Below, one piece after another: positions 1 to 64,000 of a DNA stretch of 64,000 nt; within the stretch, counting starts at the first letter, position 1; the number at the start of each line of letters is the position of its first letter. Position numbers and translations under genes: made by a program. This stretch comes from Parcubacteria group bacterium GW2011_GWA2_38_13b (lineage in GTDB: Bacteria; Patescibacteriota; Minisyncoccia; GWA2-38-13b). Where the stretch lies: assembly GCA_000992445.2 (NCBI GenBank), contig LBUF02000011.1, forward strand, positions 35,556-99,555. The letters are read 5' to 3'. The notes beneath the pieces are model-generated. The model ran no database searches. It saw nothing but the letters and a program-made list of their open reading frames with translations, and had not been told where the DNA came from.

Positions 1-77
1 GCAACGGCAACCAATGGAAATAAATGTCCTCCCGTTCCGCCGCCGGTCAATAAAATACGTTTTGTCATATTTGTCAT
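1..77 (-). CDS. murG: MurG (lipid I N-acetylglucosamine transferase), N-terminal fragment; the gene runs off the window
   Basis: Minus-strand translation MTNMTKRILLTGGGTGGHLFPLVAV contains the MurG G-loop GGTGGH. It lies directly downstream of ftsW and murD. Confidence 0.8.
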   Translation of the reverse strand, partial: MTNMTKRILLTGGGTGGHLFPLVAV

Positions 78-83
78 AAAAGA

Positions 84-1184
84 TTATATCGTATGCTTTG
101 ATATATTTAATACTACTCCCATACCAAATAAATTTAAAGCCAGTGATGTTCCGCCGTAACTGATAAATGGCAATGGTACGCCGGTCATTGGCACAATGCC
201 CGATATTGACGCTATATTTATAAAGGCTTGAAAAATAATCCAAAATACGATGCCAAATGCCGTAAGTTCGGCAAATTTATCGGGAGCGTGTTTGGCTATT
301 TTAAATCCGCGTATTGCCAAAATTACAAATAAAGCAATAATAACCGTTCCTCCGACAAAACCCAGCTCTTCCGCTATGATTGCAAAAATTGAATCGCCGA
401 TGACCTCCGGAAGATACAATATTTTTTGCTGGCCATAACCATAACCCAAACCCCATAACCCTCCCATCCCTATAGCTATTAAAGCCTGATTGATTTGGTA
501 ACTGATTCCGGTCGGATCAATTCCCGGATTGATAAAAGCCGTAAAACGATCCATTCTGTAGGGCGCTGCTTTGACCAGAACGAACAAGGCGGCGGATCCG
601 GTTAAACAAATCAAGAAAAGATGGCGAATATCAGCTCCTGCCACGAAATAAATAGCGAGAGAAATCGCAGCAATCACGCCCAATGTACCGATATCCGGTT
701 GAGCGGCTACAAGCGCGCTGATTACGCTGAGTATAATGATAAAGGGGATAAAACCTTTATAGAAATCTTTAACATTTTTTTTCTTTTTTTCAAATAATGC
801 GGCGAGATAAAAGATAAAAAATAATTTTACAATTTCAGTCGGTTGGAACATTAAGCCCCCGAAAGCCAGCCACCTTGTGGCTATGCCACGATTAAAACCG
901 AAATTATCGCTAAAAACCATAAGCAATAAAACTATGCTTAAGATTATAAGCGGCAAACTTATTTTTTTCCAAAATTTATAATCTATCTTGAAACCAGCGT
1001 AAAAAAGCGCCAAACCAACCGCTAATCCATTGAATAATTGATGCTTAAGATAGTAGTATGGTTCGCCGAAATTTTCATTGGATATGACCACCGAAGCGCT
1101 GGAAAGAATAGTAATTCCAAAAACAACAAGAGCGAAAACAATATACAATAAAATTGTATCGTAATGATGTTTTCTTGAATTCAT
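84..1184 (-). CDS. ftsW: SEDS-family peptidoglycan polymerase FtsW
   Basis: Polytopic membrane protein with a SEDS C-terminal motif (PLPFISYGGTS). It sits between murD and murG and overlaps murD by 4 nt. Confidence 0.85.
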   Translation of the reverse strand: MNSRKHHYDTILLYIVFALVVFGITILSSASVVISNENFGEPYYYLKHQLFNGLAVGLALFYAGFKIDYKFWKKISLPLIILSIVLLLMVFSDNFGFNRGIATRWLAFGGLMFQPTEIVKLFFIFYLAALFEKKKKNVKDFYKGFIPFIIILSVISALVAAQPDIGTLGVIAAISLAIYFVAGADIRHLFLICLTGSAALFVLVKAAPYRMDRFTAFINPGIDPTGISYQINQALIAIGMGGLWGLGYGYGQQKILYLPEVIGDSIFAIIAEELGFVGGTVIIALFVILAIRGFKIAKHAPDKFAELTAFGIVFWIIFQAFINIASISGIVPMTGVPLPFISYGGTSLALNLFGMGVVLNISKHTI

Positions 1185-2596
1185 AAATTCGCTTTAATCG
1201 ATGCAATAAATTTGTCGCCGCGATCAAACTCGTTTTTAAATAAATTAAAACTGGCCGCTCCCGGAGAAAATATTACCACGTCGTTTTTAACGGCGCAGAA
1301 AATTGCATTTTTTACCGCCGTGTTTATGTTGTCAGCTTCAATTATCGGCACATTGGTTTTTAACAGCACAAGCTCTTTTTTCAATTTTTCCGATGCCGTA
1401 CCCGGCAACAATATGATATTTTTTACAAATTTTTTTATATATTTTGCTAGCCGGCGATAACTGTCTAGATTTTTATCAACGCCTCCGCATATAAGCACTA
1501 TTTTCTTTTGCGAACCATCGCCACCTTTTGTTTTCAAAGCTTCCACAACGGCATCAGGATTTGTTGCGGTTGTATCGTTTATGTATTCAATCCCGTTTTT
1601 TTGAATAATTTTTTCAAGGCGACCCGGTATACCCTTAAAATTTGATATCACGCGGCGAATTTTTGGCAAAAGTACGTTATACCGGCTAATCGCCGTTAAC
1701 GCGCCTAAAATATGCCTTAAATTATGCTCCCCTTCTATTTTTAAATTTTTTACGCGATAGATAAAATGATCCTTGTAAAAAATATCGCCATTTTTTACAT
1801 ACGCCGTAAAATCGCGCGAATTTTCATCAAACGAATAGTAAAGAATATTTCCTTTTACCGATTTCCGACTTATGCGACGCAACTTTTTATCGTCATAATT
1901 AAGAATTAAAAAATCTTCTGGTCTTTGATATTTATAAATATTTTTTTTAGCGGAAAAATATTTATTGAAACTGTCATAAGTGTTTAAATGATCAGGCAAT
2001 ATATTCGTGACAATTGCCGTATCGGGGCTTTTTCTGTGGCGAGCAAGACCTTCCAGTTGCCAGCTTGAAAGCTCCAAAACGACTAATGATTTTTTGTTTA
2101 ATTTCGGTAAAATTTCCAATACCGATTTTTGTATATTGCCTCCCAGAAAAATTTTTTTATATTTTCCTTGCCTGTCAAAAGGAAGGGATTTCAATAATTC
2201 ATAAACTAAAGTTGTCATAGTTGACTTGCCTTTCGTTCCCGTGATGCCAATAATCGGACAGGGGCAGTTGTTAAAAAAAATTCCGATATCCGTATCCAAT
2301 TTTACGTTATTTTCCCGCGCAATTTTTAAATAAGGCGAATTCAATCTTACCCCCGGTCCGTAAATGACCAAATCCGCGTTAATAAAATCTTCTTCGCGAT
2401 GACCGCCTAAAACATAATTAATTTTAAATTTATTTAATTGTTGGATTGATTCTTGGAGTTCGTTTTCGGTTTTTAAATCAGTGACAGTCACTCGCGCTCC
2501 GTTTTCGCAAAAAAAACGCGCCGCGCCGACTCCTCCTCCAAGAAGGCCCAAACCCACAACAGTAATCCGCTTGTTTTTAAAATCGTTGAATTTCAT
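1181..2596 (-). CDS. murD: UDP-N-acetylmuramoylalanine--D-glutamate ligase
   Basis: N-terminal Rossmann loop VVGLGLLGGG and Mur-ligase P-loop GITGTKGKST. Length is 471 aa. Confidence 0.9.
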   Translation of the reverse strand: MKFNDFKNKRITVVGLGLLGGGVGAARFFCENGARVTVTDLKTENELQESIQQLNKFKINYVLGGHREEDFINADLVIYGPGVRLNSPYLKIARENNVKLDTDIGIFFNNCPCPIIGITGTKGKSTMTTLVYELLKSLPFDRQGKYKKIFLGGNIQKSVLEILPKLNKKSLVVLELSSWQLEGLARHRKSPDTAIVTNILPDHLNTYDSFNKYFSAKKNIYKYQRPEDFLILNYDDKKLRRISRKSVKGNILYYSFDENSRDFTAYVKNGDIFYKDHFIYRVKNLKIEGEHNLRHILGALTAISRYNVLLPKIRRVISNFKGIPGRLEKIIQKNGIEYINDTTATNPDAVVEALKTKGGDGSQKKIVLICGGVDKNLDSYRRLAKYIKKFVKNIILLPGTASEKLKKELVLLKTNVPIIEADNINTAVKNAIFCAVKNDVVIFSPGAASFNLFKNEFDRGDKFIASIKANL

Positions 2597-2973
2597 TATA
2601 ATAAACCCCTGCTTTTTAATTCTTCGTAAAGTTCGTCAATTAACGTATCGTGCAATTCGTCTAAAATATAAGCGTTGTCTATTTTTTTTGCCATAGCAAC
2701 AGCATAATGCACGCCTTTTTCCATTGCCAAATCGGCAAGTATTTTTATCTGTCTTCGTCTCGCGGTTCCCTTGGTTGCCGCAGTTTGTTCTTTTATCTGT
2801 TTCGTCGAGGAACCATTAACGGGTTTCGTTTTTGACAAGTCATTTTTTTTCTTAATCGCGGGAATCGGTTCCTGCTCTTTTCCAATGATTTTTTGTTCTA
2901 AAGATAATTTTTCATCAATTTTTTTCTGTTCTCCCTCTTTTGATTTTTGTATTTTTTCCGAAATGATATCCAT
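2596..2973 (-). CDS. Hypothetical K/E-rich 125-aa protein
   Basis: ORF abuts the murD start and has no overlapping competitor with better coding character. No motif recognised. Confidence 0.45.
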   Translation of the reverse strand: MDIISEKIQKSKEGEQKKIDEKLSLEQKIIGKEQEPIPAIKKKNDLSKTKPVNGSSTKQIKEQTAATKGTARRRQIKILADLAMEKGVHYAVAMAKKIDNAYILDELHDTLIDELYEELKSRGLL

Positions 2974-3059
2974 ATTTTATATGTTACTTTAATGAATTAA
3001 ACCAATCAATGATATTATAACAAATTTATAAGTTATGATACAATACGGATATAAAAACT

Positions 3060-4982
3060 ATGAAATATAAAATAAGTATTATTGTCGTAATTTTATTTTT
3101 AGCAATGACTTTTCTCGCCATTGCCAGCGTTTGGAACGATTCCGCTATTATGGATGAAGCGAGCCATATTCCGGCCGGATATTCTTATATAGTTAAAAAA
3201 GATATGCGGATAAACCCGGAACATCCGCCGTTAGTAAAGGATTTGGCGGGAATTTCCGCGTTAATTTACTCAAAAATCAGCAACGACAAAATAAATTTTA
3301 ATGATGCGAGCCGCTTTTGGCAAAATGAGATAAACAGCCAATGGTCATTCGGTTTCAATTTTTTATATGACATCGGCAATAACGCCGATAACATAATTTT
3401 CTGGTCCCGCATTCCGTCAATTTTAATAATGCTTATTTTGGGTTTTTATATTTTCAAATGGGCGCGCGAACTTTACGGCCCAAAAGCAGGGCTTGTCGCT
3501 CTTTTTCTTTACGCGTTGTCCCCTACCGTTTTAACGCACGGACGGTTCGTGACGACGGATGTATCGGCCGCCGCGGGAATTTTCATCGCGACTTATTATT
3601 TTATCAAAGCGCTGCGAAATCCGTCTAAAAAAAATATTATTATTTCCGGAATTGTTTTGGGTATCGCGCTACTCCTGAAATTTTCCACATTTTTATTAAT
3701 CCCGTTTTTTGTTCTGTTAATCGTTATTTTTACAATAAGCCGGATATTAAATTATCCAAATGCTAATAAAATATCTATTGTATGGAAAAACGCCCTTCTT
3801 TTATTGATGATTTTCGTTATCGGGGCCATTATCCTTTATCCGATTTATCAATATCACGTTTGGAATTATCCCATCGCGCCAGCAACTCAAGAAGCAAGAA
3901 ATACTATTTTGCAAATTGATAATTGCGCAAACTTGAATTTGGAAAAATATCCCGTCAGCCAATTTCGCGATACGGTTTGCATTCTAAAAACCTACGGCAA
4001 TCGCCCGCTCGTCAATTTTGTGACATGGATGTCCGATAAACCGATTTTACGAAGTTACGGTCAATATCTGCTGGGCTTAATGATGGTCAACCAAAGAACG
4101 CTTGGCGGCAATACGACTTATTTTCTGGGACAAGTTTCAAATCTTGGCTGGCACTCTTATTTCCCGATTGTTTATCTTATAAAAGAACCGCTAACTTTGC
4201 ATATTTTAACGTTCATAGCGTTGATTTTCGCTTTAATAAAATTAGCAGTTTACAAGTGGAGAAGCTGGCGTTACGCGTTTAATTTCTGTTTGGCGGCAAT
4301 GTTTAAAAATCGCCTGCGAGAATTTTCCGAATTTATTCCCAAAAATATAGCGCAAATCGCAATGCTGATTTTTATAGTAATATACTGGACAATATCTGTC
4401 CGTAGCCGGTTGAATATCGGTATCCGCCATATTCTGCCGACAATTCCATTTGTCTACGTTTTAATTAGCGGCAATACGATAAACTTAATTGAAAAAATAA
4501 AAGACCGGAAAATATATTTTCTACTTTCTATTTTCTACTTTCTACTTTTTGGCTGGTATTTATACGCCAATTTATCCGCATTTCCCCACTACCTCGCCTA
4601 TTTTAATGAAACGGCTGGCGGATCGAAAAATGGCTATAAATATGTCGTTGACTCCAATTTGGATTGGGGACAGGATTTAAAACGATTAGCAATATGGGTA
4701 AATAAAAACAATGTAAATAAAATTAAACTTGACTATTTCGGCGGCGGCAATCCAAAATACTATTTGGGCGATAAATTTGAGCCGTGGCGGGGTTCACGGC
4801 CGGAAAACGAAGCATTGGGGGGCTGGCTCGCCGTATCCGCGACATTTTTGCAAGGCGGACGGGGAAATTCCGCGCCGGGATTCAAAGAACAAACCGATTA
4901 TTATAAATGGCTAAATAAATACACGCCCGCGACCGTCATCGGTCATTCGATATTTGTTTATAATTTGACAAATGCAAGATAA
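3060..4982 (+). CDS. GT-C fold membrane glycosyltransferase (family 39/83, ArnT/PMT-like)
   Basis: 640 aa with many TM segments. N-terminal loop has DEASH...EHPPL, as in the PMT_2/ArnT family. Confidence 0.7.
   Translation: MKYKISIIVVILFLAMTFLAIASVWNDSAIMDEASHIPAGYSYIVKKDMRINPEHPPLVKDLAGISALIYSKISNDKINFNDASRFWQNEINSQWSFGFNFLYDIGNNADNIIFWSRIPSILIMLILGFYIFKWARELYGPKAGLVALFLYALSPTVLTHGRFVTTDVSAAAGIFIATYYFIKALRNPSKKNIIISGIVLGIALLLKFSTFLLIPFFVLLIVIFTISRILNYPNANKISIVWKNALLLLMIFVIGAIILYPIYQYHVWNYPIAPATQEARNTILQIDNCANLNLEKYPVSQFRDTVCILKTYGNRPLVNFVTWMSDKPILRSYGQYLLGLMMVNQRTLGGNTTYFLGQVSNLGWHSYFPIVYLIKEPLTLHILTFIALIFALIKLAVYKWRSWRYAFNFCLAAMFKNRLREFSEFIPKNIAQIAMLIFIVIYWTISVRSRLNIGIRHILPTIPFVYVLISGNTINLIEKIKDRKIYFLLSIFYFLLFGWYLYANLSAFPHYLAYFNETAGGSKNGYKYVVDSNLDWGQDLKRLAIWVNKNNVNKIKLDYFGGGNPKYYLGDKFEPWRGSRPENEALGGWLAVSATFLQGGRGNSAPGFKEQTDYYKWLNKYTPATVIGHSIFVYNLTNAR
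4517..4550 (+). repeat. Tandem 14-nt (2 x 7) repeat TTTTCTACTTTCTA x2.4 inside the GT39 gene
   Basis: Read directly from the sequence. It encodes YFLLSIFYFLLF. Confidence 0.8.
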
Positions 4983-5054
4983 AAGAGTATAATTATACTG
5001 TAAATTTACGGTCTGTGTTTTTTAAAAATTTTTATACTGGAAAAGGAGAAGGAT

Positions 5055-5159
5055 ATGAATATTAACTGGATCATAGATAACCAACCTATGATAATAATTC
5101 TGACTTTTTATTTCGTTTTGATGGTATTATCAATATTATTGAAAATATGCACAAGATGA
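5055..5159 (+). CDS. Possible 34-aa hydrophobic peptide, or N-terminal stump of a gene cut by the IS
   Basis: Strong SD (AAAAGGAGAAGG) lies 4 nt before the ATG. Translation is MNINWIIDNQPMIIILTFYFVLMVLSILLKICTR. The TGA stop directly abuts the IS inverted repeat. Confidence 0.3.
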   Translation: MNINWIIDNQPMIIILTFYFVLMVLSILLKICTR

Positions 5160-5875
5160 GATACATAGGTAACACCTTGAAAATCAAGAAATATGGCAAA
5201 TAAAAGGTGGATTCAAGATGAAGCCGTGTATTATGATAGAACGATAATCAATAAAATATACGGTTCAGGTTTTCATTTGACGAATGACCTGCTGCCGCTC
5301 TATCATATGGCTTCATATTTCAATAAATACGCTAATTTATCCCGGCAAGCCAAACAAAGAATTAAATGGTTTGATTATTACCGTAAGCGCAAGAACGCGT
5401 CTTTGACCTGCCGTTGTTTCGGCATATCAAGAAAAACATTCCATAAGTGGAAAAACAGAATTGATTCTTTTTCCAAAGTCGCTTTCGCCAGAATGTATAA
5501 AAACGCCAACTCGTATAACGCTTCCGATTTTTTAAACAGGTTAATGTATCTGGTGAATGGAAACATTGATAATATCCAAACGGATAATGGATCTGAATTT
5601 GGAAAATACTTTAATCAAGCTTGCGTGAAATTAAAGCTTGGAAGATATTATTCCCGCGTCAGAACCCCGAAAGACAATCCGGTGAATGAAAGATTCAACA
5701 GAACCATACAATGCGAGTTTATTAATCTTGGTAATTTTACTCCCGATGTTGTAAAATTCAACAGAAACGTTACTGAATGGTTAATCGAATACAACTTTAA
5801 CAGGCCGCATGAATCTTTAAACTATGAAACGCCCATTAACTTTAACAATTCTGCGAAAGTGTTACCTATGTACCC
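5160..5875 (+). mobile_element. Internally deleted IS remnant (rve/DDE transposase type, IS481/IS3-like)
   Basis: Terminal inverted repeats GATACATAGGTAACAC (5160-5175) and GTGTTACCTATGTAC (5859-5873), with a 14-bp perfect core, bracket a truncated transposase ORF. The exact ends are uncertain. Confidence 0.6.
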
Positions 5876-5921
5876 GTCTGGTATAGCAAAAAATAAAAGA
5901 GGCTTAACCGCCTCTTTTTAA
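5193..5921 (+). pseudogene. Truncated DDE (rve) transposase
   Basis: N-terminal HTH (CFGISRKTFHKWKNR) runs straight into the distal catalytic core (IQTDNGSEF...NERFNRTIQCEF...NRPHESL). The first catalytic-Asp region is missing, and the ORF is 242 aa. Confidence 0.65.
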
Positions 5922-5927
5922 TTTTTG
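5896..5927 (+). terminator. Rho-independent terminator between the convergent tnp remnant and ftsQ
   Basis: AAAGAGGC-ttaacc-GCCTCTTT hairpin followed by a T-run. Confidence 0.6.
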
Positions 5928-5965
5928 TATCAGTTTTATTTTTCAAGTTTAAGATTTCGCGTCCA

Positions 5966-6868
5966 TCATCTGTAATAAACCCTATCCGGTATTCTTAAAT
6001 CAATGTACTCCAAATTTTTCCTTTCGGAAACGGTTATTTTTTTTTCCAAAACTTTTTCCAAAATTTCCATTTGATTTTCTATGTTTGCGTCTCTATCCAA
6101 GTAAATTTTCCAATTTTCGGAAGTTAAAATTTCCAAATCCGGCAATTTAAGATTTTTTATAAAAAACTTTATAATTTTAAGATTTTTCGTGTTGAAAGAT
6201 TTCTGAACAGACATAATGGATGCAATGATTCCATTATTTAATATTTTATCTCCTATTTTCACGTCTTTATCGTAAATTTCATCGATTCGTAAAATTAGCG
6301 ATCCGAACGATTGTGGCGCTTTGCTGAAAATTATTCCCGTATCGTCAATGTAATAACATCTGTCCGTTGGAATAAACTCCTCGGCAATTTCAATGTCTTT
6401 AATCGTCAATAAATCTCCGCTAACTTCGTTTATAATCGCTTCGTTTATATCTTTGTCCTGTTTGCGGATAACTGCTTTGCACCAAATCGCGAAAATTTCC
6501 CTTTCTTTAATCGCAATTTCTATTTTATGAAAATATTTTTTCGCAACTGACACTTCCCCTATCAATACATATTTATCTAAAATTTTTTGGGAAATTTCTT
6601 TTGATTTCGCTAAAATTATATTTCGCGGACGCCAAAAAAACAAAAAACGGCGGTTTAAATACTCGTCGACCGTTTGATCGATGTTTTTTTCGGAAATATT
6701 TTTATTGCCGTTTATAGCTATTTGATTTATTTGAAAAACCGGTGAAATAAAAAAAAGATAGAAAAAGCCGCCGCCGGCAAAAATCATTAATGCCAAAAAA
6801 AACTTCATTTTCAATGAAACTCGCGTTAGTTGCGTCGCGTATTTTTTTCGTTGATGATATATAATCAT
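5966..6868 (-). CDS. ftsQ: Cell division protein FtsQ/DivIB-like (TM + POTRA)
   Basis: Single N-terminal TM followed by a POTRA-like segment (INQIAINGNKNISEKNI). It overlaps alr by 4 nt. Confidence 0.6.
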   Translation of the reverse strand: MIIYHQRKKYATQLTRVSLKMKFFLALMIFAGGGFFYLFFISPVFQINQIAINGNKNISEKNIDQTVDEYLNRRFLFFWRPRNIILAKSKEISQKILDKYVLIGEVSVAKKYFHKIEIAIKEREIFAIWCKAVIRKQDKDINEAIINEVSGDLLTIKDIEIAEEFIPTDRCYYIDDTGIIFSKAPQSFGSLILRIDEIYDKDVKIGDKILNNGIIASIMSVQKSFNTKNLKIIKFFIKNLKLPDLEILTSENWKIYLDRDANIENQMEILEKVLEKKITVSERKNLEYIDLRIPDRVYYR

Positions 6869-7977
6869 AAATGTATTCTTGATACCAGCGGGTTAATTCT
6901 TGCCGTAATTTCATAATTGATTGTGCCACAATATTCGGCTATTTCTTCTACGGTTATTTCTTCTCGATCCTGTTTACCGAGCAATACCGCTTCATCGCCT
7001 ATTCGCGCATTTGGAATGTCTGTCACATCAACCATTGTCATATTCATACAAACTCTGCCTAAAATCTTGCATCGTTTGCCGTGAATCAAAACCTCGCCTA
7101 TTTTTGATAACCTTCTGTCGTAACCGTCCCAATAGCCAACTGGCAAGATAGCGATTTTTGTTTTTCGTTTCGTTATTTCCGCGCATCCATAACCTATGCA
7201 ATTTTCTTTTTCGGAATGTTTGAGTTGAATTATTCTCGTCTTCCATAACATCGCAGATCTCAATTCTATTTTTACACCAAGTTTTTCAGCCGTTATTTTT
7301 GCTTTTGATGACGGCCAAAGTCCGTAAATTCCTAGTCCTATCCTTACCGTGTTAAAACGAGATTCCTGAATAGTCAAAGCGGACGCGGTGGAAGCGATAT
7401 GTTTTATTTGCGGATATAATCCGTTGTTGTTGCATATTTTTATCGCTAATTTGAACTTTTCCAACTGCGATTTTACCGACTTTTCATTATCGCTATCGGC
7501 AAAATGAGAAAAAATTCCGATAATTTCAATATTTTTATACGTTTTAACGGATTTTAAAAATCGCGGCAAATCTTTAAGCGCAATCCCCAGCCGATTCAAA
7601 CCTGTTTCCATCTTAATGTGGATTTTCACTTTATCCGAACACGCCGCGCCCAACGCTTTAACGGTTTCAAAATCATAAACCGTTAAATGACAATTTAATT
7701 TTATTGCTTTTGGCAAATCATTGGCAAAAACATACCCTAATATCAAAATCGGTTTCGTTATTTTATTTTTCCGTAAAATTTCCGCTTCTTCCAAGGAAAA
7801 AACGCCGAGCATATCGGCGCCGTTTTTTTCAACTATCTTTGACACTTCAACGATGCCATATCCATAAGCGTTGGCTTTAACAATGGCTATAAAACAAACA
7901 TCTTTTTCCAGCAAAGACTTTATTGATTTTATATTGTGAACTATGTTTTCCTTGTTGATTTCAAGCCAAGATGCCAT
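6865..7977 (-). CDS. alr: Alanine racemase
   Basis: PLP-lysine motif AIVKANAYGYG. Length is 370 aa. Confidence 0.9.
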   Translation of the reverse strand: MASWLEINKENIVHNIKSIKSLLEKDVCFIAIVKANAYGYGIVEVSKIVEKNGADMLGVFSLEEAEILRKNKITKPILILGYVFANDLPKAIKLNCHLTVYDFETVKALGAACSDKVKIHIKMETGLNRLGIALKDLPRFLKSVKTYKNIEIIGIFSHFADSDNEKSVKSQLEKFKLAIKICNNNGLYPQIKHIASTASALTIQESRFNTVRIGLGIYGLWPSSKAKITAEKLGVKIELRSAMLWKTRIIQLKHSEKENCIGYGCAEITKRKTKIAILPVGYWDGYDRRLSKIGEVLIHGKRCKILGRVCMNMTMVDVTDIPNARIGDEAVLLGKQDREEITVEEIAEYCGTINYEITARINPLVSRIHL

Positions 7978-7987
7978 TGATATAAAA

Positions 7988-9322
7988 TTATTTTATTCTA
8001 TCCATTCCCATATATTCTTTTAAAACATCCGGCACCGTAATGGTTCCGTCTTTTTGCTGGTAATTTTCAATAATGGCGATCAGCGTTCTGCCGATGGCGA
8101 AAGCCGTACCGTTTATAGCATGAACAAAATTCATCCGTTGTTTGATATGCGGATTATTGGATTTAAAACGAGTATTCAAACGGCGTGTCTGAAAATCCGT
8201 GGTATTGGAAGTCGAATGGGTTTCACGATATGTCCCCTGCCCGGGCATCCACGCTTCTATATCGTATTTGGCGGCAGCCGGATCGCCCAAGTCGCCGGTG
8301 CAAATATTTAAAACCCTGTACGGAACTTCCAGTGTTTGCATCAATTTTTCTTCCATTTCCAGAAAAAATTTATGCTCTTCCGTCGATTTTTCCGGATGGC
8401 AAAAACTAAACATTTCTATTTTATCAAACTGATGCACTCTTAAAATTCCCCGCGTGTCTTTCCCGTATGAACCCGCTTCCCGCCTGAAACAAGTTGAAAA
8501 ACCGGCGTATCTTTTTGGCAAATCTTTTTCATTAAAAATTCCGTCCATATGCATCGCGCCGAGAGATTGTTCCGCGGTTCCCGTAAGATATAAACCATCT
8601 TTTTCTAAATGATATATTTCATCACCGCCCCTTTCCATATAACCCATCGCTCGCATCGCTTTTTCTTTTATCATTACGGGCGGTATGACCGGTATAAAAC
8701 CTTCTTTACCAAGTATATCAAACGCAAACTTTATTAAAGAAAGTTCCAAGAGAACGGATTCTTTTTTTAGATATCCGAAACGCGAACCGGAAACTTCCGC
8801 TGCGCTTTCCGTGTCGATCAATCCTATCTTTTCCGCTATCTCCATATAATCTTTCGGTTTAAATTCAAATTCTCTTTTTTCGCCGACTTCCCGCAACACG
8901 ATATTGCCGGATTCATCTTTGCCGATCGGTACTTCGTCAAAAGGCAAATTTGGAATCTGATAAATTAATTTTTCGTATTCCATTTCCATTATATTTAAAC
9001 TCGCTTCAATTTCTTTTAGATTTTTTTTCAATTCCTGCATATCTTTTATTCGTTCCCTCCTTTCCTCGCTTTTAATTTCGTCCATATATTTGTTGACTTT
9101 ATTCTGTTCCGCGCGCAATTTTTCAACTTCTTGAGTTAAACGCCTCTTTTCATTATCCAGTTCTGCAATTTTATCAATATCAACTTTAACATTTTTAAGC
9201 GCAATTTTATCTTTTACAAACTGCGGATTTTTACGGATTAAATTGATAATACTATTGTCTGTCATATTTATTTTTTCAATATTATTTTTCTTATTTATTA
9301 TTTCTTCCCTTAATTTTTCCAT
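7988..9322 (-). CDS. serS: Seryl-tRNA synthetase
   Basis: N-terminal coiled-coil arm plus a class II core (TGTAEQSL, GTAFAIGRTLIAIIENYQ). Confidence 0.95.
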   Translation of the reverse strand: MEKLREEIINKKNNIEKINMTDNSIINLIRKNPQFVKDKIALKNVKVDIDKIAELDNEKRRLTQEVEKLRAEQNKVNKYMDEIKSEERRERIKDMQELKKNLKEIEASLNIMEMEYEKLIYQIPNLPFDEVPIGKDESGNIVLREVGEKREFEFKPKDYMEIAEKIGLIDTESAAEVSGSRFGYLKKESVLLELSLIKFAFDILGKEGFIPVIPPVMIKEKAMRAMGYMERGGDEIYHLEKDGLYLTGTAEQSLGAMHMDGIFNEKDLPKRYAGFSTCFRREAGSYGKDTRGILRVHQFDKIEMFSFCHPEKSTEEHKFFLEMEEKLMQTLEVPYRVLNICTGDLGDPAAAKYDIEAWMPGQGTYRETHSTSNTTDFQTRRLNTRFKSNNPHIKQRMNFVHAINGTAFAIGRTLIAIIENYQQKDGTITVPDVLKEYMGMDRIK

Positions 9323-9328
9323 ATTTTT

Positions 9329-10867
9329 TTATTCCAGTTTCATTGTAGGGAAAAGCACAGTTTCCCTTATCGATGATACGCCGGATAAAATCATGAACAA
9401 TCTATCTAACCCGACACCGAAACCCGCAGTTGGCGGCATTCCGTATTTTAACGCCTCAATAAAATCTTCATCTATCATTTGCGCCTCCTTATCGCCGGCT
9501 TCGCGAAGCCGCATCTGCTCTTCAAATCTTTTCTTTTGTTCAATCGGATCGTTTAATTCCGAAAAACCATTGCCCAATTCCGACCCCATTATTAATATTT
9601 GAAATCTTTCAACAAACCCCGGATCGTCTTTTTTTTCTTTCGCCAAAGGAGAAACAGAAATCGGATGGTCTATAAGAAATAGAGGACCGGTCAGTTTAGG
9701 ACGCGCAGTTTTTTTATAAACCTGGTCTATAATCCGTCCTAATCCCGCTTTTTTCTCAATTTCTATATTTATTTTACGCTTATTTATTTCTTTTATAATA
9801 TCTTCTCTTGTTTTGATGCCATCCAAATTAATACCCGAATATTTTTCAAATACATCTTTATATTTAAGCCGCGGCCATATTTGATTAAAATTTAATCTTG
9901 TCCCTTCGTATTCAAACTCTAATTTGCCGAAAATTTTCTGGGCAACCTTTTTATACATACTTTCCGTGAAATCCATCAGTTGATTATAGTCCCAGTAAGC
10001 GCGGTAAAATTCCAATAAAGTAAATTCCTGCAAATGTTCGCGGGACATTCCTTCGTTGCGGAAAACCTTGCCGATTTCAAAAACTTTGTTAAATCCGCCG
10101 ACTATCAACCGTTTTAAATGAAGCTCCAGTGAAATTCGCAAATGTAAATCAATATTTAATGTATTATGATGCGTAATGAACGGTTCGGCTTCCGCGCCGC
10201 CGGGTATACTTTCCAAAACAGGCGTTTCTACTTCCAAAAAACCGTCTTCTTTCAAATAATTTCTGAAATTGTCAATAAAACGACTTCTTTCGATAAAAAG
10301 CTTGCGCACCTCGGGATTCATCATTAAATCAAGATAACGCTGCCGCAATCTTGATTCAAAATCCTTTAAACCGTACCATTTTTCAGGTATTGGAATCAAC
10401 GCTTTGCTTAATAGCCTGTATGAATCGGCAATTAGACTTTTTTCTCCTCGTTTTGTAGTAAAAGGAATGCCATTAACTTCCATAAAATCTCCTTTGCCAA
10501 AATTATCAGAAAAAAATTTATAATTTTCATCGCCTAACTTGTCTTTTTTAAAATAAACCTGCAGTTTCCCTGTCCCATCTTCAATGTCGACGAACGTTGA
10601 TCCTCCGTGTTCACGAACAGACATAATACGACCGGCTACTGATAATTTCCCGTTGATTGACAATGCTTCAAAATCTGATTTAATTTCTTCGCACGAATAA
10701 TCGCGATTTACTTTCGAGGGATACGGATCAATGCCGGATTTTTTTATATTTTCCAATTTTTTAATATAACCGGCTAAAACATTTTTAAAATTATCCGACA
10801 TAATCTTCCCGGACATATCCGATTTTACCGATTTTTTAAAATCCGCTTTTTTATGTTTTTTATCCAT
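9329..10867 (-). CDS. lysS: Lysyl-tRNA synthetase, class II
   Basis: OB-fold N-domain, FRNEG motif 2 region and GFGVGLDRL motif 3. Confidence 0.95.
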   Translation of the reverse strand: MDKKHKKADFKKSVKSDMSGKIMSDNFKNVLAGYIKKLENIKKSGIDPYPSKVNRDYSCEEIKSDFEALSINGKLSVAGRIMSVREHGGSTFVDIEDGTGKLQVYFKKDKLGDENYKFFSDNFGKGDFMEVNGIPFTTKRGEKSLIADSYRLLSKALIPIPEKWYGLKDFESRLRQRYLDLMMNPEVRKLFIERSRFIDNFRNYLKEDGFLEVETPVLESIPGGAEAEPFITHHNTLNIDLHLRISLELHLKRLIVGGFNKVFEIGKVFRNEGMSREHLQEFTLLEFYRAYWDYNQLMDFTESMYKKVAQKIFGKLEFEYEGTRLNFNQIWPRLKYKDVFEKYSGINLDGIKTREDIIKEINKRKINIEIEKKAGLGRIIDQVYKKTARPKLTGPLFLIDHPISVSPLAKEKKDDPGFVERFQILIMGSELGNGFSELNDPIEQKKRFEEQMRLREAGDKEAQMIDEDFIEALKYGMPPTAGFGVGLDRLFMILSGVSSIRETVLFPTMKLE

Positions 10868-10878
10868 CGTAATTATAA

Positions 10879-11334
10879 TTATCTTATATCAATTATTTTA
10901 TATTTTACTTTTCCGCCGGGTGTTTCTACCTCGATTATATCATCCTTTTTTCTGCCCATAAAAGCTTCTCCCAAAGGAGATTCATTGGAAATAAAATTTT
11001 TATTCGGATCAACTTCTTCTGGTCCGACAATCGTAAAAACGTTTGTTTGATCTTTGGTTTTCACTTCCAATATCGAACCGATACCGGCAATATCCTGGTC
11101 TTTATTTTTTGCGACAATAACGCAACTTTTTAACGTTTCTTCCAATTTAATGATCTTGCCTTCATTAAACGCCTGGGCTTCTTTAGCTTCTTCATATTCC
11201 GCATTTTCAGAAATATCGCCCTGATTTTTCGCATCGCTGATTCGCTCGGCTATTTCGCTTCTTTTATTTTTTAAAAAATCCAATTTTTCTTTTATTTTTT
11301 GCAATCCCTTGGAACTGATAAAACGCTGACTCAT
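10879..11334 (-). CDS. greA: Transcription elongation factor GreA
   Basis: 151 aa. Has a coiled-coil N-domain with acidic tip and a C-terminal SPLGEAFMGRKKDD motif. Confidence 0.9.
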   Translation of the reverse strand: MSQRFISSKGLQKIKEKLDFLKNKRSEIAERISDAKNQGDISENAEYEEAKEAQAFNEGKIIKLEETLKSCVIVAKNKDQDIAGIGSILEVKTKDQTNVFTIVGPEEVDPNKNFISNESPLGEAFMGRKKDDIIEVETPGGKVKYKIIDIR

Positions 11335-11440
11335 AAAACAATTACAACTATTAATTTAACCGAATACCGGCATCAATGCGGCAAACAGCATTAGTAATAG
11401 TTATCTTTATTATACTTTATTTATGATATTTTCGTAATAA

Positions 11441-11524
11441 AGTAATCACGAATATACAAATTTTAAATAATATACGAGTATACTATTTGTATATTTGCAT
11501 AAATTCGTATATTCGCGATTACTC
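11441..11524 (-). repeat. Copy 1 of a roughly 85-nt palindromic intergenic element (ATATACGAAT boxes)
   Basis: 16-bp terminal inverted repeats AGTAATCACGAATATA / TATATTCGCGATTACT. A homologous copy lies at 27663-27747. This copy abuts the mrdA stop codon. Confidence 0.8.
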
Positions 11525-13461
11525 TATTTGTAATTTCCAAAATACCATTCCAGCACTTCTTTCGCAACCGGCACAGCCACGGAGCTTCCTTCTCCGCCTC
11601 CTTCAATCAGTACAACGATTGCCAAATTTGGATTATCAAACGGTGCGAATCCGATAAACCAGGCGTGATATTTTCCATCCGAACCGAATTGCGCGGTGCC
11701 GGTTTTACCGGCTACCTGCCGTGAAATTCCGGAAAGAGCTTGGGCTGAACCGCGCACCACGGCTTGCCTCATACCTTCACGCGCTATGTCGATATTTTTA
11801 TCGGAAATATTATCGTCAAATTCATTTGCTTTAATCGTTTTATATTGTTCATTATCTATTATTTTTTTTACTAAATAGGGCGTATGCCATTTGCCGGTTG
11901 CTATATAACTTGCAGCTGATACTAATTGTATCGGCGTTACCATCATATCTCCTTGACCGATTGAGGTATTGTAAGTATCGCCGATATACCAATCTTCATT
12001 TTTAACTTCATTTTTCCATTGCGGATCGGGAATTATTCCTATCGCTTCCCCGGGCAAATCAATGCCTGTTTTTAAACCAAAATGAAATTTATTCAAATAA
12101 TATTTTATTCTATCTATGCCCAAACCCTTAATATTCCCGTAACCGCCGCCAAGAGTATAGAAATAAACGTTGGATGATTGCGCTATGGCATCAATTATAT
12201 TTATCGATCCGTGTTCTTTCCAATCATGAAATGTATAAAAAACGTCGGGATTATATTGATCCGCAATCGTGATCGCGCCGGCCGCAAATATCTTTTTATA
12301 GGGAGAAATCAATCCTTCTTCAAGAATTCCTGCCGCCAAAAAAGGCTTAACGGTTGAACCGGGCGGATAAATTCCGGATACCGCCCTATTAAACAATGGT
12401 TTGGCCGGGTCATTGAAAACATCTTGCGGATTGGCAAAAGACGAACCGCCAGCGTTAAATGCGCTAAACGTATTATTATCGAAAGAAGGAAAACTTACAA
12501 GCGCCAATGTTTCGCCGGTAGCCGGATGAACAATAATTGCCGCACCCTTGCGCAAGTTCAATGATTTTAATTTACGCAACATAACATCGTAAAGTTTTTT
12601 CTGCAAATTATAATCGATGGTTAAAACAAGATTTTTGCCGGCCAATGGTTCTTTCACGACGACGGGCTTATTTTCGGAATTTTTTTGATTAGCTTCAATT
12701 TTTTGTTCCCCGGCCACACCTCGCAATTCCCCTTCGTAATAAGATTCTATTCCGTCTTTACCGATAAAATCATTAATTGAATATTTATTATCTTTTAATA
12801 TTTCATCCGGAGAAATTTTTCCCACATAACCTAAAATATGAGAAAAATATTCTCCGTCAACATATTTTCGAAAATTTTTTTGCTTTAAATAAACTCCGTT
12901 AATATCGTTTATCTGCGATTCGAATAAAAGAGCCGAATCATAATCGATATTTTCTTTGATTACAACTTCGCCCAAAAAATAATTCCCTCTTTTTTTTATT
13001 AAACCGGAAATTTTATCATTTGTTTCTCCGATTATTTTGCTTAATTTATCTGTTAGCACAGTTCTTTCAGGGGAATTAACGGGAAAAAAAGCGGGAATAA
13101 CGATTAGATCAAAAGAGGATCCATTGAATACGAGCTGGCGTCCGGATCGATCAAAAATAATTCCGCGCGGCGCTTCTATGCTTATGCTGCGCATTTTATT
13201 GGACTTGGCTATTTGAGAAAAATAATCATAACGGAAAATTTGCATATATAAAACCTTGCCTCCGAAAACAACAAGAAGAATTGATGTAATAATAAAAAAA
13301 ATAATGATGTTCGCCTGTTTTATCGGAACTTCCACCTGTCCCATGGAATCAACCGTTATATTTGACGGGTCGAAAAAAATTTCTTCCGGTTCGATTGTTT
13401 CTTTGGAATTAAATTTAATTTTATATTTTGACAAAATATTCATATACCTTTCTTTTTCCAA
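11524..13461 (-). CDS. mrdA: Penicillin-binding protein 2 (elongation transpeptidase)
   Basis: SxxK (GSTVKP), SxN (SSN) and KTG (GKTGTA) motifs. It lies downstream of mreBCD. Confidence 0.9.
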   Translation of the reverse strand: MEKERYMNILSKYKIKFNSKETIEPEEIFFDPSNITVDSMGQVEVPIKQANIIIFFIITSILLVVFGGKVLYMQIFRYDYFSQIAKSNKMRSISIEAPRGIIFDRSGRQLVFNGSSFDLIVIPAFFPVNSPERTVLTDKLSKIIGETNDKISGLIKKRGNYFLGEVVIKENIDYDSALLFESQINDINGVYLKQKNFRKYVDGEYFSHILGYVGKISPDEILKDNKYSINDFIGKDGIESYYEGELRGVAGEQKIEANQKNSENKPVVVKEPLAGKNLVLTIDYNLQKKLYDVMLRKLKSLNLRKGAAIIVHPATGETLALVSFPSFDNNTFSAFNAGGSSFANPQDVFNDPAKPLFNRAVSGIYPPGSTVKPFLAAGILEEGLISPYKKIFAAGAITIADQYNPDVFYTFHDWKEHGSINIIDAIAQSSNVYFYTLGGGYGNIKGLGIDRIKYYLNKFHFGLKTGIDLPGEAIGIIPDPQWKNEVKNEDWYIGDTYNTSIGQGDMMVTPIQLVSAASYIATGKWHTPYLVKKIIDNEQYKTIKANEFDDNISDKNIDIAREGMRQAVVRGSAQALSGISRQVAGKTGTAQFGSDGKYHAWFIGFAPFDNPNLAIVVLIEGGGEGSSVAVPVAKEVLEWYFGNYK

Positions 13462-13915
13462 ACCAATAAGACAAAAAAATTATAATAATAAGATTAAATG
13501 CCAGAGCCGTAAAAAATGTATTATTAAAAAAAATGATTAAATCATTGCGGGCGATTATTCGATAATCGGCAAACTGCGCCGCAATTTCAACGCAACCCCA
13601 GATTAAAAATTCATAAAATAATAAAACTATAAATAAATTTATAAACAAACTTTTAAAATTTAAACTAAAAATCCGCTGCAAAAATAAAAATAACAAAACA
13701 GAAAAAATCAAACTTACCGTTAAAATTCCGGGGGGCAAGGCGGAAATGCGATCGAAAATCAATCCGACTGCCAATATTAACGAAAGAAAATAATTAACCG
13801 GCAAAATAAAACTTGCAGCCAGGGAAGCCATTAAAACAACTTCTGCGCCGGCAGGCAAAACCGCCACTTTAAACCAAATCAAAATTAACAATAAAAAGGG
13901 TAAAAAATATTTCAC
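13421..13915 (-). CDS. mreD: Rod shape-determining protein MreD; start revised to the GTG at 13915
   Basis: Polytopic small membrane protein after mreC. The GTG is preceded by CTTCTAACGGG, the same context seen at four other GTG starts in this window. The ORF-track ATG at 13954 would add 13 aa. Confidence 0.65.
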   Translation of the reverse strand: MKYFLPFLLLILIWFKVAVLPAGAEVVLMASLAASFILPVNYFLSLILAVGLIFDRISALPPGILTVSLIFSVLLFLFLQRIFSLNFKSLFINLFIVLLFYEFLIWGCVEIAAQFADYRIIARNDLIIFFNNTFFTALAFNLIIIIFLSYWFGKRKVYEYFVKI

Positions 13916-14024
13916 CCCGTTAGAAGTCTGTATTGCGCTGTTTGCCGTTGCCATAAAAATATAATAATGTTTTACGCATTTTCCCCGTTAATGCCGCGCA
14001 TAAAAATTTCCGACGGGGTTCGTG

Positions 14025-14837
14025 CTAATTTTTAAGAATATAAACCCATTCAATATCCATAATATTTTCTCCGCTTTTAATCAAAATATCTTTAAAAGGT
14101 TTATCCGCGTCGGACATAATATCCATAACATAGCCGATTAAAATACCGGACGGAAAATTATCATTAATACCCGATGTTATTACCGCTTCATTGATCTGGA
14201 TATCCTTGTCTTGAGGCACGAGCTCCAAAATCAAAGAAAGCCCATACCTTCCCTTCAAAACCCCCTGAACTCTCGAATTCTTGGTTATCGCATTGATGGA
14301 ACTGCCCGGAGCGACAACCGGAATAAAGTGAGAATAAATAGAATTTACTTTTTTTATTTGTCCGATAAAAACACCGCTTTGAGAAATTACGGCCGCGTTT
14401 TCCATAATGCCGAAATTGTTTCCTTTATCAATAATAATAAAACCGCTTAACGCCGCCGGATCTTTCCCGATAATGCGCGCCGGCACAAGATCGTATTTCT
14501 CCGATTTTTCAAGATTTAAAGCGATTCGCAATAATTCGTTTTCAATTTTCAATTCTTCCAACTTAATATTCTTCACAACAAGCTTTTTGTTTTCTAAATG
14601 AAGTTGCTCATTTTCATGTTTTAGAGCGCTTATATGCGCAAATAAACCGAAAAAATCGGTTGTTTTTTTCGAAATTACGGAAAAAATTTTTACAGGAAAA
14701 ACAATTGTCGAATCCAATGTTTTTATTGAAAAAATTGCCGAAAATTTTCCGTTTTCATCGGAAAAATTGAAAAAAAACAACGTAAAAATAATAATCAATA
14801 ACGCTATTACGATAATAATATTTCGAAAACTGATCAT
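14025..14837 (-). CDS. mreC: Rod shape-determining protein MreC
   Basis: N-terminal TM, coiled coil and beta-rich C-domain. It sits between mreB and mreD. Confidence 0.85.
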   Translation of the reverse strand: MISFRNIIIVIALLIIIFTLFFFNFSDENGKFSAIFSIKTLDSTIVFPVKIFSVISKKTTDFFGLFAHISALKHENEQLHLENKKLVVKNIKLEELKIENELLRIALNLEKSEKYDLVPARIIGKDPAALSGFIIIDKGNNFGIMENAAVISQSGVFIGQIKKVNSIYSHFIPVVAPGSSINAITKNSRVQGVLKGRYGLSLILELVPQDKDIQINEAVITSGINDNFPSGILIGYVMDIMSDADKPFKDILIKSGENIMDIEWVYILKN

Positions 14838-14844
14838 TTTTTAT

Positions 14845-15897
14845 TTATTTTGGCGATTCGAGGTTATCGGTATCAACCAAAATTTCGGCTAATTCGTCAA
14901 GTTTTTCCAGCACAAATCCAGTTCCCCTAACTACGGCGGTCAATGGATCGTCGGCCACTGTTACTGAAATTTTAGTTTCTTTCTGTATTGAATTTGCCAA
15001 ACCCCTTAAAAGACTTCCACCGCCAGCAAGAATGATTCCGTGGCTCATTAAATCGGCAAGTAACTCCGGCGGCGTTTCTTCAACGGTGCTGCGAATCGCA
15101 TCTACTAAAAATTTGACCGAACGATTCATAGCTTTTCTTATATGAACATCATTAACTATGATTTCTTTTGGAAGTCCCGTTACTATATCGCGCCCGCGCA
15201 TAGGCGCTTCCAATAATTCTTCTTGTTCTTCGGTGGAACCGACGGCTATTTTGATATTTTCAGCCGTACGTTCTCCGAGAAGAAGGTTAAATTCGTCTCG
15301 GGCATATTGGATGATATCTTCGTTTAATTTATCTCCGGCTATCCTCAAGCTCTTGCTTAAAACAATGCCTCCCAAAGAAATAACCGCGACTTCCGTTGTT
15401 CCGCCGCCAATATCAACAATCATACTAGCCAATGCTTCTTGAATAGGAAGACGCGCGCCCAAAGCCGCCGCTATCGGTTCTTCAATCAAGAATACTTCGC
15501 GCGCGCCGGCATTTTTCGCCGCGTCAATTACCGCTTTTTTCTCAACCTCCGTAACGCCGGAAGGTATAGCCGCAACAACGCGGGGACGAGGCATAAAATT
15601 GAATTTTCCTTCATGCGCCTTGTTAAAAAAATATTTCAACATTTGTTCGGTAACCTCAAAATCGGATATTACTCCGTTTACCAAAGGACGCAATGCGACA
15701 ATATGAGCCGGCGTACGACCAACCATATTTTTCGCCGCCGAACCAATGGCCAACACTTGTCCTGTTTTTTGATTAATAGCGACTACCGACGGTTCGTTAA
15801 TAACGATTCCTTTATCTTTAACGTAAACAAGAGTATTCGCGGTACCCAAATCAATGCCAAGATCTTTTGAGAATAAGCCAAAAAATTTATTAAGCAA
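14845..15897 (-). CDS. mreB: Actin-like rod shape protein MreB (TTG start)
   Basis: DLGTANTLVY phosphate-1 motif and DIGGGTTEVAVISLGG motif. Confidence 0.95.
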   Translation of the reverse strand: MLNKFFGLFSKDLGIDLGTANTLVYVKDKGIVINEPSVVAINQKTGQVLAIGSAAKNMVGRTPAHIVALRPLVNGVISDFEVTEQMLKYFFNKAHEGKFNFMPRPRVVAAIPSGVTEVEKKAVIDAAKNAGAREVFLIEEPIAAALGARLPIQEALASMIVDIGGGTTEVAVISLGGIVLSKSLRIAGDKLNEDIIQYARDEFNLLLGERTAENIKIAVGSTEEQEELLEAPMRGRDIVTGLPKEIIVNDVHIRKAMNRSVKFLVDAIRSTVEETPPELLADLMSHGIILAGGGSLLRGLANSIQKETKISVTVADDPLTAVVRGTGFVLEKLDELAEILVDTDNLESPK

Positions 15898-15921
15898 AAT
15901 AGAAATTTTTTATTTTTAATA

Positions 15922-17148
15922 TTATTGTAAAATATTATTCAGTTCGGCATAACTTACGATTGAAACTTTATTTTCATTGCGTTTTTTCACTTCCGCTTTT
16001 TTATTTACCGCCGTTTTAGCGCTTATTACAATCCTGAACGGCATCCCCATCAGATCCGCATCCGTGAATTTCTCTCCAGGCGTTTTATCCAGCCTGTCAT
16101 CGTACAATACATCAATGCCAGATTTTAGCAAAGCCGTATAAACCCTATCAGATTCCTTGTTTTGTCCCAAACTTATCAGATGCGCCGCGAAAGGACTTAA
16201 CGCCTGCGGCCACACCAACCCCTTTTCGTCGTTGTGAATTTCCGCGACAGCGGCCATTGCCCTGCCAATACCTATACCATAAGAACCCATATATACGATA
16301 TTATCTTTGCCGTTACTGTCTTTAAATTTAACATTAAGAGATCTAGAATACTTCAATCCCAATTTAAACGTTTGACCAAGTTCTACCGCACTCGTCTCTT
16401 TTAATTCAATTTTACATTTTTGACAAATTTTAGCGTTCGCAAGCACTTCAATATTCGCTTTATATCCGCATTGTTCGCAAAAAGCGATTTTATCTTCCCC
16501 CGCTTCGGAAATAAGCATAAATTCGTGCGATTGACCCTGTCCCATTACGCCGCCGGACGCTTCAACCGGTACGGCTTCAAGCGATAAATTTTTAAATATC
16601 CTGCCATAACTTTCATAAAATTTTTCATAAGACTCGTCCATTCCTTTTTCATCTTTATCAAAAGAATAAGCATCCTGCATTAAAAATTCTTTGGCGCGCA
16701 ACATTCCTCCGCGAGCGCGCAATTCATCTCTGATTTTTACTTGAAACTGGTTGACCAAAATAGGCAAATCTTTATAGGTCTTAATAATTGTTTCGGCTAT
16801 GTATGCCGCTATTTCTTCGTGCGTCATCGCCAAAACGAAATCTTCTCCCTCGCGATTTTTAATTTTCCAAAGTTCGTCTCCGATATCCTGAAAACGACCG
16901 GTCTGTTTCCAAATTCTGGCCGGATGCACAATGGGCATAGATATTTCTTGCGCTTCAAATTGATCAAAATCGTTTCTGATTATATTTTTTATTTTTTCAA
17001 AAACGCGGAATCCCAAAGGACTCAACGCATAAATTCCGGCGCTAACCGGAAAAATAAAACCGCCCCTAAGCAATAACTTATGGCTTACGGACTTAACATC
17101 ATCGGAAATATTTCTTATTGTTTTAGCGAATAAGTGAGATTGTTTCAT
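15922..17148 (-). CDS. proS: Prolyl-tRNA synthetase, bacterial type without INS editing domain
   Basis: Class II core plus a C-terminal anticodon-binding domain. Only about 35 aa (with CxxC...CxxC) occupy the place of the INS insertion. Confidence 0.85.
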   Translation of the reverse strand: MKQSHLFAKTIRNISDDVKSVSHKLLLRGGFIFPVSAGIYALSPLGFRVFEKIKNIIRNDFDQFEAQEISMPIVHPARIWKQTGRFQDIGDELWKIKNREGEDFVLAMTHEEIAAYIAETIIKTYKDLPILVNQFQVKIRDELRARGGMLRAKEFLMQDAYSFDKDEKGMDESYEKFYESYGRIFKNLSLEAVPVEASGGVMGQGQSHEFMLISEAGEDKIAFCEQCGYKANIEVLANAKICQKCKIELKETSAVELGQTFKLGLKYSRSLNVKFKDSNGKDNIVYMGSYGIGIGRAMAAVAEIHNDEKGLVWPQALSPFAAHLISLGQNKESDRVYTALLKSGIDVLYDDRLDKTPGEKFTDADLMGMPFRIVISAKTAVNKKAEVKKRNENKVSIVSYAELNNILQ

Positions 17149-17151
17149 TTC

Positions 17152-18237
17152 TTAAATTTCTTTATCCAATTCCTCTAGCAACTTTTTAGCGTTTTTGGAG
17201 AGTTTTTTTGGCATTTTGACTTTTATTTTTACGTACATATCGCCCCTTCCGTATCTTTGAAAATTCGGCAATCCCTTGCCCTTTAATTGTATCATTTCCC
17301 CCGCTTCCGTGCCAGCCGACATATTCAATTTTAAATTGCCGTCTATTGCCGGTATTTCCACACCGCATCCCAACGCAAGTTGCGTAAACTTCAACGTTAA
17401 ATCACAATATAAATCCGCGTTTTTTCTTTGAAAAATTTTATGTGGCTTAATATGAACAACAACGTAAAGATCTCCGGCAACTCCGTTTTTTATTGCTTCA
17501 CCTTCACCGGAAAATTGCAACGCTCCTCCATCTTCAATTCCGGCGGGAATATTTAACGCTATGGAATCGCGCGATTTTATTATACCCGTTCCCTTGCAAT
17601 GCAAACAATTTTTTTCCGGAATTTTTCCGGCTCCTCCGCATTTATCGCAAACCGACTCTTGGATAAATGTCCCAAAAAGAATTCTGCGGTGTTCTCTTAT
17701 CTTGCCGGATCCTTTGCATTTATCGCATACTTTCGTTCCCAAAGACGGTTCCGCTCCATCGCCCCTGCAAATGGAACATAAATTATTTTTATTTATTTCC
17801 ACGTTGCGCGAAATGCCGCTAAAAACTTCTTCCAGCGATATTTCAATATCAACGGAAATATCGTTCCCCTTTCTGGTTCCGGCTGTTCGTCCGCGCCTGC
17901 CGCCGAAAATATCGCCAAATATGTCGCCGAGATCCAAATCACCGAAATTAAAATTAAATCCATCGCTTCCTCTTGCGGCGCGCATAAAATCTTCCCAGTT
18001 AGTTCCACCGCCAAAACCGCCCTGTTGCGCAAAATCAGCGCCAAATTGATTATAACGCTGACGCTTTTCCTCGTTTCCTAAAACCTGATATGCTTCGTTA
18101 ATCTCTTTGAATTTCTGTTCATCCCCGCCCGCTTTATCTGGATGATACTGATGAGCGAGCCTTCTAAAGGCTCGCTTTATCTCTTCCTGTGAAGCGTTTT
18201 TTAAAACGCCTAAAATTTTATAATAATCTTTTGACAT
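17152..18237 (-). CDS. dnaJ: Chaperone DnaJ
   Basis: J-domain HPD (YHPDK), a G/F-rich linker and four CxxCxGxG zinc repeats. Confidence 0.95.
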   Translation of the reverse strand: MSKDYYKILGVLKNASQEEIKRAFRRLAHQYHPDKAGGDEQKFKEINEAYQVLGNEEKRQRYNQFGADFAQQGGFGGGTNWEDFMRAARGSDGFNFNFGDLDLGDIFGDIFGGRRGRTAGTRKGNDISVDIEISLEEVFSGISRNVEINKNNLCSICRGDGAEPSLGTKVCDKCKGSGKIREHRRILFGTFIQESVCDKCGGAGKIPEKNCLHCKGTGIIKSRDSIALNIPAGIEDGGALQFSGEGEAIKNGVAGDLYVVVHIKPHKIFQRKNADLYCDLTLKFTQLALGCGVEIPAIDGNLKLNMSAGTEAGEMIQLKGKGLPNFQRYGRGDMYVKIKVKMPKKLSKNAKKLLEELDKEI

Positions 18238-18263
18238 TTTTCCGTTTTAACGATACCTCAAAA

Positions 18264-18611
18264 CTATATAGTTGTTGTAAACTTTTGACCGCATTTTTTA
18301 CAAGTGAAATCAATAGAAACAACATTCCCTTTTTTGTCTTTTTGCATTTCATTGGTTAAATATTCATTACATAATATATGCCGTCTTTTATTAGCTTCAA
18401 AAACTACATCACCGGCATTCTGGGCCTCTTCTATGGTTGGCACATATTTCTTAAATCCCAATGATTTTACCGATTCAAAATGTTTTTTTTCTCCGGCATG
18501 TTTGGCGCAATCTTCTTGATTCCCATTGAATTTGCATCCTCCATTCCCGCATTTAAAGAATTCTTTCTCATATTTTTTGGTTATTTTCGGTTCCGTTTCT
18601 TTGATATTCAT
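18264..18611 (-). CDS. Cys/His-rich 115-aa hypothetical protein inside the dnaK operon
   Basis: CGNGGC...C..H.....H near the N-terminus and CKKC near the C-terminus. It is co-oriented between dnaK and dnaJ. Confidence 0.55.
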   Translation of the reverse strand: MNIKETEPKITKKYEKEFFKCGNGGCKFNGNQEDCAKHAGEKKHFESVKSLGFKKYVPTIEEAQNAGDVVFEANKRRHILCNEYLTNEMQKDKKGNVVSIDFTCKKCGQKFTTTI

Positions 18612-18684
18612 AATTATATAATTACCCGGAAATACTATTGCTAATAATATCTATGATTAGGAATAAAAATTCCGAAGCTCTATT

Positions 18685-20523
18685 TTATTGATTATTTTTA
18701 TTTTCCGGTTCTTTATTGTCAGACGATGCCTTGTAAAGATCGGCTCCGATTTTTTGGATAGTTTGCGATAAATCCTGCGTTGTTTTTTTTATATCTTCAA
18801 TATTATCACTGCTTTTGGCTTTCTTCAACGCTTCAATTTTTTCCTCAATACCTTTTTTAATTTCGGGAGCCACTTTGTCGCCGGCATCTCTTAACGCTTT
18901 TTCCGCAGTATAAATCAGAGTATCAGCGATATTTTTAATTTCGATCGTTTCTTTTTTCTTTTTATCTTCTTCGGCGTGCATTTCCGCGTCGCGCCTCATT
19001 TTTTCTATCTCTTCCTTTGAAAGACCGGACGACGCTTCAATTCTTATCGACTGTTCCTTATTCGTCGCTTTATCCTTTGCTTTTACGCTTAAAATTCCAT
19101 TAGCATCAATATCAAACATTACTTCCACTTGCGGCACTCCTCGCGGCGCCGGCAATATGCCGTCAAGTATGAATCTGCCCAAGGTTTTACTGTCAGCCGC
19201 CATTTCTCTTTCGCCCTGCAAAACATGGATTTCAACGGACGGCTGATTGTCGGCCGCGGTGGAAAAAACCTGCGTTTTACTGGTAGGAATGGTAGTATTT
19301 TTATCAATCAATTTCGTCATAACTCCGCCCAAAGTTTCTATACCAAGAGACAACGGCGTAACATCCAAAAGTAAAACGTCTTTAACGTCCCCCTGCATAA
19401 TCCCTCCCTGCACGGCCGCGCCTATAGCCACGACTTCATCTGGATTGATTGATTTATTTGGCTCTTTCCCGAAAAGTTTCCTGACTGCTTCTTGCATCGC
19501 CGGCATCCTTGTCTGACCACCCACTAAAATCACTTCATCAATATCTTTAATTTCAAATTTAGCGTCTTTGACCGTTTTTCTGGTAATTTCAATCGCTTTA
19601 TCGATATATTCTCCCACCAGTTCTTCCAATTTTGCTCTGGTAAATTTAATATTCAAATGCTTGGGACCCGCCGAATCGGACGTAATGAACGGAATATTGA
19701 TTTCCGCTTCCATTGTTGACGAAAGTTCGTGTTTGGCTTTCTCCGCCGCTTCCTTCAAACGCTGAAGCGCCATTTGATCTTTTGACAAATCAATACCTTG
19801 ATCTTTTTTAAATTCATTGATAAACCAAGCGATTATCTTTTGATCAAAATCATCTCCGCCGAGATGCGTATCGCCGCCGATCGCTTTAACTTCAACGGTA
19901 TCTTCCGACACTTCCAAAACGGAAACATCAAATGTTCCTCCGCCAAAATCAAAAACTACAATCTGCTCATCCTTTTTCTTGTTAAATCCATAGGCAAGAG
20001 CCGCCGCCGTCGGTTCATTTATTATTCTTTTAACGGTAAAACCGGCAATTTCTCCGGCATCTTTGGTCGCTTTTCTTTGCGAATCGTCAAAATAAGCCGG
20101 CACTGTTATTATGGCTTCGGTTATTTTTTGCCCTAATTTGTCTTCGGCATCACTTTTTAATTTCTGCAGCACCATTGCGGAAATTTCAGTAGGCGTATGC
20201 CACTTATCGCCCATTTTTATTTCCACGCCGCCATTTGCCGCTTCTTTAATGTCAAACGGCAATAATTTTTTGTCTCTCTGTACTTCCAGATCGTTAAAAC
20301 GCCGGCCTATCAGCCTTTTTGCGGAAAAAATAGTATTTTTATGATTGGTAATCGCCTGTCTTTTTGCCAAAAGACCGACAAGCCGTTCTCCGGATTTGGA
20401 AATGGCTGCCACTGAAGGCGTCATTCTGTTGCCTTCTCTATTCTCAATAATGATCGGCTCGCCGCCTTCCACTATTGCTATTTCGGAATTAGTTGTACCC
20501 AAATCAATACCTACGATTTTCAT
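18685..20523 (-). CDS. dnaK: Chaperone DnaK (HSP70)
   Basis: [18 protein letters not shown] and [11 protein letters not shown] signatures. Confidence 0.97.
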
Positions 20524-20617
20524 ATTTTATAATTAAAAACCAATTGATTTTCTTGCCCGCCAAAATTTTTATTTTGCAAAATTTGGACGAGCGAAATTTT
20601 TGATTTTTACATTCATA

Positions 20618-21097
20618 TTATTTTGATATCCGCACTTTTGCGGCTCTTATAACTTTCCCGTTCAAAGTATAACCTTTCCTCAATTCTTCCAATATCATTC
20701 CCGATTCCTTTTCCGATTCAACGGCCTCAACGGCTTCATGAAATTCCGGATTAAATTTCTCACTGATCGTCTTTATTTCCTGAACCCCGTGATTTTTTAA
20801 AATCCCCCCCAATTGCGTTTTTATCGCCACGATGCCCTGAATCCACCTTGACTGATTTTCGTTTTCCGGTAAATGCTTAACGGCTTCGTCAAAATTGTCA
20901 ATAATCGGCAAAAATTCAAGAACGAAATCTTCACGTGCATATTTTCTAAACATCACTATCGCTTCCTCTTGACGTTTTTTATAATTGATAAAATCCGCTT
21001 TGGCGCGTTTCCAACCATTCAAATATTCATTGGCTTGCGTTTGCCAATCTATTTTACCAACATTGTCGCCATTTTGCTTTGGTTCATCTTGATTCAC
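20618..21097 (-). CDS. grpE: Nucleotide exchange factor GrpE (GTG start)
   Basis: 159 aa GrpE-like dimerisation helix and beta domain. It sits between hrcA and dnaK. Confidence 0.85.
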   Translation of the reverse strand: MNQDEPKQNGDNVGKIDWQTQANEYLNGWKRAKADFINYKKRQEEAIVMFRKYAREDFVLEFLPIIDNFDEAVKHLPENENQSRWIQGIVAIKTQLGGILKNHGVQEIKTISEKFNPEFHEAVEAVESEKESGMILEELRKGYTLNGKVIRAAKVRISK

Positions 21098-21229
21098 CCC
21101 GTTAAATATCTACCCTTATATAATTTAACATAACTTCAGATAGATATTTTATTATAATGCAACCTTCGTTAGTTTAGTGCGGAAAAATTTTAAAAAAATT
21201 TTCCGCCATAGACCTCTAACGGGGTTCAT
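21098..21229 (-). promoter_or_regulatory. grpE leader element (hairpin + CTAACGrGG boxes)
   Basis: Hairpin GCGGAAAA..TTTTCCGC at 21179-21206 and an ACTAACGAAGG box. CCCCGTTAG at 21216-24 (includes the hrcA stop) is complementary to the TAACGGGG at the grpE GTG. Confidence 0.45.
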
Positions 21230-21911
21230 TATTGCATGATAATATTTTTACCAATTCATTTATAAGCGCTATATTCCTATCATACCTCATTCTTGTCGGA
21301 CCTAAAAGCGCTATTATTCCTTGTTTTTTTGACGAAATATTGTAAGAAGAAATAATCATACTGCACTTTTCCAAGAGCAATGGATTTTCTTTGTCTATAT
21401 AAACAACGGTACCGTTATCGGAAACGCTATCAATGATTTTATCGGTATAATCATAAATATTTTCCAGCTTATTTACCAAATTTTGCAAAATCTCCAAATT
21501 ATTATAAAATTCCGGTTCTCCCAATAAAACATCCAATCCCGCGTTAAGCAAATTGTCATCAATAAAATTTATAACAAGCGAGCTTGAATACTCGGCAATA
21601 TATTTCAAACATTCGCGGGGAAAAGACATAAATTCATTGAATACTTGAGGCAATTTTATTTTATGCTCCTTTTCGCGGTCAATTGAATCAACAAACATCT
21701 TATAAGCTTTTGTCGTAGGGATTCTGCCGCCGGAAGTATACAATTGCGCCAAATAACCATTTTTTGTCAGCCACGCCATTTCCATTCTGATAGTCGCGGG
21801 ACTCGCGGAAATATCATATTTTTCATAAATCAAATTCGATCCCACCGGTATGGAATTTTCAATATGCTCATCGATAACGGAAAATAAAATTTGTTGTCGG
21901 CGAGAATTCAT
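21216..21911 (-). CDS. hrcA: Heat-inducible repressor HrcA (short form); start revised to the ATG at 21911
   Basis: N-terminal wHTH (MNSRRQQILFSVIDEHIENSIPVGS) and a C-terminal GPTRMRY motif. The longer ORF-track start would place the CIRCE operator inside the CDS. Confidence 0.8.
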   Translation of the reverse strand: MNSRRQQILFSVIDEHIENSIPVGSNLIYEKYDISASPATIRMEMAWLTKNGYLAQLYTSGGRIPTTKAYKMFVDSIDREKEHKIKLPQVFNEFMSFPRECLKYIAEYSSSLVINFIDDNLLNAGLDVLLGEPEFYNNLEILQNLVNKLENIYDYTDKIIDSVSDNGTVVYIDKENPLLLEKCSMIISSYNISSKKQGIIALLGPTRMRYDRNIALINELVKILSCNNEPR

Positions 21912-21931
21912 AGTATACCTCATCTTATCAA

Positions 21932-21958
21932 TTAGCACTCTCTTGTCAAGAGTGCTAA
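21932..21958 (-). promoter_or_regulatory. CIRCE operator (HrcA binding site)
   Basis: Perfect match to the consensus TTAGCACTC-N9-GAGTGCTAA, 21 nt upstream of the hrcA ATG. Confidence 0.92.
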
Positions 21959-22056
21959 AATAATCAATTTCCAGATGCAAGTCTTTACTTTATTGATATT
22001 TTTGTGTACATTGTAATTATGCTTAATAAATAAAATAATAACATTAAATAATACCT

Positions 22057-22305
22057 ATGAAAAAGAAAATTCATCCTAAATATTTTCCTAAAGCCAAGGT
22101 TCAATGCGCCTGCGGCAATTCTTTTATAGCTGGATCAACTAAGGAAAAAATAGAAACAGAAATCTGTAGCGCTTGCCATCCGTTTTATAGCGGCAAAGAC
22201 AAGCTCATTGATACGGCTGGAATTGTCGATAAATTTAAAAAACGAATGGAAAAAACCAAAGTACTCAAAAAAGCGGCGACGGAAAGAAAAGAAACGAAAA
22301 AATAG
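22057..22305 (+). CDS. rpmE: Ribosomal protein L31
   Basis: MKKKIHPKY...CACG...[10 protein letters not shown] zinc-type L31. Confidence 0.93.
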
Positions 22306-22321
22306 CATAAATTCTTATGTT

Positions 22322-22366
22322 AAGAGTAATCGCCGGTTATTTTCGTATCCGCGGTTGCTCTTTTTC
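22322..22366 (+). terminator. Probable rpmE intrinsic terminator
   Basis: About 12-bp stem AAGAGTAATCGC / GCGGTTGCTCTT (two G-U pairs) followed by TTTTTCTT. Confidence 0.5.
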
Positions 22367-22390
22367 TTATGAGCCCCGCCAGATATCCTC

Positions 22391-22504
22391 GGCAGAAAAA
22401 TTTCATTGAAATTTTTCTGCGTGGAACTAACAAGGATTACATATTTTAATTTTGGTCTGCCCGAAATTAACCAATTGGTTATATAGGAGCAGACTTTTAA
22501 CGGG
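22391..22504 (+). promoter_or_regulatory. prfA leader element (homologous to the rpsU and grpE leaders)
   Basis: Perfect 12-bp hairpin GCAGAAAAATTT/AAATTTTTCTGC, a GAACTAACAAGG box, a TATATA box and AGACTTTTAACGGG running into the GTG start. Confidence 0.5.
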
Positions 22505-23554
22505 GTGAACAAAGAAATACTGAAAAAAATAAAAGAAGCCCGTGAAAATTATGAACAGATAAATAAACAACTTAGCGATCCTAAGATTGTTTCCGATTTC
22601 CAAAAAGTCAAAGAATTAACCCAAGAACATTCCAGGCTAAAAGAAGTCGTTGGCGCTTTTGAAGAAATTGAGAAAATTGAAAAAAAAATAAAAGAAGCGG
22701 AAAATATTATCGGTTCCGAAACAGATCCGGAATTAACTGAATTGGCCGACGAAGAAATAAAAGAACTGACGGTAAAAAAAGAAAATTTATCGGCAAAGAT
22801 TGAAAATTTTTTCTCGCCGAAAAAAGACGCGGAAAACAATATAATAATGGAAATCCGCGCCGGAACTGGTGGCGAAGAAGCGGCGATTTTTGCGGTTGAA
22901 ATTTTCAGAATGTATTCGCGTTACGCCGAAAAACGCCAATGGAAACTAAATATAATTGATTCCAGTCAAAGCGAACTAGGAGGATACAAAACGATTATTT
23001 TTGAAATAAAAGGTGGCGGAGTTTATGAAGAAATGAAATTTGAATCTGGCGTTCACCGCGTTCAACGGGTTCCGGAAACGGAAAAAAACGGTCGAGTCCA
23101 CACTTCAACGGCAACAGTCGCCGTTTTGCCCCAAGCAAAAGAAATTGACGTGCAGATAAATCCACAGGATATTGAAGTAACAACCGCGAGAGCCGGCGGT
23201 CCAGGCGGTCAAAACGTCAATAAAGTGGAAACGGCGGTCAGGATTACCCACAAACCGACGGGTATCGCGATTTTAAGCCGCGCCGAGAGAAACCAACAGC
23301 AAAATCGGGAAAAAGCGATGATGATTTTGCGGTCAAAACTACTGGATCTCAAAAAACAAGAAGAGGATAAAAAAAGGACATCCGAACGAAAATCGCAAAT
23401 CGGTTCCGCCGACCGATCGGAAAAAATAAGAACCTATAACTTCCCGCAAGACAGAATAACCGACCATAGAATAAAAAAAACCTGGCACAATATTCCGAAA
23501 ATAATGGACGGCGACTTGGGACAAATTATCAATGAACTGAAAAACACGATATAA
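22505..23554 (+). CDS. prfA: Peptide chain release factor 1 (GTG start)
   Basis: GGQ motif ([11 protein letters not shown]). The PxT-type tripeptide (VPETE) indicates RF1 rather than RF2. Confidence 0.93.
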
Positions 23555-23584
23555 CAAAAAATAAATCATTGAAACTATATTAAA

Positions 23585-23608
23585 AAGGACGGTCATTGCG
23601 CCGTCCTT
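23585..23608. terminator. Bidirectional hairpin between convergent prfA and the methyltransferase gene
   Basis: AAGGACGG-tcattgcg-CCGTCCTT flanked by A-runs and T-runs. Confidence 0.6.
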
Positions 23609-23632
23609 ATTAATAAATTATTTTTTATCATT

Positions 23633-24250
23633 CTATTCCCTTCCATCGTTTTTTCGTAAAATAAGCAGATCATTTTTATTTTCAATAACCCTAAATCCGC
23701 TCTTAACCAACTCATCTATTTGAATGTCTATGGCTAATAACACTTCTTTCTTGTGTATCGCTCCCAAACCTACGGGATACAACCTTATTTCTCCGCTATT
23801 TTTTAATATTCTTGCGATGCCGGCGAAAAATTTTTCCACTTGCCGTTCATTATTAATATACATTGGCAAACAGAAAAGACTTATCACCAAATCAAACACT
23901 TCGTCTTTAAACGGTAACTCCTCTGCGAGAGCGGCTACGGTTCTTTTTTTAACCTCGGGGATATTAAAAACTTTGATATATTCAATATTTTCTTTGGACT
24001 TTAAAAGCTGCTTATTAAGCTCATTGATAGATAAATAATAAATTGGATCTACCGAATAAACCTTCGCCTCAATATCCAGTTCGCTCACCTCTTTAGCAAA
24101 TCTTCTCGTTCCCGCGCCAATATCTAAAATTTTTTTTTCAAATATAATTCCGATGTCCATACGGAGATTATCAAAATATTCCTTAATTGTCCGGTGAGTT
24201 ATCGGTATTTCTTTCCAATGCCAATATTTATTTTGTTCATATTTAGCCAT
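23633..24250 (-). CDS. Class I SAM-dependent methyltransferase
   Basis: Motif I ILDIGAGTRRF. A canonical SD (GAAGGAGG) lies 8 nt upstream of the ATG. Confidence 0.75.
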   Translation of the reverse strand: MAKYEQNKYWHWKEIPITHRTIKEYFDNLRMDIGIIFEKKILDIGAGTRRFAKEVSELDIEAKVYSVDPIYYLSINELNKQLLKSKENIEYIKVFNIPEVKKRTVAALAEELPFKDEVFDLVISLFCLPMYINNERQVEKFFAGIARILKNSGEIRLYPVGLGAIHKKEVLLAIDIQIDELVKSGFRVIENKNDLLILRKNDGRE

Positions 24251-24328
24251 TTTTTTGCGCCTCCTTCATTTAAATATCAAAAAACTCCAATTTATATTTA
24301 TAGCATATAAAAAAATAATAAGTCAATA

Positions 24329-25783
24329 CTAGAGATTTTTTTCAATTTCCGCCGCTATGCTTTGAATGCCATTAGCGTATTTATTGCAAGAAGAAGATGA
24401 GCAACGGGAATTACCGCTATAATAGGCCTTAGCCGCGGCAATCTCAGCTTCTCTGGTTTTGGCTGTAGCGCCGCTGCGCGCTAATTTTATGGCTGAAGCG
24501 GTAAAAGCGTCTTCTATGTTCCATGGATTCGGAGGGTTATGGCCGGTAATTCTTGCCACCTCTTCTTTGTAACCCATCCAAGTTGTCGGAAGAAATTGAG
24601 CCGGACCCATTGCTCCGCCGTATCCTATGACATTTGACTGTGGACAAGAAATTGGAGTGTTGAAAGGATCAAAACCCAGTTCCATTGTAATGGCAACAAA
24701 ATCATCCACGTCGCCCTTGCGATCCGAAATTTTTATGCTCGTATTGGCGGGAAAACCCCGAGCGATAAGTAATTTTTTGCGATCCACCAAGCCCATCGGT
24801 TTCATAATCAAGTCAATAGTCGCTCCGGTCACAATATTGATACCGGTTGCCGTGGCAGAATCTTTTAAATAACAACGGCCAACATTTCTTCCGAGACCGG
24901 TTTCCCATTCCAGGAGAGCCAAAAGAAAAGCCGGCCTTATTCCCGCCCCAACCGCCGCAGACTGAGCAAATTTAACGGCATCTTCGGCGGTAATACCGCT
25001 TTGTTCAAGATAGTAAATTTGGGCCCTGATAGCTCCTATATCTTGCTGAGATTTCTTGATTAAATTCTGAAATAAAATTTCTTTCCCCTGTGTTTCCTTT
25101 AAAAGATTGTCGTTTTCTTTCTTTTTTTGACCCAACGACACCTTCTGAAATTCTTGCAATTTTTTGGTTTGAGAAAAATCCCCCCTTTTTTCTTCCAAAA
25201 TTTCTATCTCATTATTCAAATCAATTTTCAGCTCTTTTATCGTATCCAAACTTTCTTTCAACGATCTTTGTATATCTTCCAGCGCTTTCATTTCTTCAAA
25301 AAAATCTACAGCTTCCGACTGCGCCAAAACGATTTCCAAAAAACTTTTATCGCTGTTTTCGTAAAGATTTCTGATAGCGGCGGCAATCAATATTTTTTGC
25401 GTTTCAATTTTTTCATCTATTTTCATAATCTTGTTATTAGCATCGTCAATTTCCGTTTCCAATCCCCTAATCACAAGGTTAGTTTCCGTTATTTCAAGAT
25501 TAATTTTCTTAACCTCCTGTCCGATAATCCATAATTCGTTTTGCAGTGTTTTTTCCTGTTTTTTCGCCGTATTTATTTCTTCCTGATATCCGGCAATTTG
25601 ACGGCTCAATTCGTTGATTTGGTTATTCAATTCCGATCTCGTATCTTCCGTTGTCTGGGCAAAAACAGTAAAATTCGCATTTATCGGCAAGAAAATAAAA
25701 AAACATACCACAGGTATGCAAAACAAAAACGATTTTAACGTTAAACCGTATTTTATTGCTAAAAATTTAACACTGCCGTACAT
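24329..25783 (-). CDS. Secreted coiled-coil protein with a C-terminal lytic transglycosylase (SLT_2/MltB-like) domain
   Basis: N-terminal signal/TM, about 200 aa of heptad-rich coiled coil, then LEWETGLG (catalytic Glu) and GAMGPAQFLPTTW. Confidence 0.7.
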   Translation of the reverse strand: MYGSVKFLAIKYGLTLKSFLFCIPVVCFFIFLPINANFTVFAQTTEDTRSELNNQINELSRQIAGYQEEINTAKKQEKTLQNELWIIGQEVKKINLEITETNLVIRGLETEIDDANNKIMKIDEKIETQKILIAAAIRNLYENSDKSFLEIVLAQSEAVDFFEEMKALEDIQRSLKESLDTIKELKIDLNNEIEILEEKRGDFSQTKKLQEFQKVSLGQKKKENDNLLKETQGKEILFQNLIKKSQQDIGAIRAQIYYLEQSGITAEDAVKFAQSAAVGAGIRPAFLLALLEWETGLGRNVGRCYLKDSATATGINIVTGATIDLIMKPMGLVDRKKLLIARGFPANTSIKISDRKGDVDDFVAITMELGFDPFNTPISCPQSNVIGYGGAMGPAQFLPTTWMGYKEEVARITGHNPPNPWNIEDAFTASAIKLARSGATAKTREAEIAAAKAYYSGNSRCSSSSCNKYANGIQSIAAEIEKNL

Positions 25784-25821
25784 CGCTAAAATTATTAAAA
25801 TCTTAATGATTCTATGTAACT

Positions 25822-26550
25822 CTATTTTTCTCCTTTCTTTTTATTATTCGCCGTATCTTTTACGCCGCCCTTATTATCTTTCGCTTCCGTTTCTTCCTTG
25901 CTTTCCTTATTTTCTTTGCCAACCACTTTAATATCTCCGACTAAACCCGTTGGAGCGCCTCCCAATTCTTCTTTTATTTCTTCTTCCGTCTTTGGTTTTT
26001 TCACCGTTACCACGACAATTTCCGGATCCTGGGCAAGAGTAACGTTTTCTGGAAGCACAATGTCTTTTACCTTAATAACATCGCCAAAGTTTCCTAATAA
26101 ACTGATATCAATTTTTATTTCACGAGGCACATTGATAGGCAAAACTTCAATTTCTATGCTATCCAAATGCTTATCCATAATACCTCCGTCATTCTTTACG
26201 AGCAAAGAATCGCCCGTAAAAACAAGGGGTACCATTATTTTAATCTTTTTATCCATTCTTATCGCATATAAATCAATATGAATAATCTTGTCAGTAACGC
26301 CATCCTTAACGACATCTTGAATCAACACGTTATCATTTTTAAGTTTTCTATCCGAAATATTTAATTTAATAATCGTATTTTGACCAGCTTTTTCATAAAT
26401 ATTGCCAAATTCGTTATAATTTATTTCAATTGGCGTATTTTCCGTATTAAAACCATAAAATATACCGGGTATTTTGCCGGATTTTCGCAAATCGCCAAGA
26501 TTCTTGCCGATATTTTTTCTAATTGTCGCATTAAGCGTTAAATTATTCAC
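25822..26550 (-). CDS. rplY: Ribosomal protein L25/Ctc with a K/E-rich tail (GTG start)
   Basis: NNLTLNATIRKNIGK...GKIPGIFYG matches the L25 N-terminus. Confidence 0.88.
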   Translation of the reverse strand: MNNLTLNATIRKNIGKNLGDLRKSGKIPGIFYGFNTENTPIEINYNEFGNIYEKAGQNTIIKLNISDRKLKNDNVLIQDVVKDGVTDKIIHIDLYAIRMDKKIKIMVPLVFTGDSLLVKNDGGIMDKHLDSIEIEVLPINVPREIKIDISLLGNFGDVIKVKDIVLPENVTLAQDPEIVVVTVKKPKTEEEIKEELGGAPTGLVGDIKVVGKENKESKEETEAKDNKGGVKDTANNKKKGEK

Positions 26551-26691
26551 CCCGTTAGAAGTTTATCTTTATATGACCGATGTCAACTTTAGATAGACAT
26601 ATATTTACAACTTGACCCTTATTGGTTCATAATCAATAATCTATCACAAATTATTTATAAATACAAGTGCGGCGCGCTATCGATAGACAAG

Positions 26692-27654
26692 TTATACGAC
26701 TAAATTTTTCGGCTTACCGCCGGAAAAAACATCTATTATATTTTGCGCCGCGAGTTCGCTCATTTTTCCACGAGTTTCGTCTGTGGCGGACGCTATATGC
26801 GGCGTAAGTACGACATTATTTAATTTTGCCAGCCCGGGTGAAAATTTCGGCTCAAATTCGAACACATCCAACGCCGCGCCTCGTATTATTTTCTTTTTCA
26901 ACGCTTCAACCAACGCTTTTTCGTCAATTACCGGTCCGCGAGAAGTATTTATTAAATAAGCTGATGATTTCATTAAACTCAATTCTTTTTCAGATATCAA
27001 ATGTTTTGTTGACGGCAAAAGAGGAACATGAATACTGACAAAATCAGCCGTCCTTAATAATGTTTCCAAACTAAAATATTCTATGCCCAACGCTTTTTCC
27101 ATTTCTTCATTGCGTGTCAAATCATAATAAATAATTTTTACATTAAAGCCGTCACGCATTCTTTTCGCCACCTCTCCGCCTATTCTGCCAAGACCGACAA
27201 TACCCAAGGTTTTTCCGGTTATTCCGGAACCTAAAAAAAGCATAGGTTCCCAGCCCTTGAATTTTCCGGCGCGCGCGAAACGATCCGCTTCCGCAATTCT
27301 TTTCGTTACCGCAAAAAGCAAAGCTATAGTATGCTCGGCCACCGCTTCCGTCAAAACGCCCGGCGTATTAGTTATTATTATTCCTCTTTTTTTCGCCGCT
27401 TCAAGATCTATGTTATCAACGCCCACGGCATAATTGGCGATAATTTTCAACCGCGTCCCGATTCCGTCCATCACCTCACCGTCAATCTTATCGGTCAACA
27501 AACATAAAAGAGCATCAACGCCTTTAGCGTATTTTATTATTTCGCGACGCGTTAATACCCGATCATAAGGACTTACGGCAATATCATATTTTTTACCTCT
27601 TAAAAATTGTATACCGACATCCGGTATTTTTCTGGTTACAAAAATTTTAAACAT
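26692..27654 (-). CDS. D-isomer-specific 2-hydroxyacid dehydrogenase (glyoxylate/hydroxypyruvate reductase-like)
   Basis: NAD loop GIVGLGRIGGEVAKR and a C-terminal TPHIASAT catalytic His region. Confidence 0.85.
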   Translation of the reverse strand: MFKIFVTRKIPDVGIQFLRGKKYDIAVSPYDRVLTRREIIKYAKGVDALLCLLTDKIDGEVMDGIGTRLKIIANYAVGVDNIDLEAAKKRGIIITNTPGVLTEAVAEHTIALLFAVTKRIAEADRFARAGKFKGWEPMLFLGSGITGKTLGIVGLGRIGGEVAKRMRDGFNVKIIYYDLTRNEEMEKALGIEYFSLETLLRTADFVSIHVPLLPSTKHLISEKELSLMKSSAYLINTSRGPVIDEKALVEALKKKIIRGAALDVFEFEPKFSPGLAKLNNVVLTPHIASATDETRGKMSELAAQNIIDVFSGGKPKNLVV

Positions 27655-27662
27655 GGACTAGC

Positions 27663-27747
27663 GGCGAATATGCAAATTTTAAATAATATACGAATATAAT
27701 ATTTAGATTCGTATATTTAAGAATATTCGTATATTAGCGATTACTCC
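27663..27747 (-). repeat. Copy 2 of the roughly 85-nt palindromic intergenic element
   Basis: Shares ...GAATATGCAAATTTTAAATAATATACGA...ATTCGTATATT(A/C)GCGATTACTC with 11441-11524. It abuts the ftsA stop codon. Confidence 0.8.
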
Positions 27748-28989
27748 TTACGGTAAAAAAATTTTAAACCAACGTTTTATTTTATTAACGGCATTGCCCG
27801 AAGAAGATTGGCCATATCCCTTACCGCTCAATTCAGCATCAATCCCCCATAAAACAAGACCGACCGCCGTTGCAAAAACAGGATCATCCATTTTATCCGC
27901 CAATCCGTCAAATTCAGCCGGAAAACCGATTTGTGCGGGCAACTTCAATTCTTTTTTAACCAAATCAATAAAACCCGGTATCTTTGCTCCACCGCCGATT
28001 ATTACAACACCGGCCGGCAAAAGCCGATTACGATCAATTTTCTTCAACTCCAGGGTGGTTAAATCCAAAATTTCCAAAACCCTAGCTTCTATTATACTGG
28101 CAACTTCCTTACGGGGGATAAGATCTTCTTCGCCAAAACCGAATTTAGCCAAATCAATCACGTCATTTTTGTAAATTTCCTCCGGAAGACAAGAACCGTA
28201 TTCAATTTTAACTTTTTCGGCTATATCAATCGCGGTGCGCAATCCGATCGCCAAATCATTCGTAATATGCGCAGCGCCTACCGGTAAAATATTTATATGC
28301 CTGAGGTCTCCTTCTTCGTAAATGCACAATGACGAAGTCCCTCCTCCGACATCCAAACAAAGCACGCCGAGATCTTTTTGTCTTTTATTCAAAACGGCGC
28401 GACTTGCGGCCAAAATATCCAACACCAAAGCATCAATATTGATCCCCGATTCATTTACGCATTTCACTAAATTTTTAATAAACGGCGTTGAACCGTCTAT
28501 AATCAAGCTGTCCACTTCCAATCTTACGCCGTGCATTCCAATCGGATTTTTAATCCCCGTTTCGCTGTCAACGGTAAACACGCGAGGAATAATATGAATA
28601 ATCTCGCGATTAAGCGGCAATGATATGGCTTCGGAAGCGGAAATGACGCGCTCAACGTCTTCGTTGGAAATTTCGCCATCCGGACGAGAAACGGCAATGA
28701 CTCCCTTGCTTGCCATCGCTTTTATATGAGTACCGCCTATGCTTATGTAGGCATGATCTATTTTTATACCGGATATTCTTTCCGCTTCCGCTATTGATTT
28801 TTTGATACTTGAAATCGCATCATTTATATCCACAACTACTCCCTTGCGTAAACCGAAAGAAGGCGCCATACCGACACCCATAACCTGCGGCTTGATTGTT
28901 TCCCGGCTCGCATCAACTTTTACCACAACCGTATTGACAGTGCTGGTGCCGATGTCCAATCCTACGAAAATATCTTTATTGAATTTCAC
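27748..28989 (-). CDS. ftsA: Cell division protein FtsA (GTG start)
   Basis: Actin-fold motifs GLDIGTST and DVGGGTSSL. Length is 413 aa. Confidence 0.9.
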   Translation of the reverse strand: MKFNKDIFVGLDIGTSTVNTVVVKVDASRETIKPQVMGVGMAPSFGLRKGVVVDINDAISSIKKSIAEAERISGIKIDHAYISIGGTHIKAMASKGVIAVSRPDGEISNEDVERVISASEAISLPLNREIIHIIPRVFTVDSETGIKNPIGMHGVRLEVDSLIIDGSTPFIKNLVKCVNESGINIDALVLDILAASRAVLNKRQKDLGVLCLDVGGGTSSLCIYEEGDLRHINILPVGAAHITNDLAIGLRTAIDIAEKVKIEYGSCLPEEIYKNDVIDLAKFGFGEEDLIPRKEVASIIEARVLEILDLTTLELKKIDRNRLLPAGVVIIGGGAKIPGFIDLVKKELKLPAQIGFPAEFDGLADKMDDPVFATAVGLVLWGIDAELSGKGYGQSSSGNAVNKIKRWFKIFLP

Positions 28990-29077
28990 GTTGTCAAATT
29001 TATTTCCATCGCCGCGTTTGGATAAAACGCGAAGTGCTGCAATTGAAAATAAATATTTAATTTGCCGATTTATTAGT

Positions 29078-29437
29078 TTATTGTATAATATGGGGAATAA
29101 AAAGTAAAATTCCTACGGCTAAAGCGCCAAAAGAAAATATTAAAACAATGGACGCGGAAATATCTTTTACTATTTTTACGGCCGGACTCCAATTCGGATG
29201 AACTATATCCAACAATTTTTCCATAACCGTATTTAAAATTTCGGCCGCTAAAACAAAAACCAACAAAAGCACCAGTAAAGAAAACTCCGTTAAATTCAAT
29301 CCCCCAAAAAAACCGCCCAAAATTACCGCCACGGCTATCAAAACTTGAAAACGAAAACTTTGCTCCGCTCTCCAAACATACACGAGACCGTTTAATGCAA
29401 AACCAAAACTTCTTACAAAATGACGTATATTAAACAT
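29078..29437 (-). CDS. dgkA: Diacylglycerol/undecaprenol kinase
   Basis: 119 aa, three TM segments, EILNT motif of the prokaryotic DAGK family. An alternative-frame ORF at 29073-29375 is rejected. Confidence 0.85.
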   Translation of the reverse strand: MFNIRHFVRSFGFALNGLVYVWRAEQSFRFQVLIAVAVILGGFFGGLNLTEFSLLVLLLVFVLAAEILNTVMEKLLDIVHPNWSPAVKIVKDISASIVLIFSFGALAVGILLFIPHIIQ

Positions 29438-29447
29438 TAAAAAAATA

Positions 29448-29948
29448 TTAAAATTCCCTTTTTTTAAAAAAATTTATTCTTTTGTTTTTTAAATTTAAAC
29501 AAATAGTTTGTTCCATAAGCTCCATTTCTTCACGTTTTTGCCGGCTTCCTTCGTGCTCATATTCGAATAAATGCAATAATCCGTGAACCAAAACATAATT
29601 CAACTCTTCCCCTAAAACCGTTTTATATTTCTTGGCATTTGCTTTTACAACGCTTGGAGCGATAAAAATTTCACCCAAATAAACGATATCTCTATCTAAA
29701 TTTATAAAATTGCGAACACTTGCATAACTAAACGAAATAACATCCGTGGAACCGTCAATTTTTCTGTATTTTTTATTAATTTTGGCTATATTTCGCGCAG
29801 AAATAATATTAAGATCGACTTTTACGTCTGTTTTTATACCGCTCTTTTCCAATAAAAATTTTATTACAGGAATGAACTTGTTTTCATTGATAGAAAAATT
29901 CGTTTTATTATAAATATTTAAATCTAACTTCATCAGTCTAATCTTCAA
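29448..29948 (-). CDS. ybeY: rRNA maturation endoribonuclease YbeY
   Basis: Zinc motif HGLLHLFEYEHE. Confidence 0.9.
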   Translation of the reverse strand: MKIRLMKLDLNIYNKTNFSINENKFIPVIKFLLEKSGIKTDVKVDLNIISARNIAKINKKYRKIDGSTDVISFSYASVRNFINLDRDIVYLGEIFIAPSVVKANAKKYKTVLGEELNYVLVHGLLHLFEYEHEGSRQKREEMELMEQTICLNLKNKRINFFKKREF

Positions 29949-30438
29949 GTTTCTTTTTCAAAATATCGCCGACCAATTTTCCGTCTGCCACTCCCTTGAG
30001 TTGCGCCATTATAATCCCCATAGTTATTCCGAAATCACGCGCTCCCCGAACATCAATTCGTCGGCTGGCAGACAAAATTTTATCAATTTCAGCATTAATT
30101 TCCGGCTCAGATAGTTGTTTTGGCAAATATTTCTCCAATATATCCAGCTCTTCCTTTTCATTCAGCTCCAAATCACGCCTTCCTCCGCGACCAAAAACAT
30201 CGATTGATTCTTTTCTTTTTTTGGCTTCGCGAATCAAAACCTCCAAAACCTCGCTGTCATTAAGCAGGATTGACTCGTTTAATTGTTGCGGTTTTTTATT
30301 TTTACCGGAATGATATCTCTTTTCCAATTCCTTATTTTTTACAGCCGCGAACAATAAACGCAAAACGGAAACAATTTTACTATTTTTATTCTTTAACGCG
30401 GATTTAAAATCCCGCTGTATAATTTCGTATAAAGTCAT
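29938..30438 (-). CDS. yqeY: GatB/YqeY domain protein
   Basis: 166 aa with YqeY-like repeats. Its position directly after rpsU matches Firmicutes-type gene order. Confidence 0.75.
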   Translation of the reverse strand: MTLYEIIQRDFKSALKNKNSKIVSVLRLLFAAVKNKELEKRYHSGKNKKPQQLNESILLNDSEVLEVLIREAKKRKESIDVFGRGGRRDLELNEKEELDILEKYLPKQLSEPEINAEIDKILSASRRIDVRGARDFGITMGIIMAQLKGVADGKLVGDILKKKLED

Positions 30439-30650
30439 ATTTTACCCAACCTCTTGAGTTCTTCGTACTCTTGACGGCGTTTTACGCGCGCAAGAGCCGA
30501 TTTCCTCATTATTCTTTTAGTCAACGGCTGCTCTCTATGCTTGCGTCTTTTCGCTTCTTGTAAAACTCCGGCGCGATGAATTTGCTGGGAAAAACGACGC
30601 ACTAAAGCTCCAGCAGTTTCATTTGGTTTTTTTGTAATTTTTATTTTCAC
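30435..30650 (-). CDS. rpsU: Ribosomal protein S21 (GTG start)
   Basis: 71 aa, basic, with ALVRRFSQ...RRKHREQP, typical of S21. Confidence 0.88.
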   Translation of the reverse strand: MKIKITKKPNETAGALVRRFSQQIHRAGVLQEAKRRKHREQPLTKRIMRKSALARVKRRQEYEELKRLGKI

Positions 30651-30803
30651 TCCGTTAGAAGTTTGTCTTTACCCCGTTGGAAACACCGTTTCTAACGGGA
30701 TTTGCATAACCAAACGGTTAATTTCAGACAAACTTAAATTAAAAGACATAAACCTCGTTAGTCCGGAGCAGAAAAATTTTCTTCAAAGAAAATTTTTTCG
30801 CGC
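30651..30803 (-). promoter_or_regulatory. rpsU leader element (homologous to the prfA leader, with an extra hairpin)
   Basis: Hairpin at 30768-30803, GACTAACGAGG box, GAAATTAACCGTTTGGTTAT, an extra CCCGTTAGAAAC/GTTTCCAACGGG hairpin, and CTTCTAACGGA running into the GTG start. Confidence 0.5.
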
Positions 30804-30835
30804 AAGACTTTAAACAGGGTTCTTGATTCAAAAAT

Positions 30836-31156
30836 TTAATAACCTCCCAATAAATGCAAATGCAAATGATCTATAATCTGCCCCCCTTTTCGACCTACAT
30901 TAAAAATTAATTTATATCCTTGCTCAATATTTTTTTCTTTAGCCATTTTTTTCGCCAATTCAAATAATCTCCAAAATAAATCTTTGTCTCCCCCACTTAA
31001 TTCATTGACGGATTCTATGTGTTTTTTAGGTAAAATCAACAAATGAACAGGCGCCTTGGGATTAATATCGTTAAGCGCCAAAATATACTCGTCTTCGTAA
31101 ACAATATTATCCCCTCTTTTTCCAATGGCCATTTCGCAAAAAATACATAAACTCAT
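30836..31156 (-). CDS. HIT-family nucleotide hydrolase
   Basis: Histidine triad HLHLHLLGG at the C-terminus. Confidence 0.88.
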   Translation of the reverse strand: MSLCIFCEMAIGKRGDNIVYEDEYILALNDINPKAPVHLLILPKKHIESVNELSGGDKDLFWRLFELAKKMAKEKNIEQGYKLIFNVGRKGGQIIDHLHLHLLGGY

Positions 31157-31166
31157 GGTATTAATT

Positions 31167-32477
31167 CTATTTAATCTTTTGAAAATATTTCTTAATTTGC
31201 GGAATCATTTTTTCCAATGGAATAATCTCCTGGACTCCGGATGCCATATCCCTGATAATAATCGTGCTGTCTAAAGCTTCTTTTTGTCCGAAAATCAATG
31301 TCATTGGCGCGTTCATCCTGTCCGCGAGTTTCAACTGCGATTTCATACTGTTCTTTCCAATAGCTTCAACAACGGATAATCCGGCGCGCCTTAATTCCTC
31401 AAATAATTTGAAACTCTTTTTTCTGGCAAGATCGCCCAATTGAATTAAAAAAATCGACGGCTTTTTAATCCCCGGAATCTTTACATTATTTTCTTTCATA
31501 AGCAATATCAATCTTTCTATGCCCATACCACATCCTACCGCCGGAGTATCTTTTCCGCCCAAATCTGAAACTAGATTATCATATCTTCCGCCTCCCCCCA
31601 CTGACGACTGACCCAACATATCGGCTTCACCATCGCTATTCTGAACTTTTGGAACAAATTCGAATACTGTTTTAGTGTAATAATCCAATCCCCTGACCAA
31701 ATGAACATCCAGAAAATAAGGCACGCCGATTTCATCAATAAATTCCAGCACGCTCTTAAAATAATTTTTGCAATTTTCGCAAATATGATCAATAATCTGG
31801 GGAGCATTCTTCTTTAATTGCCGGCATTTTTCTTCTTTGCAATCCAAAATTCTTAACGGATTGGATTTTATTCTTATTAAACAATTTTTACATAATTTCT
31901 TGGACCGGCTGCGATAATATGACAAAAGCGCCGATCGAAAAACCGGCTTACATTCCTTGCACCCGATACTGTTTATTTTCACAACAATATCCCGAAGTCC
32001 CAAATTTTCCAAAATAAGCCAACACACAAAAATGATTTCCGCATCCAAAGCGGGATCGGTGTTGCCGAAAATATCAAAGTTAAATTGCCGATGTTCGCGA
32101 TAACGTCCTTTTTGCGGATTCTCGTGCCGAAATAAAGAACCGATAGTATACAATTTTATCGGCTGAGAAAAATTATGCATTCCGTGCTCAATATACGCTC
32201 TTGCCATACCGGGAGTAAATTCCGGTCTTAAAGACAGCATATCGCCTCCTTTTGTCCGAAAAGAATACATTTCCTTTTCCACGATATCGGTATTCCTGCC
32301 CGTACCGCGAATAAATAAATCCGTATATTCCAAAACGGGAAGATCTATCCTGGAAAATCCGTAAGCGCCGGCAAACATTTCCACGATATAATTTATTCTT
32401 TTAATATAAGCCTGATCAGCCGGCAAAATATCATGCATACCTTTTACCGATTGAGTCAATGATTTCGTAGAAGTCAT
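31167..32477 (-). CDS. hisS: Histidyl-tRNA synthetase
   Basis: LRPEFTP and GGGGRYDNL motifs. Confidence 0.95.
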   Translation of the reverse strand: MTSTKSLTQSVKGMHDILPADQAYIKRINYIVEMFAGAYGFSRIDLPVLEYTDLFIRGTGRNTDIVEKEMYSFRTKGGDMLSLRPEFTPGMARAYIEHGMHNFSQPIKLYTIGSLFRHENPQKGRYREHRQFNFDIFGNTDPALDAEIIFVCWLILENLGLRDIVVKINSIGCKECKPVFRSALLSYYRSRSKKLCKNCLIRIKSNPLRILDCKEEKCRQLKKNAPQIIDHICENCKNYFKSVLEFIDEIGVPYFLDVHLVRGLDYYTKTVFEFVPKVQNSDGEADMLGQSSVGGGGRYDNLVSDLGGKDTPAVGCGMGIERLILLMKENNVKIPGIKKPSIFLIQLGDLARKKSFKLFEELRRAGLSVVEAIGKNSMKSQLKLADRMNAPMTLIFGQKEALDSTIIIRDMASGVQEIIPLEKMIPQIKKYFQKIK

Positions 32478-32510
32478 AATTGATAAAATAAGATAGCTTA
32501 ATTAATCCCG

Positions 32511-33044
32511 CTAAAAATCAAATATTGCAAACCTGTTAAAAGGAAAAATTCTAATCCATACTTTTCCTATAATATATTTTTCCGATAATGGTCCCCACTG
32601 GCGCGAATCAAAACTCTTCGTTCTATTGTCGCCCATAACAAAATATTCATCAAATCCCAACTGAACATTCGTATCGGCGGCGGTGATAATATCGCCAAGA
32701 TAATCTTCCATTATTTCTGTTTCCTTCCCGTCTTTTACTAAAAAAACTTTTTTGTTATTAATTTTAATGTTCTCGCCGGGAAGACCAATGATTCTTTTTA
32801 TATAATACTGCGAAGGATCGTTTGGATATTTAAATACAACCACTTCGCCTCTGATCGGTTTTTTAAAATTGTAACTTATTTCATCGATAATAACATATTC
32901 GCCATCGTCAAAATTCGGTTCCATTGAAGCTCCTGCGACAAAAAACGGCTGAATAATAAAATACCTGATCGGAACAATGATTAACAAAGAAATAATTATA
33001 ATTTTAGAAATTTCCCAAACATTTTCTAAAAAATTCTTAAACAT
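32511..33044 (-). CDS. lepB: Signal peptidase I
   Basis: Catalytic-Ser box GASMEP and the GDNRTKSFDSR box. Confidence 0.9.
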   Translation of the reverse strand: MFKNFLENVWEISKIIIISLLIIVPIRYFIIQPFFVAGASMEPNFDDGEYVIIDEISYNFKKPIRGEVVVFKYPNDPSQYYIKRIIGLPGENIKINNKKVFLVKDGKETEIMEDYLGDIITAADTNVQLGFDEYFVMGDNRTKSFDSRQWGPLSEKYIIGKVWIRIFPFNRFAIFDF

Positions 33045-33241
33045 ATCCCGCCCTTCAAAAGTATAAAATAATTAAAAAAATATAAAATTAAAAATCTTTT
33101 TATTTTAAATAATTTTATAATATGAAGTCAAACTAAAATTATCCAGCCACGCTTAAACGCTTTTAAAAATACTTTTGAAAGGCAGAATATATTGATAATT
33201 ATAAATCTAATTTATCTTTTGTGCAACACTTTTTTTATTTT

Positions 33242-33269
33242 AAAAAAACGTCCGCCGATTCGGCGGACG
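33242..33269 (-). terminator. Intrinsic terminator after rpsF-ssb-rpsR
   Basis: On the minus strand, CGTCCGCCG-aat-CGGCGGACG followed by TTTTTTT. Confidence 0.8.
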
Positions 33270-33301
33270 AATCATTGCTTCTTTAAATAATATTCATAAT
33301 C

Positions 33302-33496
33302 TTACACAAACGGCAATAAAGACATAATACGGGCGCGTTTTATGGCGCGCGCGACTCTCTTCTGATGTTTGGCGCAAAGATGCGTATATTTTCTTGGAGC
33401 TATTTTATTTTGAGCAGTCAAAAAACGGCGCAATGTTTCCGCATCTTTCCAATTGATTTCATTCACATTATTTTTACACAAATAGCAATTTTTCAA
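33302..33496 (-). CDS. rpsR: Ribosomal protein S18 (TTG start)
   Basis: 64 aa with ...RRFLT...KI.PRK.T..CAKHQ..VA.AIKRAR....LPF. It follows ssb. Confidence 0.9.
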   Translation of the reverse strand: MKNCYLCKNNVNEINWKDAETLRRFLTAQNKIAPRKYTHLCAKHQKRVARAIKRARIMSLLPFV

Positions 33497-33519
33497 TTTT
33501 TTTGTTAATATTTATAAAA

Positions 33520-33987
33520 TTAAAAAGGTATATCTTTTACATTGATCTCTTCCTCATTTTGAGAAATTTCACTTTCTTCAACGACAGGTATTGACTCATT
33601 GCGAGAATTGGTTCCCGCCGGTTTTATGTTTCCGGTTTCATTGACCACCATATTTCCCGCCGACTTCGGTCCCATTTGCATATTTTGCATTATAATTTCC
33701 GTACGATATTTTTTCGTCCCATCTTGCCCCTGCCAAGATCTTGTTTGTATTCTTCCTTCCGCAAAAATCAACTGTCCTCTCTTTAAATACATCGCGCATA
33801 TTTCGGCTAATTTTCCAAAAGCTACAATATTATGAAATTCCACTGTTTCTTGCTTGTTTCCGCTTTGATCTTTCCACGTTCTATTGGTTGCCACGCCAAA
33901 AGAAACTACGGCCTGACCGGAGGGCAATGTCCTTGATTCAATATTATTTGTCAAACGCCCTATCAATAAAACTTTATTTAAATTCAT
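33520..33987 (-). CDS. ssb: Single-stranded DNA-binding protein
   Basis: OB-fold N-domain and an acidic tail ending DIPF. Confidence 0.93.
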   Translation of the reverse strand: MNLNKVLLIGRLTNNIESRTLPSGQAVVSFGVATNRTWKDQSGNKQETVEFHNIVAFGKLAEICAMYLKRGQLIFAEGRIQTRSWQGQDGTKKYRTEIIMQNMQMGPKSAGNMVVNETGNIKPAGTNSRNESIPVVEESEISQNEEEINVKDIPF

Positions 33988-33999
33988 AGTAAATTAAAA

Positions 34000-34524
34000 T
34001 TAGATTTCACGTCCTAAAATTTCTTCCAACTTTTTATCAACATCCTCAAGGGTAATTTTTTCTTTTTCGGGAGCTTGATGAACAACGGATGCTTCCGGCG
34101 GAATATCCGATGCCTTCTTCCCTTCACCTTCCCTTACTCCTTCAATTTCAATAGCCGCTGATTTAATTTTTTGCGATTCATTAACGATTTTCTTGAATTC
34201 CTTTATCTGAATAATGTCAATATCGTCCGCTGTCCCAATATTGTATCTGAGTATATTCGCATTAAGCTTCAAATACTTCCTGAACTCATCCATTTTAACA
34301 GGCGCGAATTCAATCAAACTTACTTTTAAAAATCCATAACCGTAATGTTTTATCGGATAAGCAAGATTTTCGCGAATAATACCCTTTTCTTTTATCGTTC
34401 CCCCGCCCGATTTTTCTATAAAATTCTTTATTTCATTCTGAACATCGCCAAGACTGCTTTCCGCAATATCCGGTTTAATCCAATAAGAAAACTCGTATTT
34501 TTTTGTTCCATTTTCATTTTCCAT
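34000..34524 (-). CDS. rpsF: Ribosomal protein S6 with an acidic C-terminal extension
   Basis: S6-like N-terminal 100 aa and the conserved rpsF-ssb-rpsR order. Confidence 0.85.
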   Translation of the reverse strand: MENENGTKKYEFSYWIKPDIAESSLGDVQNEIKNFIEKSGGGTIKEKGIIRENLAYPIKHYGYGFLKVSLIEFAPVKMDEFRKYLKLNANILRYNIGTADDIDIIQIKEFKKIVNESQKIKSAAIEIEGVREGEGKKASDIPPEASVVHQAPEKEKITLEDVDKKLEEILGREI

Positions 34525-34585
34525 ATTTATATTGTAGAGTTTATATTATGCCGCAAACAGTGTCAAGTATTATAAAATTCAACAA

Positions 34586-36757
34586 CTAAACCAATCTTAA
34601 CGATAACACGCGCGACACCCCTTCGTCCATAGTCACGCCATAAAGAATATCGGCTAATTTCATTGTTTCACGATTGTGTGTGATTAAAATAAATTGTGTT
34701 TTTCGAGAAAGTTCCCGCAATATTTTCCCGAATTTTTGCGAATTATCTTCGTCAAGCGCCGCGTCTATTTCGTCCAAAACCAAAAAAGGAGGCGAAGCGG
34801 AAGCGATTATGGCAAACAACAAAGCAATGGATGTAAGCGATCTTTCTCCGCCGGAAAATAAACTCAAATCCTTGATTTTTTTGCCGGGCAATATAGCGCT
34901 GATATCCACTCCTTCGCGATTTATATTATCGTTTTCCTTATCGTTTCCGCCAGTTTCGTCATTATCGCCGTCAACCTGGTTTACGGCTGTTTTCCGCAAA
35001 AGCGAAGCCCGGCCACCGCCAAAAATAAGCCGGAAATAATTATTGAATTCATTGTTAATTACGGAAAAATAATCATTAAAATTTTCACGGATTTTTCTCT
35101 CCAATTCATCTATGACATTTTTAAGCGATGAAATGGTTTTTTTAAGATCTCCCGATTCCTTTTCCAAAAATTGATAACGCTGATCGGTTTCATGAAATTC
35201 CTGAATTGTCGCCTGATCTATGCTACCGATTTCATCGAGCCGAACTTTCAATCGTCTAATTTCTCTTTCCGAATCATCCTGATTAAACAATTCCGGAATT
35301 TTAATATCAGCCGCGATGATTTCCTGAATATTCATACCGGAATCCGCAATTTCTTTTTCAATATCGCCCAATTTCATAGAAACTTTCGCTTCTTCTATAT
35401 CCAAATCGCGCAAAACGTCTTTATCTCCGCCAATTTCGTCTTCAATGGCTTTTATCCGCCTTTCCATTTCAAAAAATTTCGCTTTCTCTTTTAATTCTTG
35501 ACCCTGCCTATTGGCAATGTTTGCCTGAATTTCACGCGACTCCGAAGATAATTTCGCGATTTTATCTTCCAACTCTTTTTTTTCTTCCAAAAGACCGGGG
35601 TTAACTTCCGGTTTTTTCAAATATTTTTTAATTTTGCCGTTTTTGATTTCATTATGCAAACAATCAAGCATTTCCAAACCCTCATTTAATATTTTATTTT
35701 TTTCGCCGGCATTTTGCGAATTCAACGCTTTTTTCAATAATTCCAACGATTGGGAAATCCGCGTTTTTATGTAATCAATATCGACCGGGGACACTTGCGG
35801 TTCACGCGCTATCAATATTAATTCAATTTTAGCTTCTATTTTCGCCGTCTCTTTTTCCATCTCTCCGATTTTCATCCGCAAATCATTCCATTTTTGCTGA
35901 AGACCGAAAATGCCGTTATCTCCGCTAAACATATTTTTTTCTTCCTTGCTTAAATTTTTTTTCAATTCGATCAACTCTTGCGATTTGCGAAATATTTCAT
36001 CTCTGGCAGATTTATTTCTTCGATTTATTTGATTTTTTTCTTTATACAAATTTTTTGAAATAACGCCAAAATAACTTTTTTGAATATCGCCGAGTTTTTT
36101 GACAATTTCCTCTCTTTTTTCGGCCTTGCTTGCTTGTTTTCTTAAATAATTCAAATGAGGTTCGATTTCCGCCATCAATGACGCCGTCTTTTCCAAATTA
36201 TCTTTGGTATTTTTTATTTTGCGCGCAGCCTCTTCTTTTTTTACTTGGTACCCCCTGACACCGGCCGCCTCTTCCAGAATAAGTTGTCTTTCCGTAGGAG
36301 AGTAATTCAATATCGCATCGGCCATACCCTGATTTATAATAGAAAAAGATTTTTGCGCCATACGGGCTTTGGTTAAAATATCCGCCACATCTTTAAGCCG
36401 CACCTTTGAATTATTGATGTGATATTCATTCTCTCCCGCACGAAAAATATTACGGCTGATAACCACTTCCGGAAAATCAATCGGCGCCGCTCCGCTGGAA
36501 TTGTCCATAAACAAAGCAACCCGAGCCTTGCCGAGACGAACTCTTTTTTTAGATCCGGAGAATATCAAATCTTCGCCCTTCTTTCCCCTTACGCTTTTCA
36601 TACTCTGCTCACCCATAACCCATTTAATGGCATCAACTATGTTTGACTTGCCGCATCCGTTGGGACCGACAATAGCCGTAATGCCGCCGGCAAAATCCAA
36701 AATCGTCTTTTGGGCGAAAGATTTGAATCCGGAAATTTCAAGACGTTTTAAATGCAT
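34586..36757 (-). CDS. smc: SMC-family chromosome segregation ATPase, unusually short (723 aa)
   Basis: N-terminal head LEISGFKSF...GPNGCGKSN, a C-terminal signature LFSGGERSL and Walker B LVLDEIDAALD. A coiled coil lies between them, with no recognisable hinge. Confidence 0.85.
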   Translation of the reverse strand: MHLKRLEISGFKSFAQKTILDFAGGITAIVGPNGCGKSNIVDAIKWVMGEQSMKSVRGKKGEDLIFSGSKKRVRLGKARVALFMDNSSGAAPIDFPEVVISRNIFRAGENEYHINNSKVRLKDVADILTKARMAQKSFSIINQGMADAILNYSPTERQLILEEAAGVRGYQVKKEEAARKIKNTKDNLEKTASLMAEIEPHLNYLRKQASKAEKREEIVKKLGDIQKSYFGVISKNLYKEKNQINRRNKSARDEIFRKSQELIELKKNLSKEEKNMFSGDNGIFGLQQKWNDLRMKIGEMEKETAKIEAKIELILIAREPQVSPVDIDYIKTRISQSLELLKKALNSQNAGEKNKILNEGLEMLDCLHNEIKNGKIKKYLKKPEVNPGLLEEKKELEDKIAKLSSESREIQANIANRQGQELKEKAKFFEMERRIKAIEDEIGGDKDVLRDLDIEEAKVSMKLGDIEKEIADSGMNIQEIIAADIKIPELFNQDDSEREIRRLKVRLDEIGSIDQATIQEFHETDQRYQFLEKESGDLKKTISSLKNVIDELERKIRENFNDYFSVINNEFNNYFRLIFGGGRASLLRKTAVNQVDGDNDETGGNDKENDNINREGVDISAILPGKKIKDLSLFSGGERSLTSIALLFAIIASASPPFLVLDEIDAALDEDNSQKFGKILRELSRKTQFILITHNRETMKLADILYGVTMDEGVSRVLSLRLV

Positions 36758-36867
36758 ATGATTTTATTATACTAAAAAACCGGCTTTATGAAAAGATGAT
36801 TATATTTCATAAACTATACCAATCGACCGGCAAGCGCCAAAACCGCGATATTAACATACGCAAAAAC

Positions 36868-36896
36868 TTGACTTCAAATAAAAAATTTATTATAAT
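36868..36896 (+). promoter_or_regulatory. Consensus sigma70-type promoter for the 98-aa ORF
   Basis: TTGACT-N17-TATAAT, about 60 nt upstream of the ATG at 36959. Confidence 0.6.
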
Positions 36897-36958
36897 AAAT
36901 TTTAATACGGTTCATTGACTTTTATTGGTTTTTTTAAAAATTTAAGGAGGATTTTACG

Positions 36959-37255
36959 ATGGTGCGCGTTAAAATCAAAATCGAATTTTATGCGGCAAAA
37001 TGTTATGTAAAAGACTGCTTCATTTCTTATGTGATGAAAAATTTATTTGAATACTATCTTAATATTGACACAAATATAATTCTGAAAACAGCCAATAATA
37101 ATTATTGTTGGCTGCTGGAATTAAGCGGCGAAAAAAATAACATAGAAAAAACCGTGAAATTTATTTCGGAAAATTTAAAAAATAACTACAAAAATGATTT
37201 TCAATATAGTCAAACGGCGGCGGGAAGTATAGGTTTCATCATCTATCCCAATTAA
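36959..37255 (+). CDS. Hypothetical 98-aa protein
   Basis: Strong SD (TAAGGAGG) 8 nt before the ATG, its own promoter and a terminator. No motif recognised. Confidence 0.55.
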   Translation: MVRVKIKIEFYAAKCYVKDCFISYVMKNLFEYYLNIDTNIILKTANNNYCWLLELSGEKNNIEKTVKFISENLKNNYKNDFQYSQTAAGSIGFIIYPN

Positions 37256-37263
37256 CAAAAAAA

Positions 37264-37289
37264 AGCGTGAATGCAAATTCGCGCTTTTG
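37264..37289. terminator. Hairpin terminator between the convergent 98-aa ORF and rnc
   Basis: AGCGTGAAT-gcaa-ATTCGCGCT followed by TTTT. Confidence 0.6.
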
Positions 37290-37306
37290 TAATATTCATA
37301 CCTTGC

Positions 37307-37993
37307 TTACCATCCCTTAACCACCAATCCTTTTTTTGCCGCATCCTGTTCCGCTTCCTGCTTGGAAGAACCTTCGCCGATCGCAATCTGTTCTTCTTCC
37401 AAAAACAAACCGATTTCAAATCGTTTAGCATGATCCGGACCCCATTCCCTCAAAACATAATAACTTGGCGTTATGCTTAATTTATCCTGCGATGCCTCCT
37501 GAAATAAACTTTTTGAATCGCGGTAAAGTTTATTTTTAATTATCCCGGATAATTTTATTAAAAGATATTTCGTAATAAAATTTTGGCATTTTTCGTATCC
37601 CTGATCCAAATACATCGCTCCGATAATCGCTTCAAGGGCGTCCGCTAAAATATAATGGCGCGCCTTGCCATTATCCCTGTGTTCCCCCCTGGATACCATA
37701 ATAAACCTGTCTATTCCCAATTCATAAGCCAAATCGCCAAGCATTTCAGCATTGACCAAAGACGCTCTCCAATTCGTCAGCTCGCCTTCCGGCTTATCGT
37801 ATTTCTTGTATAAATATTCAGTAACCACCAATTCCAAAACCGCGTCGCCTAAAAATTCCAACCGTTCATTATGATTCAGACCGCGTTTCGGATGTTCATT
37901 TATATAAGAACGATGCGTTAAAGATTCTTCCAATATTTTTTTTTCCTTGAAAACAACGCCAAGAACACTTTCAAGTAAAGATATGTCTTTCAA
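37307..37993 (-). CDS. rnc: Ribonuclease III (TTG start)
   Basis: Signature NERLEFLGDAVLE plus a C-terminal dsRBD. Confidence 0.93.
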   Translation of the reverse strand: MKDISLLESVLGVVFKEKKILEESLTHRSYINEHPKRGLNHNERLEFLGDAVLELVVTEYLYKKYDKPEGELTNWRASLVNAEMLGDLAYELGIDRFIMVSRGEHRDNGKARHYILADALEAIIGAMYLDQGYEKCQNFITKYLLIKLSGIIKNKLYRDSKSLFQEASQDKLSITPSYYVLREWGPDHAKRFEIGLFLEEEQIAIGEGSSKQEAEQDAAKKGLVVKGW

Positions 37994-38040
37994 GGTTAAA
38001 CCAAAAATTTAAAGTCCGAAATGCAAAATAATCCCCCAAA

Positions 38041-38150
38041 TTATCAATTATCAATTTTCAATTATCAATCAATGTTTAAATTTTCAATTTAATAATTTAA
38101 ATATTGAAAATTCATTGAAAATTAGTAATTGAAAATTGAAAATTAAGAAT
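38041..38150. repeat. Roughly 110-bp AT-rich inverted repeat built from heptamers (TATCAAT / TTGAAAA)
   Basis: Left arm TCAATTTTCAATTATCAATCAATG and right arm CATTGAAAATTAGTAATTGAAAATTGA, with an inner stem AAATTTTCAAT/ATTGAAAATT. Confidence 0.75.
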
Positions 38151-38187
38151 CAATTTTATATCTCGCGCTTTAAATTTTATTATTATC

Positions 38188-38745
38188 TTATTTTTTTATT
38201 TCTTCCTTATTTTTATCAGTTTCCACCTCTTTTTCTCTTCTTTCTTTCGCCTTCTCGGTTGAATCGTCTTTCATCGGCTCCCCGATTTCACGATAAATCG
38301 TGCCAAGCACCCCGTTTATGAATTTTCCGGACGATTCTCCGCCGAATGTTTTTGCGAGTTCAATCGACTCGTTTATAGCGACTTTCGGAGGCACTTCTTC
38401 GCGATTAGCGAACAAAAGCTCATATATGCCGATACGTAAAACATTGCGATCGATAAAAGCAATCTGCTCAATCGGCCATTCCGGAGCGCCCTTTTCGATA
38501 ATGCCATCAATCTTCTTGAGCCGTTCGACAATTCCCTGAATAATCCCCCAGACAAAAGACGCATCTTCCATACCGGGACCGAATTTATCAATATTATGAC
38601 TTATAATTTTTTTTAACTTGGAGTTTTCTTCAATATTTTTAATCTTGTACAAATCATCCATATTTTTTGCGTTGCGAAAATTATTAAAATCCCACTCATA
38701 GAGCGATTGCAATACTATAGATCTTGATAAATGCCTATTGGCCAT
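38188..38745 (-). CDS. nusB: Transcription antitermination factor NusB with a K/E-rich tail
   Basis: [20 protein letters not shown]... and ...INGVLG motifs. Confidence 0.88.
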
Positions 38746-38751
38746 AATGGT

Positions 38752-39048
38752 CTAATTTTCTTGGGATTTTTTAGATAATTCTTCGGCCGAAAGCGATTTT
38801 TTCATTTGTTGTTCTTTCTCCTGACCGGCCAATTCTTTCGCTTTTTTCTTATGTTCTTTTTTTTCCAGCTTCGCTAACACATTTATGACTTCACGGCCTT
38901 TATAAAATCCGCAATTAACGCAAGTATGATGCGGCAAGATCGATTCTCCGCATTTTGAACAAACTCCGAAAACCGTCCGCCTTAAAGCGTGATGCGATCT
39001 CCGGCTATTCCTCTTGGATTTTGTTTGTCTGCTTTTTGGTACCGCCAT
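38752..39048 (-). CDS. rpmF: Ribosomal protein L32 with a C-terminal extension
   Basis: MAVPKSRQTKSKRNSRRSHH plus a CxxC...CxxC zinc knuckle. Confidence 0.9.
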   Translation of the reverse strand: MAVPKSRQTKSKRNSRRSHHALRRTVFGVCSKCGESILPHHTCVNCGFYKGREVINVLAKLEKKEHKKKAKELAGQEKEQQMKKSLSAEELSKKSQEN

Positions 39049-39141
39049 AAAAAATACATTATTATTTTTAATTATTTACAGTATAACCATATTCTTAAAA
39101 AAAAACAACCCCGAAAATTAATATTTTCAGGGTTTTATATT

Positions 39142-39870
39142 TTATTGTTTCAAAATGAATCTTCCATAATCAATATTCGCCAACCATTTTTTTTCTTGTT
39201 CTTTATCGCGAAAAGTTATGACCGCAATCCATTCAAGCGAACTTGGTCTCAATGGTAATTTTTTGCCCTCAATTTCCATAAGACCGCGACTGCGTTCTCC
39301 GCAAACAAGCACGTCAACCATCGGCTCATTCACGGAAAGATTATAATTCTCAACCGCAATAAACGATACGTTTGTCTCTTTCGTAAATTTCCGAAAAACC
39401 GGATCGTTTTGTATTCCGATCTCCAGCTTTAATGACGGCAAACGCAAATTAAAATCTTCCGCAATACCAACCAATCGAGCTTCTTGATAAATAACGAAAA
39501 CAACGGGTCTTTCGTCGCTAAAACTAAAAAGCCCCAGGCTCCATAAAATAAAATAAAAAATCGCGCTTGCTGAAAAAATAATCGAAAGCCATTTGGCGGA
39601 AAATCTCCTGAATTTTTTATCTAACTTTTCATCATAATCATTTGAAATAAATTTCTTGCGTTCTTCAAAACATTTTCTGCCAAGCAAACCGCCGTCAAAT
39701 TGCTTTTTAATTTCCGAAAATTGAGCAGCCGCTTCTTTTGTAACATCCACGTCCCTATAGCTCAACCAATCCCTAAGACCCGCTTCGCCCGCTTCATCTA
39801 TGTTATACAATTCCATCATTAAACGAATTTCATCTTCTGTCAGATGCGGCTTTTCCAATTCTTCGCTCAT
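39142..39870 (-). CDS. Hypothetical single-pass membrane protein (242 aa)
   Basis: SD GGAGAA 9 nt upstream. Acidic N-domain, one TM (about residues 95-117) and an extracytoplasmic beta-rich C-domain. No family recognised. Confidence 0.55.
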   Translation of the reverse strand: MSEELEKPHLTEDEIRLMMELYNIDEAGEAGLRDWLSYRDVDVTKEAAAQFSEIKKQFDGGLLGRKCFEERKKFISNDYDEKLDKKFRRFSAKWLSIIFSASAIFYFILWSLGLFSFSDERPVVFVIYQEARLVGIAEDFNLRLPSLKLEIGIQNDPVFRKFTKETNVSFIAVENYNLSVNEPMVDVLVCGERSRGLMEIEGKKLPLRPSSLEWIAVITFRDKEQEKKWLANIDYGRFILKQ

Positions 39871-39927
39871 AAATTATTTTCTCCTTTTTTTATTTTCAAA
39901 TAACTTTCATTTCACTATAATACACGA

Positions 39928-40629
39928 TCACTTCTTAATCAATGATTGAAATAGACTTTTTAGCGGCTCGAATGTTTCACGATGCAGCGGACAAGGACCG
40001 TTTTTTTTCAGCGCGGTAAAATGTTTTCTTGTGCCGTATCCTTTGTGTTTATCAAATCCGTACCGCGGATATTTTTTATGCATTCGCGCCATCAGCCGGT
40101 CGCGCGTTACTTTCGCTATAATTGACGCGGCGGCGCAAGACATTGTTTTGGCATCGGCTTTAACGATAAACTTTTTTCCATATCCGTCAAAGTTTTCATT
40201 GCGGAATTCGTTGCCATCAATAATTATGAAATCCGGTCGGATTTTTAACTTTCTTATCGCTTTCAACATCGCCAGTTGCGTAGCTTTATGAATATTGATT
40301 TTATCTATAATTTTTTCCGAAACGCTCGCAACAGACCATATGATTTTTTTATTTCGCGTCAATAATTTGTACGCTTTTTCCCTTTTCTTCGCAGACAATT
40401 TTTTGGAATCGTTAATTTCTTGAAAATTGTCCCGCCATTGAGCGGGATCCGCCTCTGGCGGAAAAATTGAAAATTGAAAATTAGCCGGAAATATTACCGC
40501 GGCCGCGGTAATATTTCCGGCTAATGGCCCGCGTCCGACCTCATCAACGCCCGCGATAAATTTATATCCCCTTTCCCGCAATTTAATTTCTTCGGCAAAG
40601 TCAGGTTTTTCCCTATTTTTATTTGACAT
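39928..40629 (-). CDS. rnhB: Ribonuclease HII carrying an in-frame repeat insertion
   Basis: AGVDEVGRGPLAG catalytic motif and DSKKLS. About 16-18 extra residues (NFQFSIFPPEADPAQWRDNFQ) lie between them. Confidence 0.9.
   Translation of the reverse strand: MSNKNREKPDFAEEIKLRERGYKFIAGVDEVGRGPLAGNITAAAVIFPANFQFSIFPPEADPAQWRDNFQEINDSKKLSAKKREKAYKLLTRNKKIIWSVASVSEKIIDKINIHKATQLAMLKAIRKLKIRPDFIIIDGNEFRNENFDGYGKKFIVKADAKTMSCAAASIIAKVTRDRLMARMHKKYPRYGFDKHKGYGTRKHFTALKKNGPCPLHRETFEPLKSLFQSLIKK
40481..40524. repeat. Perfect 44-bp palindrome inside rnhB
   Basis: TTAGCCGGAAATATTACCGCGG|CCGCGGTAATATTTCCGGCTAA, verified base by base. It encodes LAGNITAAAVIFPAN. Confidence 0.95.
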
Positions 40630-40704
40630 AAAATCTATTGTATGTTATTATTATATACTGGGTATGGTTTTTTAAAAAATTAATACAAAGAAAGGAAACA
40701 AGAA

Positions 40705-41406
40705 ATGAAAAAACTACTATGGTTAGTTATATTGGCGCTAACATTGAGCACCGCGACAACGACTTCGTTGATTTATGGCGGCGGTCTCACCGACTTCACG
40801 AAAACAGGAATGACTTTCGTTGAAAAAGGACCGAATGGTCGGGTTTTAGTCGACCTAACTCCTCTTTTTAGGGTTTCCGGATATTCTTCGCAAAATCCGG
40901 AAACGAAAGAATTTACCTTAAAGGCGCTGGTAATTCCGCCGCAAGAATATAATAAATACACCGGGGAGAGATTAACCGCGCAAGAAAATACAATGGAAGA
41001 ATTAAAAAGACGCGGCGAAATCGGCGAGATAGCACTACCTGCGTTTAAGATAATTTCCGAAGTAAGTAATGAAAAGGGTGAAAAAATTCTGGTTACAGAA
41101 GGATTTAAGCTCTTGAGCAATTCCGTGATTGTTATCACGGAAAATACCACGCAAGAAGAATTGCGCCGGTTGGTAGAAAGTTTAACCCCCGGTTGCGTAG
41201 TTGAACAAACTGCGGGGGAAAACGCATTTGAGATAATAATGTCTCTAAAATGCACAGTTAACCCCCTTGAACTTGTAACCGCACTTTCCGGTCGCGACGA
41301 AATAAAATTTGTCGCTCCGCTTTTTGTACAGTGCGGACCAGATGGCGAAACATTGGGAGAGAACCCGGAACCGCTCAAAAAAGAACTGCCGAAATTCAAT
41401 ATATAA
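40705..41406 (+). CDS. Hypothetical secreted protein (233 aa)
   Basis: Signal peptide MKKLLWLVILALTLSTA and its own terminator. It appears more GC-rich than its surroundings. The 216-aa antisense ORF is S-rich shadow. Confidence 0.6.
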   Translation: MKKLLWLVILALTLSTATTTSLIYGGGLTDFTKTGMTFVEKGPNGRVLVDLTPLFRVSGYSSQNPETKEFTLKALVIPPQEYNKYTGERLTAQENTMEELKRRGEIGEIALPAFKIISEVSNEKGEKILVTEGFKLLSNSVIVITENTTQEELRRLVESLTPGCVVEQTAGENAFEIIMSLKCTVNPLELVTALSGRDEIKFVAPLFVQCGPDGETLGENPEPLKKELPKFNI

Positions 41407-41411
41407 CAATG

Positions 41412-41436
41412 GGCCTGACGCAAGTCGGGCCTTTTA
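41412..41436 (+). terminator. Intrinsic terminator of the secreted-protein gene
   Basis: GGCCTGAC-gcaa-GTCGGGCC (GNRA loop) followed by TTTT. Confidence 0.7.
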
Positions 41437-41441
41437 AATTT

Positions 41442-42155
41442 TCAATTTTTATTTTCAGTATACACCAATCTCTTTATTATACTCGCTTCTTTACCCAACC
41501 GATTTACCGCTTTTATTTCCAAAACATTCACGCCGTCCGAAAGATTGATTTCTTTGTTAAAATAACCGTTTTCGTCAACGGTGATGTTTTGCCCGTTAAT
41601 TTTCACGAAAGAATCGTAATCGGTTCTGCCAATGACATTTATTTTTGATTCAAAAACTTCCGCATCTTGAACCGGATTTTCCATAATAAGATTTGGCGGG
41701 GAAACCAAAAAACCGACTTCATAAATAAAATAACTTACAATAAATATCACGGCTGCGACTATCGCAAAAAAACTGACTGCTTTTGGCGTTATATATATTT
41801 TACCGAAAAATCCGCCGTTAAAACTTTTTTTTTCCACATTGTCATTGTTGTAAATATTATAAAAAATTCTTTTTTCTTTTTGGTAAAAATCCACGATTTC
41901 CTGGACCGGAAGTCCTAAAAATTCCGCGTATTTTTTTAAAAAACCACGCACGTAAACATCGGCCGGCAAATTATTATAATCCCCCTCCTCTATTCTCTCC
42001 AAGTACTTAACCGATACTCCGATACATTCGGCCGCTTCTTTCAAGCTTACGCCCTGTTTTATCCGCGTTTCCTTTAAAAGATCTTTGGTATGCGAAGGAC
42101 TTTTTATATTTTTTTTATTATTCAGCAAAATCATTTGTTCAAAATTAAACAACAT
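41442..42155 (-). CDS. rodZ: RodZ-like cytoskeleton protein (HTH + TM + C-terminal beta domain)
   Basis: XRE-type HTH (VSLKEAAECIGVSVKYLERIEEG..LPADVYVRGFLKKYAEFLGL) followed by a single TM. Confidence 0.65.
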   Translation of the reverse strand: MLFNFEQMILLNNKKNIKSPSHTKDLLKETRIKQGVSLKEAAECIGVSVKYLERIEEGDYNNLPADVYVRGFLKKYAEFLGLPVQEIVDFYQKEKRIFYNIYNNDNVEKKSFNGGFFGKIYITPKAVSFFAIVAAVIFIVSYFIYEVGFLVSPPNLIMENPVQDAEVFESKINVIGRTDYDSFVKINGQNITVDENGYFNKEINLSDGVNVLEIKAVNRLGKEASIIKRLVYTENKN

Positions 42156-42158
42156 CCG

Positions 42159-44330
42159 CTAATTCTCGTACTGACCGCGATCAATATCGCCACTTTCTTT
42201 TTTAACAAACACTTCCCTCGGTCTTGCTCCATCGACCGGACCGACAATTCCTTTTTCTTCAAGTAAATCAAGAAGGCGCGCAGCCCTGGCATAACCAACA
42301 CGAAGCCGTCTTTGCAAAAAAGAAGCCGACGCTCTTCCCGCTTCGATTATCATTCTTTCGGCTTCTTCATAAAGATCATCATCTATCATGCCATCGCTAA
42401 AAGAACCTGTTTTTTTATCCTGAGCGCCAAGAACATTTTCGTCATAACAAGATTCAGCGTCCCGCCCTTCTTTCAAAAATTTCACGACTTTTTTGACTTC
42501 TTTTTCCGAAACAAAAACTCCCTGAAGACGCCGCGGCTTCGAAGCATCCCCTGATAGATAAAGCATATCTCCGCTACCAAGTAATTTTTCCGCGCCGGCC
42601 ATATCCAAAATAGTTCTTGAATCGACCTGGCTTGCCACTTGAAAAGCGATGCGCGAAGTGATGTTGGCCTTAATAAGTCCGGTAATCACTTCAACGGACG
42701 GCCGTTGAGTGGATACTATCAAATGAATTCCAACCGCTCGCGCCATTTGCGCCAAACGAACAATCGCTCCTTCCATATCCCTACCGTAAGCCGCCATTAA
42801 ATCGGCCAATTCATCTATAACAATCACAATATACGGCATCCGTTCATTGTGTGTATCTTTATTATAAGAAGCAATGTCTTTCACGGCGCATTCTTCCAAT
42901 ATACGATAACGCGACTCCATTTCATTGACTGCCCACTTTAAAGTATTTATGGCTTTTGACGGCTCAACCACGACTGGAGTCAAAAGATGCGGAATATTAT
43001 TATAAAAAGTCAACTCAACTCTTTTTGGATCAATTAAAATCAAACGCAACGTTTCCGGAGAATTTTTATAAAGCAAACTCAAAATAATATCATGAATGCA
43101 CACCGATTTTCCGGAACCGGTTGCTCCGGCTATCAAAAGATGGGGCATACGCGCAATGTCGCCGAAAACCATATGACCGCTTACATCGCGTCCGATAGCA
43201 AACGATAACACGGAAGAATTTTTCTGGAATTGCTCCGTTGACAAAAACTTTTTAAGCCGCACAATAGCCACTTTCTTGTTCGGAACTTCAATGCCAACCA
43301 ACGATCTGCCGGGAATCGGCGCTTCAATTCTCAAGGGATGCGCAGCGAGCGCCAAAGACAAATCATTTTGCAAAGAAACAATACGAGAAATCTTTACGCC
43401 GATCGCCGGCTTTAAGGTGAATTGGGTTACAGTCGGACCGACATTAACATCGGACATTTCCACTTCTATGCCGAAATTTTCAAAAGTTCTTTTTATTATA
43501 TTCACATTGGCGTTAATATCACCGATCACCGGCTTTCCGGTTTCATCTTCCAAAATATCAATCGGCGGAAATTTAAAATCAACATTTTTATTCACATCAG
43601 AACGCAAACCCATTGAATTCATATCTTCTTTTTTTTGCGGTTCATTTTCTCCATAATCATCTCCGGATTCGCCGTCGCCCACTTTACTGACTTCAAATCT
43701 CGGTTTTGGCAATATGGAATTTAATATTCCCGAAATTCCATTCCGCGGATTCGCCGATTCCGCGCCATTTTCGCCAAAAGACAACTGTCCGCCTTCCGAT
43801 TCTGGCGCAATATCATTTTTTCTTTTTCCGAAAATCCAAAAAGAATCGAGAGAAATATTTAATACCAAAAGAAGCGAAATAAACATCAATGAAAATAAAA
43901 TAACAAGCGACGCGCTTACACTAAAAAATCTTTCCAAAGGCATCTTGAAAATCAATCCCAGAAAACCGCCGCTGTTTTTTTCCCCCCAAACAAAATCCAA
44001 AATGGATAAAAAACTCAATGTCAAAACGACTGATCCGAAAAACGCGGCTCGTCCCCAATTAAATTTACGCAAAGAACGAAAAAAGGTAACGGCTAAAATA
44101 AAAGATAAAATCGGCACAAGCCAGTAACCGTTTCCGAATAATTTTTTTGCCGCGCTGAAATAAAGATAACCGGCATATCCGGCTCTGCCCAAAAAACTCA
44201 TCGCGGAAATTACCGCTAAAGTAAAAAAAACGATAACCAAAATCCCCCGCTTCGTATCGGACGAAAGACCCTTTTTTTCTTCATCCATTTCTTCTTTTTT
44301 TCTTTTTTTCTTTTTTCGGAAAATTGACAT
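42159..44330 (-). CDS. ftsK: DNA translocase FtsK/SpoIIIE
   Basis: N-terminal TM segments, Walker A GATGSGKS and a gamma wHTH (LQRRLRVGYARAARLLDLLE). Confidence 0.93.
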   Translation of the reverse strand: MSIFRKKKKRKKEEMDEEKKGLSSDTKRGILVIVFFTLAVISAMSFLGRAGYAGYLYFSAAKKLFGNGYWLVPILSFILAVTFFRSLRKFNWGRAAFFGSVVLTLSFLSILDFVWGEKNSGGFLGLIFKMPLERFFSVSASLVILFSLMFISLLLVLNISLDSFWIFGKRKNDIAPESEGGQLSFGENGAESANPRNGISGILNSILPKPRFEVSKVGDGESGDDYGENEPQKKEDMNSMGLRSDVNKNVDFKFPPIDILEDETGKPVIGDINANVNIIKRTFENFGIEVEMSDVNVGPTVTQFTLKPAIGVKISRIVSLQNDLSLALAAHPLRIEAPIPGRSLVGIEVPNKKVAIVRLKKFLSTEQFQKNSSVLSFAIGRDVSGHMVFGDIARMPHLLIAGATGSGKSVCIHDIILSLLYKNSPETLRLILIDPKRVELTFYNNIPHLLTPVVVEPSKAINTLKWAVNEMESRYRILEECAVKDIASYNKDTHNERMPYIVIVIDELADLMAAYGRDMEGAIVRLAQMARAVGIHLIVSTQRPSVEVITGLIKANITSRIAFQVASQVDSRTILDMAGAEKLLGSGDMLYLSGDASKPRRLQGVFVSEKEVKKVVKFLKEGRDAESCYDENVLGAQDKKTGSFSDGMIDDDLYEEAERMIIEAGRASASFLQRRLRVGYARAARLLDLLEEKGIVGPVDGARPREVFVKKESGDIDRGQYEN

Positions 44331-44371
44331 AAATATATAATAATCAATAAATGCCTAAAATTGAAAACTAC

Positions 44372-44986
44372 CTATTTCAAATCAAAAATAAGACTTTCAA
44401 AACCAGCAGTATTTACCCAATAATTATTTGGACTATTATTAAGAAATTTATTTATTTCTTTTCTTTGCGTAATTATCTTATCACCATACCCATTGTCGCT
44501 TAACAAAATATTAGAATATTTGCCGTCTAAAAATGAAATATAAGAAACCCCGTTTTTTTCGGTTAATCTTAAAATTTCTATCAATTCAGAAATTTGTTTA
44601 TCTTGCCCGCCGCCGGAAGTATTCAAATGCTTTGCTTCGCAAAGCAAAATTTTATCTTTAGCTTTAATTATCAAATCAAGCGTTTTATTTTGTTTTTTTG
44701 TTTTTATTTTTACACCTAAATTTTCACGAACATTTTTCAAGTTAAATTTTTTGGAAAATTTAACTACGCAATAATCTGTTTTTAGAAAATCATCCCAATT
44801 AAAAAACTCTTTGAATCCTTGTTTTTTCAAGATATGAACGAGCTTATTTTCTCCGCACTTTCCTTTTTTTCGAGATGAATTGGTGTCCAATATCGCCTGC
44901 ACCCACTCTTCCGGTGTCATTTCGTTTAGCGTTCTTTTGGCAAAATATCTTTTGGTTATTTTTTTATTATTTTTAAATTTTTCCAT
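44372..44986 (-). CDS. PD-(D/E)XK nuclease, type II restriction endonuclease-like
   Basis: LDLIIKAKDKILLCEAKHLNTSGGGQDK matches D-x12-E-x-K plus a Gly-rich loop, an arrangement I recall from DpnII/MboI-type enzymes. The ATG at 44986 overlaps the upstream ORF stop by 14 nt. Confidence 0.55.
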   Translation of the reverse strand: MEKFKNNKKITKRYFAKRTLNEMTPEEWVQAILDTNSSRKKGKCGENKLVHILKKQGFKEFFNWDDFLKTDYCVVKFSKKFNLKNVRENLGVKIKTKKQNKTLDLIIKAKDKILLCEAKHLNTSGGGQDKQISELIEILRLTEKNGVSYISFLDGKYSNILLSDNGYGDKIITQRKEINKFLNNSPNNYWVNTAGFESLIFDLK

Positions 44987-45185
44987 TTGACCAATTTTCA
45001 AAACAACTTTTACATAGGTGAAGATTGTCGTCATTTGTTGGTTCTTCTATATTAAAAGTATCAAAATTTTTATCTTCATTATAATTTCCTTTTTTATCTA
45101 TATTGTATTTAACCCAAACTTTTTGTAAATTAAACCTTGAATTTTTATTGCAATAATAACATTTTACAAAATTTTCTTTATTCAT
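44973..45185 (-). CDS. 70-aa zinc-ribbon protein
   Basis: CYYC...CKSC (CxxC-x43-CxxC). It appears translationally coupled to the nuclease ORF. Confidence 0.45.
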   Translation of the reverse strand: MNKENFVKCYYCNKNSRFNLQKVWVKYNIDKKGNYNEDKNFDTFNIEEPTNDDNLHLCKSCFENWSNGKI

Positions 45186-45203
45186 ATTTTTTTATTTTTT
45201 ATG

Positions 45204-45833
45204 TTAATTATTCATATTTTGCTCCATTATTCTTATGAAATTAGACAGAGATGTGGCATCAACACCAGTTCTGTAATACCAATCCTTATATTTTTTCCAG
45301 CCAGTTCTTGTTCCATGTTTATTAAATTCCTCGAATTCTTTTTCAGTTAATAAAACATTTCTGTTGCCATTATTATTTAATAAATTTTTAATTTTATTTA
45401 TTTTTTTACCATTAGCCTTATCTATTAACGAAATTATTTGTTCAGCAAAGCGAGTGGTTAATGGAATTTCATTTTTTGTTGTCGACGATGTTATTTTAAC
45501 GCTAATTTTGCTTCTATCTATATTTTGGGAGTTCTTATCGTCTAAATTTCCACCTAGACACTTAAATAATATACAAGCTTTGTAAAATTCAATTTGATAA
45601 AATTCAGTAGTATTTATTCTTTTCAGTACTTGTTTGCATATTTTTTCAATAACTAAAACTTTTGTACTTTCAAAATCAAAAATTGCTAATTTATTTTTCT
45701 TTGATTTCTCATTACTTTCGAAATATCTATGTGCATTTTTTGCTCGCTCCAAAGTTCCAATACCTATTTTACAAACATCTTTAATATTGTGCTCAAAAAT
45801 ATACAAAATTTGTTTTTCAGTTATCTTGCTCAT
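45204..45833 (-). CDS. GIY-YIG / T5orf172-type nuclease-domain protein
   Basis: ILYIFEHNIKDVCKIGIGTLERAKNAHRYF aligns with GIY-x10-YIG-x8-R-x3-H of GIY-YIG nucleases such as I-TevI. A downstream Glu is present (LVIEKI). The C-terminal half is unknown. Confidence 0.55.
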   Translation of the reverse strand: MSKITEKQILYIFEHNIKDVCKIGIGTLERAKNAHRYFESNEKSKKNKLAIFDFESTKVLVIEKICKQVLKRINTTEFYQIEFYKACILFKCLGGNLDDKNSQNIDRSKISVKITSSTTKNEIPLTTRFAEQIISLIDKANGKKINKIKNLLNNNGNRNVLLTEKEFEEFNKHGTRTGWKKYKDWYYRTGVDATSLSNFIRIMEQNMNN

Positions 45834-45894
45834 ATTTTTTATTTCTTTAATTGTAAATCAGTCGATACAAAACACCTTCACAACTTATAATTGA

Positions 45895-46269
45895 CTAAAT
45901 AGAAGCTTGGTATAAATCTTCAAAATTGGCGTTATTTTCAGAAAAAAATTTTTCCTTTATTTCTTTTGTAGCTTTATTTTTATGCAGATATGGTGGATTA
46001 GTACAGACAAATTTATAATTTTTAGGTGAATTTATGGAATCGTTGAAAAAAACATTTATTTCATCAATGTAATTTTCGTCGCAATCAAAACCTATAAATT
46101 TTTTACATTTATTATTCTTTGCCCAATTTAATAAATCTCGCTTTCCGGCGAAAGGATCGGAAACATTTTTATTTTTTATAAAATCACCAAATCCTTGCAG
46201 GATATAGTCAGAGTTCGTAGTAAAGAATTGTCCCAAACTTCGTTTTTTGATAATAGCGTTCATATTCAT
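45895..46269 (-). pseudogene. N6-adenine DNA methyltransferase, N-terminal fragment only (124 aa)
   Basis: Motif X LGQFFT, motif I DPFAGKRDLL and motif IV NPPY. The ORF stops at DLYQASI, before motifs V-VIII and any target-recognition domain. Confidence 0.6.
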
Positions 46270-46346
46270 ATTATACCAAAAATCCGCGAAGCGTGAAATG
46301 GGGAAAAGATATAAATAAGATTATTGGCGTTATTATCGCTTTGTAT

Positions 46347-46386
46347 AAAAAATAGTCCCCCGCAATAATGCGGGGGACTATTTTTT
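46347..46386. terminator. rpoC intrinsic terminator (bidirectional hairpin)
   Basis: TAGTCCCCCGC-aataat-GCGGGGGACTA flanked by A6 and T6. Confidence 0.85.
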
Positions 46387-46405
46387 AAAATTTCGTAAAT
46401 AATCA

Positions 46406-49400
46406 TTACTCTTCCCTGGCCCATCCTTTTAATCCCGTTCCCGCGGGAATCAATTTTCCTATAATTACATTTTCTTTCAATCCGTACAAATAATCTTTTT
46501 TTCCGACAGTGGATGCTTCAATGAGAACCCTTGCCGTTTCCTGAAAAGATGCCGCCGAGAGAAAACTGGATGTCGTTAAAGCGACTTTAGTTATTCCCAA
46601 AACAAGAAATTCACAAACGGCAAGCTTGCCTTGTTTCTTTGCGACTCTTTCGTTTTCTTCATTGAAACAATCCTTTTCCACTATATCGCCAGGTAAAAGA
46701 TCGGTATCTCCGACATTTTTAATTTTAACTCTGGAAAACATTTGTTTAATTATGACTTCGATGTGCTTATCGTGTATTTGATCGCCGGCCGTACTGTATA
46801 TGCTCTGGATTTCACGAAGAATATAACGCTGAACCTCTTCTTTGCCGGCTATCCTGAATAATTCTTTCAAGTCAATATTCCCATCGCAAAGCATCTGCCC
46901 TTGATGCACCAAATCGTCTTTGGCAACCATCAATGTCGTCTTGGCCGGTATTGTGTATTTCGAAACGGAAGATTTTTTATCGCCGGATTTATCTTTATCC
47001 GTTGATTTTACCATAACGATTTTTTGCTTATTTTCTTCCGCAATAGAGATAACCTTGCCGTCGCATTCCGCGATTGTAGATTTGCCTTTCGGAATTCTGG
47101 CCTCGAATATTTCTTCCACCCGTGGCAACCCCTGCGTGATATCGGCTTCACCCGCAACTCCTCCGGTATGAAAAGTTCTCATCGTTAATTGCGTTCCCGG
47201 TTCACCAATAGCCTGAGCCGTTACAATGCCAATCGCCTCTCCGACATCAATCAACTTATTACGTCCCAAATCCTGCCCATAACATTTCTGGCATACACCA
47301 TATTTTGTTTTGCAAGAAATCACGGAACGCACAAGAATCTTTTCTATTCCCGAATATTCTATTTTTTTAGCCATTTCCTTGTCAATTAAATCGCCTTTCT
47401 TAACTATTATTTCATCGTTTTGATCTTTTATATTTTCCTGAGCGTATCTTCCCTTGACTCTGAATTCAAAAGCGTATCCATTTTCATCGCCATCTTTTTT
47501 CCATAGATTAATTCCGTCTTTTCCTCCGCAATCCTCTTCCCTAACTACAACATCCTGGGATACATCAACCAATCTTCTTGTAAGATACCCTGCGGTCGCT
47601 GTTTTAAGAGCGGTGTCCGCCGTCCCCTTTCTCGCGCCGTGAGTAGAAATAAAATATTCCAACACGCTTAAACCTTCTTTAAAACTTCCTTTTACCGGAA
47701 GTTCAATGGTATTGCCGGAAGGATTAACCATAAGCCCTCTCATTCCCATAAGCTGCGCCATAACCGGCCAAGATCCTCGAGCTCCGGAATTAACTATCGT
47801 ATAGATAGGATGAAACTCGTCTATAGTCGCGGAAACTTCCTTAGCGATTTGGTCCGTAGCTTTAAACCAAATATCGATAGCCAAGGATTTTCTTTCGTCA
47901 TTAGTCAAAAAACCCTGGTTATATTGCTCTTTTATCTTAGCGATATTTTCTTCGGCTTTTTCCAATATTTCCCGCTTTTTTTTCGGAACCTGCAAATCAT
48001 CCATTCCCCAACTGATACCGGACTTAGTAGAATACTTAAAGCCCAGATCTTTCAGCGCATCTAAAATATCGCCTGTATTTTTTACGCCATAACGGTCAAT
48101 GATATCGCTTATCATAAGCTTCAATGATTTTTTGTTCATTTCGTTATTTATAAATTCCATACCAACGGGCAGAACTTCGTTAAACAATATTCTTCCCAAA
48201 CAAGTTTCTATAATCCGGCTGCCAACGGGAATTGATTCGGCATCTCCGCTAATCCGTTTTGATATTCTGACTTTAATCTTCGCTTTTATATCTATTTGCC
48301 GAAATTGATAAGCCAAAACAGCTTCTTTTTCATCGGCAAAAATTCTGTCTTCACCCTTGCGTCCGGGCTGAATCTTGGTCATCCAATAACATCCCAACAC
48401 TATGTCTTTATGTGGCACCGCTACTGGTTCGCCGGTAGACGGTTTAAAAATATTATTGGATGCCAGCATAATATCCCGCGCTTCTTTTTGCGCCTCTTTG
48501 GTAAGCGGAAGATGAACCGCCATTTGATCGCCGTCAAAATCAGCGTTAAAAGCGGTGCAAACCAACGGATGTATTTGAATAGCGTCGCCTTCAATCAATA
48601 TCGGTTTAAACGCTTGAATGCCCAAACGATGTAAAGTCGGCGCTCTATTCAAAAGCACATACTTTTCCTTAATGATTTCTTCTAAAATTTCCCAAACTTC
48701 CGTTACTTCCTGCTCAATCAATCTTCCGGCTCCTCTGACATTATACGCCAATTCCCTTTCTATGAGTTTATTTATGACAAACGGCCGAAAAAGTTCCAAA
48801 GCCATTTTCTTCGGCAACCCGCATTGAAAAAGTTTAAGATCCGGTCCGACAACTATGACCGAACGGCCGGAATAATCAACGCGTTTTCCCAAAAGATTTT
48901 GACGAAATCGTCCGTGTTTTCCCTTTAACATATCGGCCAATGATTTTAATGGTCGCTTCTGACCGGTCGAAGCGGTTACGGTTCCTTGCGTATGGCGCGC
49001 GCTATTGTCTATTAAAGCATCAACGGCTTCCTGGAGCATTCTTTTTTCATTACGACAAATAATTTCCGGAGCATTCAGCTCTATTAACTTTTTTAAACGA
49101 TTATTTCTATTAATAACACGTCTATATAAATCATTCACATCGGAAGTGGCATAACGCCCTCCATCCAACTGAACCATTGGCCTTAAATCCGGCGGTATTA
49201 CGGGAATATGCGTAATAATCATCCACTCCGGCCGAATATTGGCCCGCAATAAACCTTCAATCAAACGAAAACGTTTTAATATTTTTTTATCTTGAGTTTT
49301 TTTCTTTAAAATTTCTTCACTTACTTGATCGCGAAGTTCCGTCAAATTTATCCCTTCTAATATTTTTCTTATGGCGCCAGCTCCAAGATCAGCCTCGAAA

Positions 49401-50017
49401 ATATGAGCATACTTCAAGCTTAAACGATAAAAAGACGATTCGCTTAAAACTTTTAGCGGCTTTAATTCTTCCAACTCTTTTTCAACTTGATCTTTCGATG
49501 CCTTTAATTGATTTTTATCTTTTTGCGTTGTTTGCTGTTTTAATTTAATTTTATATTCCCTATCCAAGGAAACAAAAGCTTCCTGCCTCGCTTTTTCATC
49601 AACCTTCATAACAATATAACTCGCGAAATAAACGACTCTTTCCACCTCCTGCAATGATATGTCCAATAAAAGACCTATGCGCGAAGGCACTCCCCTTAGA
49701 AACCAAATATGGGCAACCGGCGAAGCAAGTTGAATATGCCCCATTCTTTCCCTTCGAACCGCCGCTCTCGTTACTTCAACACCGCATTTATCACATACAA
49801 TCCCCTTATACCGTATTCTTTTATACTTACCGCAATAACATTCCCAATCTTTTTCCGGACCGAAAATTCTTTCGCAAAACAAACCGTCTCTCTCGGATTT
49901 TTGAGTCCGGTAATTTATAGTCTCCGGCTTCAATACTTCTCCGTGAGACCAGCCCAAAATAACTTCCGGAGAAGCTATGCTTATTTTTAACGCTTTAAAA
50001 TCAACTAATCTGGACAA
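46406..50017 (-). CDS. rpoC: RNA polymerase beta-prime subunit (TTG start)
   Basis: NADFDGD catalytic loop. Length is 1203 aa. Confidence 0.97.
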
Positions 50018-50095
50018 TTTTTTTATAAATGCGTAAATCCACTGTAATTGCCGAAAAAACTTTAAACAATTACGGCGCCTACAACATAAACTTTA

Positions 50096-50181
50096 CCCCC
50101 ATTAGAAATTAAAAATTTGCGCTGTCATAATAAATTTATATTTTAAATCCCCGTAATTAATCTATGAAATTTCTAACGGGG
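50096..50181 (-). promoter_or_regulatory. Long hairpin in the rpoB-rpoC spacer built from the CCCCGTTAGAAATT motif
   Basis: On the minus-strand RNA, CCCCGUUAGAAAUU...AAUUUCUAAUGGGG forms 14 bp, with the single difference giving a G-U pair. The loop is 57 nt. Confidence 0.55.
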
Positions 50182-50192
50182 TTTATAAATTT

Positions 50193-53100
50193 CTACTTTT
50201 TTGCAATAGTATTTTTAACGGATTCTTCATTAGTAATCACTTCGGCATTTAAGCATAATCCCTTTAGCTCATTTAATAAAACATAAAAAGATGCGGGAAT
50301 ATTCGGATTCTTGATTGTTCTTCCTCTTATTATGGAATCATAAGCCGCGGCCCTGCCTAAAACATCATCCGATTTTATCGTAATCATTTCCTGGAGCGTA
50401 TGCGCGGCGCCATAACCCTCGAGAGCCCAAACTTCCATTTCACCGAATCTTTGTCCGCCAAATTGCGCTTTTCCGCCCAACGGTTGTTGAGTAATAAGAG
50501 AATAAGGTCCGATTGAACGCATATGAATCTTATCTTCAACCAAATGATGAAGTTTCATCATATATATGTATCCGACCGTTGACGCCTGATCGAATAATTC
50601 GCCTGTTCTGCCATCATAAAGATTCATTTTTCCGGATTCATTAAAACCGGCGCGTTTTAATTCTTTCTTAATGTCCTCCTCGGGAACACCGTTCAAAGCC
50701 GGACTCAAAGCCTTGTAATCAAGATATTTAGCCGCCATACCCAAATGAGTTTCCAAAATTTGTCCTATATTCATTCTAGAAGCGACGCCCAACGGATTTA
50801 AAATGATATCAACCGGCGTTCCATCTTCCATATAAGGCATCTCTTCAACCGGCAATATTTTTGATACCACTCCCTTATTTCCGTGTCTGCCGGCCAATTT
50901 ATCACCTGCCGCTATTTTTCTTAATTGCGCCACTTCAACTTGAATGGATTTAATCACTCCGGACGGCAATTTATCTCCTTGATCGCGCGAAAGCACGCGA
51001 ACACCAACGACCCTGCCACGTTTTCCATGAGCTAACAGTAAGGAAGTATCTTTAATATCTCTCGCTTTTTCTCCGAAAATGGCGCGCAAAAGACGCTCTT
51101 CCGGCGTTAAATCAGCTTCACCCTTTGGCGAAATCTTGCCGACCAAAATACTTAAAGGAAAAACATCGGCTCCTATTCTTATTATACCGTCTTCATCCAA
51201 ATCCTTTAATTTCTCTTCTCCGACATTGGGAATATCGGGAGTTGTAATTTCCGGTCCTAATTTGGTATCTCTGACATCGCAAATAAAATTTTCGATATGT
51301 ATTGAAGTGAAACGATCGTCTTGCACTAATTTTTCCGAAATGATTATGGCATCTTCAAAATTAGCTCCGGCCCAGGGCATAAACACGACTAAAATATTCT
51401 GACCCAAAGCCAGCTCTCCTTTATCGGTTGACGCGCCATCAGCTATGGCATCTCCCTTTTTCACCGCATCGAATTTCTTAACCAACGGTCTGTTGTGAAT
51501 ACAAGTAAATTGATTGGAACGGCTAAAAATATTCAAACGATAATTCGTGAATCTGCCATTTTTATCTTTTGATTCTTTATTTTCTATCAAAATATGGCTT
51601 GCGTCCGCTTCTTTCACTATTCCATCTTGCGAAGCCGCAATAATTTGTCCCGAATCCATCGCCGATTTTTTCTCAAGACCGGTACCAACTAAAGATGCCT
51701 GCGGCGCAATGCAAGATACAGCCTGTCTCTGCATATTCGATCCCATCAAGGCCCTGTTGGCATCGTCGTGCTCCAAAAAAGGAATCAATGAAGCGGCTAC
51801 GCTAAATGATTGTTTCGGAGAAACATCCATAAAATCAACAGCATCACGGTCCACTATCCCTGGTTCACCTTTAATTCTAGCTGCAACTTTTTTTGTTAAA
51901 AAATGGCCGTCTTCATCGTATTGCACGCTGGCTTCGGCAATGTTATATTTTTCGTCTTCCAAGGCATCAAAATAAACGATTTCATCGGTTATCTTGCCTC
52001 TGGAAACTTTACGATAAGGAGTTTCTATAAAGCCGTATTTGTTGATCCTTGAATAACAAGCAAGATGGCTTATCAATCCGATATTCTGACCTTCGGGCGT
52101 TTGAATGGGACAAATCCTTCCGTAAAAACTGGGATGCACATCGCGAACTTCAAAACCGGCGCGCTCTCTCATTAATCCTCCGGGACCCATTGTCGAAAGA
52201 CGCCTTTTGTGTTCAAGCTCGGCTAACGGATTAATTTGGTCCATAAATTGCGAAAGTTGCGAAGAAGTAAAAAATTCCTTAATCGATGCCGTAAACGGTC
52301 TTATATTCACTAATTGAGCGGCGGTTATGATTTCCACATCCAATGTACTCATCCTGTCTTTAATTATTCTTTCCATTCTCGTCAATCCTATTCGTAATTT
52401 ATTTTGCAAAAGTTCGCCTAAAGTCCTGACCCGCCTATTGCCCAAATGATCTATATCGTCAGGCTTGGCATTGGGATCATTATTTAATTTTATAATTTCG
52501 CTTATGATCGCAACCAAATCTTCTTTATTAAGAATCCTGCCTTTTTCTTCCGATGTCTTGAGATTCAAACGTTGATTTAATTTATATCTGCCGACTCTGG
52601 AAATATCATAACGGCTGAAATTGAAAAACATTCCTTCAATCAATTGACGGGCATTATCTGCCGTAGCCAAATCGCCGGGGCGAATTCTCTTGTATATTTC
52701 AACAAAAGATTCCGCTTTGTTTTTCGCTATATCCTTATCCAGTGTAGATTTTATAAATTTAACATTCGGATTTACATCAACATCCTTAAAAGCTTTTTGT
52801 ATTTCCGCATCCGTTTCCAACCCGAAAATTCTCAATAAAGAAGTAGCGGGAATTTTACGTTTGCGATCGATACGCACATAAATTACACCCGTCAAATCTG
52901 TTTCAAATTCAAGCCACGCGCCGCGATTCGGTATGATTTTCCCTCCGAAAAGCTGGCGTGTTTTATACGAATTCGCGGAAAAGAAAACCCCGGGGGATCT
53001 TATGAGCTGCGACACAACGACCCTCTCCACTCCATTAACAATAAAAGTGCCCCTGTCAGTTATAACGGGAAAATCGCCAAGATAAATATCCTGCTCTTTT

Positions 53101-53387
53101 ATTTCACCGCTTTTTTTGATAAGCAAAGATAATTTGCATCTCAAAGCGGCCTCAAAAGAAGCATTATGCTCTTTCGCTTTAATTTCGTCGTATTTCGGTT
53201 CATCGAAACGATAACCGCCAAAAGTAAGCTCCATTATTTTCCCCGTAGTATCTTTGATGGGAGAAATTTCCTGAAATAATTCTTTGATTCCCTCTTTAAC
53301 AAACCAATCGTAAGAATCGGTTTGAAGACTAATAAGGTTGGGTATGGGATAAATTTCCGTACGAAAATTTGAAAAATGTTTGCGCAT
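50193..53387 (-). CDS. rpoB: RNA polymerase beta subunit
   Basis: 1064 aa with GGKAQFGGQRFGEMEVWALE and other beta signatures. Confidence 0.97.
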   Translation of the reverse strand: MRKHFSNFRTEIYPIPNLISLQTDSYDWFVKEGIKELFQEISPIKDTTGKIMELTFGGYRFDEPKYDEIKAKEHNASFEAALRCKLSLLIKKSGEIKEQDIYLGDFPVITDRGTFIVNGVERVVVSQLIRSPGVFFSANSYKTRQLFGGKIIPNRGAWLEFETDLTGVIYVRIDRKRKIPATSLLRIFGLETDAEIQKAFKDVDVNPNVKFIKSTLDKDIAKNKAESFVEIYKRIRPGDLATADNARQLIEGMFFNFSRYDISRVGRYKLNQRLNLKTSEEKGRILNKEDLVAIISEIIKLNNDPNAKPDDIDHLGNRRVRTLGELLQNKLRIGLTRMERIIKDRMSTLDVEIITAAQLVNIRPFTASIKEFFTSSQLSQFMDQINPLAELEHKRRLSTMGPGGLMRERAGFEVRDVHPSFYGRICPIQTPEGQNIGLISHLACYSRINKYGFIETPYRKVSRGKITDEIVYFDALEDEKYNIAEASVQYDEDGHFLTKKVAARIKGEPGIVDRDAVDFMDVSPKQSFSVAASLIPFLEHDDANRALMGSNMQRQAVSCIAPQASLVGTGLEKKSAMDSGQIIAASQDGIVKEADASHILIENKESKDKNGRFTNYRLNIFSRSNQFTCIHNRPLVKKFDAVKKGDAIADGASTDKGELALGQNILVVFMPWAGANFEDAIIISEKLVQDDRFTSIHIENFICDVRDTKLGPEITTPDIPNVGEEKLKDLDEDGIIRIGADVFPLSILVGKISPKGEADLTPEERLLRAIFGEKARDIKDTSLLLAHGKRGRVVGVRVLSRDQGDKLPSGVIKSIQVEVAQLRKIAAGDKLAGRHGNKGVVSKILPVEEMPYMEDGTPVDIILNPLGVASRMNIGQILETHLGMAAKYLDYKALSPALNGVPEEDIKKELKRAGFNESGKMNLYDGRTGELFDQASTVGYIYMMKLHHLVEDKIHMRSIGPYSLITQQPLGGKAQFGGQRFGEMEVWALEGYGAAHTLQEMITIKSDDVLGRAAAYDSIIRGRTIKNPNIPASFYVLLNELKGLCLNAEVITNEESVKNTIAKK

Positions 53388-53624
53388 AATTATTATTTAC
53401 ACAATGCGAAATGCAACGGAAAACCACGAATTTATTGCAGGTAATCCGCGATTTTATTTCGCAAAAATAGGCACAAAAACATCCCAAAGAATAATCAAAA
53501 CCTTGGGTTGTATTTTATTTATTTAATAATAAATTGCAAAAAAATTATTATCCAAAAAAATTAAATATTGATGAATGCGCAATTCATAACCGCCGATAAA
53601 TAATGCAAAAACAGTATAAATATT

Positions 53625-53652
53625 ATTATATTCCCACCGAAAAATTTGTCAA
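53625..53652 (-). promoter_or_regulatory. Consensus sigma70-type promoter upstream of rpoB
   Basis: Minus strand reads TTGACA-N16-TATAAT. This predicts a 5' UTR of about 230 nt. Confidence 0.6.
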
Positions 53653-53799
53653 GAGCAAAAACATTATTTCCGTCCAGCGCATACTATCGACAAACTATTA
53701 TGGTTTACTATACTGATGATGTCTTTCGGTTCTATACATAGAATCGTTAGGGTTATACGTTCAAGGGTCACCCTCTTAATTGAAGGTGGCTTTTATTTT

Positions 53800-54705
53800 T
53801 TACTTTCGTATCAACACCGGCGTTTTCAGGTCGGCGAAATTATAAACTTCTTCCGCGTCGCCGATGCCTAAACGCACGCAACCGTGCGACACCGCTTTCC
53901 CCATATCAGACGATGCTTCCCGAACGCCGTTAATGAACGGCAACTCATGAAAACCATTTTCCGTTGAACCGACATAATAAATACCCATCCAAAAAGGCAT
54001 TTTCCAGCGCTGCCCCGGAATACCTCCGTAAGCCACCGGCCATTTGCTTAAAATAGAGAAATTTCCCGCCTTGGTGGCATGACTTGGACGCCCGCTGGAA
54101 ATTACGTATTCTTTCAAAATTTTATTCTTCTCCCATATCTTCATTCGCTGCGCGCCAAGATTTATTTCTATGCATTTAAACGGCGTTTCCCCGCAGGTTT
54201 GAAGTTTCTGCAATGCCTGTTCATCCATTATTGTTTGCGAAGCGCCACTCTGTGGCAATTTTTGCGGTGAAATCTCCGGCAAATCAATCAGATAAAATTT
54301 ATCATCGAACTTCGAATCGGATTTGGCTACTTTTACGACGCCGATTTTATCCCAACCGAATAATCGAAAAATTTTATTAACAACGGAAGCGCTGAATATA
54401 TTGCCGCTGTTTTGAAAACGCAAATCATAAATTCGACCGCCTTCCAATAGAATTAACGGCACAATCGCCAATTCTTTTTTTGACGATGACCAAATAAAAT
54501 CAACCGGCGTATCGGGATTGATTTTAAAATATTTTTCCAAAACAGACGCTTCTTGCGGTTCGTCAAACGACAACCTTATAATTCCGGACGAATCGATATC
54601 CGTTGAAATCAACTTTATTTTCGCATCTCCCGGTTGAAAAAAGGAAAAAATCATACCGGAGAAAACAAGCATTGAAATTAAAACCGAATATTTGAAAAAA
54701 TTCAT
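53800..54705 (-). CDS. L,D-transpeptidase (YkuD domain)
   Basis: Signal/TM N-terminus and the catalytic motif SHGCVRL. Confidence 0.88.
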   Translation of the reverse strand: MNFFKYSVLISMLVFSGMIFSFFQPGDAKIKLISTDIDSSGIIRLSFDEPQEASVLEKYFKINPDTPVDFIWSSSKKELAIVPLILLEGGRIYDLRFQNSGNIFSASVVNKIFRLFGWDKIGVVKVAKSDSKFDDKFYLIDLPEISPQKLPQSGASQTIMDEQALQKLQTCGETPFKCIEINLGAQRMKIWEKNKILKEYVISSGRPSHATKAGNFSILSKWPVAYGGIPGQRWKMPFWMGIYYVGSTENGFHELPFINGVREASSDMGKAVSHGCVRLGIGDAEEVYNFADLKTPVLIRK

Positions 54706-54720
54706 TTTATTTTTTTTAAT

Positions 54721-55806
54721 TTAAGAATAAACTTTAATATTTTCCAAAAAACCCATAGCCATAAAACTAGCCAACAAACTGCTGCCGCCATAACTCAAAA
54801 AAGGAAAAGTTAAACCCGTTATCGGAAAAAAACCTATATTCATACCGACATTTATTATAATCTGAGAAAACATAATCAAACAAATTCCGGTTACGCATAA
54901 ACGGGCAAAATTATTTGAAGACGATAAAAATATTTTAATCATTCTGTATAGTATAAAAATCAAAAGCAATACTAAAAATATAGCTCCCAAACCGCCCCAT
55001 TCTTCGACAAAAGAAGCGAATATAAAATCGGTGTGGGCTTCAGGCAAAAATCCGAATCGCGCCTGCGAACCATGCCCCAAGCCCTTCCCCCAAAAACCTG
55101 CCGATCCAATGGATGCCAATGATTGAATTAAATTATAGCCATGCCCCAGGGGATCGATATCCGGCTTAAGATAAAAAAGAATTCTGGCTTTCTGATAATC
55201 TTTCAAAACGAAAAACCATCCTATCGCGGCCGCTATCGCGCCGCTTCCGGAAATGATTCCAAAATGATACGGTTTTATTCCGGTAATCATAATTATGCCA
55301 AACCAAAGAATGAACAAAACCGTTGCCATACCGAAATCCGGCTGCGCAAAAATCAAAAAACCGGGTATACCGACATATATGCCTGAAATTATAATATGCT
55401 TTATTTTATACATTTCTATATGCCGGACGGAAAAATATTTCGCCAGCAAAAAAACCAAAATCAGCTTGGCAAACTCGGCCGGCTGAAAATTAAAATTAAC
55501 GATCCTAAACCAACTCGCCGCGCCACGAATTTTAAAATTCACCAGTAAAAGAAAAATCAAAAGTATGACTATAACGATATAAAGAAATATAACCGTAAAT
55601 GAATGATTTTTAAAAATCCGGTAATCGATAAATCCGGTTAAAAAAAACATAATGATTCCAATCCCTCCCCATATCAATTGTTTTTTAAAAAAATCCAAAC
55701 TCGTATCAACGCTATATACAGTAAAAAGCCCGATCGCGAAAAGCAAAATAACGGCCGAGAAAAGCAACCAATCAAATTTTCTGAAATATTGAGATATGGA
55801 AATCAT
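54721..55806 (-). CDS. rodA: SEDS-family protein (RodA-like, second paralogue)
   Basis: 361 aa polytopic protein with C-terminal FPFLSYGGSS. Assigned RodA because the other SEDS gene sits in the mur cluster. Confidence 0.7.
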   Translation of the reverse strand: MISISQYFRKFDWLLFSAVILLFAIGLFTVYSVDTSLDFFKKQLIWGGIGIIMFFLTGFIDYRIFKNHSFTVIFLYIVIVILLIFLLLVNFKIRGAASWFRIVNFNFQPAEFAKLILVFLLAKYFSVRHIEMYKIKHIIISGIYVGIPGFLIFAQPDFGMATVLFILWFGIIMITGIKPYHFGIISGSGAIAAAIGWFFVLKDYQKARILFYLKPDIDPLGHGYNLIQSLASIGSAGFWGKGLGHGSQARFGFLPEAHTDFIFASFVEEWGGLGAIFLVLLLIFILYRMIKIFLSSSNNFARLCVTGICLIMFSQIIINVGMNIGFFPITGLTFPFLSYGGSSLLASFMAMGFLENIKVYS

Positions 55807-58652
55807 ATTTTTTTTAATTTTTCTTTCAAGTACTGCCCCGTGAAAGATTCTTTAATGCCGGCAACGTCGCGTACCGTTCCTTCGGCGATAATTCTGCCGC
55901 CCTTGTCCCCTCCCTCCGGTCCCAAATCAATAATCCAATCCGCATTAACCAATACATCAAGATTATGTTCAATGATCAAAACGGTATTTTTCTTTTCAAC
56001 TAATTTTTTTAAAACTCCGAGTAATTTTTTAATATCATCGAAATGAAGACCGGTCGTCGGTTCATCCAGAACATAAAGCGTTTTTCCGGTTTCGCGCCGC
56101 GAAAGTTCCGTCGCCAATTTAATTCTTTGAGCTTCTCCTCCGGATAAAGTCGGCGCCGGCTGGCCCAATTTAACATACCCCAATCCGACTTCGGAAATTA
56201 TTTTTAATTTATTTTTAACAGCGAAGATATTATTAAAAAATTCTCCCGCTTCATCAATACTCATACTTAAAATTTCAGCGATATTCTTCCCGCGATATTC
56301 AATCTCCAAAACGCTTTTACTGAATCGCGTGCCACTGCATTCTTCGCATTCCACGTAAACATCCGGCAAAAAATACATTTCAATCTTTTTCATTCCCTGC
56401 CCTTCGCATTCCTCGCATCTACCTCCCCTCACATTAAAACTGAATTTTCCCGCTTTATATCCGCTAAGCTTAGCTTCCCGCGTTTGAACGAAAAGATTGC
56501 GAATAAAAGTAAACATACCGGTGTAAGTGGCAGGATTGGAACGGGGCGTGCGTCCAATCGGAGACTGGTCAACCACCACAATCTTATCAATATTTTCCAC
56601 GCCCCTTAACGCTTTATGCGCGCCGACATTTGTTTTTGCCTGATAAAATTTCTTCAAAAGAGCGTTAGCCAAAATGTCGTTTATCAACGTGCTCTTTCCG
56701 GATCCGGAAACGCCACTGATACAAACTAGTTTGCCGATCGGTATTTTAACGTCAATATTTTTTAAATTGTGTTCGGCGGCTCCGATAATTTCCAAATAAT
56801 CACCGTTTGTTTTAATGTTTTTTCCCGCGAACGAAAAAAATTTCCGCGAATCATTTATCCCAACCGTTTTCTTTCCGGATAAATATTCTCCTGTTAAATT
56901 ATTGTCTCTTAAAAGCTCTTTAGGCGTACCGGCAAAAACAACTCGTCCCCCCTTTTGACCGGCGCCGGGACCAATGTCAATCACCCAATCAGCTTCCCTG
57001 ATTGTCTGCTCATCGTGCTCAACCACTATAACGGTATTGCCAGCGTCGCGTAATTTTTTAATCGTATTAATTAATTTCCCCTGATCTTTCTGATGAAGTC
57101 CTATTGACGGTTCGTCCAGCACATATACGACTCCGCTTAAACCGGAACCGATTTGCGTAGCCAAACGAATTCTCTGCGATTCTCCTCCCGAAAGAGTGGA
57201 CATAGATCTGCTAAGCGTCACATAATCAAGCCCGATATTAAGTAAAAATCCCAGACGCGATAAAATCTCCTTGGCAATGGGACTAATGATACTTTGCTCG
57301 CTTTTGGAAAATTCCGACAACCTTTCGGTAATATCTTCAAAAAAGGCGACCGCTTCCGAAACGGTCATTTCCGAAATCTTGTCAATTTCCGTATTATTAA
57401 ATTTTACGGCTAGGGCCTCGCGGCACAATCTTTTCCCGCGACAAAGCGGACATTCTTTTACAATCATATATTTTTCTATTTCCGAACGGGTAAAATCAGA
57501 GTCCGCTTCGCGGTATTTTTTTTCCAATTGGCTGATTACGCCGTCAGCGCCGTTTTCTTTTTCTCCGTAAAAAAGCAAATTCAGTTTCTTTTGATCTATT
57601 TTTTTAATCGGCGCGTTCAAAGAAATCCCGTATTTTACCGCGAACTCCGAAATGAAACGCCAATACCAGTTTTGCTTCCCGATTCCGTGCGACATAAAAG
57701 CCAAAGGCTTTATGGCACCCTCGGCTAAAGTTAAATTTTTATTCGGTATCATTAAATCAGGATCAATTTCCTGTTTATTGCCGAGACCGGTACATTCCGG
57801 ACAGGCGCCATAAGGACTATTAAAGGAAAAAAGACGCGAACTGATTTCCGAAAAATGAAAATTACACATAGGACAAACAAAAAACTGGTTAAAATTAAAA
57901 TCTTTTTCAATTTTTTTAAGTTTATTGCTTATGGAAACGATCAAAAATCCTTCGCCGATCTTAAGGGCCGTTTCCACCGAATCAATAATTCTCGCTTTTT
58001 CAATTTCTTCGTCAATAATCAAACTATCAATAACAATTTCTATATTGTGTTTTTCATTTTTATCAATCGTAATTTCCGACACTTCCCCGATTGAATAGAT
58101 AATGCCGTCTATTCTGACGCGCAAATAACCCATTTTTCCTATCTTTTCCAAAAGACCCGCAAACTCACCTTTCCGGTTTTTTATTACGGGGGATAAAATT
58201 ATCACTTTTGACGGCCGAGGAATTTTCAAGACCGCTTGAACAATCTGTTTAGCGCTTTGCTTTGTAACATTTTTCCCGCAAATCGGGCAATAAGGAATTC
58301 CCACTTTAGCGAATAAAAGGCGCAAATAATCATAAATTTCCGTACTTGTTCCCACGGTTGAACGCGGATTATGAGAAACGGAACGTTGATCAATAGAAAT
58401 CGCCGGAGAAAGACCCTCTATCTTATCCACATCCGGCTTATCCATAACGCCCAAAAATTGCCTGGCGTACGCCGACAAACTTTCAACATACTTTCTTTGC
58501 CCTTCAGCGTAAATGGTATCAAAAGCCAAAGACGATTTTCCCGAACCGGAAAGGCCGGTAATCACAACCAATTTATTGCGCGGAATATCCACATTAATGT
58601 TTTTTAAATTATGGACCCGCGCGCCGCGAATTTTTATGTAATTACTTTCCAT
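55803..58652 (-). CDS. uvrA: Excinuclease ABC subunit A
   Basis: Two ABC modules ([18 protein letters not shown]), zinc-finger CxxC pairs, 949 aa. Confidence 0.97.
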
Positions 58653-58662
58653 ATTATAAATA

Positions 58663-59808
58663 TTAAATACTAATTTTATCCAAATACCGTATTATACTAT
58701 CCTTAAATTTTTCCTTGTCAAATTCCATTGACCTTTGCTTGATAATGTCGGGATTATAATTTTTATAATTTTCTAGAATCCGGCGAACGCCATCGGCCAA
58801 AACCGCCGGTTCCAAATCGTCAAAAAATTCACCCGTCATGCCCTCGATAACGCTCTCCGTCACTCCTCCCCGTCTAAAAGCTATCACCGGTTTTCCAAAT
58901 GACATCGCTTCAACGGCCGTAATTCCAAAATCTTCTTCCCCGGAAAAAATAAACGCTTTGCACTTAGAATAATATTCAGCCACATCTTCATCTTTAAGCC
59001 AACCTAAAAATTCAATATTCGGTTTGGCCATTCTTTGAAGCCGGCGCCTGTCATCGCCGTCGCCGATAATCACGAGAGGAAACTCTAATTTATTAAACGC
59101 CTCTATAGCGATATCTATCCTTTTATAATAACGAAGTTGGGAAACAATCAAAAAATAATTATTTTGATCAGACCGGATATTTTCACATCGATAATTTTGC
59201 AATTCCGCGCTAACGCAAGGCGGATAAATCACTTCCGCGTCGCGCCGATAAAATTTTTTAATTCGTTCTTTGGTAAAATTTGAATTGGCTATAAAATGAT
59301 CCACCCGCGCTTCGCAATGCCTGTCCCATATTCTCATATAATGCAAAATTATTTTAGTAAAAATCCCTTTTAATCCCCTAAAAGAAGAACGCGATTTTCC
59401 ATATTCATAATAATAATCCCAAGCAAATCTCATTGGCGCGTGGCAATAACAAATATGCGTTGTTTTCGGTTTTGTTATTATGCCTTTGGCAAAAGCGGAA
59501 CTGGACGAAATAACAAGATCGTACGCCGACAAATCAAACGATTCAACCGCCAACGGCAAAAAAGGCAATAAATATTTCGGTTTTTTCCAAAAATAGGGAA
59601 TTTTTTGCGCAAAAGAAGAAATAATCTTTACATTGGGAAAAAATTTGTCGGTAATTTTTTTATCATAACAAATAACATAAATCGGCGCTTCCGGAAACAT
59701 TTCGTGAAACGATTTCAAAACTCTTTCCGCGCCGCCGAAACATAAAAGATAATCATGGATCAAGGCAACTTTTTTATTTTGTAAAAAATTTATTTTATTA
59801 TCTGCCAT
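58663..59808 (-). CDS. Glycosyltransferase family 4
   Basis: GT-B fold with a C-terminal E...FG.T..EAM motif (GEEDFGITAVEAMSFGKPVIA). Confidence 0.8.
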   Translation of the reverse strand: MADNKINFLQNKKVALIHDYLLCFGGAERVLKSFHEMFPEAPIYVICYDKKITDKFFPNVKIISSFAQKIPYFWKKPKYLLPFLPLAVESFDLSAYDLVISSSSAFAKGIITKPKTTHICYCHAPMRFAWDYYYEYGKSRSSFRGLKGIFTKIILHYMRIWDRHCEARVDHFIANSNFTKERIKKFYRRDAEVIYPPCVSAELQNYRCENIRSDQNNYFLIVSQLRYYKRIDIAIEAFNKLEFPLVIIGDGDDRRRLQRMAKPNIEFLGWLKDEDVAEYYSKCKAFIFSGEEDFGITAVEAMSFGKPVIAFRRGGVTESVIEGMTGEFFDDLEPAVLADGVRRILENYKNYNPDIIKQRSMEFDKEKFKDSIIRYLDKISI

Positions 59809-59814
59809 AAAATT

Positions 59815-60960
59815 TTACGATAATAAAATTTTCAACGTCTCCCGTGCGCATTTTTCCCAACTGAATCTTTTTACATTTTCGTATCCTCTGTTTATCGTAT
59901 CATTTCGCAAATTTTCATCGGTCAATAACGCGTAAATTTTATCCGCAATATCATTATAATCATTCGGCTCAACATATAAAGCCCCTTGTCCGCCAACCTC
60001 CGGCATACTGGAGGCATCAGAAGTAATGATCGGCACTCCCTTCGCCTGCGCTTCCAAAATAGGCATACCAAAACCTTCGCAAAAAGACGGAAACAACATC
60101 ATTGAAGCGTTCTGAAGCAACGCTTCTTTTTCTTCTTCATTAAGATAGCCTGTTTCCACAATATCATTTTTGTATTTGGTATTTTGTATTTGGTATTTGA
60201 TATTTTCATAGCCAAAACCAGGCGATCCAACCAATGTAAGTTTAGATGATAACTTATATTTTTCCTTAAATATCTCAAAAGATTTAATGATTCCGAAAGT
60301 ATTTTTTTTAGACTCTATCCGTCCAATATATAAAATGTAATTTTGGTATTTAGAATTTGGGATTTGATATTTATTTGGAACTTGAGATTTGGAATTTACA
60401 ATTTCCGCTCCATGATATATTACCTTAATTTTCCTTTCATCAATTCCATAAAATTTAATTAAATCTTTTTTGGTGCTTTCCGACACCGCAATAATTTTTT
60501 TCGCGCGCTTGACCGAATATTTTGTCGCCCATCGCAAATATTTCCCGAACCAAAACGGATAATATTCCGGAAAATATTCATACTCCAAACCATGTACAAC
60601 CGCAACGGAATTCCGCGGATGAAAAATCGGCAAAATATGCGCCGGAATAAATAAAACATCGCATTCCTTTTTTAACATTTCCAGCGACAATCTAAATTGC
60701 GTCCACAGTATCGGACATTTTAGAATTCTAATTTCAAAATTAGACGGTAAATTTAATGTTTGAAATTTTTTATTTGGTATTTTGTATTTATTTAGAATTT
60801 GGGATTTAGGATTTGGAATTTCACTATTTGTATATAACAAAAAACGATGCTCTCGCGCCTCCGTCAGCATCGCCAAATGCCTGATTAATTGAAAAGCGTA
60901 TTCCTCTACGCCGGTTCTTTGTTTTTTAAAAGCGGCGATGGCGTGAATACCGATAACCAA
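59815..60960 (-). CDS. Glycosyltransferase family 4 carrying three in-frame low-complexity inserts (TTG start)
   Basis: GT4 C-terminal motif FCEGFGMPILEAQAKGVPIIT. The inserts are PNPKSQILNKYKIPNKKFQ, NSKSQVPNKYQIPNSKYQN and KYQIQNTKYKN. Confidence 0.8.
   Translation of the reverse strand: MVIGIHAIAAFKKQRTGVEEYAFQLIRHLAMLTEAREHRFLLYTNSEIPNPKSQILNKYKIPNKKFQTLNLPSNFEIRILKCPILWTQFRLSLEMLKKECDVLFIPAHILPIFHPRNSVAVVHGLEYEYFPEYYPFWFGKYLRWATKYSVKRAKKIIAVSESTKKDLIKFYGIDERKIKVIYHGAEIVNSKSQVPNKYQIPNSKYQNYILYIGRIESKKNTFGIIKSFEIFKEKYKLSSKLTLVGSPGFGYENIKYQIQNTKYKNDIVETGYLNEEEKEALLQNASMMLFPSFCEGFGMPILEAQAKGVPIITSDASSMPEVGGQGALYVEPNDYNDIADKIYALLTDENLRNDTINRGYENVKRFSWEKCARETLKILLS
60166..60208. repeat. Heptamer array (ATTTGGT/ATTTTGT/ATTTGAT) inside the GT4 gene, insert 3
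   Basis: About six consecutive 7-nt units read directly. Confidence 0.8.
60339..60403. repeat. Heptamer array (ATTTAGA/ATTTGGG/ATTTGAT/ATTTGGA) inside the GT4 gene, insert 2
   Basis: Degenerate 7-nt periodic units read directly. Confidence 0.75.
60770..60830. repeat. Heptamer array inside the GT4 gene, insert 1
   Basis: ATTTGGT ATTTTGT ATTTATT TAGAATTTGGG ATTTAGG ATTTGGA. Confidence 0.75.
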
Positions 60961-60963
60961 ACG

Positions 60964-61073
60964 AAAATCCTAAATCCTAAACAATATTAAATACTAAAAT
61001 TCCAAATTCAAAACATTTTAGATTTTAATCATTTGAATTTTGAATTTGTTTAGAAATTAGAAATTAGAAATTA
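60964..61073. repeat. Intergenic heptamer repeats plus an 11-bp hairpin
   Basis: AAATCCT x2, AGAAATT x3, and CAAATTCAAAA (61003-13) pairing with TTTTGAATTTG (61038-48). Confidence 0.8.
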
Positions 61074-62090
61074 CTTTTTAGACATTATACTTCTCTTGTA
61101 AATCTCCAAATTATCCAAAACAACACCCGTTCCTTTTGCCACGCAAAGCAGCGGCTCATCAGCGATATAACAAGGAACGCCGATCGCTTCGCCTATTAGC
61201 TTGTCAATATTGCGCAACAAAGCGCCTCCCCCGGAAATAATAATGCCTTTATCAATAATATCGGCTGACAATTCCGGCGGCGTTTCGCGAAGAACTATTT
61301 TTATGGAATGAACCATTTCTCTCAACTCATCAATAATCGCTTCCGTTATTTCATTGCTCCTTATTTTTATGGCCTTGGGCATACCGGCAATCAAATCGCG
61401 GCCGCGAACTTCCATAGCCATTTCCTTGTCTTTTGACAACGGAATCGCACTTCCGATTGCAATTTTTATTTCTTCCGCTGTTCTGTCCCCAACCGCTAAA
61501 TTATATTTTTTCTTAATATGCTCCGCGATGGCGGAATCAATTTTATTACCTCCAACACGAACGGAAGCCCATGATACTATACCGCCAAGAGAAATTACGG
61601 CTATCTCCGTAGTACCGCCACCGATGCCGATAATCATATGGCCGGAAGAACTATTAATCGGGATTCCCGCGCCAATAGCCGCCAACACCGGTTCTCTTAC
61701 CACATAAGCCGCTTTAGCGCCGGCATTGATCGTCGCGTCAATCACAGCTCTTTTTTCAGTTGACGTTATGCCGGCCGGAACCGAAACCATAACTTCGGGT
61801 TTAAAAATTCTTATTCTGCCTCCAACTTTATTGATAAAATAACGGATCATCGCTTCCGTTACTTTATAATCCGCGATCACCCCGTCTTTTAATGGTCTGT
61901 AAGCGATAATGTTATCGGGCGTCCTGCCAACCATTTCTTTGGCGTCATTTCCAATAGCCAAAATACGATTTTCCGGCATACTTACAGCAACAACCGACGG
62001 CTCATTGATAACCACGCCCTTGCCCGGCAAAAAAACAAGAGTATTAGTGGTGCCAAGATCGATTCCAATTTTTTTTACAAAAAATGACAT
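61071..62090 (-). CDS. MreB/Mbl-like actin homologue (second paralogue)
   Basis: IDLGTTNTLVF and GIGGGTTEIAVISLGG motifs. Length is 339 aa. Confidence 0.9.
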   Translation of the reverse strand: MSFFVKKIGIDLGTTNTLVFLPGKGVVINEPSVVAVSMPENRILAIGNDAKEMVGRTPDNIIAYRPLKDGVIADYKVTEAMIRYFINKVGGRIRIFKPEVMVSVPAGITSTEKRAVIDATINAGAKAAYVVREPVLAAIGAGIPINSSSGHMIIGIGGGTTEIAVISLGGIVSWASVRVGGNKIDSAIAEHIKKKYNLAVGDRTAEEIKIAIGSAIPLSKDKEMAMEVRGRDLIAGMPKAIKIRSNEITEAIIDELREMVHSIKIVLRETPPELSADIIDKGIIISGGGALLRNIDKLIGEAIGVPCYIADEPLLCVAKGTGVVLDNLEIYKRSIMSKK

Positions 62091-62114
62091 AATCCATTAA
62101 AATAATTTGATAAG

Positions 62115-63380
62115 TTAGTCGTTAATTCTTTGTATGTCCGCTCCGATGGCGCGCAACCGTTCGTCTATTTTTTCGTACCCCCGATCAATCTGATAAATAT
62201 TTTCAATAATCGTTTCGCCTTTCGCCATAAGTCCGGCAATTATTAAAGCGATGCCAGCCCTTATGTCAGGACTGAAAACTTTGGCACCATAAAGTTTTAC
62301 CGGCCCATTAACGACAACCCGATGCGGATCGCATAAAATAATATTGGCGCCCATTTTATTCAATATGTCCGTGTAAAAAAGCCGACCTTCATAAATCGTT
62401 TCGTGAACCATACTTAATCCTTTCAATTGCGTTAACAAAACGGTAAGAGGCGGCTGAAGATCGGTAGCCAGCCCCGGGTACTCATGTGTTTTTATATTTA
62501 TCGCTTTATGATTATTTTTCTGCCGCCCGACTATGGCATAATCATTTCCCAATGAAAAATTAACGCCTATTTCTTTAAATATTTGCCATAATACTTCAAG
62601 ATGCGCCGGATTCATCTTTTTTATTTTAATATTGCTATTGGTAGCCGCGGCTAAAATAGCGAAACTTCCCGCTTCTATTCTATCCGGCATAGTTTCGTAA
62701 ATTCCGGATTTTATTTCTTTTACCCCGTCAATTATTATGGTTGAGGTTCCGGCGCCCTGAATTTTAGCTCCGCATTTATTTAAAAATTCCGCCAAACTTT
62801 GAATTTCCGGCTCTTGCGCGGCGTTTTTCAAAACGGTCCGGCCTTGAGCCACAACCCCGAGTATCATTAATGTTTCGGTCGCGGTAACGCTTATTTGTCT
62901 AAAAAAGAAATCGGCGCCGCGAATTTTTTTAGCGCTGATAACATATTTATCTTTGCCTAATTTCACATCCGCGCCAAACGCCCTAAAACCGTCCAAAAAA
63001 ATATCAATCGGGCGTTTTCCCAAAAGACAGCCACCCGGATGATAAAATTCAACCTTGCCCATTCTTGCCAAAAGAGGAGCGACAAGCGTTATCGAAGCGC
63101 GCAATTTTCTCGTTTTGTCTTCATCTAATATATTTGACTTAACATTTAAAGCGCATATATCATATCCGTTTTCTCCTTTTTTATTCACTTTCACACCAAG
63201 ATCGCTTAAAATTTCACCCATCCTGACAATATCTTCAATATTCGGTACATTGCGCAATTGCCAAAGTTTTTTTGATAAAAGCGCGGCGGCGAAAAATTTC
63301 AGAGCCGCGTTTTTCGCGCCCCCGACTTCAATTTCCCCGCTAAGTTTTTTCCCGCCTTTTATAATAAACTTTTCCATCAC
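62115..63380 (-). CDS. murA: UDP-N-acetylglucosamine 1-carboxyvinyltransferase
   Basis: GGAKNAAL near the N-terminus and the catalytic Cys loop HPGGCLLGKRPID. The start is the GTG at 63380 or the adjacent ATG at 63377. Confidence 0.95.
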   Translation of the reverse strand: MMEKFIIKGGKKLSGEIEVGGAKNAALKFFAAALLSKKLWQLRNVPNIEDIVRMGEILSDLGVKVNKKGENGYDICALNVKSNILDEDKTRKLRASITLVAPLLARMGKVEFYHPGGCLLGKRPIDIFLDGFRAFGADVKLGKDKYVISAKKIRGADFFFRQISVTATETLMILGVVAQGRTVLKNAAQEPEIQSLAEFLNKCGAKIQGAGTSTIIIDGVKEIKSGIYETMPDRIEAGSFAILAAATNSNIKIKKMNPAHLEVLWQIFKEIGVNFSLGNDYAIVGRQKNNHKAINIKTHEYPGLATDLQPPLTVLLTQLKGLSMVHETIYEGRLFYTDILNKMGANIILCDPHRVVVNGPVKLYGAKVFSPDIRAGIALIIAGLMAKGETIIENIYQIDRGYEKIDERLRAIGADIQRIND

Positions 63381-63435
63381 CCCAATCCTATCATTATTAT
63401 TTTATTTATTCAACCCAGTTAGAAATTTCAAAAAA

Positions 63436-63466
63436 ATAAAAAAAGCGGCTGTTGCCAACCGCTTTT
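63436..63466 (-). terminator. Intrinsic terminator after pncA
   Basis: On the minus strand, AAGCGG-ttggcaacag-CCGCTT followed by a T-run. Confidence 0.65.
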
Positions 63467-63491
63467 ACTCCTATATTTTTTCGTCTTTATT

Positions 63492-64000
63492 TTATATTTT
63501 TATTTTCATCACCTCTTCAGTCGTCATAATTATAACACCCGCGTCTTCCATTTCCTTAACGGCTTTTCTACCGCCTTCAGGGGTTAATGCCCGGCAAGCG
63601 TCAAGCAATAAAAAAGTTTTATATTTCTTTATTGCATCAATAGCCGTTAGTTTAACACAAACTTCTGTCGCGACTCCGCATACAAAAACCTCTCCAATGC
63701 TGAATATATTTAGAATATCGTTTAATTCAAACCCATTCCACGCTATTCCATCAAAAGCGGAATAACCGTCTTCGCTGGGATTAAGACCTTTATAAATAAT
63801 AACGGCGTCTGAAGGAACATTTAAATCCGGATGAAATTTAGCGCCCGGAGTATTTCGCACGCAATGAATGGGCCATTTGTCAAAATGTTTTGAATCTTCC
63901 GGATGCCAATCGACCGCCAGAATAATAATCCAGTCTTCTTTATCTTCACATTGATCAATTATTTTATTGGTTGGTTTTATTACTGCGTCGCCATCTGGAA
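63492..64000 (-). CDS. pncA: Nicotinamidase/isochorismatase-family hydrolase, 5' end outside the window
   Basis: The frame stays open to the window edge (PDGDAVIKPTNKIIDQCEDKEDWIIILAVDWHPEDSKHFDKWPIHCVRNTPGAKF). Catalytic Cys lies in VCGVATEVCV. The ORF-track GTG start at 63860 is internal. Confidence 0.8.
   Translation of the reverse strand, partial: PDGDAVIKPTNKIIDQCEDKEDWIIILAVDWHPEDSKHFDKWPIHCVRNTPGAKFHPDLNVPSDAVIIYKGLNPSEDGYSAFDGIAWNGFELNDILNIFSIGEVFVCGVATEVCVKLTAIDAIKKYKTFLLLDACRALTPEGGRKAVKEMEDAGVIIMTTEEVMKIKI

Follow-up and report, generated by a model that had tools for sequence, protein, structure and literature searches.

The block of sequence that precedes prfA, rpsU and grpE in our window, a 64,000-nucleotide stretch of a Parcubacteria group genome, is very probably a copy of a MITE-like mobile repeat, about 130 bp long and non-coding. 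The family is common in groundwater Parcubacteria and is a mobile repeat rather than a dedicated regulatory RNA. The initial annotation had read the block as a single structured leader shared by the three genes, and much of what it described is indeed there: the upstream regions are homologous (70% mean column identity), the A/T hairpin and the CTAAC(G/A)A(A)GG, GTCT(G/A), TATATA and TAACGG(G/A)GTG boxes all lie where it placed them, with the GTG as the start of the ORF, the closing pairs of the hairpin differ in a compensatory manner between prfA (GCAG/CTGC) and grpE (GCGG/CCGC), and rpsU carries one inserted hairpin of 28 nt. The 3-nt difference between prfA and grpE in the distance from hairpin to GTG also holds, but the distances themselves are about 84 and 81 nt rather than 87 and 84 nt. 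Two other descriptions have to be revised. The window contains not three but at least six copies (at prfA, rpsU, grpE, rplY, which encodes L25, and two further sites), and the unit does not open at the A/T hairpin: its left edge lies about 18 nt 5' of it, at a CCCCG(T/C)(T/C)AG box that repeats the final CTAACGGGG box in inverted orientation.

The blocks in the window are insertions of 76-170 bp bounded by terminal inverted repeats and 4-bp target-site duplications (Table 1). Across the family, the terminal inverted repeats measure 14-16 bp (CCCCGTTAGAAGTC ... GACTTCTAACGGGG; in short form CCCCGTTAGAAGT...ACTTCTAACGGGG) and enclose two inner hairpins together with an internal repeat of the end motif. 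The commonest size is 120-139 bp, shorter and nested forms span 28 to about 170 bp, and TGAA is the usual duplication. In an alignment of 42 copies, 98.5% of the cells of the 14-bp end helix are paired, and TATATAA is at least 90% conserved at a fixed position 19 nt 5' of the GTG. Tested for the features by which MITEs are recognized, the family is shorter than about 300 bp and non-coding, it has terminal inverted repeats and a duplication of fixed length, it is polymorphic for presence and absence, and its copies are dispersed, nested and in tandem. The old ATG frame meets stops within the window copies; at prfA, reading of the sequence places the stop inside the element.

Table 1. Copies of the repeat in the window and parts of the prfA copy (positions of the window; E values are those of the covariance model).
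Feature	Position	Strand	Details
prfA copy, 132 bp	22374..22505	+	ends in G (22505), with which the GTG start begins
Remnant of old prfA ATG (22369-22371) and left duplication TGAG	22369..22373	+
Hairpin 1, GCAGAAAAATTT-cattg-AAATTTTTCTGC	22392..22420	+	12-bp helix; double changes in 7/12 pairs (42 copies)
Internal box CTAACAAGG (family consensus ATAACGGGG)	22427..22435	+	second, inner copy of the right-end motif; alignment columns 58-66
Hairpin 2, GTCTG...CAGAC, inner AACC/GGTT	22455..22494	+	helices 3 and 4; double changes in 7/8 pairs
TATATA of prfA copy	22480-22485	+	19 nt before GTG
Right 4-bp duplication TGAA	22506..22509	+	new GTG start at 22505-22507
grpE copy, 128 bp	21097..21224	-	old ATG 21229-21227; TGAA duplication 21228-21225 and 21096-21093
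rpsU copy, 170 bp	30650..30819	-	left repeat decayed (CCCTGTTTAAAGTC); flanks AGAA and TGAA; E = 1e-13, outside seed
28-bp mini-element (two end repeats and loop)	30672..30699	-	nested in rpsU copy at TAAA of TATATAAAGAC
rplY (L25/Ctc) copy	26550..26625	-	5'-truncated, without left repeat or hairpin 1; old ATG 26630-26628; TGAA on both flanks; E = 2e-9
104-bp variant	13915..14018	-	ends on GTG of a membrane-protein ORF; flanks CGAA and TGAA; E = 1e-4
85-bp copy, away from any start codon	50097..50181	-	duplication TAAA (TTTA on + strand); E = 1e-5

A covariance model seeded with the window's prfA and grpE copies and 40 copies from metagenomes picks up each of the six copies in the window and has no match in the relatives whose sites are empty. 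The two seed members score 97.7 bits (prfA, alignable with 41 other copies) and 101 bits (grpE), and the model check suggested with the original leader proposal did find copies outside the seed, at rpsU, L25 and the two remaining sites. The rplY product has the Pfam domains Ribosomal_L25p and TL5_C. Run on L002-L013 and L015, the model gave no match, and on L014 a marginal one only (E = 0.05). Independently of the model, TAACGGRGTG with at most one mismatch occurs 13 times in the window versus 3.7 +/- 1.7 times in shuffled sequence, where none of 100 shuffles reached 13. The five exact occurrences all place the GTG in frame with an ORF, as its first listed start in four; the exception, at 13915, has an ATG in the same frame 13 codons upstream. 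No tRNA or tmRNA gene was found in the window.

Comparison with relatives yielded four pairs of filled and empty sites. A relative of 90% identity, L001, has an empty site at grpE, where hrcA overlaps the ATG start of the gene (AATAATGAA[128 bp]TGAATCAAGAT in the window versus AACAATGGACGAAGAT in L001); in the window, the hrcA stop codon TAG (21218-21216) falls within the grpE copy. The prfA site lacks the insertion in an 86%-identity relative (...ttcttATGAATAAG...) and also in one of 70% identity. It is filled in the window, L001 and L137 and empty in L138 (ATGAATAAGGAA) and L139, the empty L138 site reading ...ctctttttcttATGAATAAGGAA versus ...ctctttttcttATGAG[132 bp]TGAACAAAGAA in the window. 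The left duplication TGAG at prfA is a decayed TGAA, and both L137 and L001 retain ATGAA at the position of this decayed flank. The copy at 50097-50181 is missing from the orthologous L001 site, and an L001 copy at 7210-7290 is missing from the window. Parts of the element also come and go: hairpin 1 and the mini-hairpin vary in presence between strains at the same locus, and the mini-element nested in the rpsU copy recurs within the prfA copy of both L001 and L137 but not in that of the window. As a separate observation, L001 carries a 1.35-kb extra segment between hrcA and rpmE with a 388-aa ORF that, judged by sequence, resembles a secreted serine protease; the segment contains no sign of a transposase.

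The family extends well beyond these genomes. The exact right-end 19-mer ARACTTCTAACGGGGTGAA matches at least 120 metagenome contigs, with hosts given by the source names as Nealsonbacteria, Staskawiczbacteria and Paceibacterota, and about 110 nt upstream of the 19-mer are common to the matches listed. Among these matches, 81 copies measure 120-139 bp, 18 measure 100-119 bp and 14 measure 60-79 bp; nested and tandem copies occur, as do in-frame copies in pilin genes (L083 and L024). TGAA or TTCA lies just outside 244 of 320 ends among the matches listed, where the base preceding the left-flank TGAA is A in 76 cases, G in 21, T in two and C in none. The 4 bp to the left and to the right agree exactly in 43 of 52 and in 7 of 10 copies among the matches listed, including TTGA/TTGA and TTCA/TTCA pairs, and a wider set adds TAAA/TTTA and TCAA duplications. 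Orientation is near-uniform, with the TATATAA arm adjoining the gene. Reading from the GTG gives an ORF of 80 or more codons in 79 of the 113 testable copies among the matches listed, compared with 0 and 3 for the other two frames, and several copies without such an ORF start short ribosomal protein genes (L36, L35, L29, L28). The share of start codons in this sample is inflated because the retrieval pattern includes GGGGTGAA: in a less biased set, 10 of 47 copies (about 21%) sit on a GTG start, and an equal number carry a TGAA or TTCA duplication. For comparison, the window has 58 TGAA sites in non-coding DNA, of which about 11 are start codons.

How does this distribution bear on a leader that regulates gene expression? 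Such a leader, thermometer-like or a protein-binding 5' UTR, would co-regulate the translation and stress genes prfA, rpsU, grpE and rplY, with the upstream CCCCGUUAG box pairing with the start-codon CUAACGGGG box to gate translation. The structure behind this proposal is real and covarying. Double changes occur in 15 of 34 pairs across the 42 copies, a number reached in none of 500 shuffles, and RNAs from the window form much more stable folds than shuffled sequences do (z = -5.6 and -3.8). The end repeats are able to sequester the start region, and the four named window genes are all related to translation or stress. The covariation upholds the initial annotation in its description of a lineage-specific, structured, shared block, while the empty orthologous sites and the unrelated genes speak against its dedicated cis-regulatory RNA. 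The block is missing at the orthologous grpE and prfA sites of close relatives, it is bounded by inverted repeats and 4-bp duplications, hairpin 1 and the mini-hairpin are gained and lost at one locus, and the same block stands at sites other than starts and ahead of about 90 unrelated genes among the matches listed. These downstream genes are very diverse and include those for ribosomal proteins as well as ssb, groES, clpP, metK, murB/C, topA, pyrG and tpiA. Departures from pairing are about equally G-U (33) and A-C (27), so that the folding strand is undefined and no RNA strand is favored. A pairing of the outer arms restricted to the antisense strand, which G-U pairs in the prfA copy had suggested, was dropped because of this family-wide equality. 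Known structured leaders (ribosomal protein leaders, ROSE/fourU thermometers and T-boxes) likewise lie directly 5' of translation or stress genes and can pair the start with an upstream box, but the block studied here is not conserved at orthologous sites, precedes unrelated genes, bears the hallmarks of insertion and has no match in Rfam. The last point agrees with the earlier failure to recognize a known RNA family: at the gathering score Rfam gave 0 matches over the whole window, and an E-value scan of 20900-22700 found no family, the best sub-threshold score being 20 bits against a cut-off of 92. The regulon-leader reading is largely refuted, and we consider a dedicated RNA leader very improbable. 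Nevertheless, the covariation of the internal hairpins exceeds the constraint expected of a plain selfish MITE.

Two other kinds of DNA element were weighed. The first would be an element of the single-strand-DNA type, such as IS200/IS605 or REP/RAYT (PATE/REPIN); it would insert 3' of a fixed TGAA and bring TGAA as its own right end, such that the flank would be no true duplication. Like the family described here, REP/REPIN and IS200/IS605-derived palindromes are short intergenic hairpin-forming repeats with compensatory changes; the subterminal hairpins and their equal tolerance of G-T and A-C fit the folding of a DNA strand, and nearly all copies face the same way with respect to the asymmetric TGAA. 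However, these palindromes have neither long terminal inverted repeats nor true duplications, and both are present here: the ends are near-perfect inverted repeats of 14-16 bp, which IS200/IS605 lack, and flanks other than TGAA change together (TTGA/TTGA, TTCA/TTCA, TAAA/TAAA, TCAA), as for a real duplication. Genes for TnpA or RAYT were not seen in the neighborhood of any copy, and we regard this origin as improbable. The second would be a site for site-specific recombination, or the boundary of a cassette, resembling integron attC or Xer/dif; we find this reading the least credible of all. In its favor, the block is an imperfect intergenic palindrome of 60-140 bp, and its GTTAGAA and TTCTAAC are similar to the core (GTTRRRY) and inverse core (RYYYAAC) of attC, but the motif order is the reverse of attC (GTTAGAA 5' and TTCTAAC 3'), the copies have 4-bp duplications and are nested and in tandem, the flanking genes are syntenic core housekeeping genes rather than cassettes, and no integrase gene with attI beside arrays of sites was seen.

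We return to the MITE-like repeat and to the manner in which it enters gene starts. A putative transposase acting in trans inserts the element through a 4-bp staggered cut, with (A/G)TGAA as the preferred target. At a gene starting with ATGAA (Met followed by Lys or Asn), the insertion point lies between A and TGAA, leaving the old ATG dead on the left flank. The genes then start with GTG because insertion between A and TGAA splits the old ATG and the last G of the element plus TGAA makes GTGAA; reading frame and second codon are preserved. The GTG start arises as a side effect of how the element inserts and is no regulatory feature. Since the start codon is rebuilt, the element can occupy the first codon of essential genes (ribosomal proteins, ssb, groES, prfA), a clear case of a mobile-element end and a target duplication together restoring a start codon. 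A non-exhaustive search of the literature on MITEs or motifs of CPR/Parcubacteria found no prior description of an element that does so. This insertion geometry explains a recurrent oddity of Parcubacteria (CPR), namely housekeeping genes that start GTG-AA(N) after ...CTAACGGG. It also carries a warning for annotation, in that an old ATG readable through the element yields false MNPVRS... N-terminal extensions. We had considered whether TAACGGGGTGA might be an extended Shine-Dalgarno sequence with the start further downstream, and rejected this because there is no consistent downstream start and the GTG aligns with Met1 of S21, RF1 and L36 homologues. A CIRCE/HrcA operator was rejected as well, because the motif differs and the spacing of the arms is variable.

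The element might also bring a promoter to the genes it enters. TATATAA in the gene-proximal arm, 19 nt before the GTG, is probably a -10 element that would give a leader of about 12 nt, and this conserved -10-like box suggests promoter donation. A specialized promoter architecture, the other option raised in the initial annotation, may apply, because TATATAA is conserved at a fixed 19 nt before the GTG. No sigma-70 -35/-10 pair was predicted inside the prfA or grpE elements. In transcripts reading through from upstream, the end repeats could pair over 14 bp and bury the start region. At essential genes, only insertions with the TATATAA arm beside the gene would survive. The near-uniform orientation is unexpected for a symmetric DDE insertion and needs either selection or a directional mechanism. 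We tentatively entertain, as a possibility that falls short of even odds, a promoter-carrying MITE with ends shaped to keep the hit gene intact, in which a portable promoter, a short leader and a start codon travel together and the hairpins serve both expression or insulation and transposition. Its machinery would prefer (A/G)TGAA and therefore hit ATGAA starts or, on the other strand, the G|FT codons of prepilin genes, so that a GTG start or an in-frame G-F-T cleavage motif would be rebuilt at the hit gene. If so, the initiation of dozens of housekeeping genes per genome would have been rewired across Parcubacteria. Were TATATAA an active promoter, the repeat would be a movable expression module in very small, regulator-poor genomes and would offer a direct way into the promoters and translation starts of CPR, fields that are almost unstudied.

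Which enzyme might move the element? The CCC termini and the 4-bp T..A duplication lead us to guess, by analogy, at one of the piggyBac/IS1380 type. The repeats of piggyBac begin CCC..., its duplication is TTAA or a variant such as TAAA or TCAA, and among prokaryotes its relative is IS1380 (PMC10813416), a family whose members bear outward-facing promoters (PMC9330008). The present family has CCCC... termini with a 4-bp T..A duplication, a resemblance only, whereas its preferred target is (A/G)TGAA rather than TTAA and the transposase was not found. Within about 0.9 Mb of fetched sequence, no autonomous copy with a transposase inside the same repeats was detected, nor did end repeats paired at distances of 500-4000 bp between equal flanks, solo ends or generic long-range inverted repeats reveal one. 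Candidates among the pairs, in L020 and L065, proved to be ordinary glycosyltransferase, methyltransferase and membrane genes between two separate elements. Viral contigs scanned with TGAACCCCGTTAGAAGT and plasmids searched by blastn with the prfA copy each gave 0 matches. A putative transposase with a 5-bp target preference could have practical interest.

Among known repeats, close parallels include the Correia elements of Neisseria (CREE/NEMIS), which have 26-bp repeats and a TA duplication. They too are MITE-like, about 100-155 bp long and multicopy beside gene starts, and these co-transcribed repeats fold into hairpins and can contribute parts of a promoter; CREE have been described as MITEs with a target resembling a -10 box (PMC9330008). 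The family reported here differs in its repeats of 14-16 bp and its 4-bp duplication, usually TGAA, and has no sequence similarity to Correia elements, which are not known to rebuild a start codon. Rickettsia palindromic elements (RPE) insert in frame within coding regions and are translated. These small palindromic mobile repeats survive in genes because insertion keeps the frame, and their counterparts here are the pilin-gene copies (L083 and L024) and the copies at start codons; RPE are among the subjects covered by a review (PMC3184786). In contrast to RPE, most copies of the present family lie exactly at the first codon and are untranslated, and hosts and sequences are different.

The regions upstream of prfA, rpsU and grpE are as the initial annotation had described them, with a mean column identity of 70% in an alignment of the three, and a fourth gene, encoding L25/Ctc, shares the leader ending. 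With up to one mismatch, this ending, TAACGGRGTG, occurs 13 times in the window against 3.7 expected; its GTG is in frame with an open reading frame (ORF) in all five exact matches and is the first listed start in four; the fifth, at 13915, has an in-frame ATG 13 codons further upstream. The similar blocks begin some 18 nt before the A/T hairpin (hairpin 1), at a box, CCCCG(T/C)(T/C)AG, that was absent from the earlier description. This box is the reverse complement of the terminal CTAACGGGG, so that inverted repeats (end repeats) delimit the unit; short direct repeats flank it at prfA, grpE and L25. Rfam searches with the gathering cut-off and with permissive settings both gave no match.

Window genes with the shared leader ending and boundaries of the copies upstream of them
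Gene product	Position	Strand	Basis and context	Copy boundaries
RF1 (prfA)	22505-23554	+	Pfam	...ttATGAG, then CCCCGCCAG...TTTTAACGGGG, then TGAAC
GrpE	20618-21097	-	Pfam; downstream of HrcA	...aatAATGAA, then CCCCGTTAG...TTTAACGGGG, then TGAAT
S21 (rpsU)	30435-30650	-	Pfam	
L25/Ctc	25822-26550	-	Pfam	...attATGAA, then CC...CTTCTAACGGGG, then TGAAT

The RF1 genome scan yielded a single close relative, the Patescibacteria MAG locus L001 (90% amino-acid identity), and blastn of L001 against the window gave colinear blocks that omit precisely the element. At the grpE site, where L001 1167/1169 corresponds to window 21090/21224, hrcA of L001 reads directly into the ATG start of grpE (AACAATGGACGAAGAT), whereas the window has AATAATGAA, 128 bp and TGAATCAAGAT. 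The window copy at 50097-50181 is absent from L001, and an L001 copy at 7210-7290 is absent from the window. We also checked the prfA site on contigs with closer and more distant RF1 homologues: it is filled, between ATGAA and TGAAC, in L137 (95% identity) and L001, and element-free in L138 (86%; ...gattactctttttcttATGAATAAGGAAATATTA) and L139 (70%; a short spacer). The unit is thus inserted DNA that has inverted repeats at its ends and a 4-bp duplication at its flanks, and the end of the element plus the duplicated bases re-form the start codon, an explanation of the GTG starts that comes directly from the filled and empty sequences. The insertion falls after the first A of ATGAA and duplicates TGAA, leaving the old ATG on the left side, in a frame that soon meets a stop inside the element; on the right side, the last G of the element and the duplicated TGAA form GTGAA, so that both the ORF and the AAN second codon (Lys or Asn) stay unaltered. 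The element is notable for rebuilding start codons and occupying the first codon of essential genes. At 21216-21224 (-), it also supplies the final two codons and stop of hrcA (CCC CGT TAG), and the L001 hrcA ends ...NNGRR* and overlaps the start of grpE; the insertion has therefore uncoupled grpE-dnaK from hrcA.

The prfA copies of the three filled strains vary by entire modules: hairpin 1 without a mini-hairpin in the window, both in L001, and the mini-hairpin without hairpin 1 in L137. The mini-hairpin, a 28-29-bp end-repeat pair inserted at TAAA, is also the extra hairpin that had been noted in the rpsU leader. Mini-elements of 28-36 bp, with little beyond two end repeats and a loop, lie at 13983-14018, 50149-50181 and 30672-30699 (all -); some mini-elements are nested in larger copies with a TAAA duplication of their own, and they suggest that mobilisation needs no more than the end repeats. 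A solitary decayed right end at 63411-63425 (-), TTTCTAACTGGG then TTGA, lies directly after a terminator-like hairpin (GCGGTTGGCAACAGCCGC then a run of T), 45 nt ahead of the following gene, and looks like the relic of an old copy. ORF 27748-28989 (start at 28975-28989, -) begins GTGAAA without an element upstream; this GTG may have arisen by chance, may be a wrongly called start, or may be the scar of a copy that was excised or has decayed. Synteny also breaks between L001 and the window: the L001 prfA region (window ~24252) is joined directly to window ~39956 and then 46339, and between hrcA and rpmE L001 has an extra 1.35-kb segment with a 388-aa ORF that, from its sequence, looks like a secreted serine protease (L001 2016-3182).

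A metagenome scan with the exact 19-mer ARACTTCTAACGGGGTGAA matched at least 120 contigs, where by our own estimate only a handful of matches are expected for a random 19-mer that has a single two-fold position; the matches have ~110 nt of upstream architecture in common, which chance cannot produce. The 120 listed loci total 623 kb (GC 0.30-0.58). Source names of proteins adjoining three copies give Ca. Nealsonbacteria, Ca. Staskawiczbacteria and Ca. Paceibacterota as hosts, and the window strain was found again in a groundwater metagenome. The dominant form reads TGAA, then CCCCGTTAGAAGTCyTnGGCAGAAAAAATT-loop-AATTTTTTCTGC-n-ATAACGGGGTATAAT, continuing A-rich-GTCTGTCTGAAATTAGC-n-GCTATATAAnGACAGACTTCTAACGGGG, then TGAA; the window prfA and grpE copies align with it over their full length, and other subfamilies have only the ~16-nt ends in common with it. 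Among the matches listed, lengths peak at 120-139 bp (81 copies), with smaller classes at 100-119, 60-79 and 20-59 bp and no element in the range 400-4000 bp. Some copies are nested (L L R R) and some stand in tandem with one common TGAA; L041 (697-1041), L050 and L068 carry head-to-tail arrays of 2-3 elements with a single TGAA between them (GGGG TGAA CCCC), as expected if the rebuilt GTGAA again serves as a preferred (A/G)TGAA target. On contig L067, two right ends 2 kb apart (864-882 and 2874-2892) have identical 110-nt upstream sequence and form a 2-kb direct repeat.

TGAA or TTCA lies outside 244 of 320 ends among the matches listed, and the base preceding the left-flank TGAA is A in 76 cases, G in 21, T in 2 and C in none. 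Flanks are identical in 43/52 and 7/10 dominant-type copies, including TTGA/TTGA and TTCA/TTCA pairs, and are therefore true duplications. In 79 of the 113 copies that could be tested, an ORF of at least 80 codons begins at the GTG (other frames, 0 and 3), a share to be read with the caveat that the retrieval pattern included GGGGTGAA; many of the others start short r-protein genes. Of nine downstream proteins checked, seven were already in a public protein collection with exactly the sequence that begins at this GTG; gene callers had therefore picked the same start. A less biased set, the 47 complete copies not matching the retrieval pattern, has duplications of TGAA/TTCA (10), TAAA/TTTA (5), TCAA/TTGA (5) and others, and 10 of the 47 coincide with the GTG at which an ORF of 60 codons or more begins, whereas start codons make up only ~11 of 58 non-coding TGAA sites in the window. 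TGAA-flanked copies are therefore enriched several-fold at starts, and the element as a whole is not restricted to gene starts. The left flanks resemble ordinary gene starts, with stop-codon overlaps, TATAAT-like boxes and a few SD-like boxes. Naive ORF calls from the old ATG run through some subfamilies (L065 6003-7877, also L051 and L056), giving false N-terminal extensions that begin MNPVRS... (45 surplus residues in L065); such artefacts are probably present in public protein sets.

That the hairpin covaries, as had been proposed, is borne out by 42 copies. RNAalifold gave a nearly invariant 14-bp end-repeat stem, hairpin 1 of 12 bp, and hairpin 2 (GTCTG...CAGAC in the prfA copy) of 4 + 4 bp around a conserved internal loop (UGAAAUUA / UAUAUAA). 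Pair counting found 96.2% of cells paired against 41-51% in slid controls, and two-sided changes in 15 pairs against 7.1 +/- 1.6 in shuffles, a value reached by 0 of 500. Window copies also fold well as RNA (z = -5.6 and -3.8). Departures from Watson-Crick pairing are about equally G-U (33) and A-C (27), which does not favour a sense RNA strand; a constraint on the DNA strand, through transposition, fits at least as well as one on RNA. A covariance model of the 42-copy alignment, a check the initial annotation had suggested, recovered all six window copies; it had no match in the empty-site relatives L138 and L139 and found nothing in most more distant Patescibacteria prfA loci, with only marginal hits in L014 (E = 0.05-0.4). 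The downstream genes encode r-proteins (L3, L11, L13, L24, L28, L29, L35, L36, S6, S17) and include ssb (4x), groES, clpP, clpB, metK, murB, murC, nusA, topA, pyrG, tpiA, uppS and genes for RNase H, RNase J, a sigma factor and many membrane proteins; so varied a set is no regulon. The shared leader stands as an observation, and its reading as a regulatory RNA gives way to a mobile element, given the inverted repeats, duplications, empty sites and lack of a regulon. It is widespread in Parcubacteria, with constrained internal hairpins.

The element works in a manner similar to MITEs of the Correia or RPE kind. It has four of the five features that define a MITE; a search of the fetched loci (~0.9 Mb) for the fifth, a cognate autonomous element, found none. 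A Correia element, a REP/REPIN, an IS200/IS605 derivative and an attC site are each rejected, since a defining feature of each was tested for and is lacking. A non-exhaustive literature search on CPR/Parcubacteria MITEs and on sequence motifs found no description of it. Because no copy encodes anything, mobilisation probably occurs in trans. Termini of the CCC... type together with a 4-bp T..A duplication typify piggyBac, which has its prokaryotic relatives in the IS1380 family (PMC10813416), known for outward promoters (PMC9330008), and by this analogy the enzyme may be a DDE transposase; none was found in the fetched loci (~0.9 Mb), the extra L001 segment included.

The conserved TATATAA, fixed 19 nt before the GTG, is a candidate -10 element that would give a ~12-nt leader, a reading we consider evenly balanced. 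The TATATAA arm adjoins the gene in almost all dominant-type copies at gene starts, although ~60% of reversed copies would likewise have matched the search pattern, which supports the promoter reading, as does a TATAAT-like box in the same direction in other subfamilies; that no -35/-10 pair was predicted counts against it. More speculatively, the end repeats might pair in read-through RNA and mask the start region, insulating the gene from upstream transcription. Across the window, a Shine-Dalgarno box is missing from most genes, and in many a TATAAT-like box stands just 5-8 nt ahead of the ATG (e.g. 34586-36757, 45895-46269 and 18264-18611, all -), which suggests that leaderless or near-leaderless mRNAs are widespread in this organism.

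Pilin genes are a second "safe" landing site. A GC-rich 71-bp subfamily lies within the 5' part of type IV pilin-like genes in L083 (ORFs on the minus strand, 652-6664) and L024 (also minus strand, near 1483). These copies are in frame and stand alone, in tandem or nested; counted with the duplication, a unit measures 75 or 147 nt. Read from the opposite strand, the element end and flank (GGG, TTCA, CC) code for G-F-T, which restores the prepilin motif G|FT(L/I)(L/I)E adjoining the mature pilin, e.g. ...ARLLTGFTLLETVVALG; the extension may be removed together with the leader peptide.

Follow-up and report, generated by a model that had tools for sequence, protein, structure and literature searches.

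The closest described counterparts of the repeat analyzed here are bacterial MITEs, in particular the Correia/NEMIS elements of Neisseria: like our repeat, they are short and non-coding, have terminal inverted repeats, duplicate their target site, and occur in many dispersed copies, often beside gene starts. Correia elements also contribute promoter elements, and appear as hairpins in co-transcripts. REP elements and REPINs are tied to RAYT genes, and neither they nor uptake-sequence pairs are known to make target-site duplications. The IS1380 family and piggyBac-like transposons, which combine a 4-bp duplication with arms of about 13 bp starting with CC(C), are possible parents of the repeat.

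We have analyzed a 64-kb stretch of DNA (the window, G+C content about 37%), whose release factor RF1 is nearest to groundwater-metagenome proteins labelled "Patescibacteria group bacterium". Scans of the window and comparative scans have identified the start context CTTCTAACGGGGTGAA as the end of a small transposable repeat. With high confidence, the element is a non-autonomous transposon, a MITE, and the motif is the terminal inverted repeat on its gene-proximal side. A puzzling, highly conserved "start context" of Patescibacteria is hence explained as transposon sequence, not as ribosome biology, which bears on the way genes are called, and translation signals inferred from motifs, in uncultured lineages.

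The start-codon motif and its genes

The sharing of one start motif by five genes, proposed in the first-pass annotation of the window, is borne out by the counts. With at most one mismatch, TAACGGGGTGAA occurs five times in the 64-kb window (0.37 occurrences expected), and none of 100 shuffled sequences reaches five. In all five cases the GTG of the motif opens a long ORF. The proposed gene identities hold for four of them, with Pfam matches to GrpE, RF1 (domains PCRF and RF-1), L25/TL5 and S21, whereas the fifth ORF, located 3' of MreC, has no Pfam match and is a putative MreD only.

The statement that no alternative start lies nearby also holds for four of the five genes. An in-frame stop is found 4-7 codons upstream of the grpE, prfA, rplY and rpsU starts, and the GTG is the first possible start after this stop. 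The exception is the putative mreD, where an in-frame ATG at position 13954, 13 codons upstream of the GTG and inside the element, is an alternative start. Public gene calls begin L25 (242 aa) at the same GTG, and the GTG of the motif is very probably the true start codon. In a relative, RF1 begins with MNKEILKK, its ATG occupying the codon equivalent to the prfA GTG of the window.

Three further observations of the first pass are supported, namely the fixed leader common to these genes, the absence of a normally spaced Shine-Dalgarno sequence 5' of them, and the TATA(T/A)A box, which corresponds to a highly conserved ATATAA in the 3' half of a hairpin that covaries within the element.

Structure, flanks and distribution of the copies

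At least six copies of the element and one remnant are found within the 64 kb (Table 1). In this lineage the element measures about 130 nt, and the shortest copies have about 29 nt (two arms and a loop); the window elements span 86-170 nt and have no ORF inside. The arms are 13-15 bp long and read CCCCGTTAGAAGT(CT) at one end and (AG)ACTTCTAACGGGG at the other, the core comprising 13 nt and the consensus extending to about 15 bp. The interior varies from 3 nt to about 140 nt among the species-representative matches listed, and is typically about 100 nt in Patescibacteria, where its parts follow in the order: an A/T-rich hairpin (H1), a TAACGGGG box with a TATAAT-like hexamer directly after it, an A-rich stretch, and a second hairpin (H2) with consensus arms GTCTGTCTGAAATTAGC..GCTATATAAGGACAGAC. 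The same interior layout is seen at all five window sites, with upstream arms variously decayed. Inverted arms together with a duplication of fixed length and variable sequence (see below) indicate a transposable element, and the small size and the lack of an ORF indicate a MITE.

The gene-proximal arms of the five window copies have 0, 0, 1, 1 and 3 mismatches, and the distal ones 1, 3, 3 and 4, with one arm lost; better preservation of the gene-proximal arm fits selection on the new start region (n=5). In a further comparison of arm decay with an nhmmer profile of the interior, the matches were mostly partial or reverse-strand noise.

In type-A elements, an internal (T)AACGGGG box, placed directly before the TATAAT-like hexamer, is identical to the last 8 nt of the arm and has the same orientation. 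The box is possibly a subterminal repeat to which the transposase binds, or else reflects a composite origin.

Table 1. Element copies in the window, their parts and the adjoining gene starts and stops
Site	Feature	Window position (strand)	Sequence or remark
Five motif starts	first G of the motif GTG	13915(-), 21097(-), 22505(+), 26550(-), 30650(-)	
mreC-putative mreD	element	13915..14018 (-)	flanks CGAA and TGAA; GTG 13915
mreC-putative mreD	5' arm	14006-14018 (-)	CCCCGTCGGAAAT
mreC-putative mreD	3' arm	13915-13927 (-)	ACTTCTAACGGGG
mreC-putative mreD	internal (T)AACGGGG box	13983-13990	
hrcA-grpE	element	21097..21224 (-)	complete, 128 nt
hrcA-grpE	5' arm	21212-21224 (-)	CCCCGTTAGAGGT
hrcA-grpE	3' arm	21097-21109 (-)	ATATTTAACGGGG
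hrcA-grpE	target-site duplication	21225-21228 and 21093-21096 (-)	TGAA
hrcA-grpE	H1	21179-21206 (-)	
hrcA-grpE	TAAC..TATAAT box	21151-21171 (-)	
hrcA-grpE	internal (T)AACGGGG box	21164-21171	
hrcA-grpE	H2	21108-21145 (-)	
hrcA-grpE	present hrcA stop	21216-21218 (-)	TAG within 5' arm
hrcA-grpE	grpE start	21097 (-)	GTG
rpmE-prfA	element	22374..22505 (+)	132 nt
rpmE-prfA	5' arm	22374-22386 (+)	CCCCGCCAGATAT; decayed
rpmE-prfA	3' arm	22493-22505 (+)	ACTTTTAACGGGG
rpmE-prfA	left flank	22370-22373 (+)	TGAG
rpmE-prfA	right flank	22506-22509 (+)	TGAA
rpmE-prfA	prfA relic start	22369-22371 (+)	ATG
rpmE-prfA	prfA new start	22505-22507 (+)	GTG
rpmE-prfA	H1	22392-22420 (+)	
rpmE-prfA	box	22428-22450 (+)	
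rpmE-prfA	internal (T)AACGGGG box	22428-22435	
rpmE-prfA	H2	22455-22494 (+)	
rplY	gene-proximal arm	26550..26562 (-)	ACTTCTAACGGGG; last G 26550 = first base of GTG 26550-26548
rplY	right target-site duplication	26546..26549 (-)	TGAA; with G26550 gives GTG AAT, the L25 start
rplY	subterminal hairpin H2	26561..26598 (-)	GTCTATCTAAAGTTGAC..GTCATATAAAGATAAAC; holds TATA(T/A)A
rplY	ATGAA	26626..26630 (-)	left TGAA 26629-26626 preceded by A26630
HIT-family gene-rpsU	element	30650..30819 (-)	GTG 30650
HIT-family gene-rpsU	5' arm	30807-30819 (-)	CCCTGTTTAAAGT
HIT-family gene-rpsU	3' arm	30650-30662 (-)	ACTTCTAACGGAG
HIT-family gene-rpsU	nested arm-loop-arm mini-copy	30672-30699 (-)	28-30 nt, CCCGTTAGAAAC-GGT-GTTTCCAACGGGG; inside H2
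rpoB-rpoC	element	50096..50181 (-)	86 nt; duplication TAAA/TAAA; no gene start at end
murA upstream region	solitary degenerate arm	63408..63426 (-)	ATTTCTAACTGGG TTGAAT; between terminator-like hairpin and murA

The segment 26548-26640, to which the first-pass annotation had drawn attention, is essentially one truncated copy with its flanks. The 5' arm of this rplY copy is mostly lost (CCAATAAGGG...), and the ATGAA upstream of it may, by analogy with the prfA and grpE sites, be the displaced original rplY start. Compared with the other copies, the rpoB-rpoC copy shows a compensatory change in its arms (CCCCGTTAGAAAT and ATTTCTAATGGGGG). The solitary arm near murA is probably a remnant, possibly of an old, eroded copy; in this region (window 63369-63426 (-)) murA itself starts at GGGGTGATGGAA, where the GTG and the adjacent ATG are both possible. 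The insertion between hrcA and grpE has altered the C-terminus of HrcA, which ends in ...NEPR* at the TAG of the arm (window 21216-21230 (-)), whereas in the relative L249 the protein ends in ...NNGRR*, overlapping grpE (7323-7340 (-)).

The mini-copy nested in the rpsU element has a similar counterpart at the equivalent place of the prfA element of L249 (about 9950-9982 (+)), and copies with interiors of 3-9 nt are found in L051, L044, L085 and L090. Judging from these mini-copies, two arms alone seem sufficient for mobility. In L013 (1021-1058 (+)) an ORF of 457-464 aa is preceded by two tandem, in-frame copies of the arm end (ACTTCTAACGGGGTGAACAAA).

Beyond the window, species-representative genomes were scanned for ACTTYTAACGGRGTGAA, yielding at least 120 loci, with about 125 exact motif matches listed. 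The partner arm CCCCGTTAGAAGT (at most two mismatches) is present within 200 nt upstream in 106 of these approximately 125 listed matches, and in none of 12 chance-type matches from organisms outside the element-carrying lineages. Metagenome contigs were scanned on the two 13-mer arms alone, 90-120 nt apart, leaving the flanks unselected, and at least 123 elements were obtained. Among the 123 listed, 95 are flanked by identical 4-nt direct repeats (shuffled pairings average 11.9 and never exceed 23), and only three by reverse-complement pairs. The 95 matching listed elements have 20 different duplicated 4-mers, the commonest being TGAA (27), followed by TTGA (10), TATG (9), TTCA (8), TCAA (7), TAAA (5) and CTTG (5), with 24 others; about three quarters of the 4-bp duplications in the listed metagenome elements conform to the pattern T..A.

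Many copies are dispersed, several of them per MAG (e.g. Nealsonbacteria C24 in L015, L079, L104 and L119). The motif matches listed come mostly from Patescibacteria, the others from MAGs labelled Omnitrophota, Planctomycetota, Elusimicrobiota, Nitrospirota, Thermodesulfobacteriota and further groups. Viral contigs contributed one match only, thus giving no sign of phage association. In MAGs assigned outside Patescibacteria, matching TGAA flanks are seen in 11 of 31 elements listed, in a sample selected with TGAA on one side; these copies may have been rearranged, may be older than the others, or may differ in kind.

Some copies deviate from the common layout. In Omnitrophota, Planctomycetota and Elusimicrobiota MAGs and some Patescibacteria, the same arms enclose about 36-45 nt of the form A-(hairpin)-G-(hairpin) (L008, L020, L032, L043, L052, L054, L088, L094, L101, L106, L111 and others), with G+C-rich stems whose sequence differs between copies, and with matching flanks being rarer; they belong either to the same mobile family or to a derived structured element. 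In a Deltaproteobacteria MAG (L100), around two motif matches, the inverted repeat runs 9 nt past the arms (GCCGATTCA-CCCC...GGGG-TGAATCGGC), unlike the direct-repeat rule. In a Paceibacterota MAG (L021), about 150 nt upstream of position 923, the arms enclose about 140 nt including what resembles, by eye, a complete tRNA gene; the copy may carry this gene as cargo, or the two arms may be unrelated.

In about 1.5 Mb of retrieved loci, neither an autonomous copy, in which the same arms would enclose a transposase, nor a solitary arm beside a transposase is found. The mobilising enzyme would be a DDE-type transposase. The window and 20 loci have no Rfam match at the gathering score, the prfA leader has only chance-level matches at E <= 10, and the tRNA scan of the window found none. 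The literature search, its coverage leaving out most subscription journals, returned no description of the element, and this MITE family of Patescibacteria is apparently hitherto undescribed.

Empty sites, origin of the GTG starts and alternative explanations

The insertions can be compared with uninterrupted sites in close relatives. When the element and one duplicate are removed from the window sequence and the result is aligned with a relative, the reconstructed empty sites are colinear with it, with no gap at the junction, at all three sites so analyzed (prfA, hrcA-grpE and rpoB-rpoC). The window prfA site has the form ATGAG-(element)-TGAACAAA, or, in longer context, ...CTCTTTTTCTTATGAG-(132-nt element)-TGAACAAAGAAATACT, whereas L247, with RF1 86% identical, has no element 5' of prfA and reads CTCTTTTTCTTATGAATAAGGAAATATT, its RF1 beginning with ATG AAT AAG (MNK). 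In L249 (RF1 90% identical) the prfA insertion of the window is likewise present, its arms intact and its flanks TGAA/TGAA, but the element is absent between rpoB and rpoC and between hrcA and grpE, the latter two genes overlapping there by 14 nt, with grpE starting as ATG GAC GAA GAT. As insertions differ between relatives with 86-90% identical RF1, these very small, compact genomes carry a MITE family that is active or was so recently.

The course of insertion is as follows. The element duplicates 4 bp of its target, most often TGAA, and insertion into a gene start of the form A/TGAA/n converts it to ATGAA-(CCCC...GGGG)-TGAAn. The old ATG is left about 130 nt upstream, often along with the TGA of an overlapping upstream gene, and the terminal G of the element joins the TG of the right duplicate to form GTG AAn in the original reading frame. 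With other duplications, such as TATG, CTTG and TTGA, the duplicate itself gives an ATG or TTG 0-1 nt after the arm.

The joining of G to a duplicated TGAA explains why codon 2 is AAn (Lys or Asn) in every case, and insertion into ATGAA accounts for the 5' flank ATGAA in 26 of the 99 listed elements of the flank-unselected metagenome set that were oriented by interior features only. In the genome set, TGAA is the 5' flank in 46 of 69 Patescibacteria elements listed. An ORF of at least 60 aa lies downstream of 59 of the 99 oriented metagenome elements listed; among these 59, GTG is found at -1 in 35 and ATG at +1 in nine, and the start falls within -1 to +6 in 48. Upstream genes often end at the TGA of ATGAA or at the TAG inside the 5' arm, stops in or beside this arm making up about a quarter of the co-directional cases listed. 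Demonstrated here are the inverted arms, the 4-bp duplication, the clean presence or absence at orthologous sites, the conservation of the frame and the orientation of the H2 end toward gene starts (see below). Insertions within start/stop junctions of essential genes are made harmless by the arm and duplicate sequences.

The first-pass annotation had proposed a distinct initiation mode or signal for a subset of genes. In such a reading the motif would be a dedicated, non-mobile sequence kept for pairing with 16S rRNA or for binding an initiation factor. We consider this very unlikely, although AACGGGGUGA can pair with the tail 3'-UUCCUCCACU-5' at nine of ten positions (by eye, with the canonical tail, as neither the window nor the loci contain a 16S rRNA gene), most copies have the start codon within 0-1 nt of the arm end, and the gene-proximal arms of the window are the better kept ones. 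The start lies at -1 to +1 from the GGGG end in 44 of the 59 elements listed, away from the Shine-Dalgarno position (about 4-9 nt upstream), and pairing of GGGGUG with the anti-Shine-Dalgarno sequence would leave 0-1 nt to the start, a spacing incompatible with Shine-Dalgarno function. Moreover, the 13-mer forms half of an inverted repeat that is flanked by 4-bp target-site duplications. It is also found at the ends of genes, in places with no ORF and between convergent genes, one copy away from gene starts being that between rpoB and rpoC in the window, and the orthologues in relatives with 86-90% RF1 identity have ATG starts and no such motif, likewise without a Shine-Dalgarno sequence. The occurrence of the motif away from starts and the motif-less orthologues mean that the gene subset is defined by landing sites of the mobile element, not by gene function. 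Since the uninterrupted prfA and grpE starts of relatives have no obvious Shine-Dalgarno sequence, initiation at these genes was probably independent of it before the insertion too.

Even less likely is a structured cis-regulatory RNA, whose arms would form a long-range helix of 13-17 bp sequestering the start codon; a ribosome that terminates in the 5' arm would open this helix (translational coupling), or RNase III would cleave it. The arms are indeed complementary, with compensatory changes in some copies (GAAAT/ATTTC and GAATT/AATTC), but this is expected of any inverted-repeat transposon, and the decay of the 5' arms in the window means that the helix is not maintained. The upstream stops in or beside the 5' arm and the folding of the grpE leader (z = -4.2) would also suit such an RNA; against it, the 4-nt flanks are direct, not complementary, repeats, and the element is polymorphic in its presence at orthologous sites. 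A variant of the helix with UGAA/UGAA as tandem G-A pairs was dropped, as the flanks of elements retrieved by arms only are direct repeats of any sequence.

A REP/REPIN-type palindrome, an uptake-sequence pair or a terminator hairpin in place of a cut-and-paste element is the least credible of these readings: the element is intergenic, palindromic, multi-copy and sometimes located between convergent genes, but its insertions are exact, no U-tract follows the arms, and 95 of 123 listed copies have target-site duplications. Integron attC sites (inverted core-site order), ECF-sigma promoters (wrong spacing), DNA-uptake sequence pairs, parS, boxA, the T7 epsilon enhancer and mimicry of 16S h44 or 5S rRNA were set aside on the basis of the sequence and general knowledge.

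The interior, its possible role and comparison with known systems

Returning to the MITE and its interior, of the 99 oriented elements listed, 49 have a gene start next to the H2 end and nine have one next to the H1 end. This bias exists although both arms could equally form G plus TGAA, and hence the interior has a bearing on which insertions arise or are kept. Hairpin H2 covaries: 89% of the cells are paired, with 64 double-change cells compared to 21.6 +/- 5.2 in shuffles, and pairing drops to 29-49% when the register is slid. The internal-loop residues GAAAUU and AUAUAA are almost invariant.

The TATAAT-like box is located about 55 nt, and ATATAA about 17 nt, upstream of the start, and by sequence either could be a -10 element; with ATATAA in this role, the leader would have the 10-15 nt suggested in the first pass. 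A generic scan for sigma-70 promoters and terminators, run on AT-rich DNA, yields 78 promoter-like sites versus 57 expected and does not single out the boxes of the element. The directionality and the covarying hairpin suggest that the interior acts as an outward promoter and leader now driving the downstream gene, and the arm end bearing the start codon may be retained by selection while the other arm decays. Copies at start/stop junctions may reflect either a choice of target or the tolerance of only such insertions in compact genomes, the latter being our surmise.

We put forward, tentatively and as something short of an even chance, that the element is a portable expression unit which persists almost only on start/stop junctions, providing a stop in its upstream arm, a regenerated start, and a promoter and leader in its interior, and which has rewired many essential genes. 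A stronger version would have a putative transposase actively target start-codon contexts. If the portable unit is real, ribosomal proteins, RF1 and chaperones have been rewired onto transposon-borne signals and GTG starts, possibly also in other groundwater phyla with the same arms. If the promoter and leader of the interior are functional, the element is a natural mobile expression cassette and a possible tool for Patescibacteria genetics.

The features of the element overlap with those of several known systems. It shares with REP elements and REPINs only the character of abundant intergenic palindromes. As regards IS1380 and piggyBac, no transposase gene is found between such arms, and no sequence evidence ties the arms to any IS family. 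Similar to Shine-Dalgarno and other start-context motifs, the motif is G-rich, directly precedes starts and is partly complementary to the anti-Shine-Dalgarno sequence; unlike them, it is spaced by 0-1 nt, is derived from transposition and also occurs away from starts. The Rickettsia palindromic elements, too, are mobile palindromes tolerated at or in coding regions, with the reading frame surviving, but translation does not run through the window element, which divides a stop/start junction and gives the upstream gene a stop (TAG of the arm or TGA of the duplicate) and the downstream gene a new start. Finally, in contrast to the Correia/NEMIS elements, to which its arm sequence is unrelated, the window element makes a variable 4-bp duplication instead of TA, has the same arms in MAGs assigned to several phyla, and re-creates, by its arm end and the duplicate, the start codon of the gene that it interrupts.
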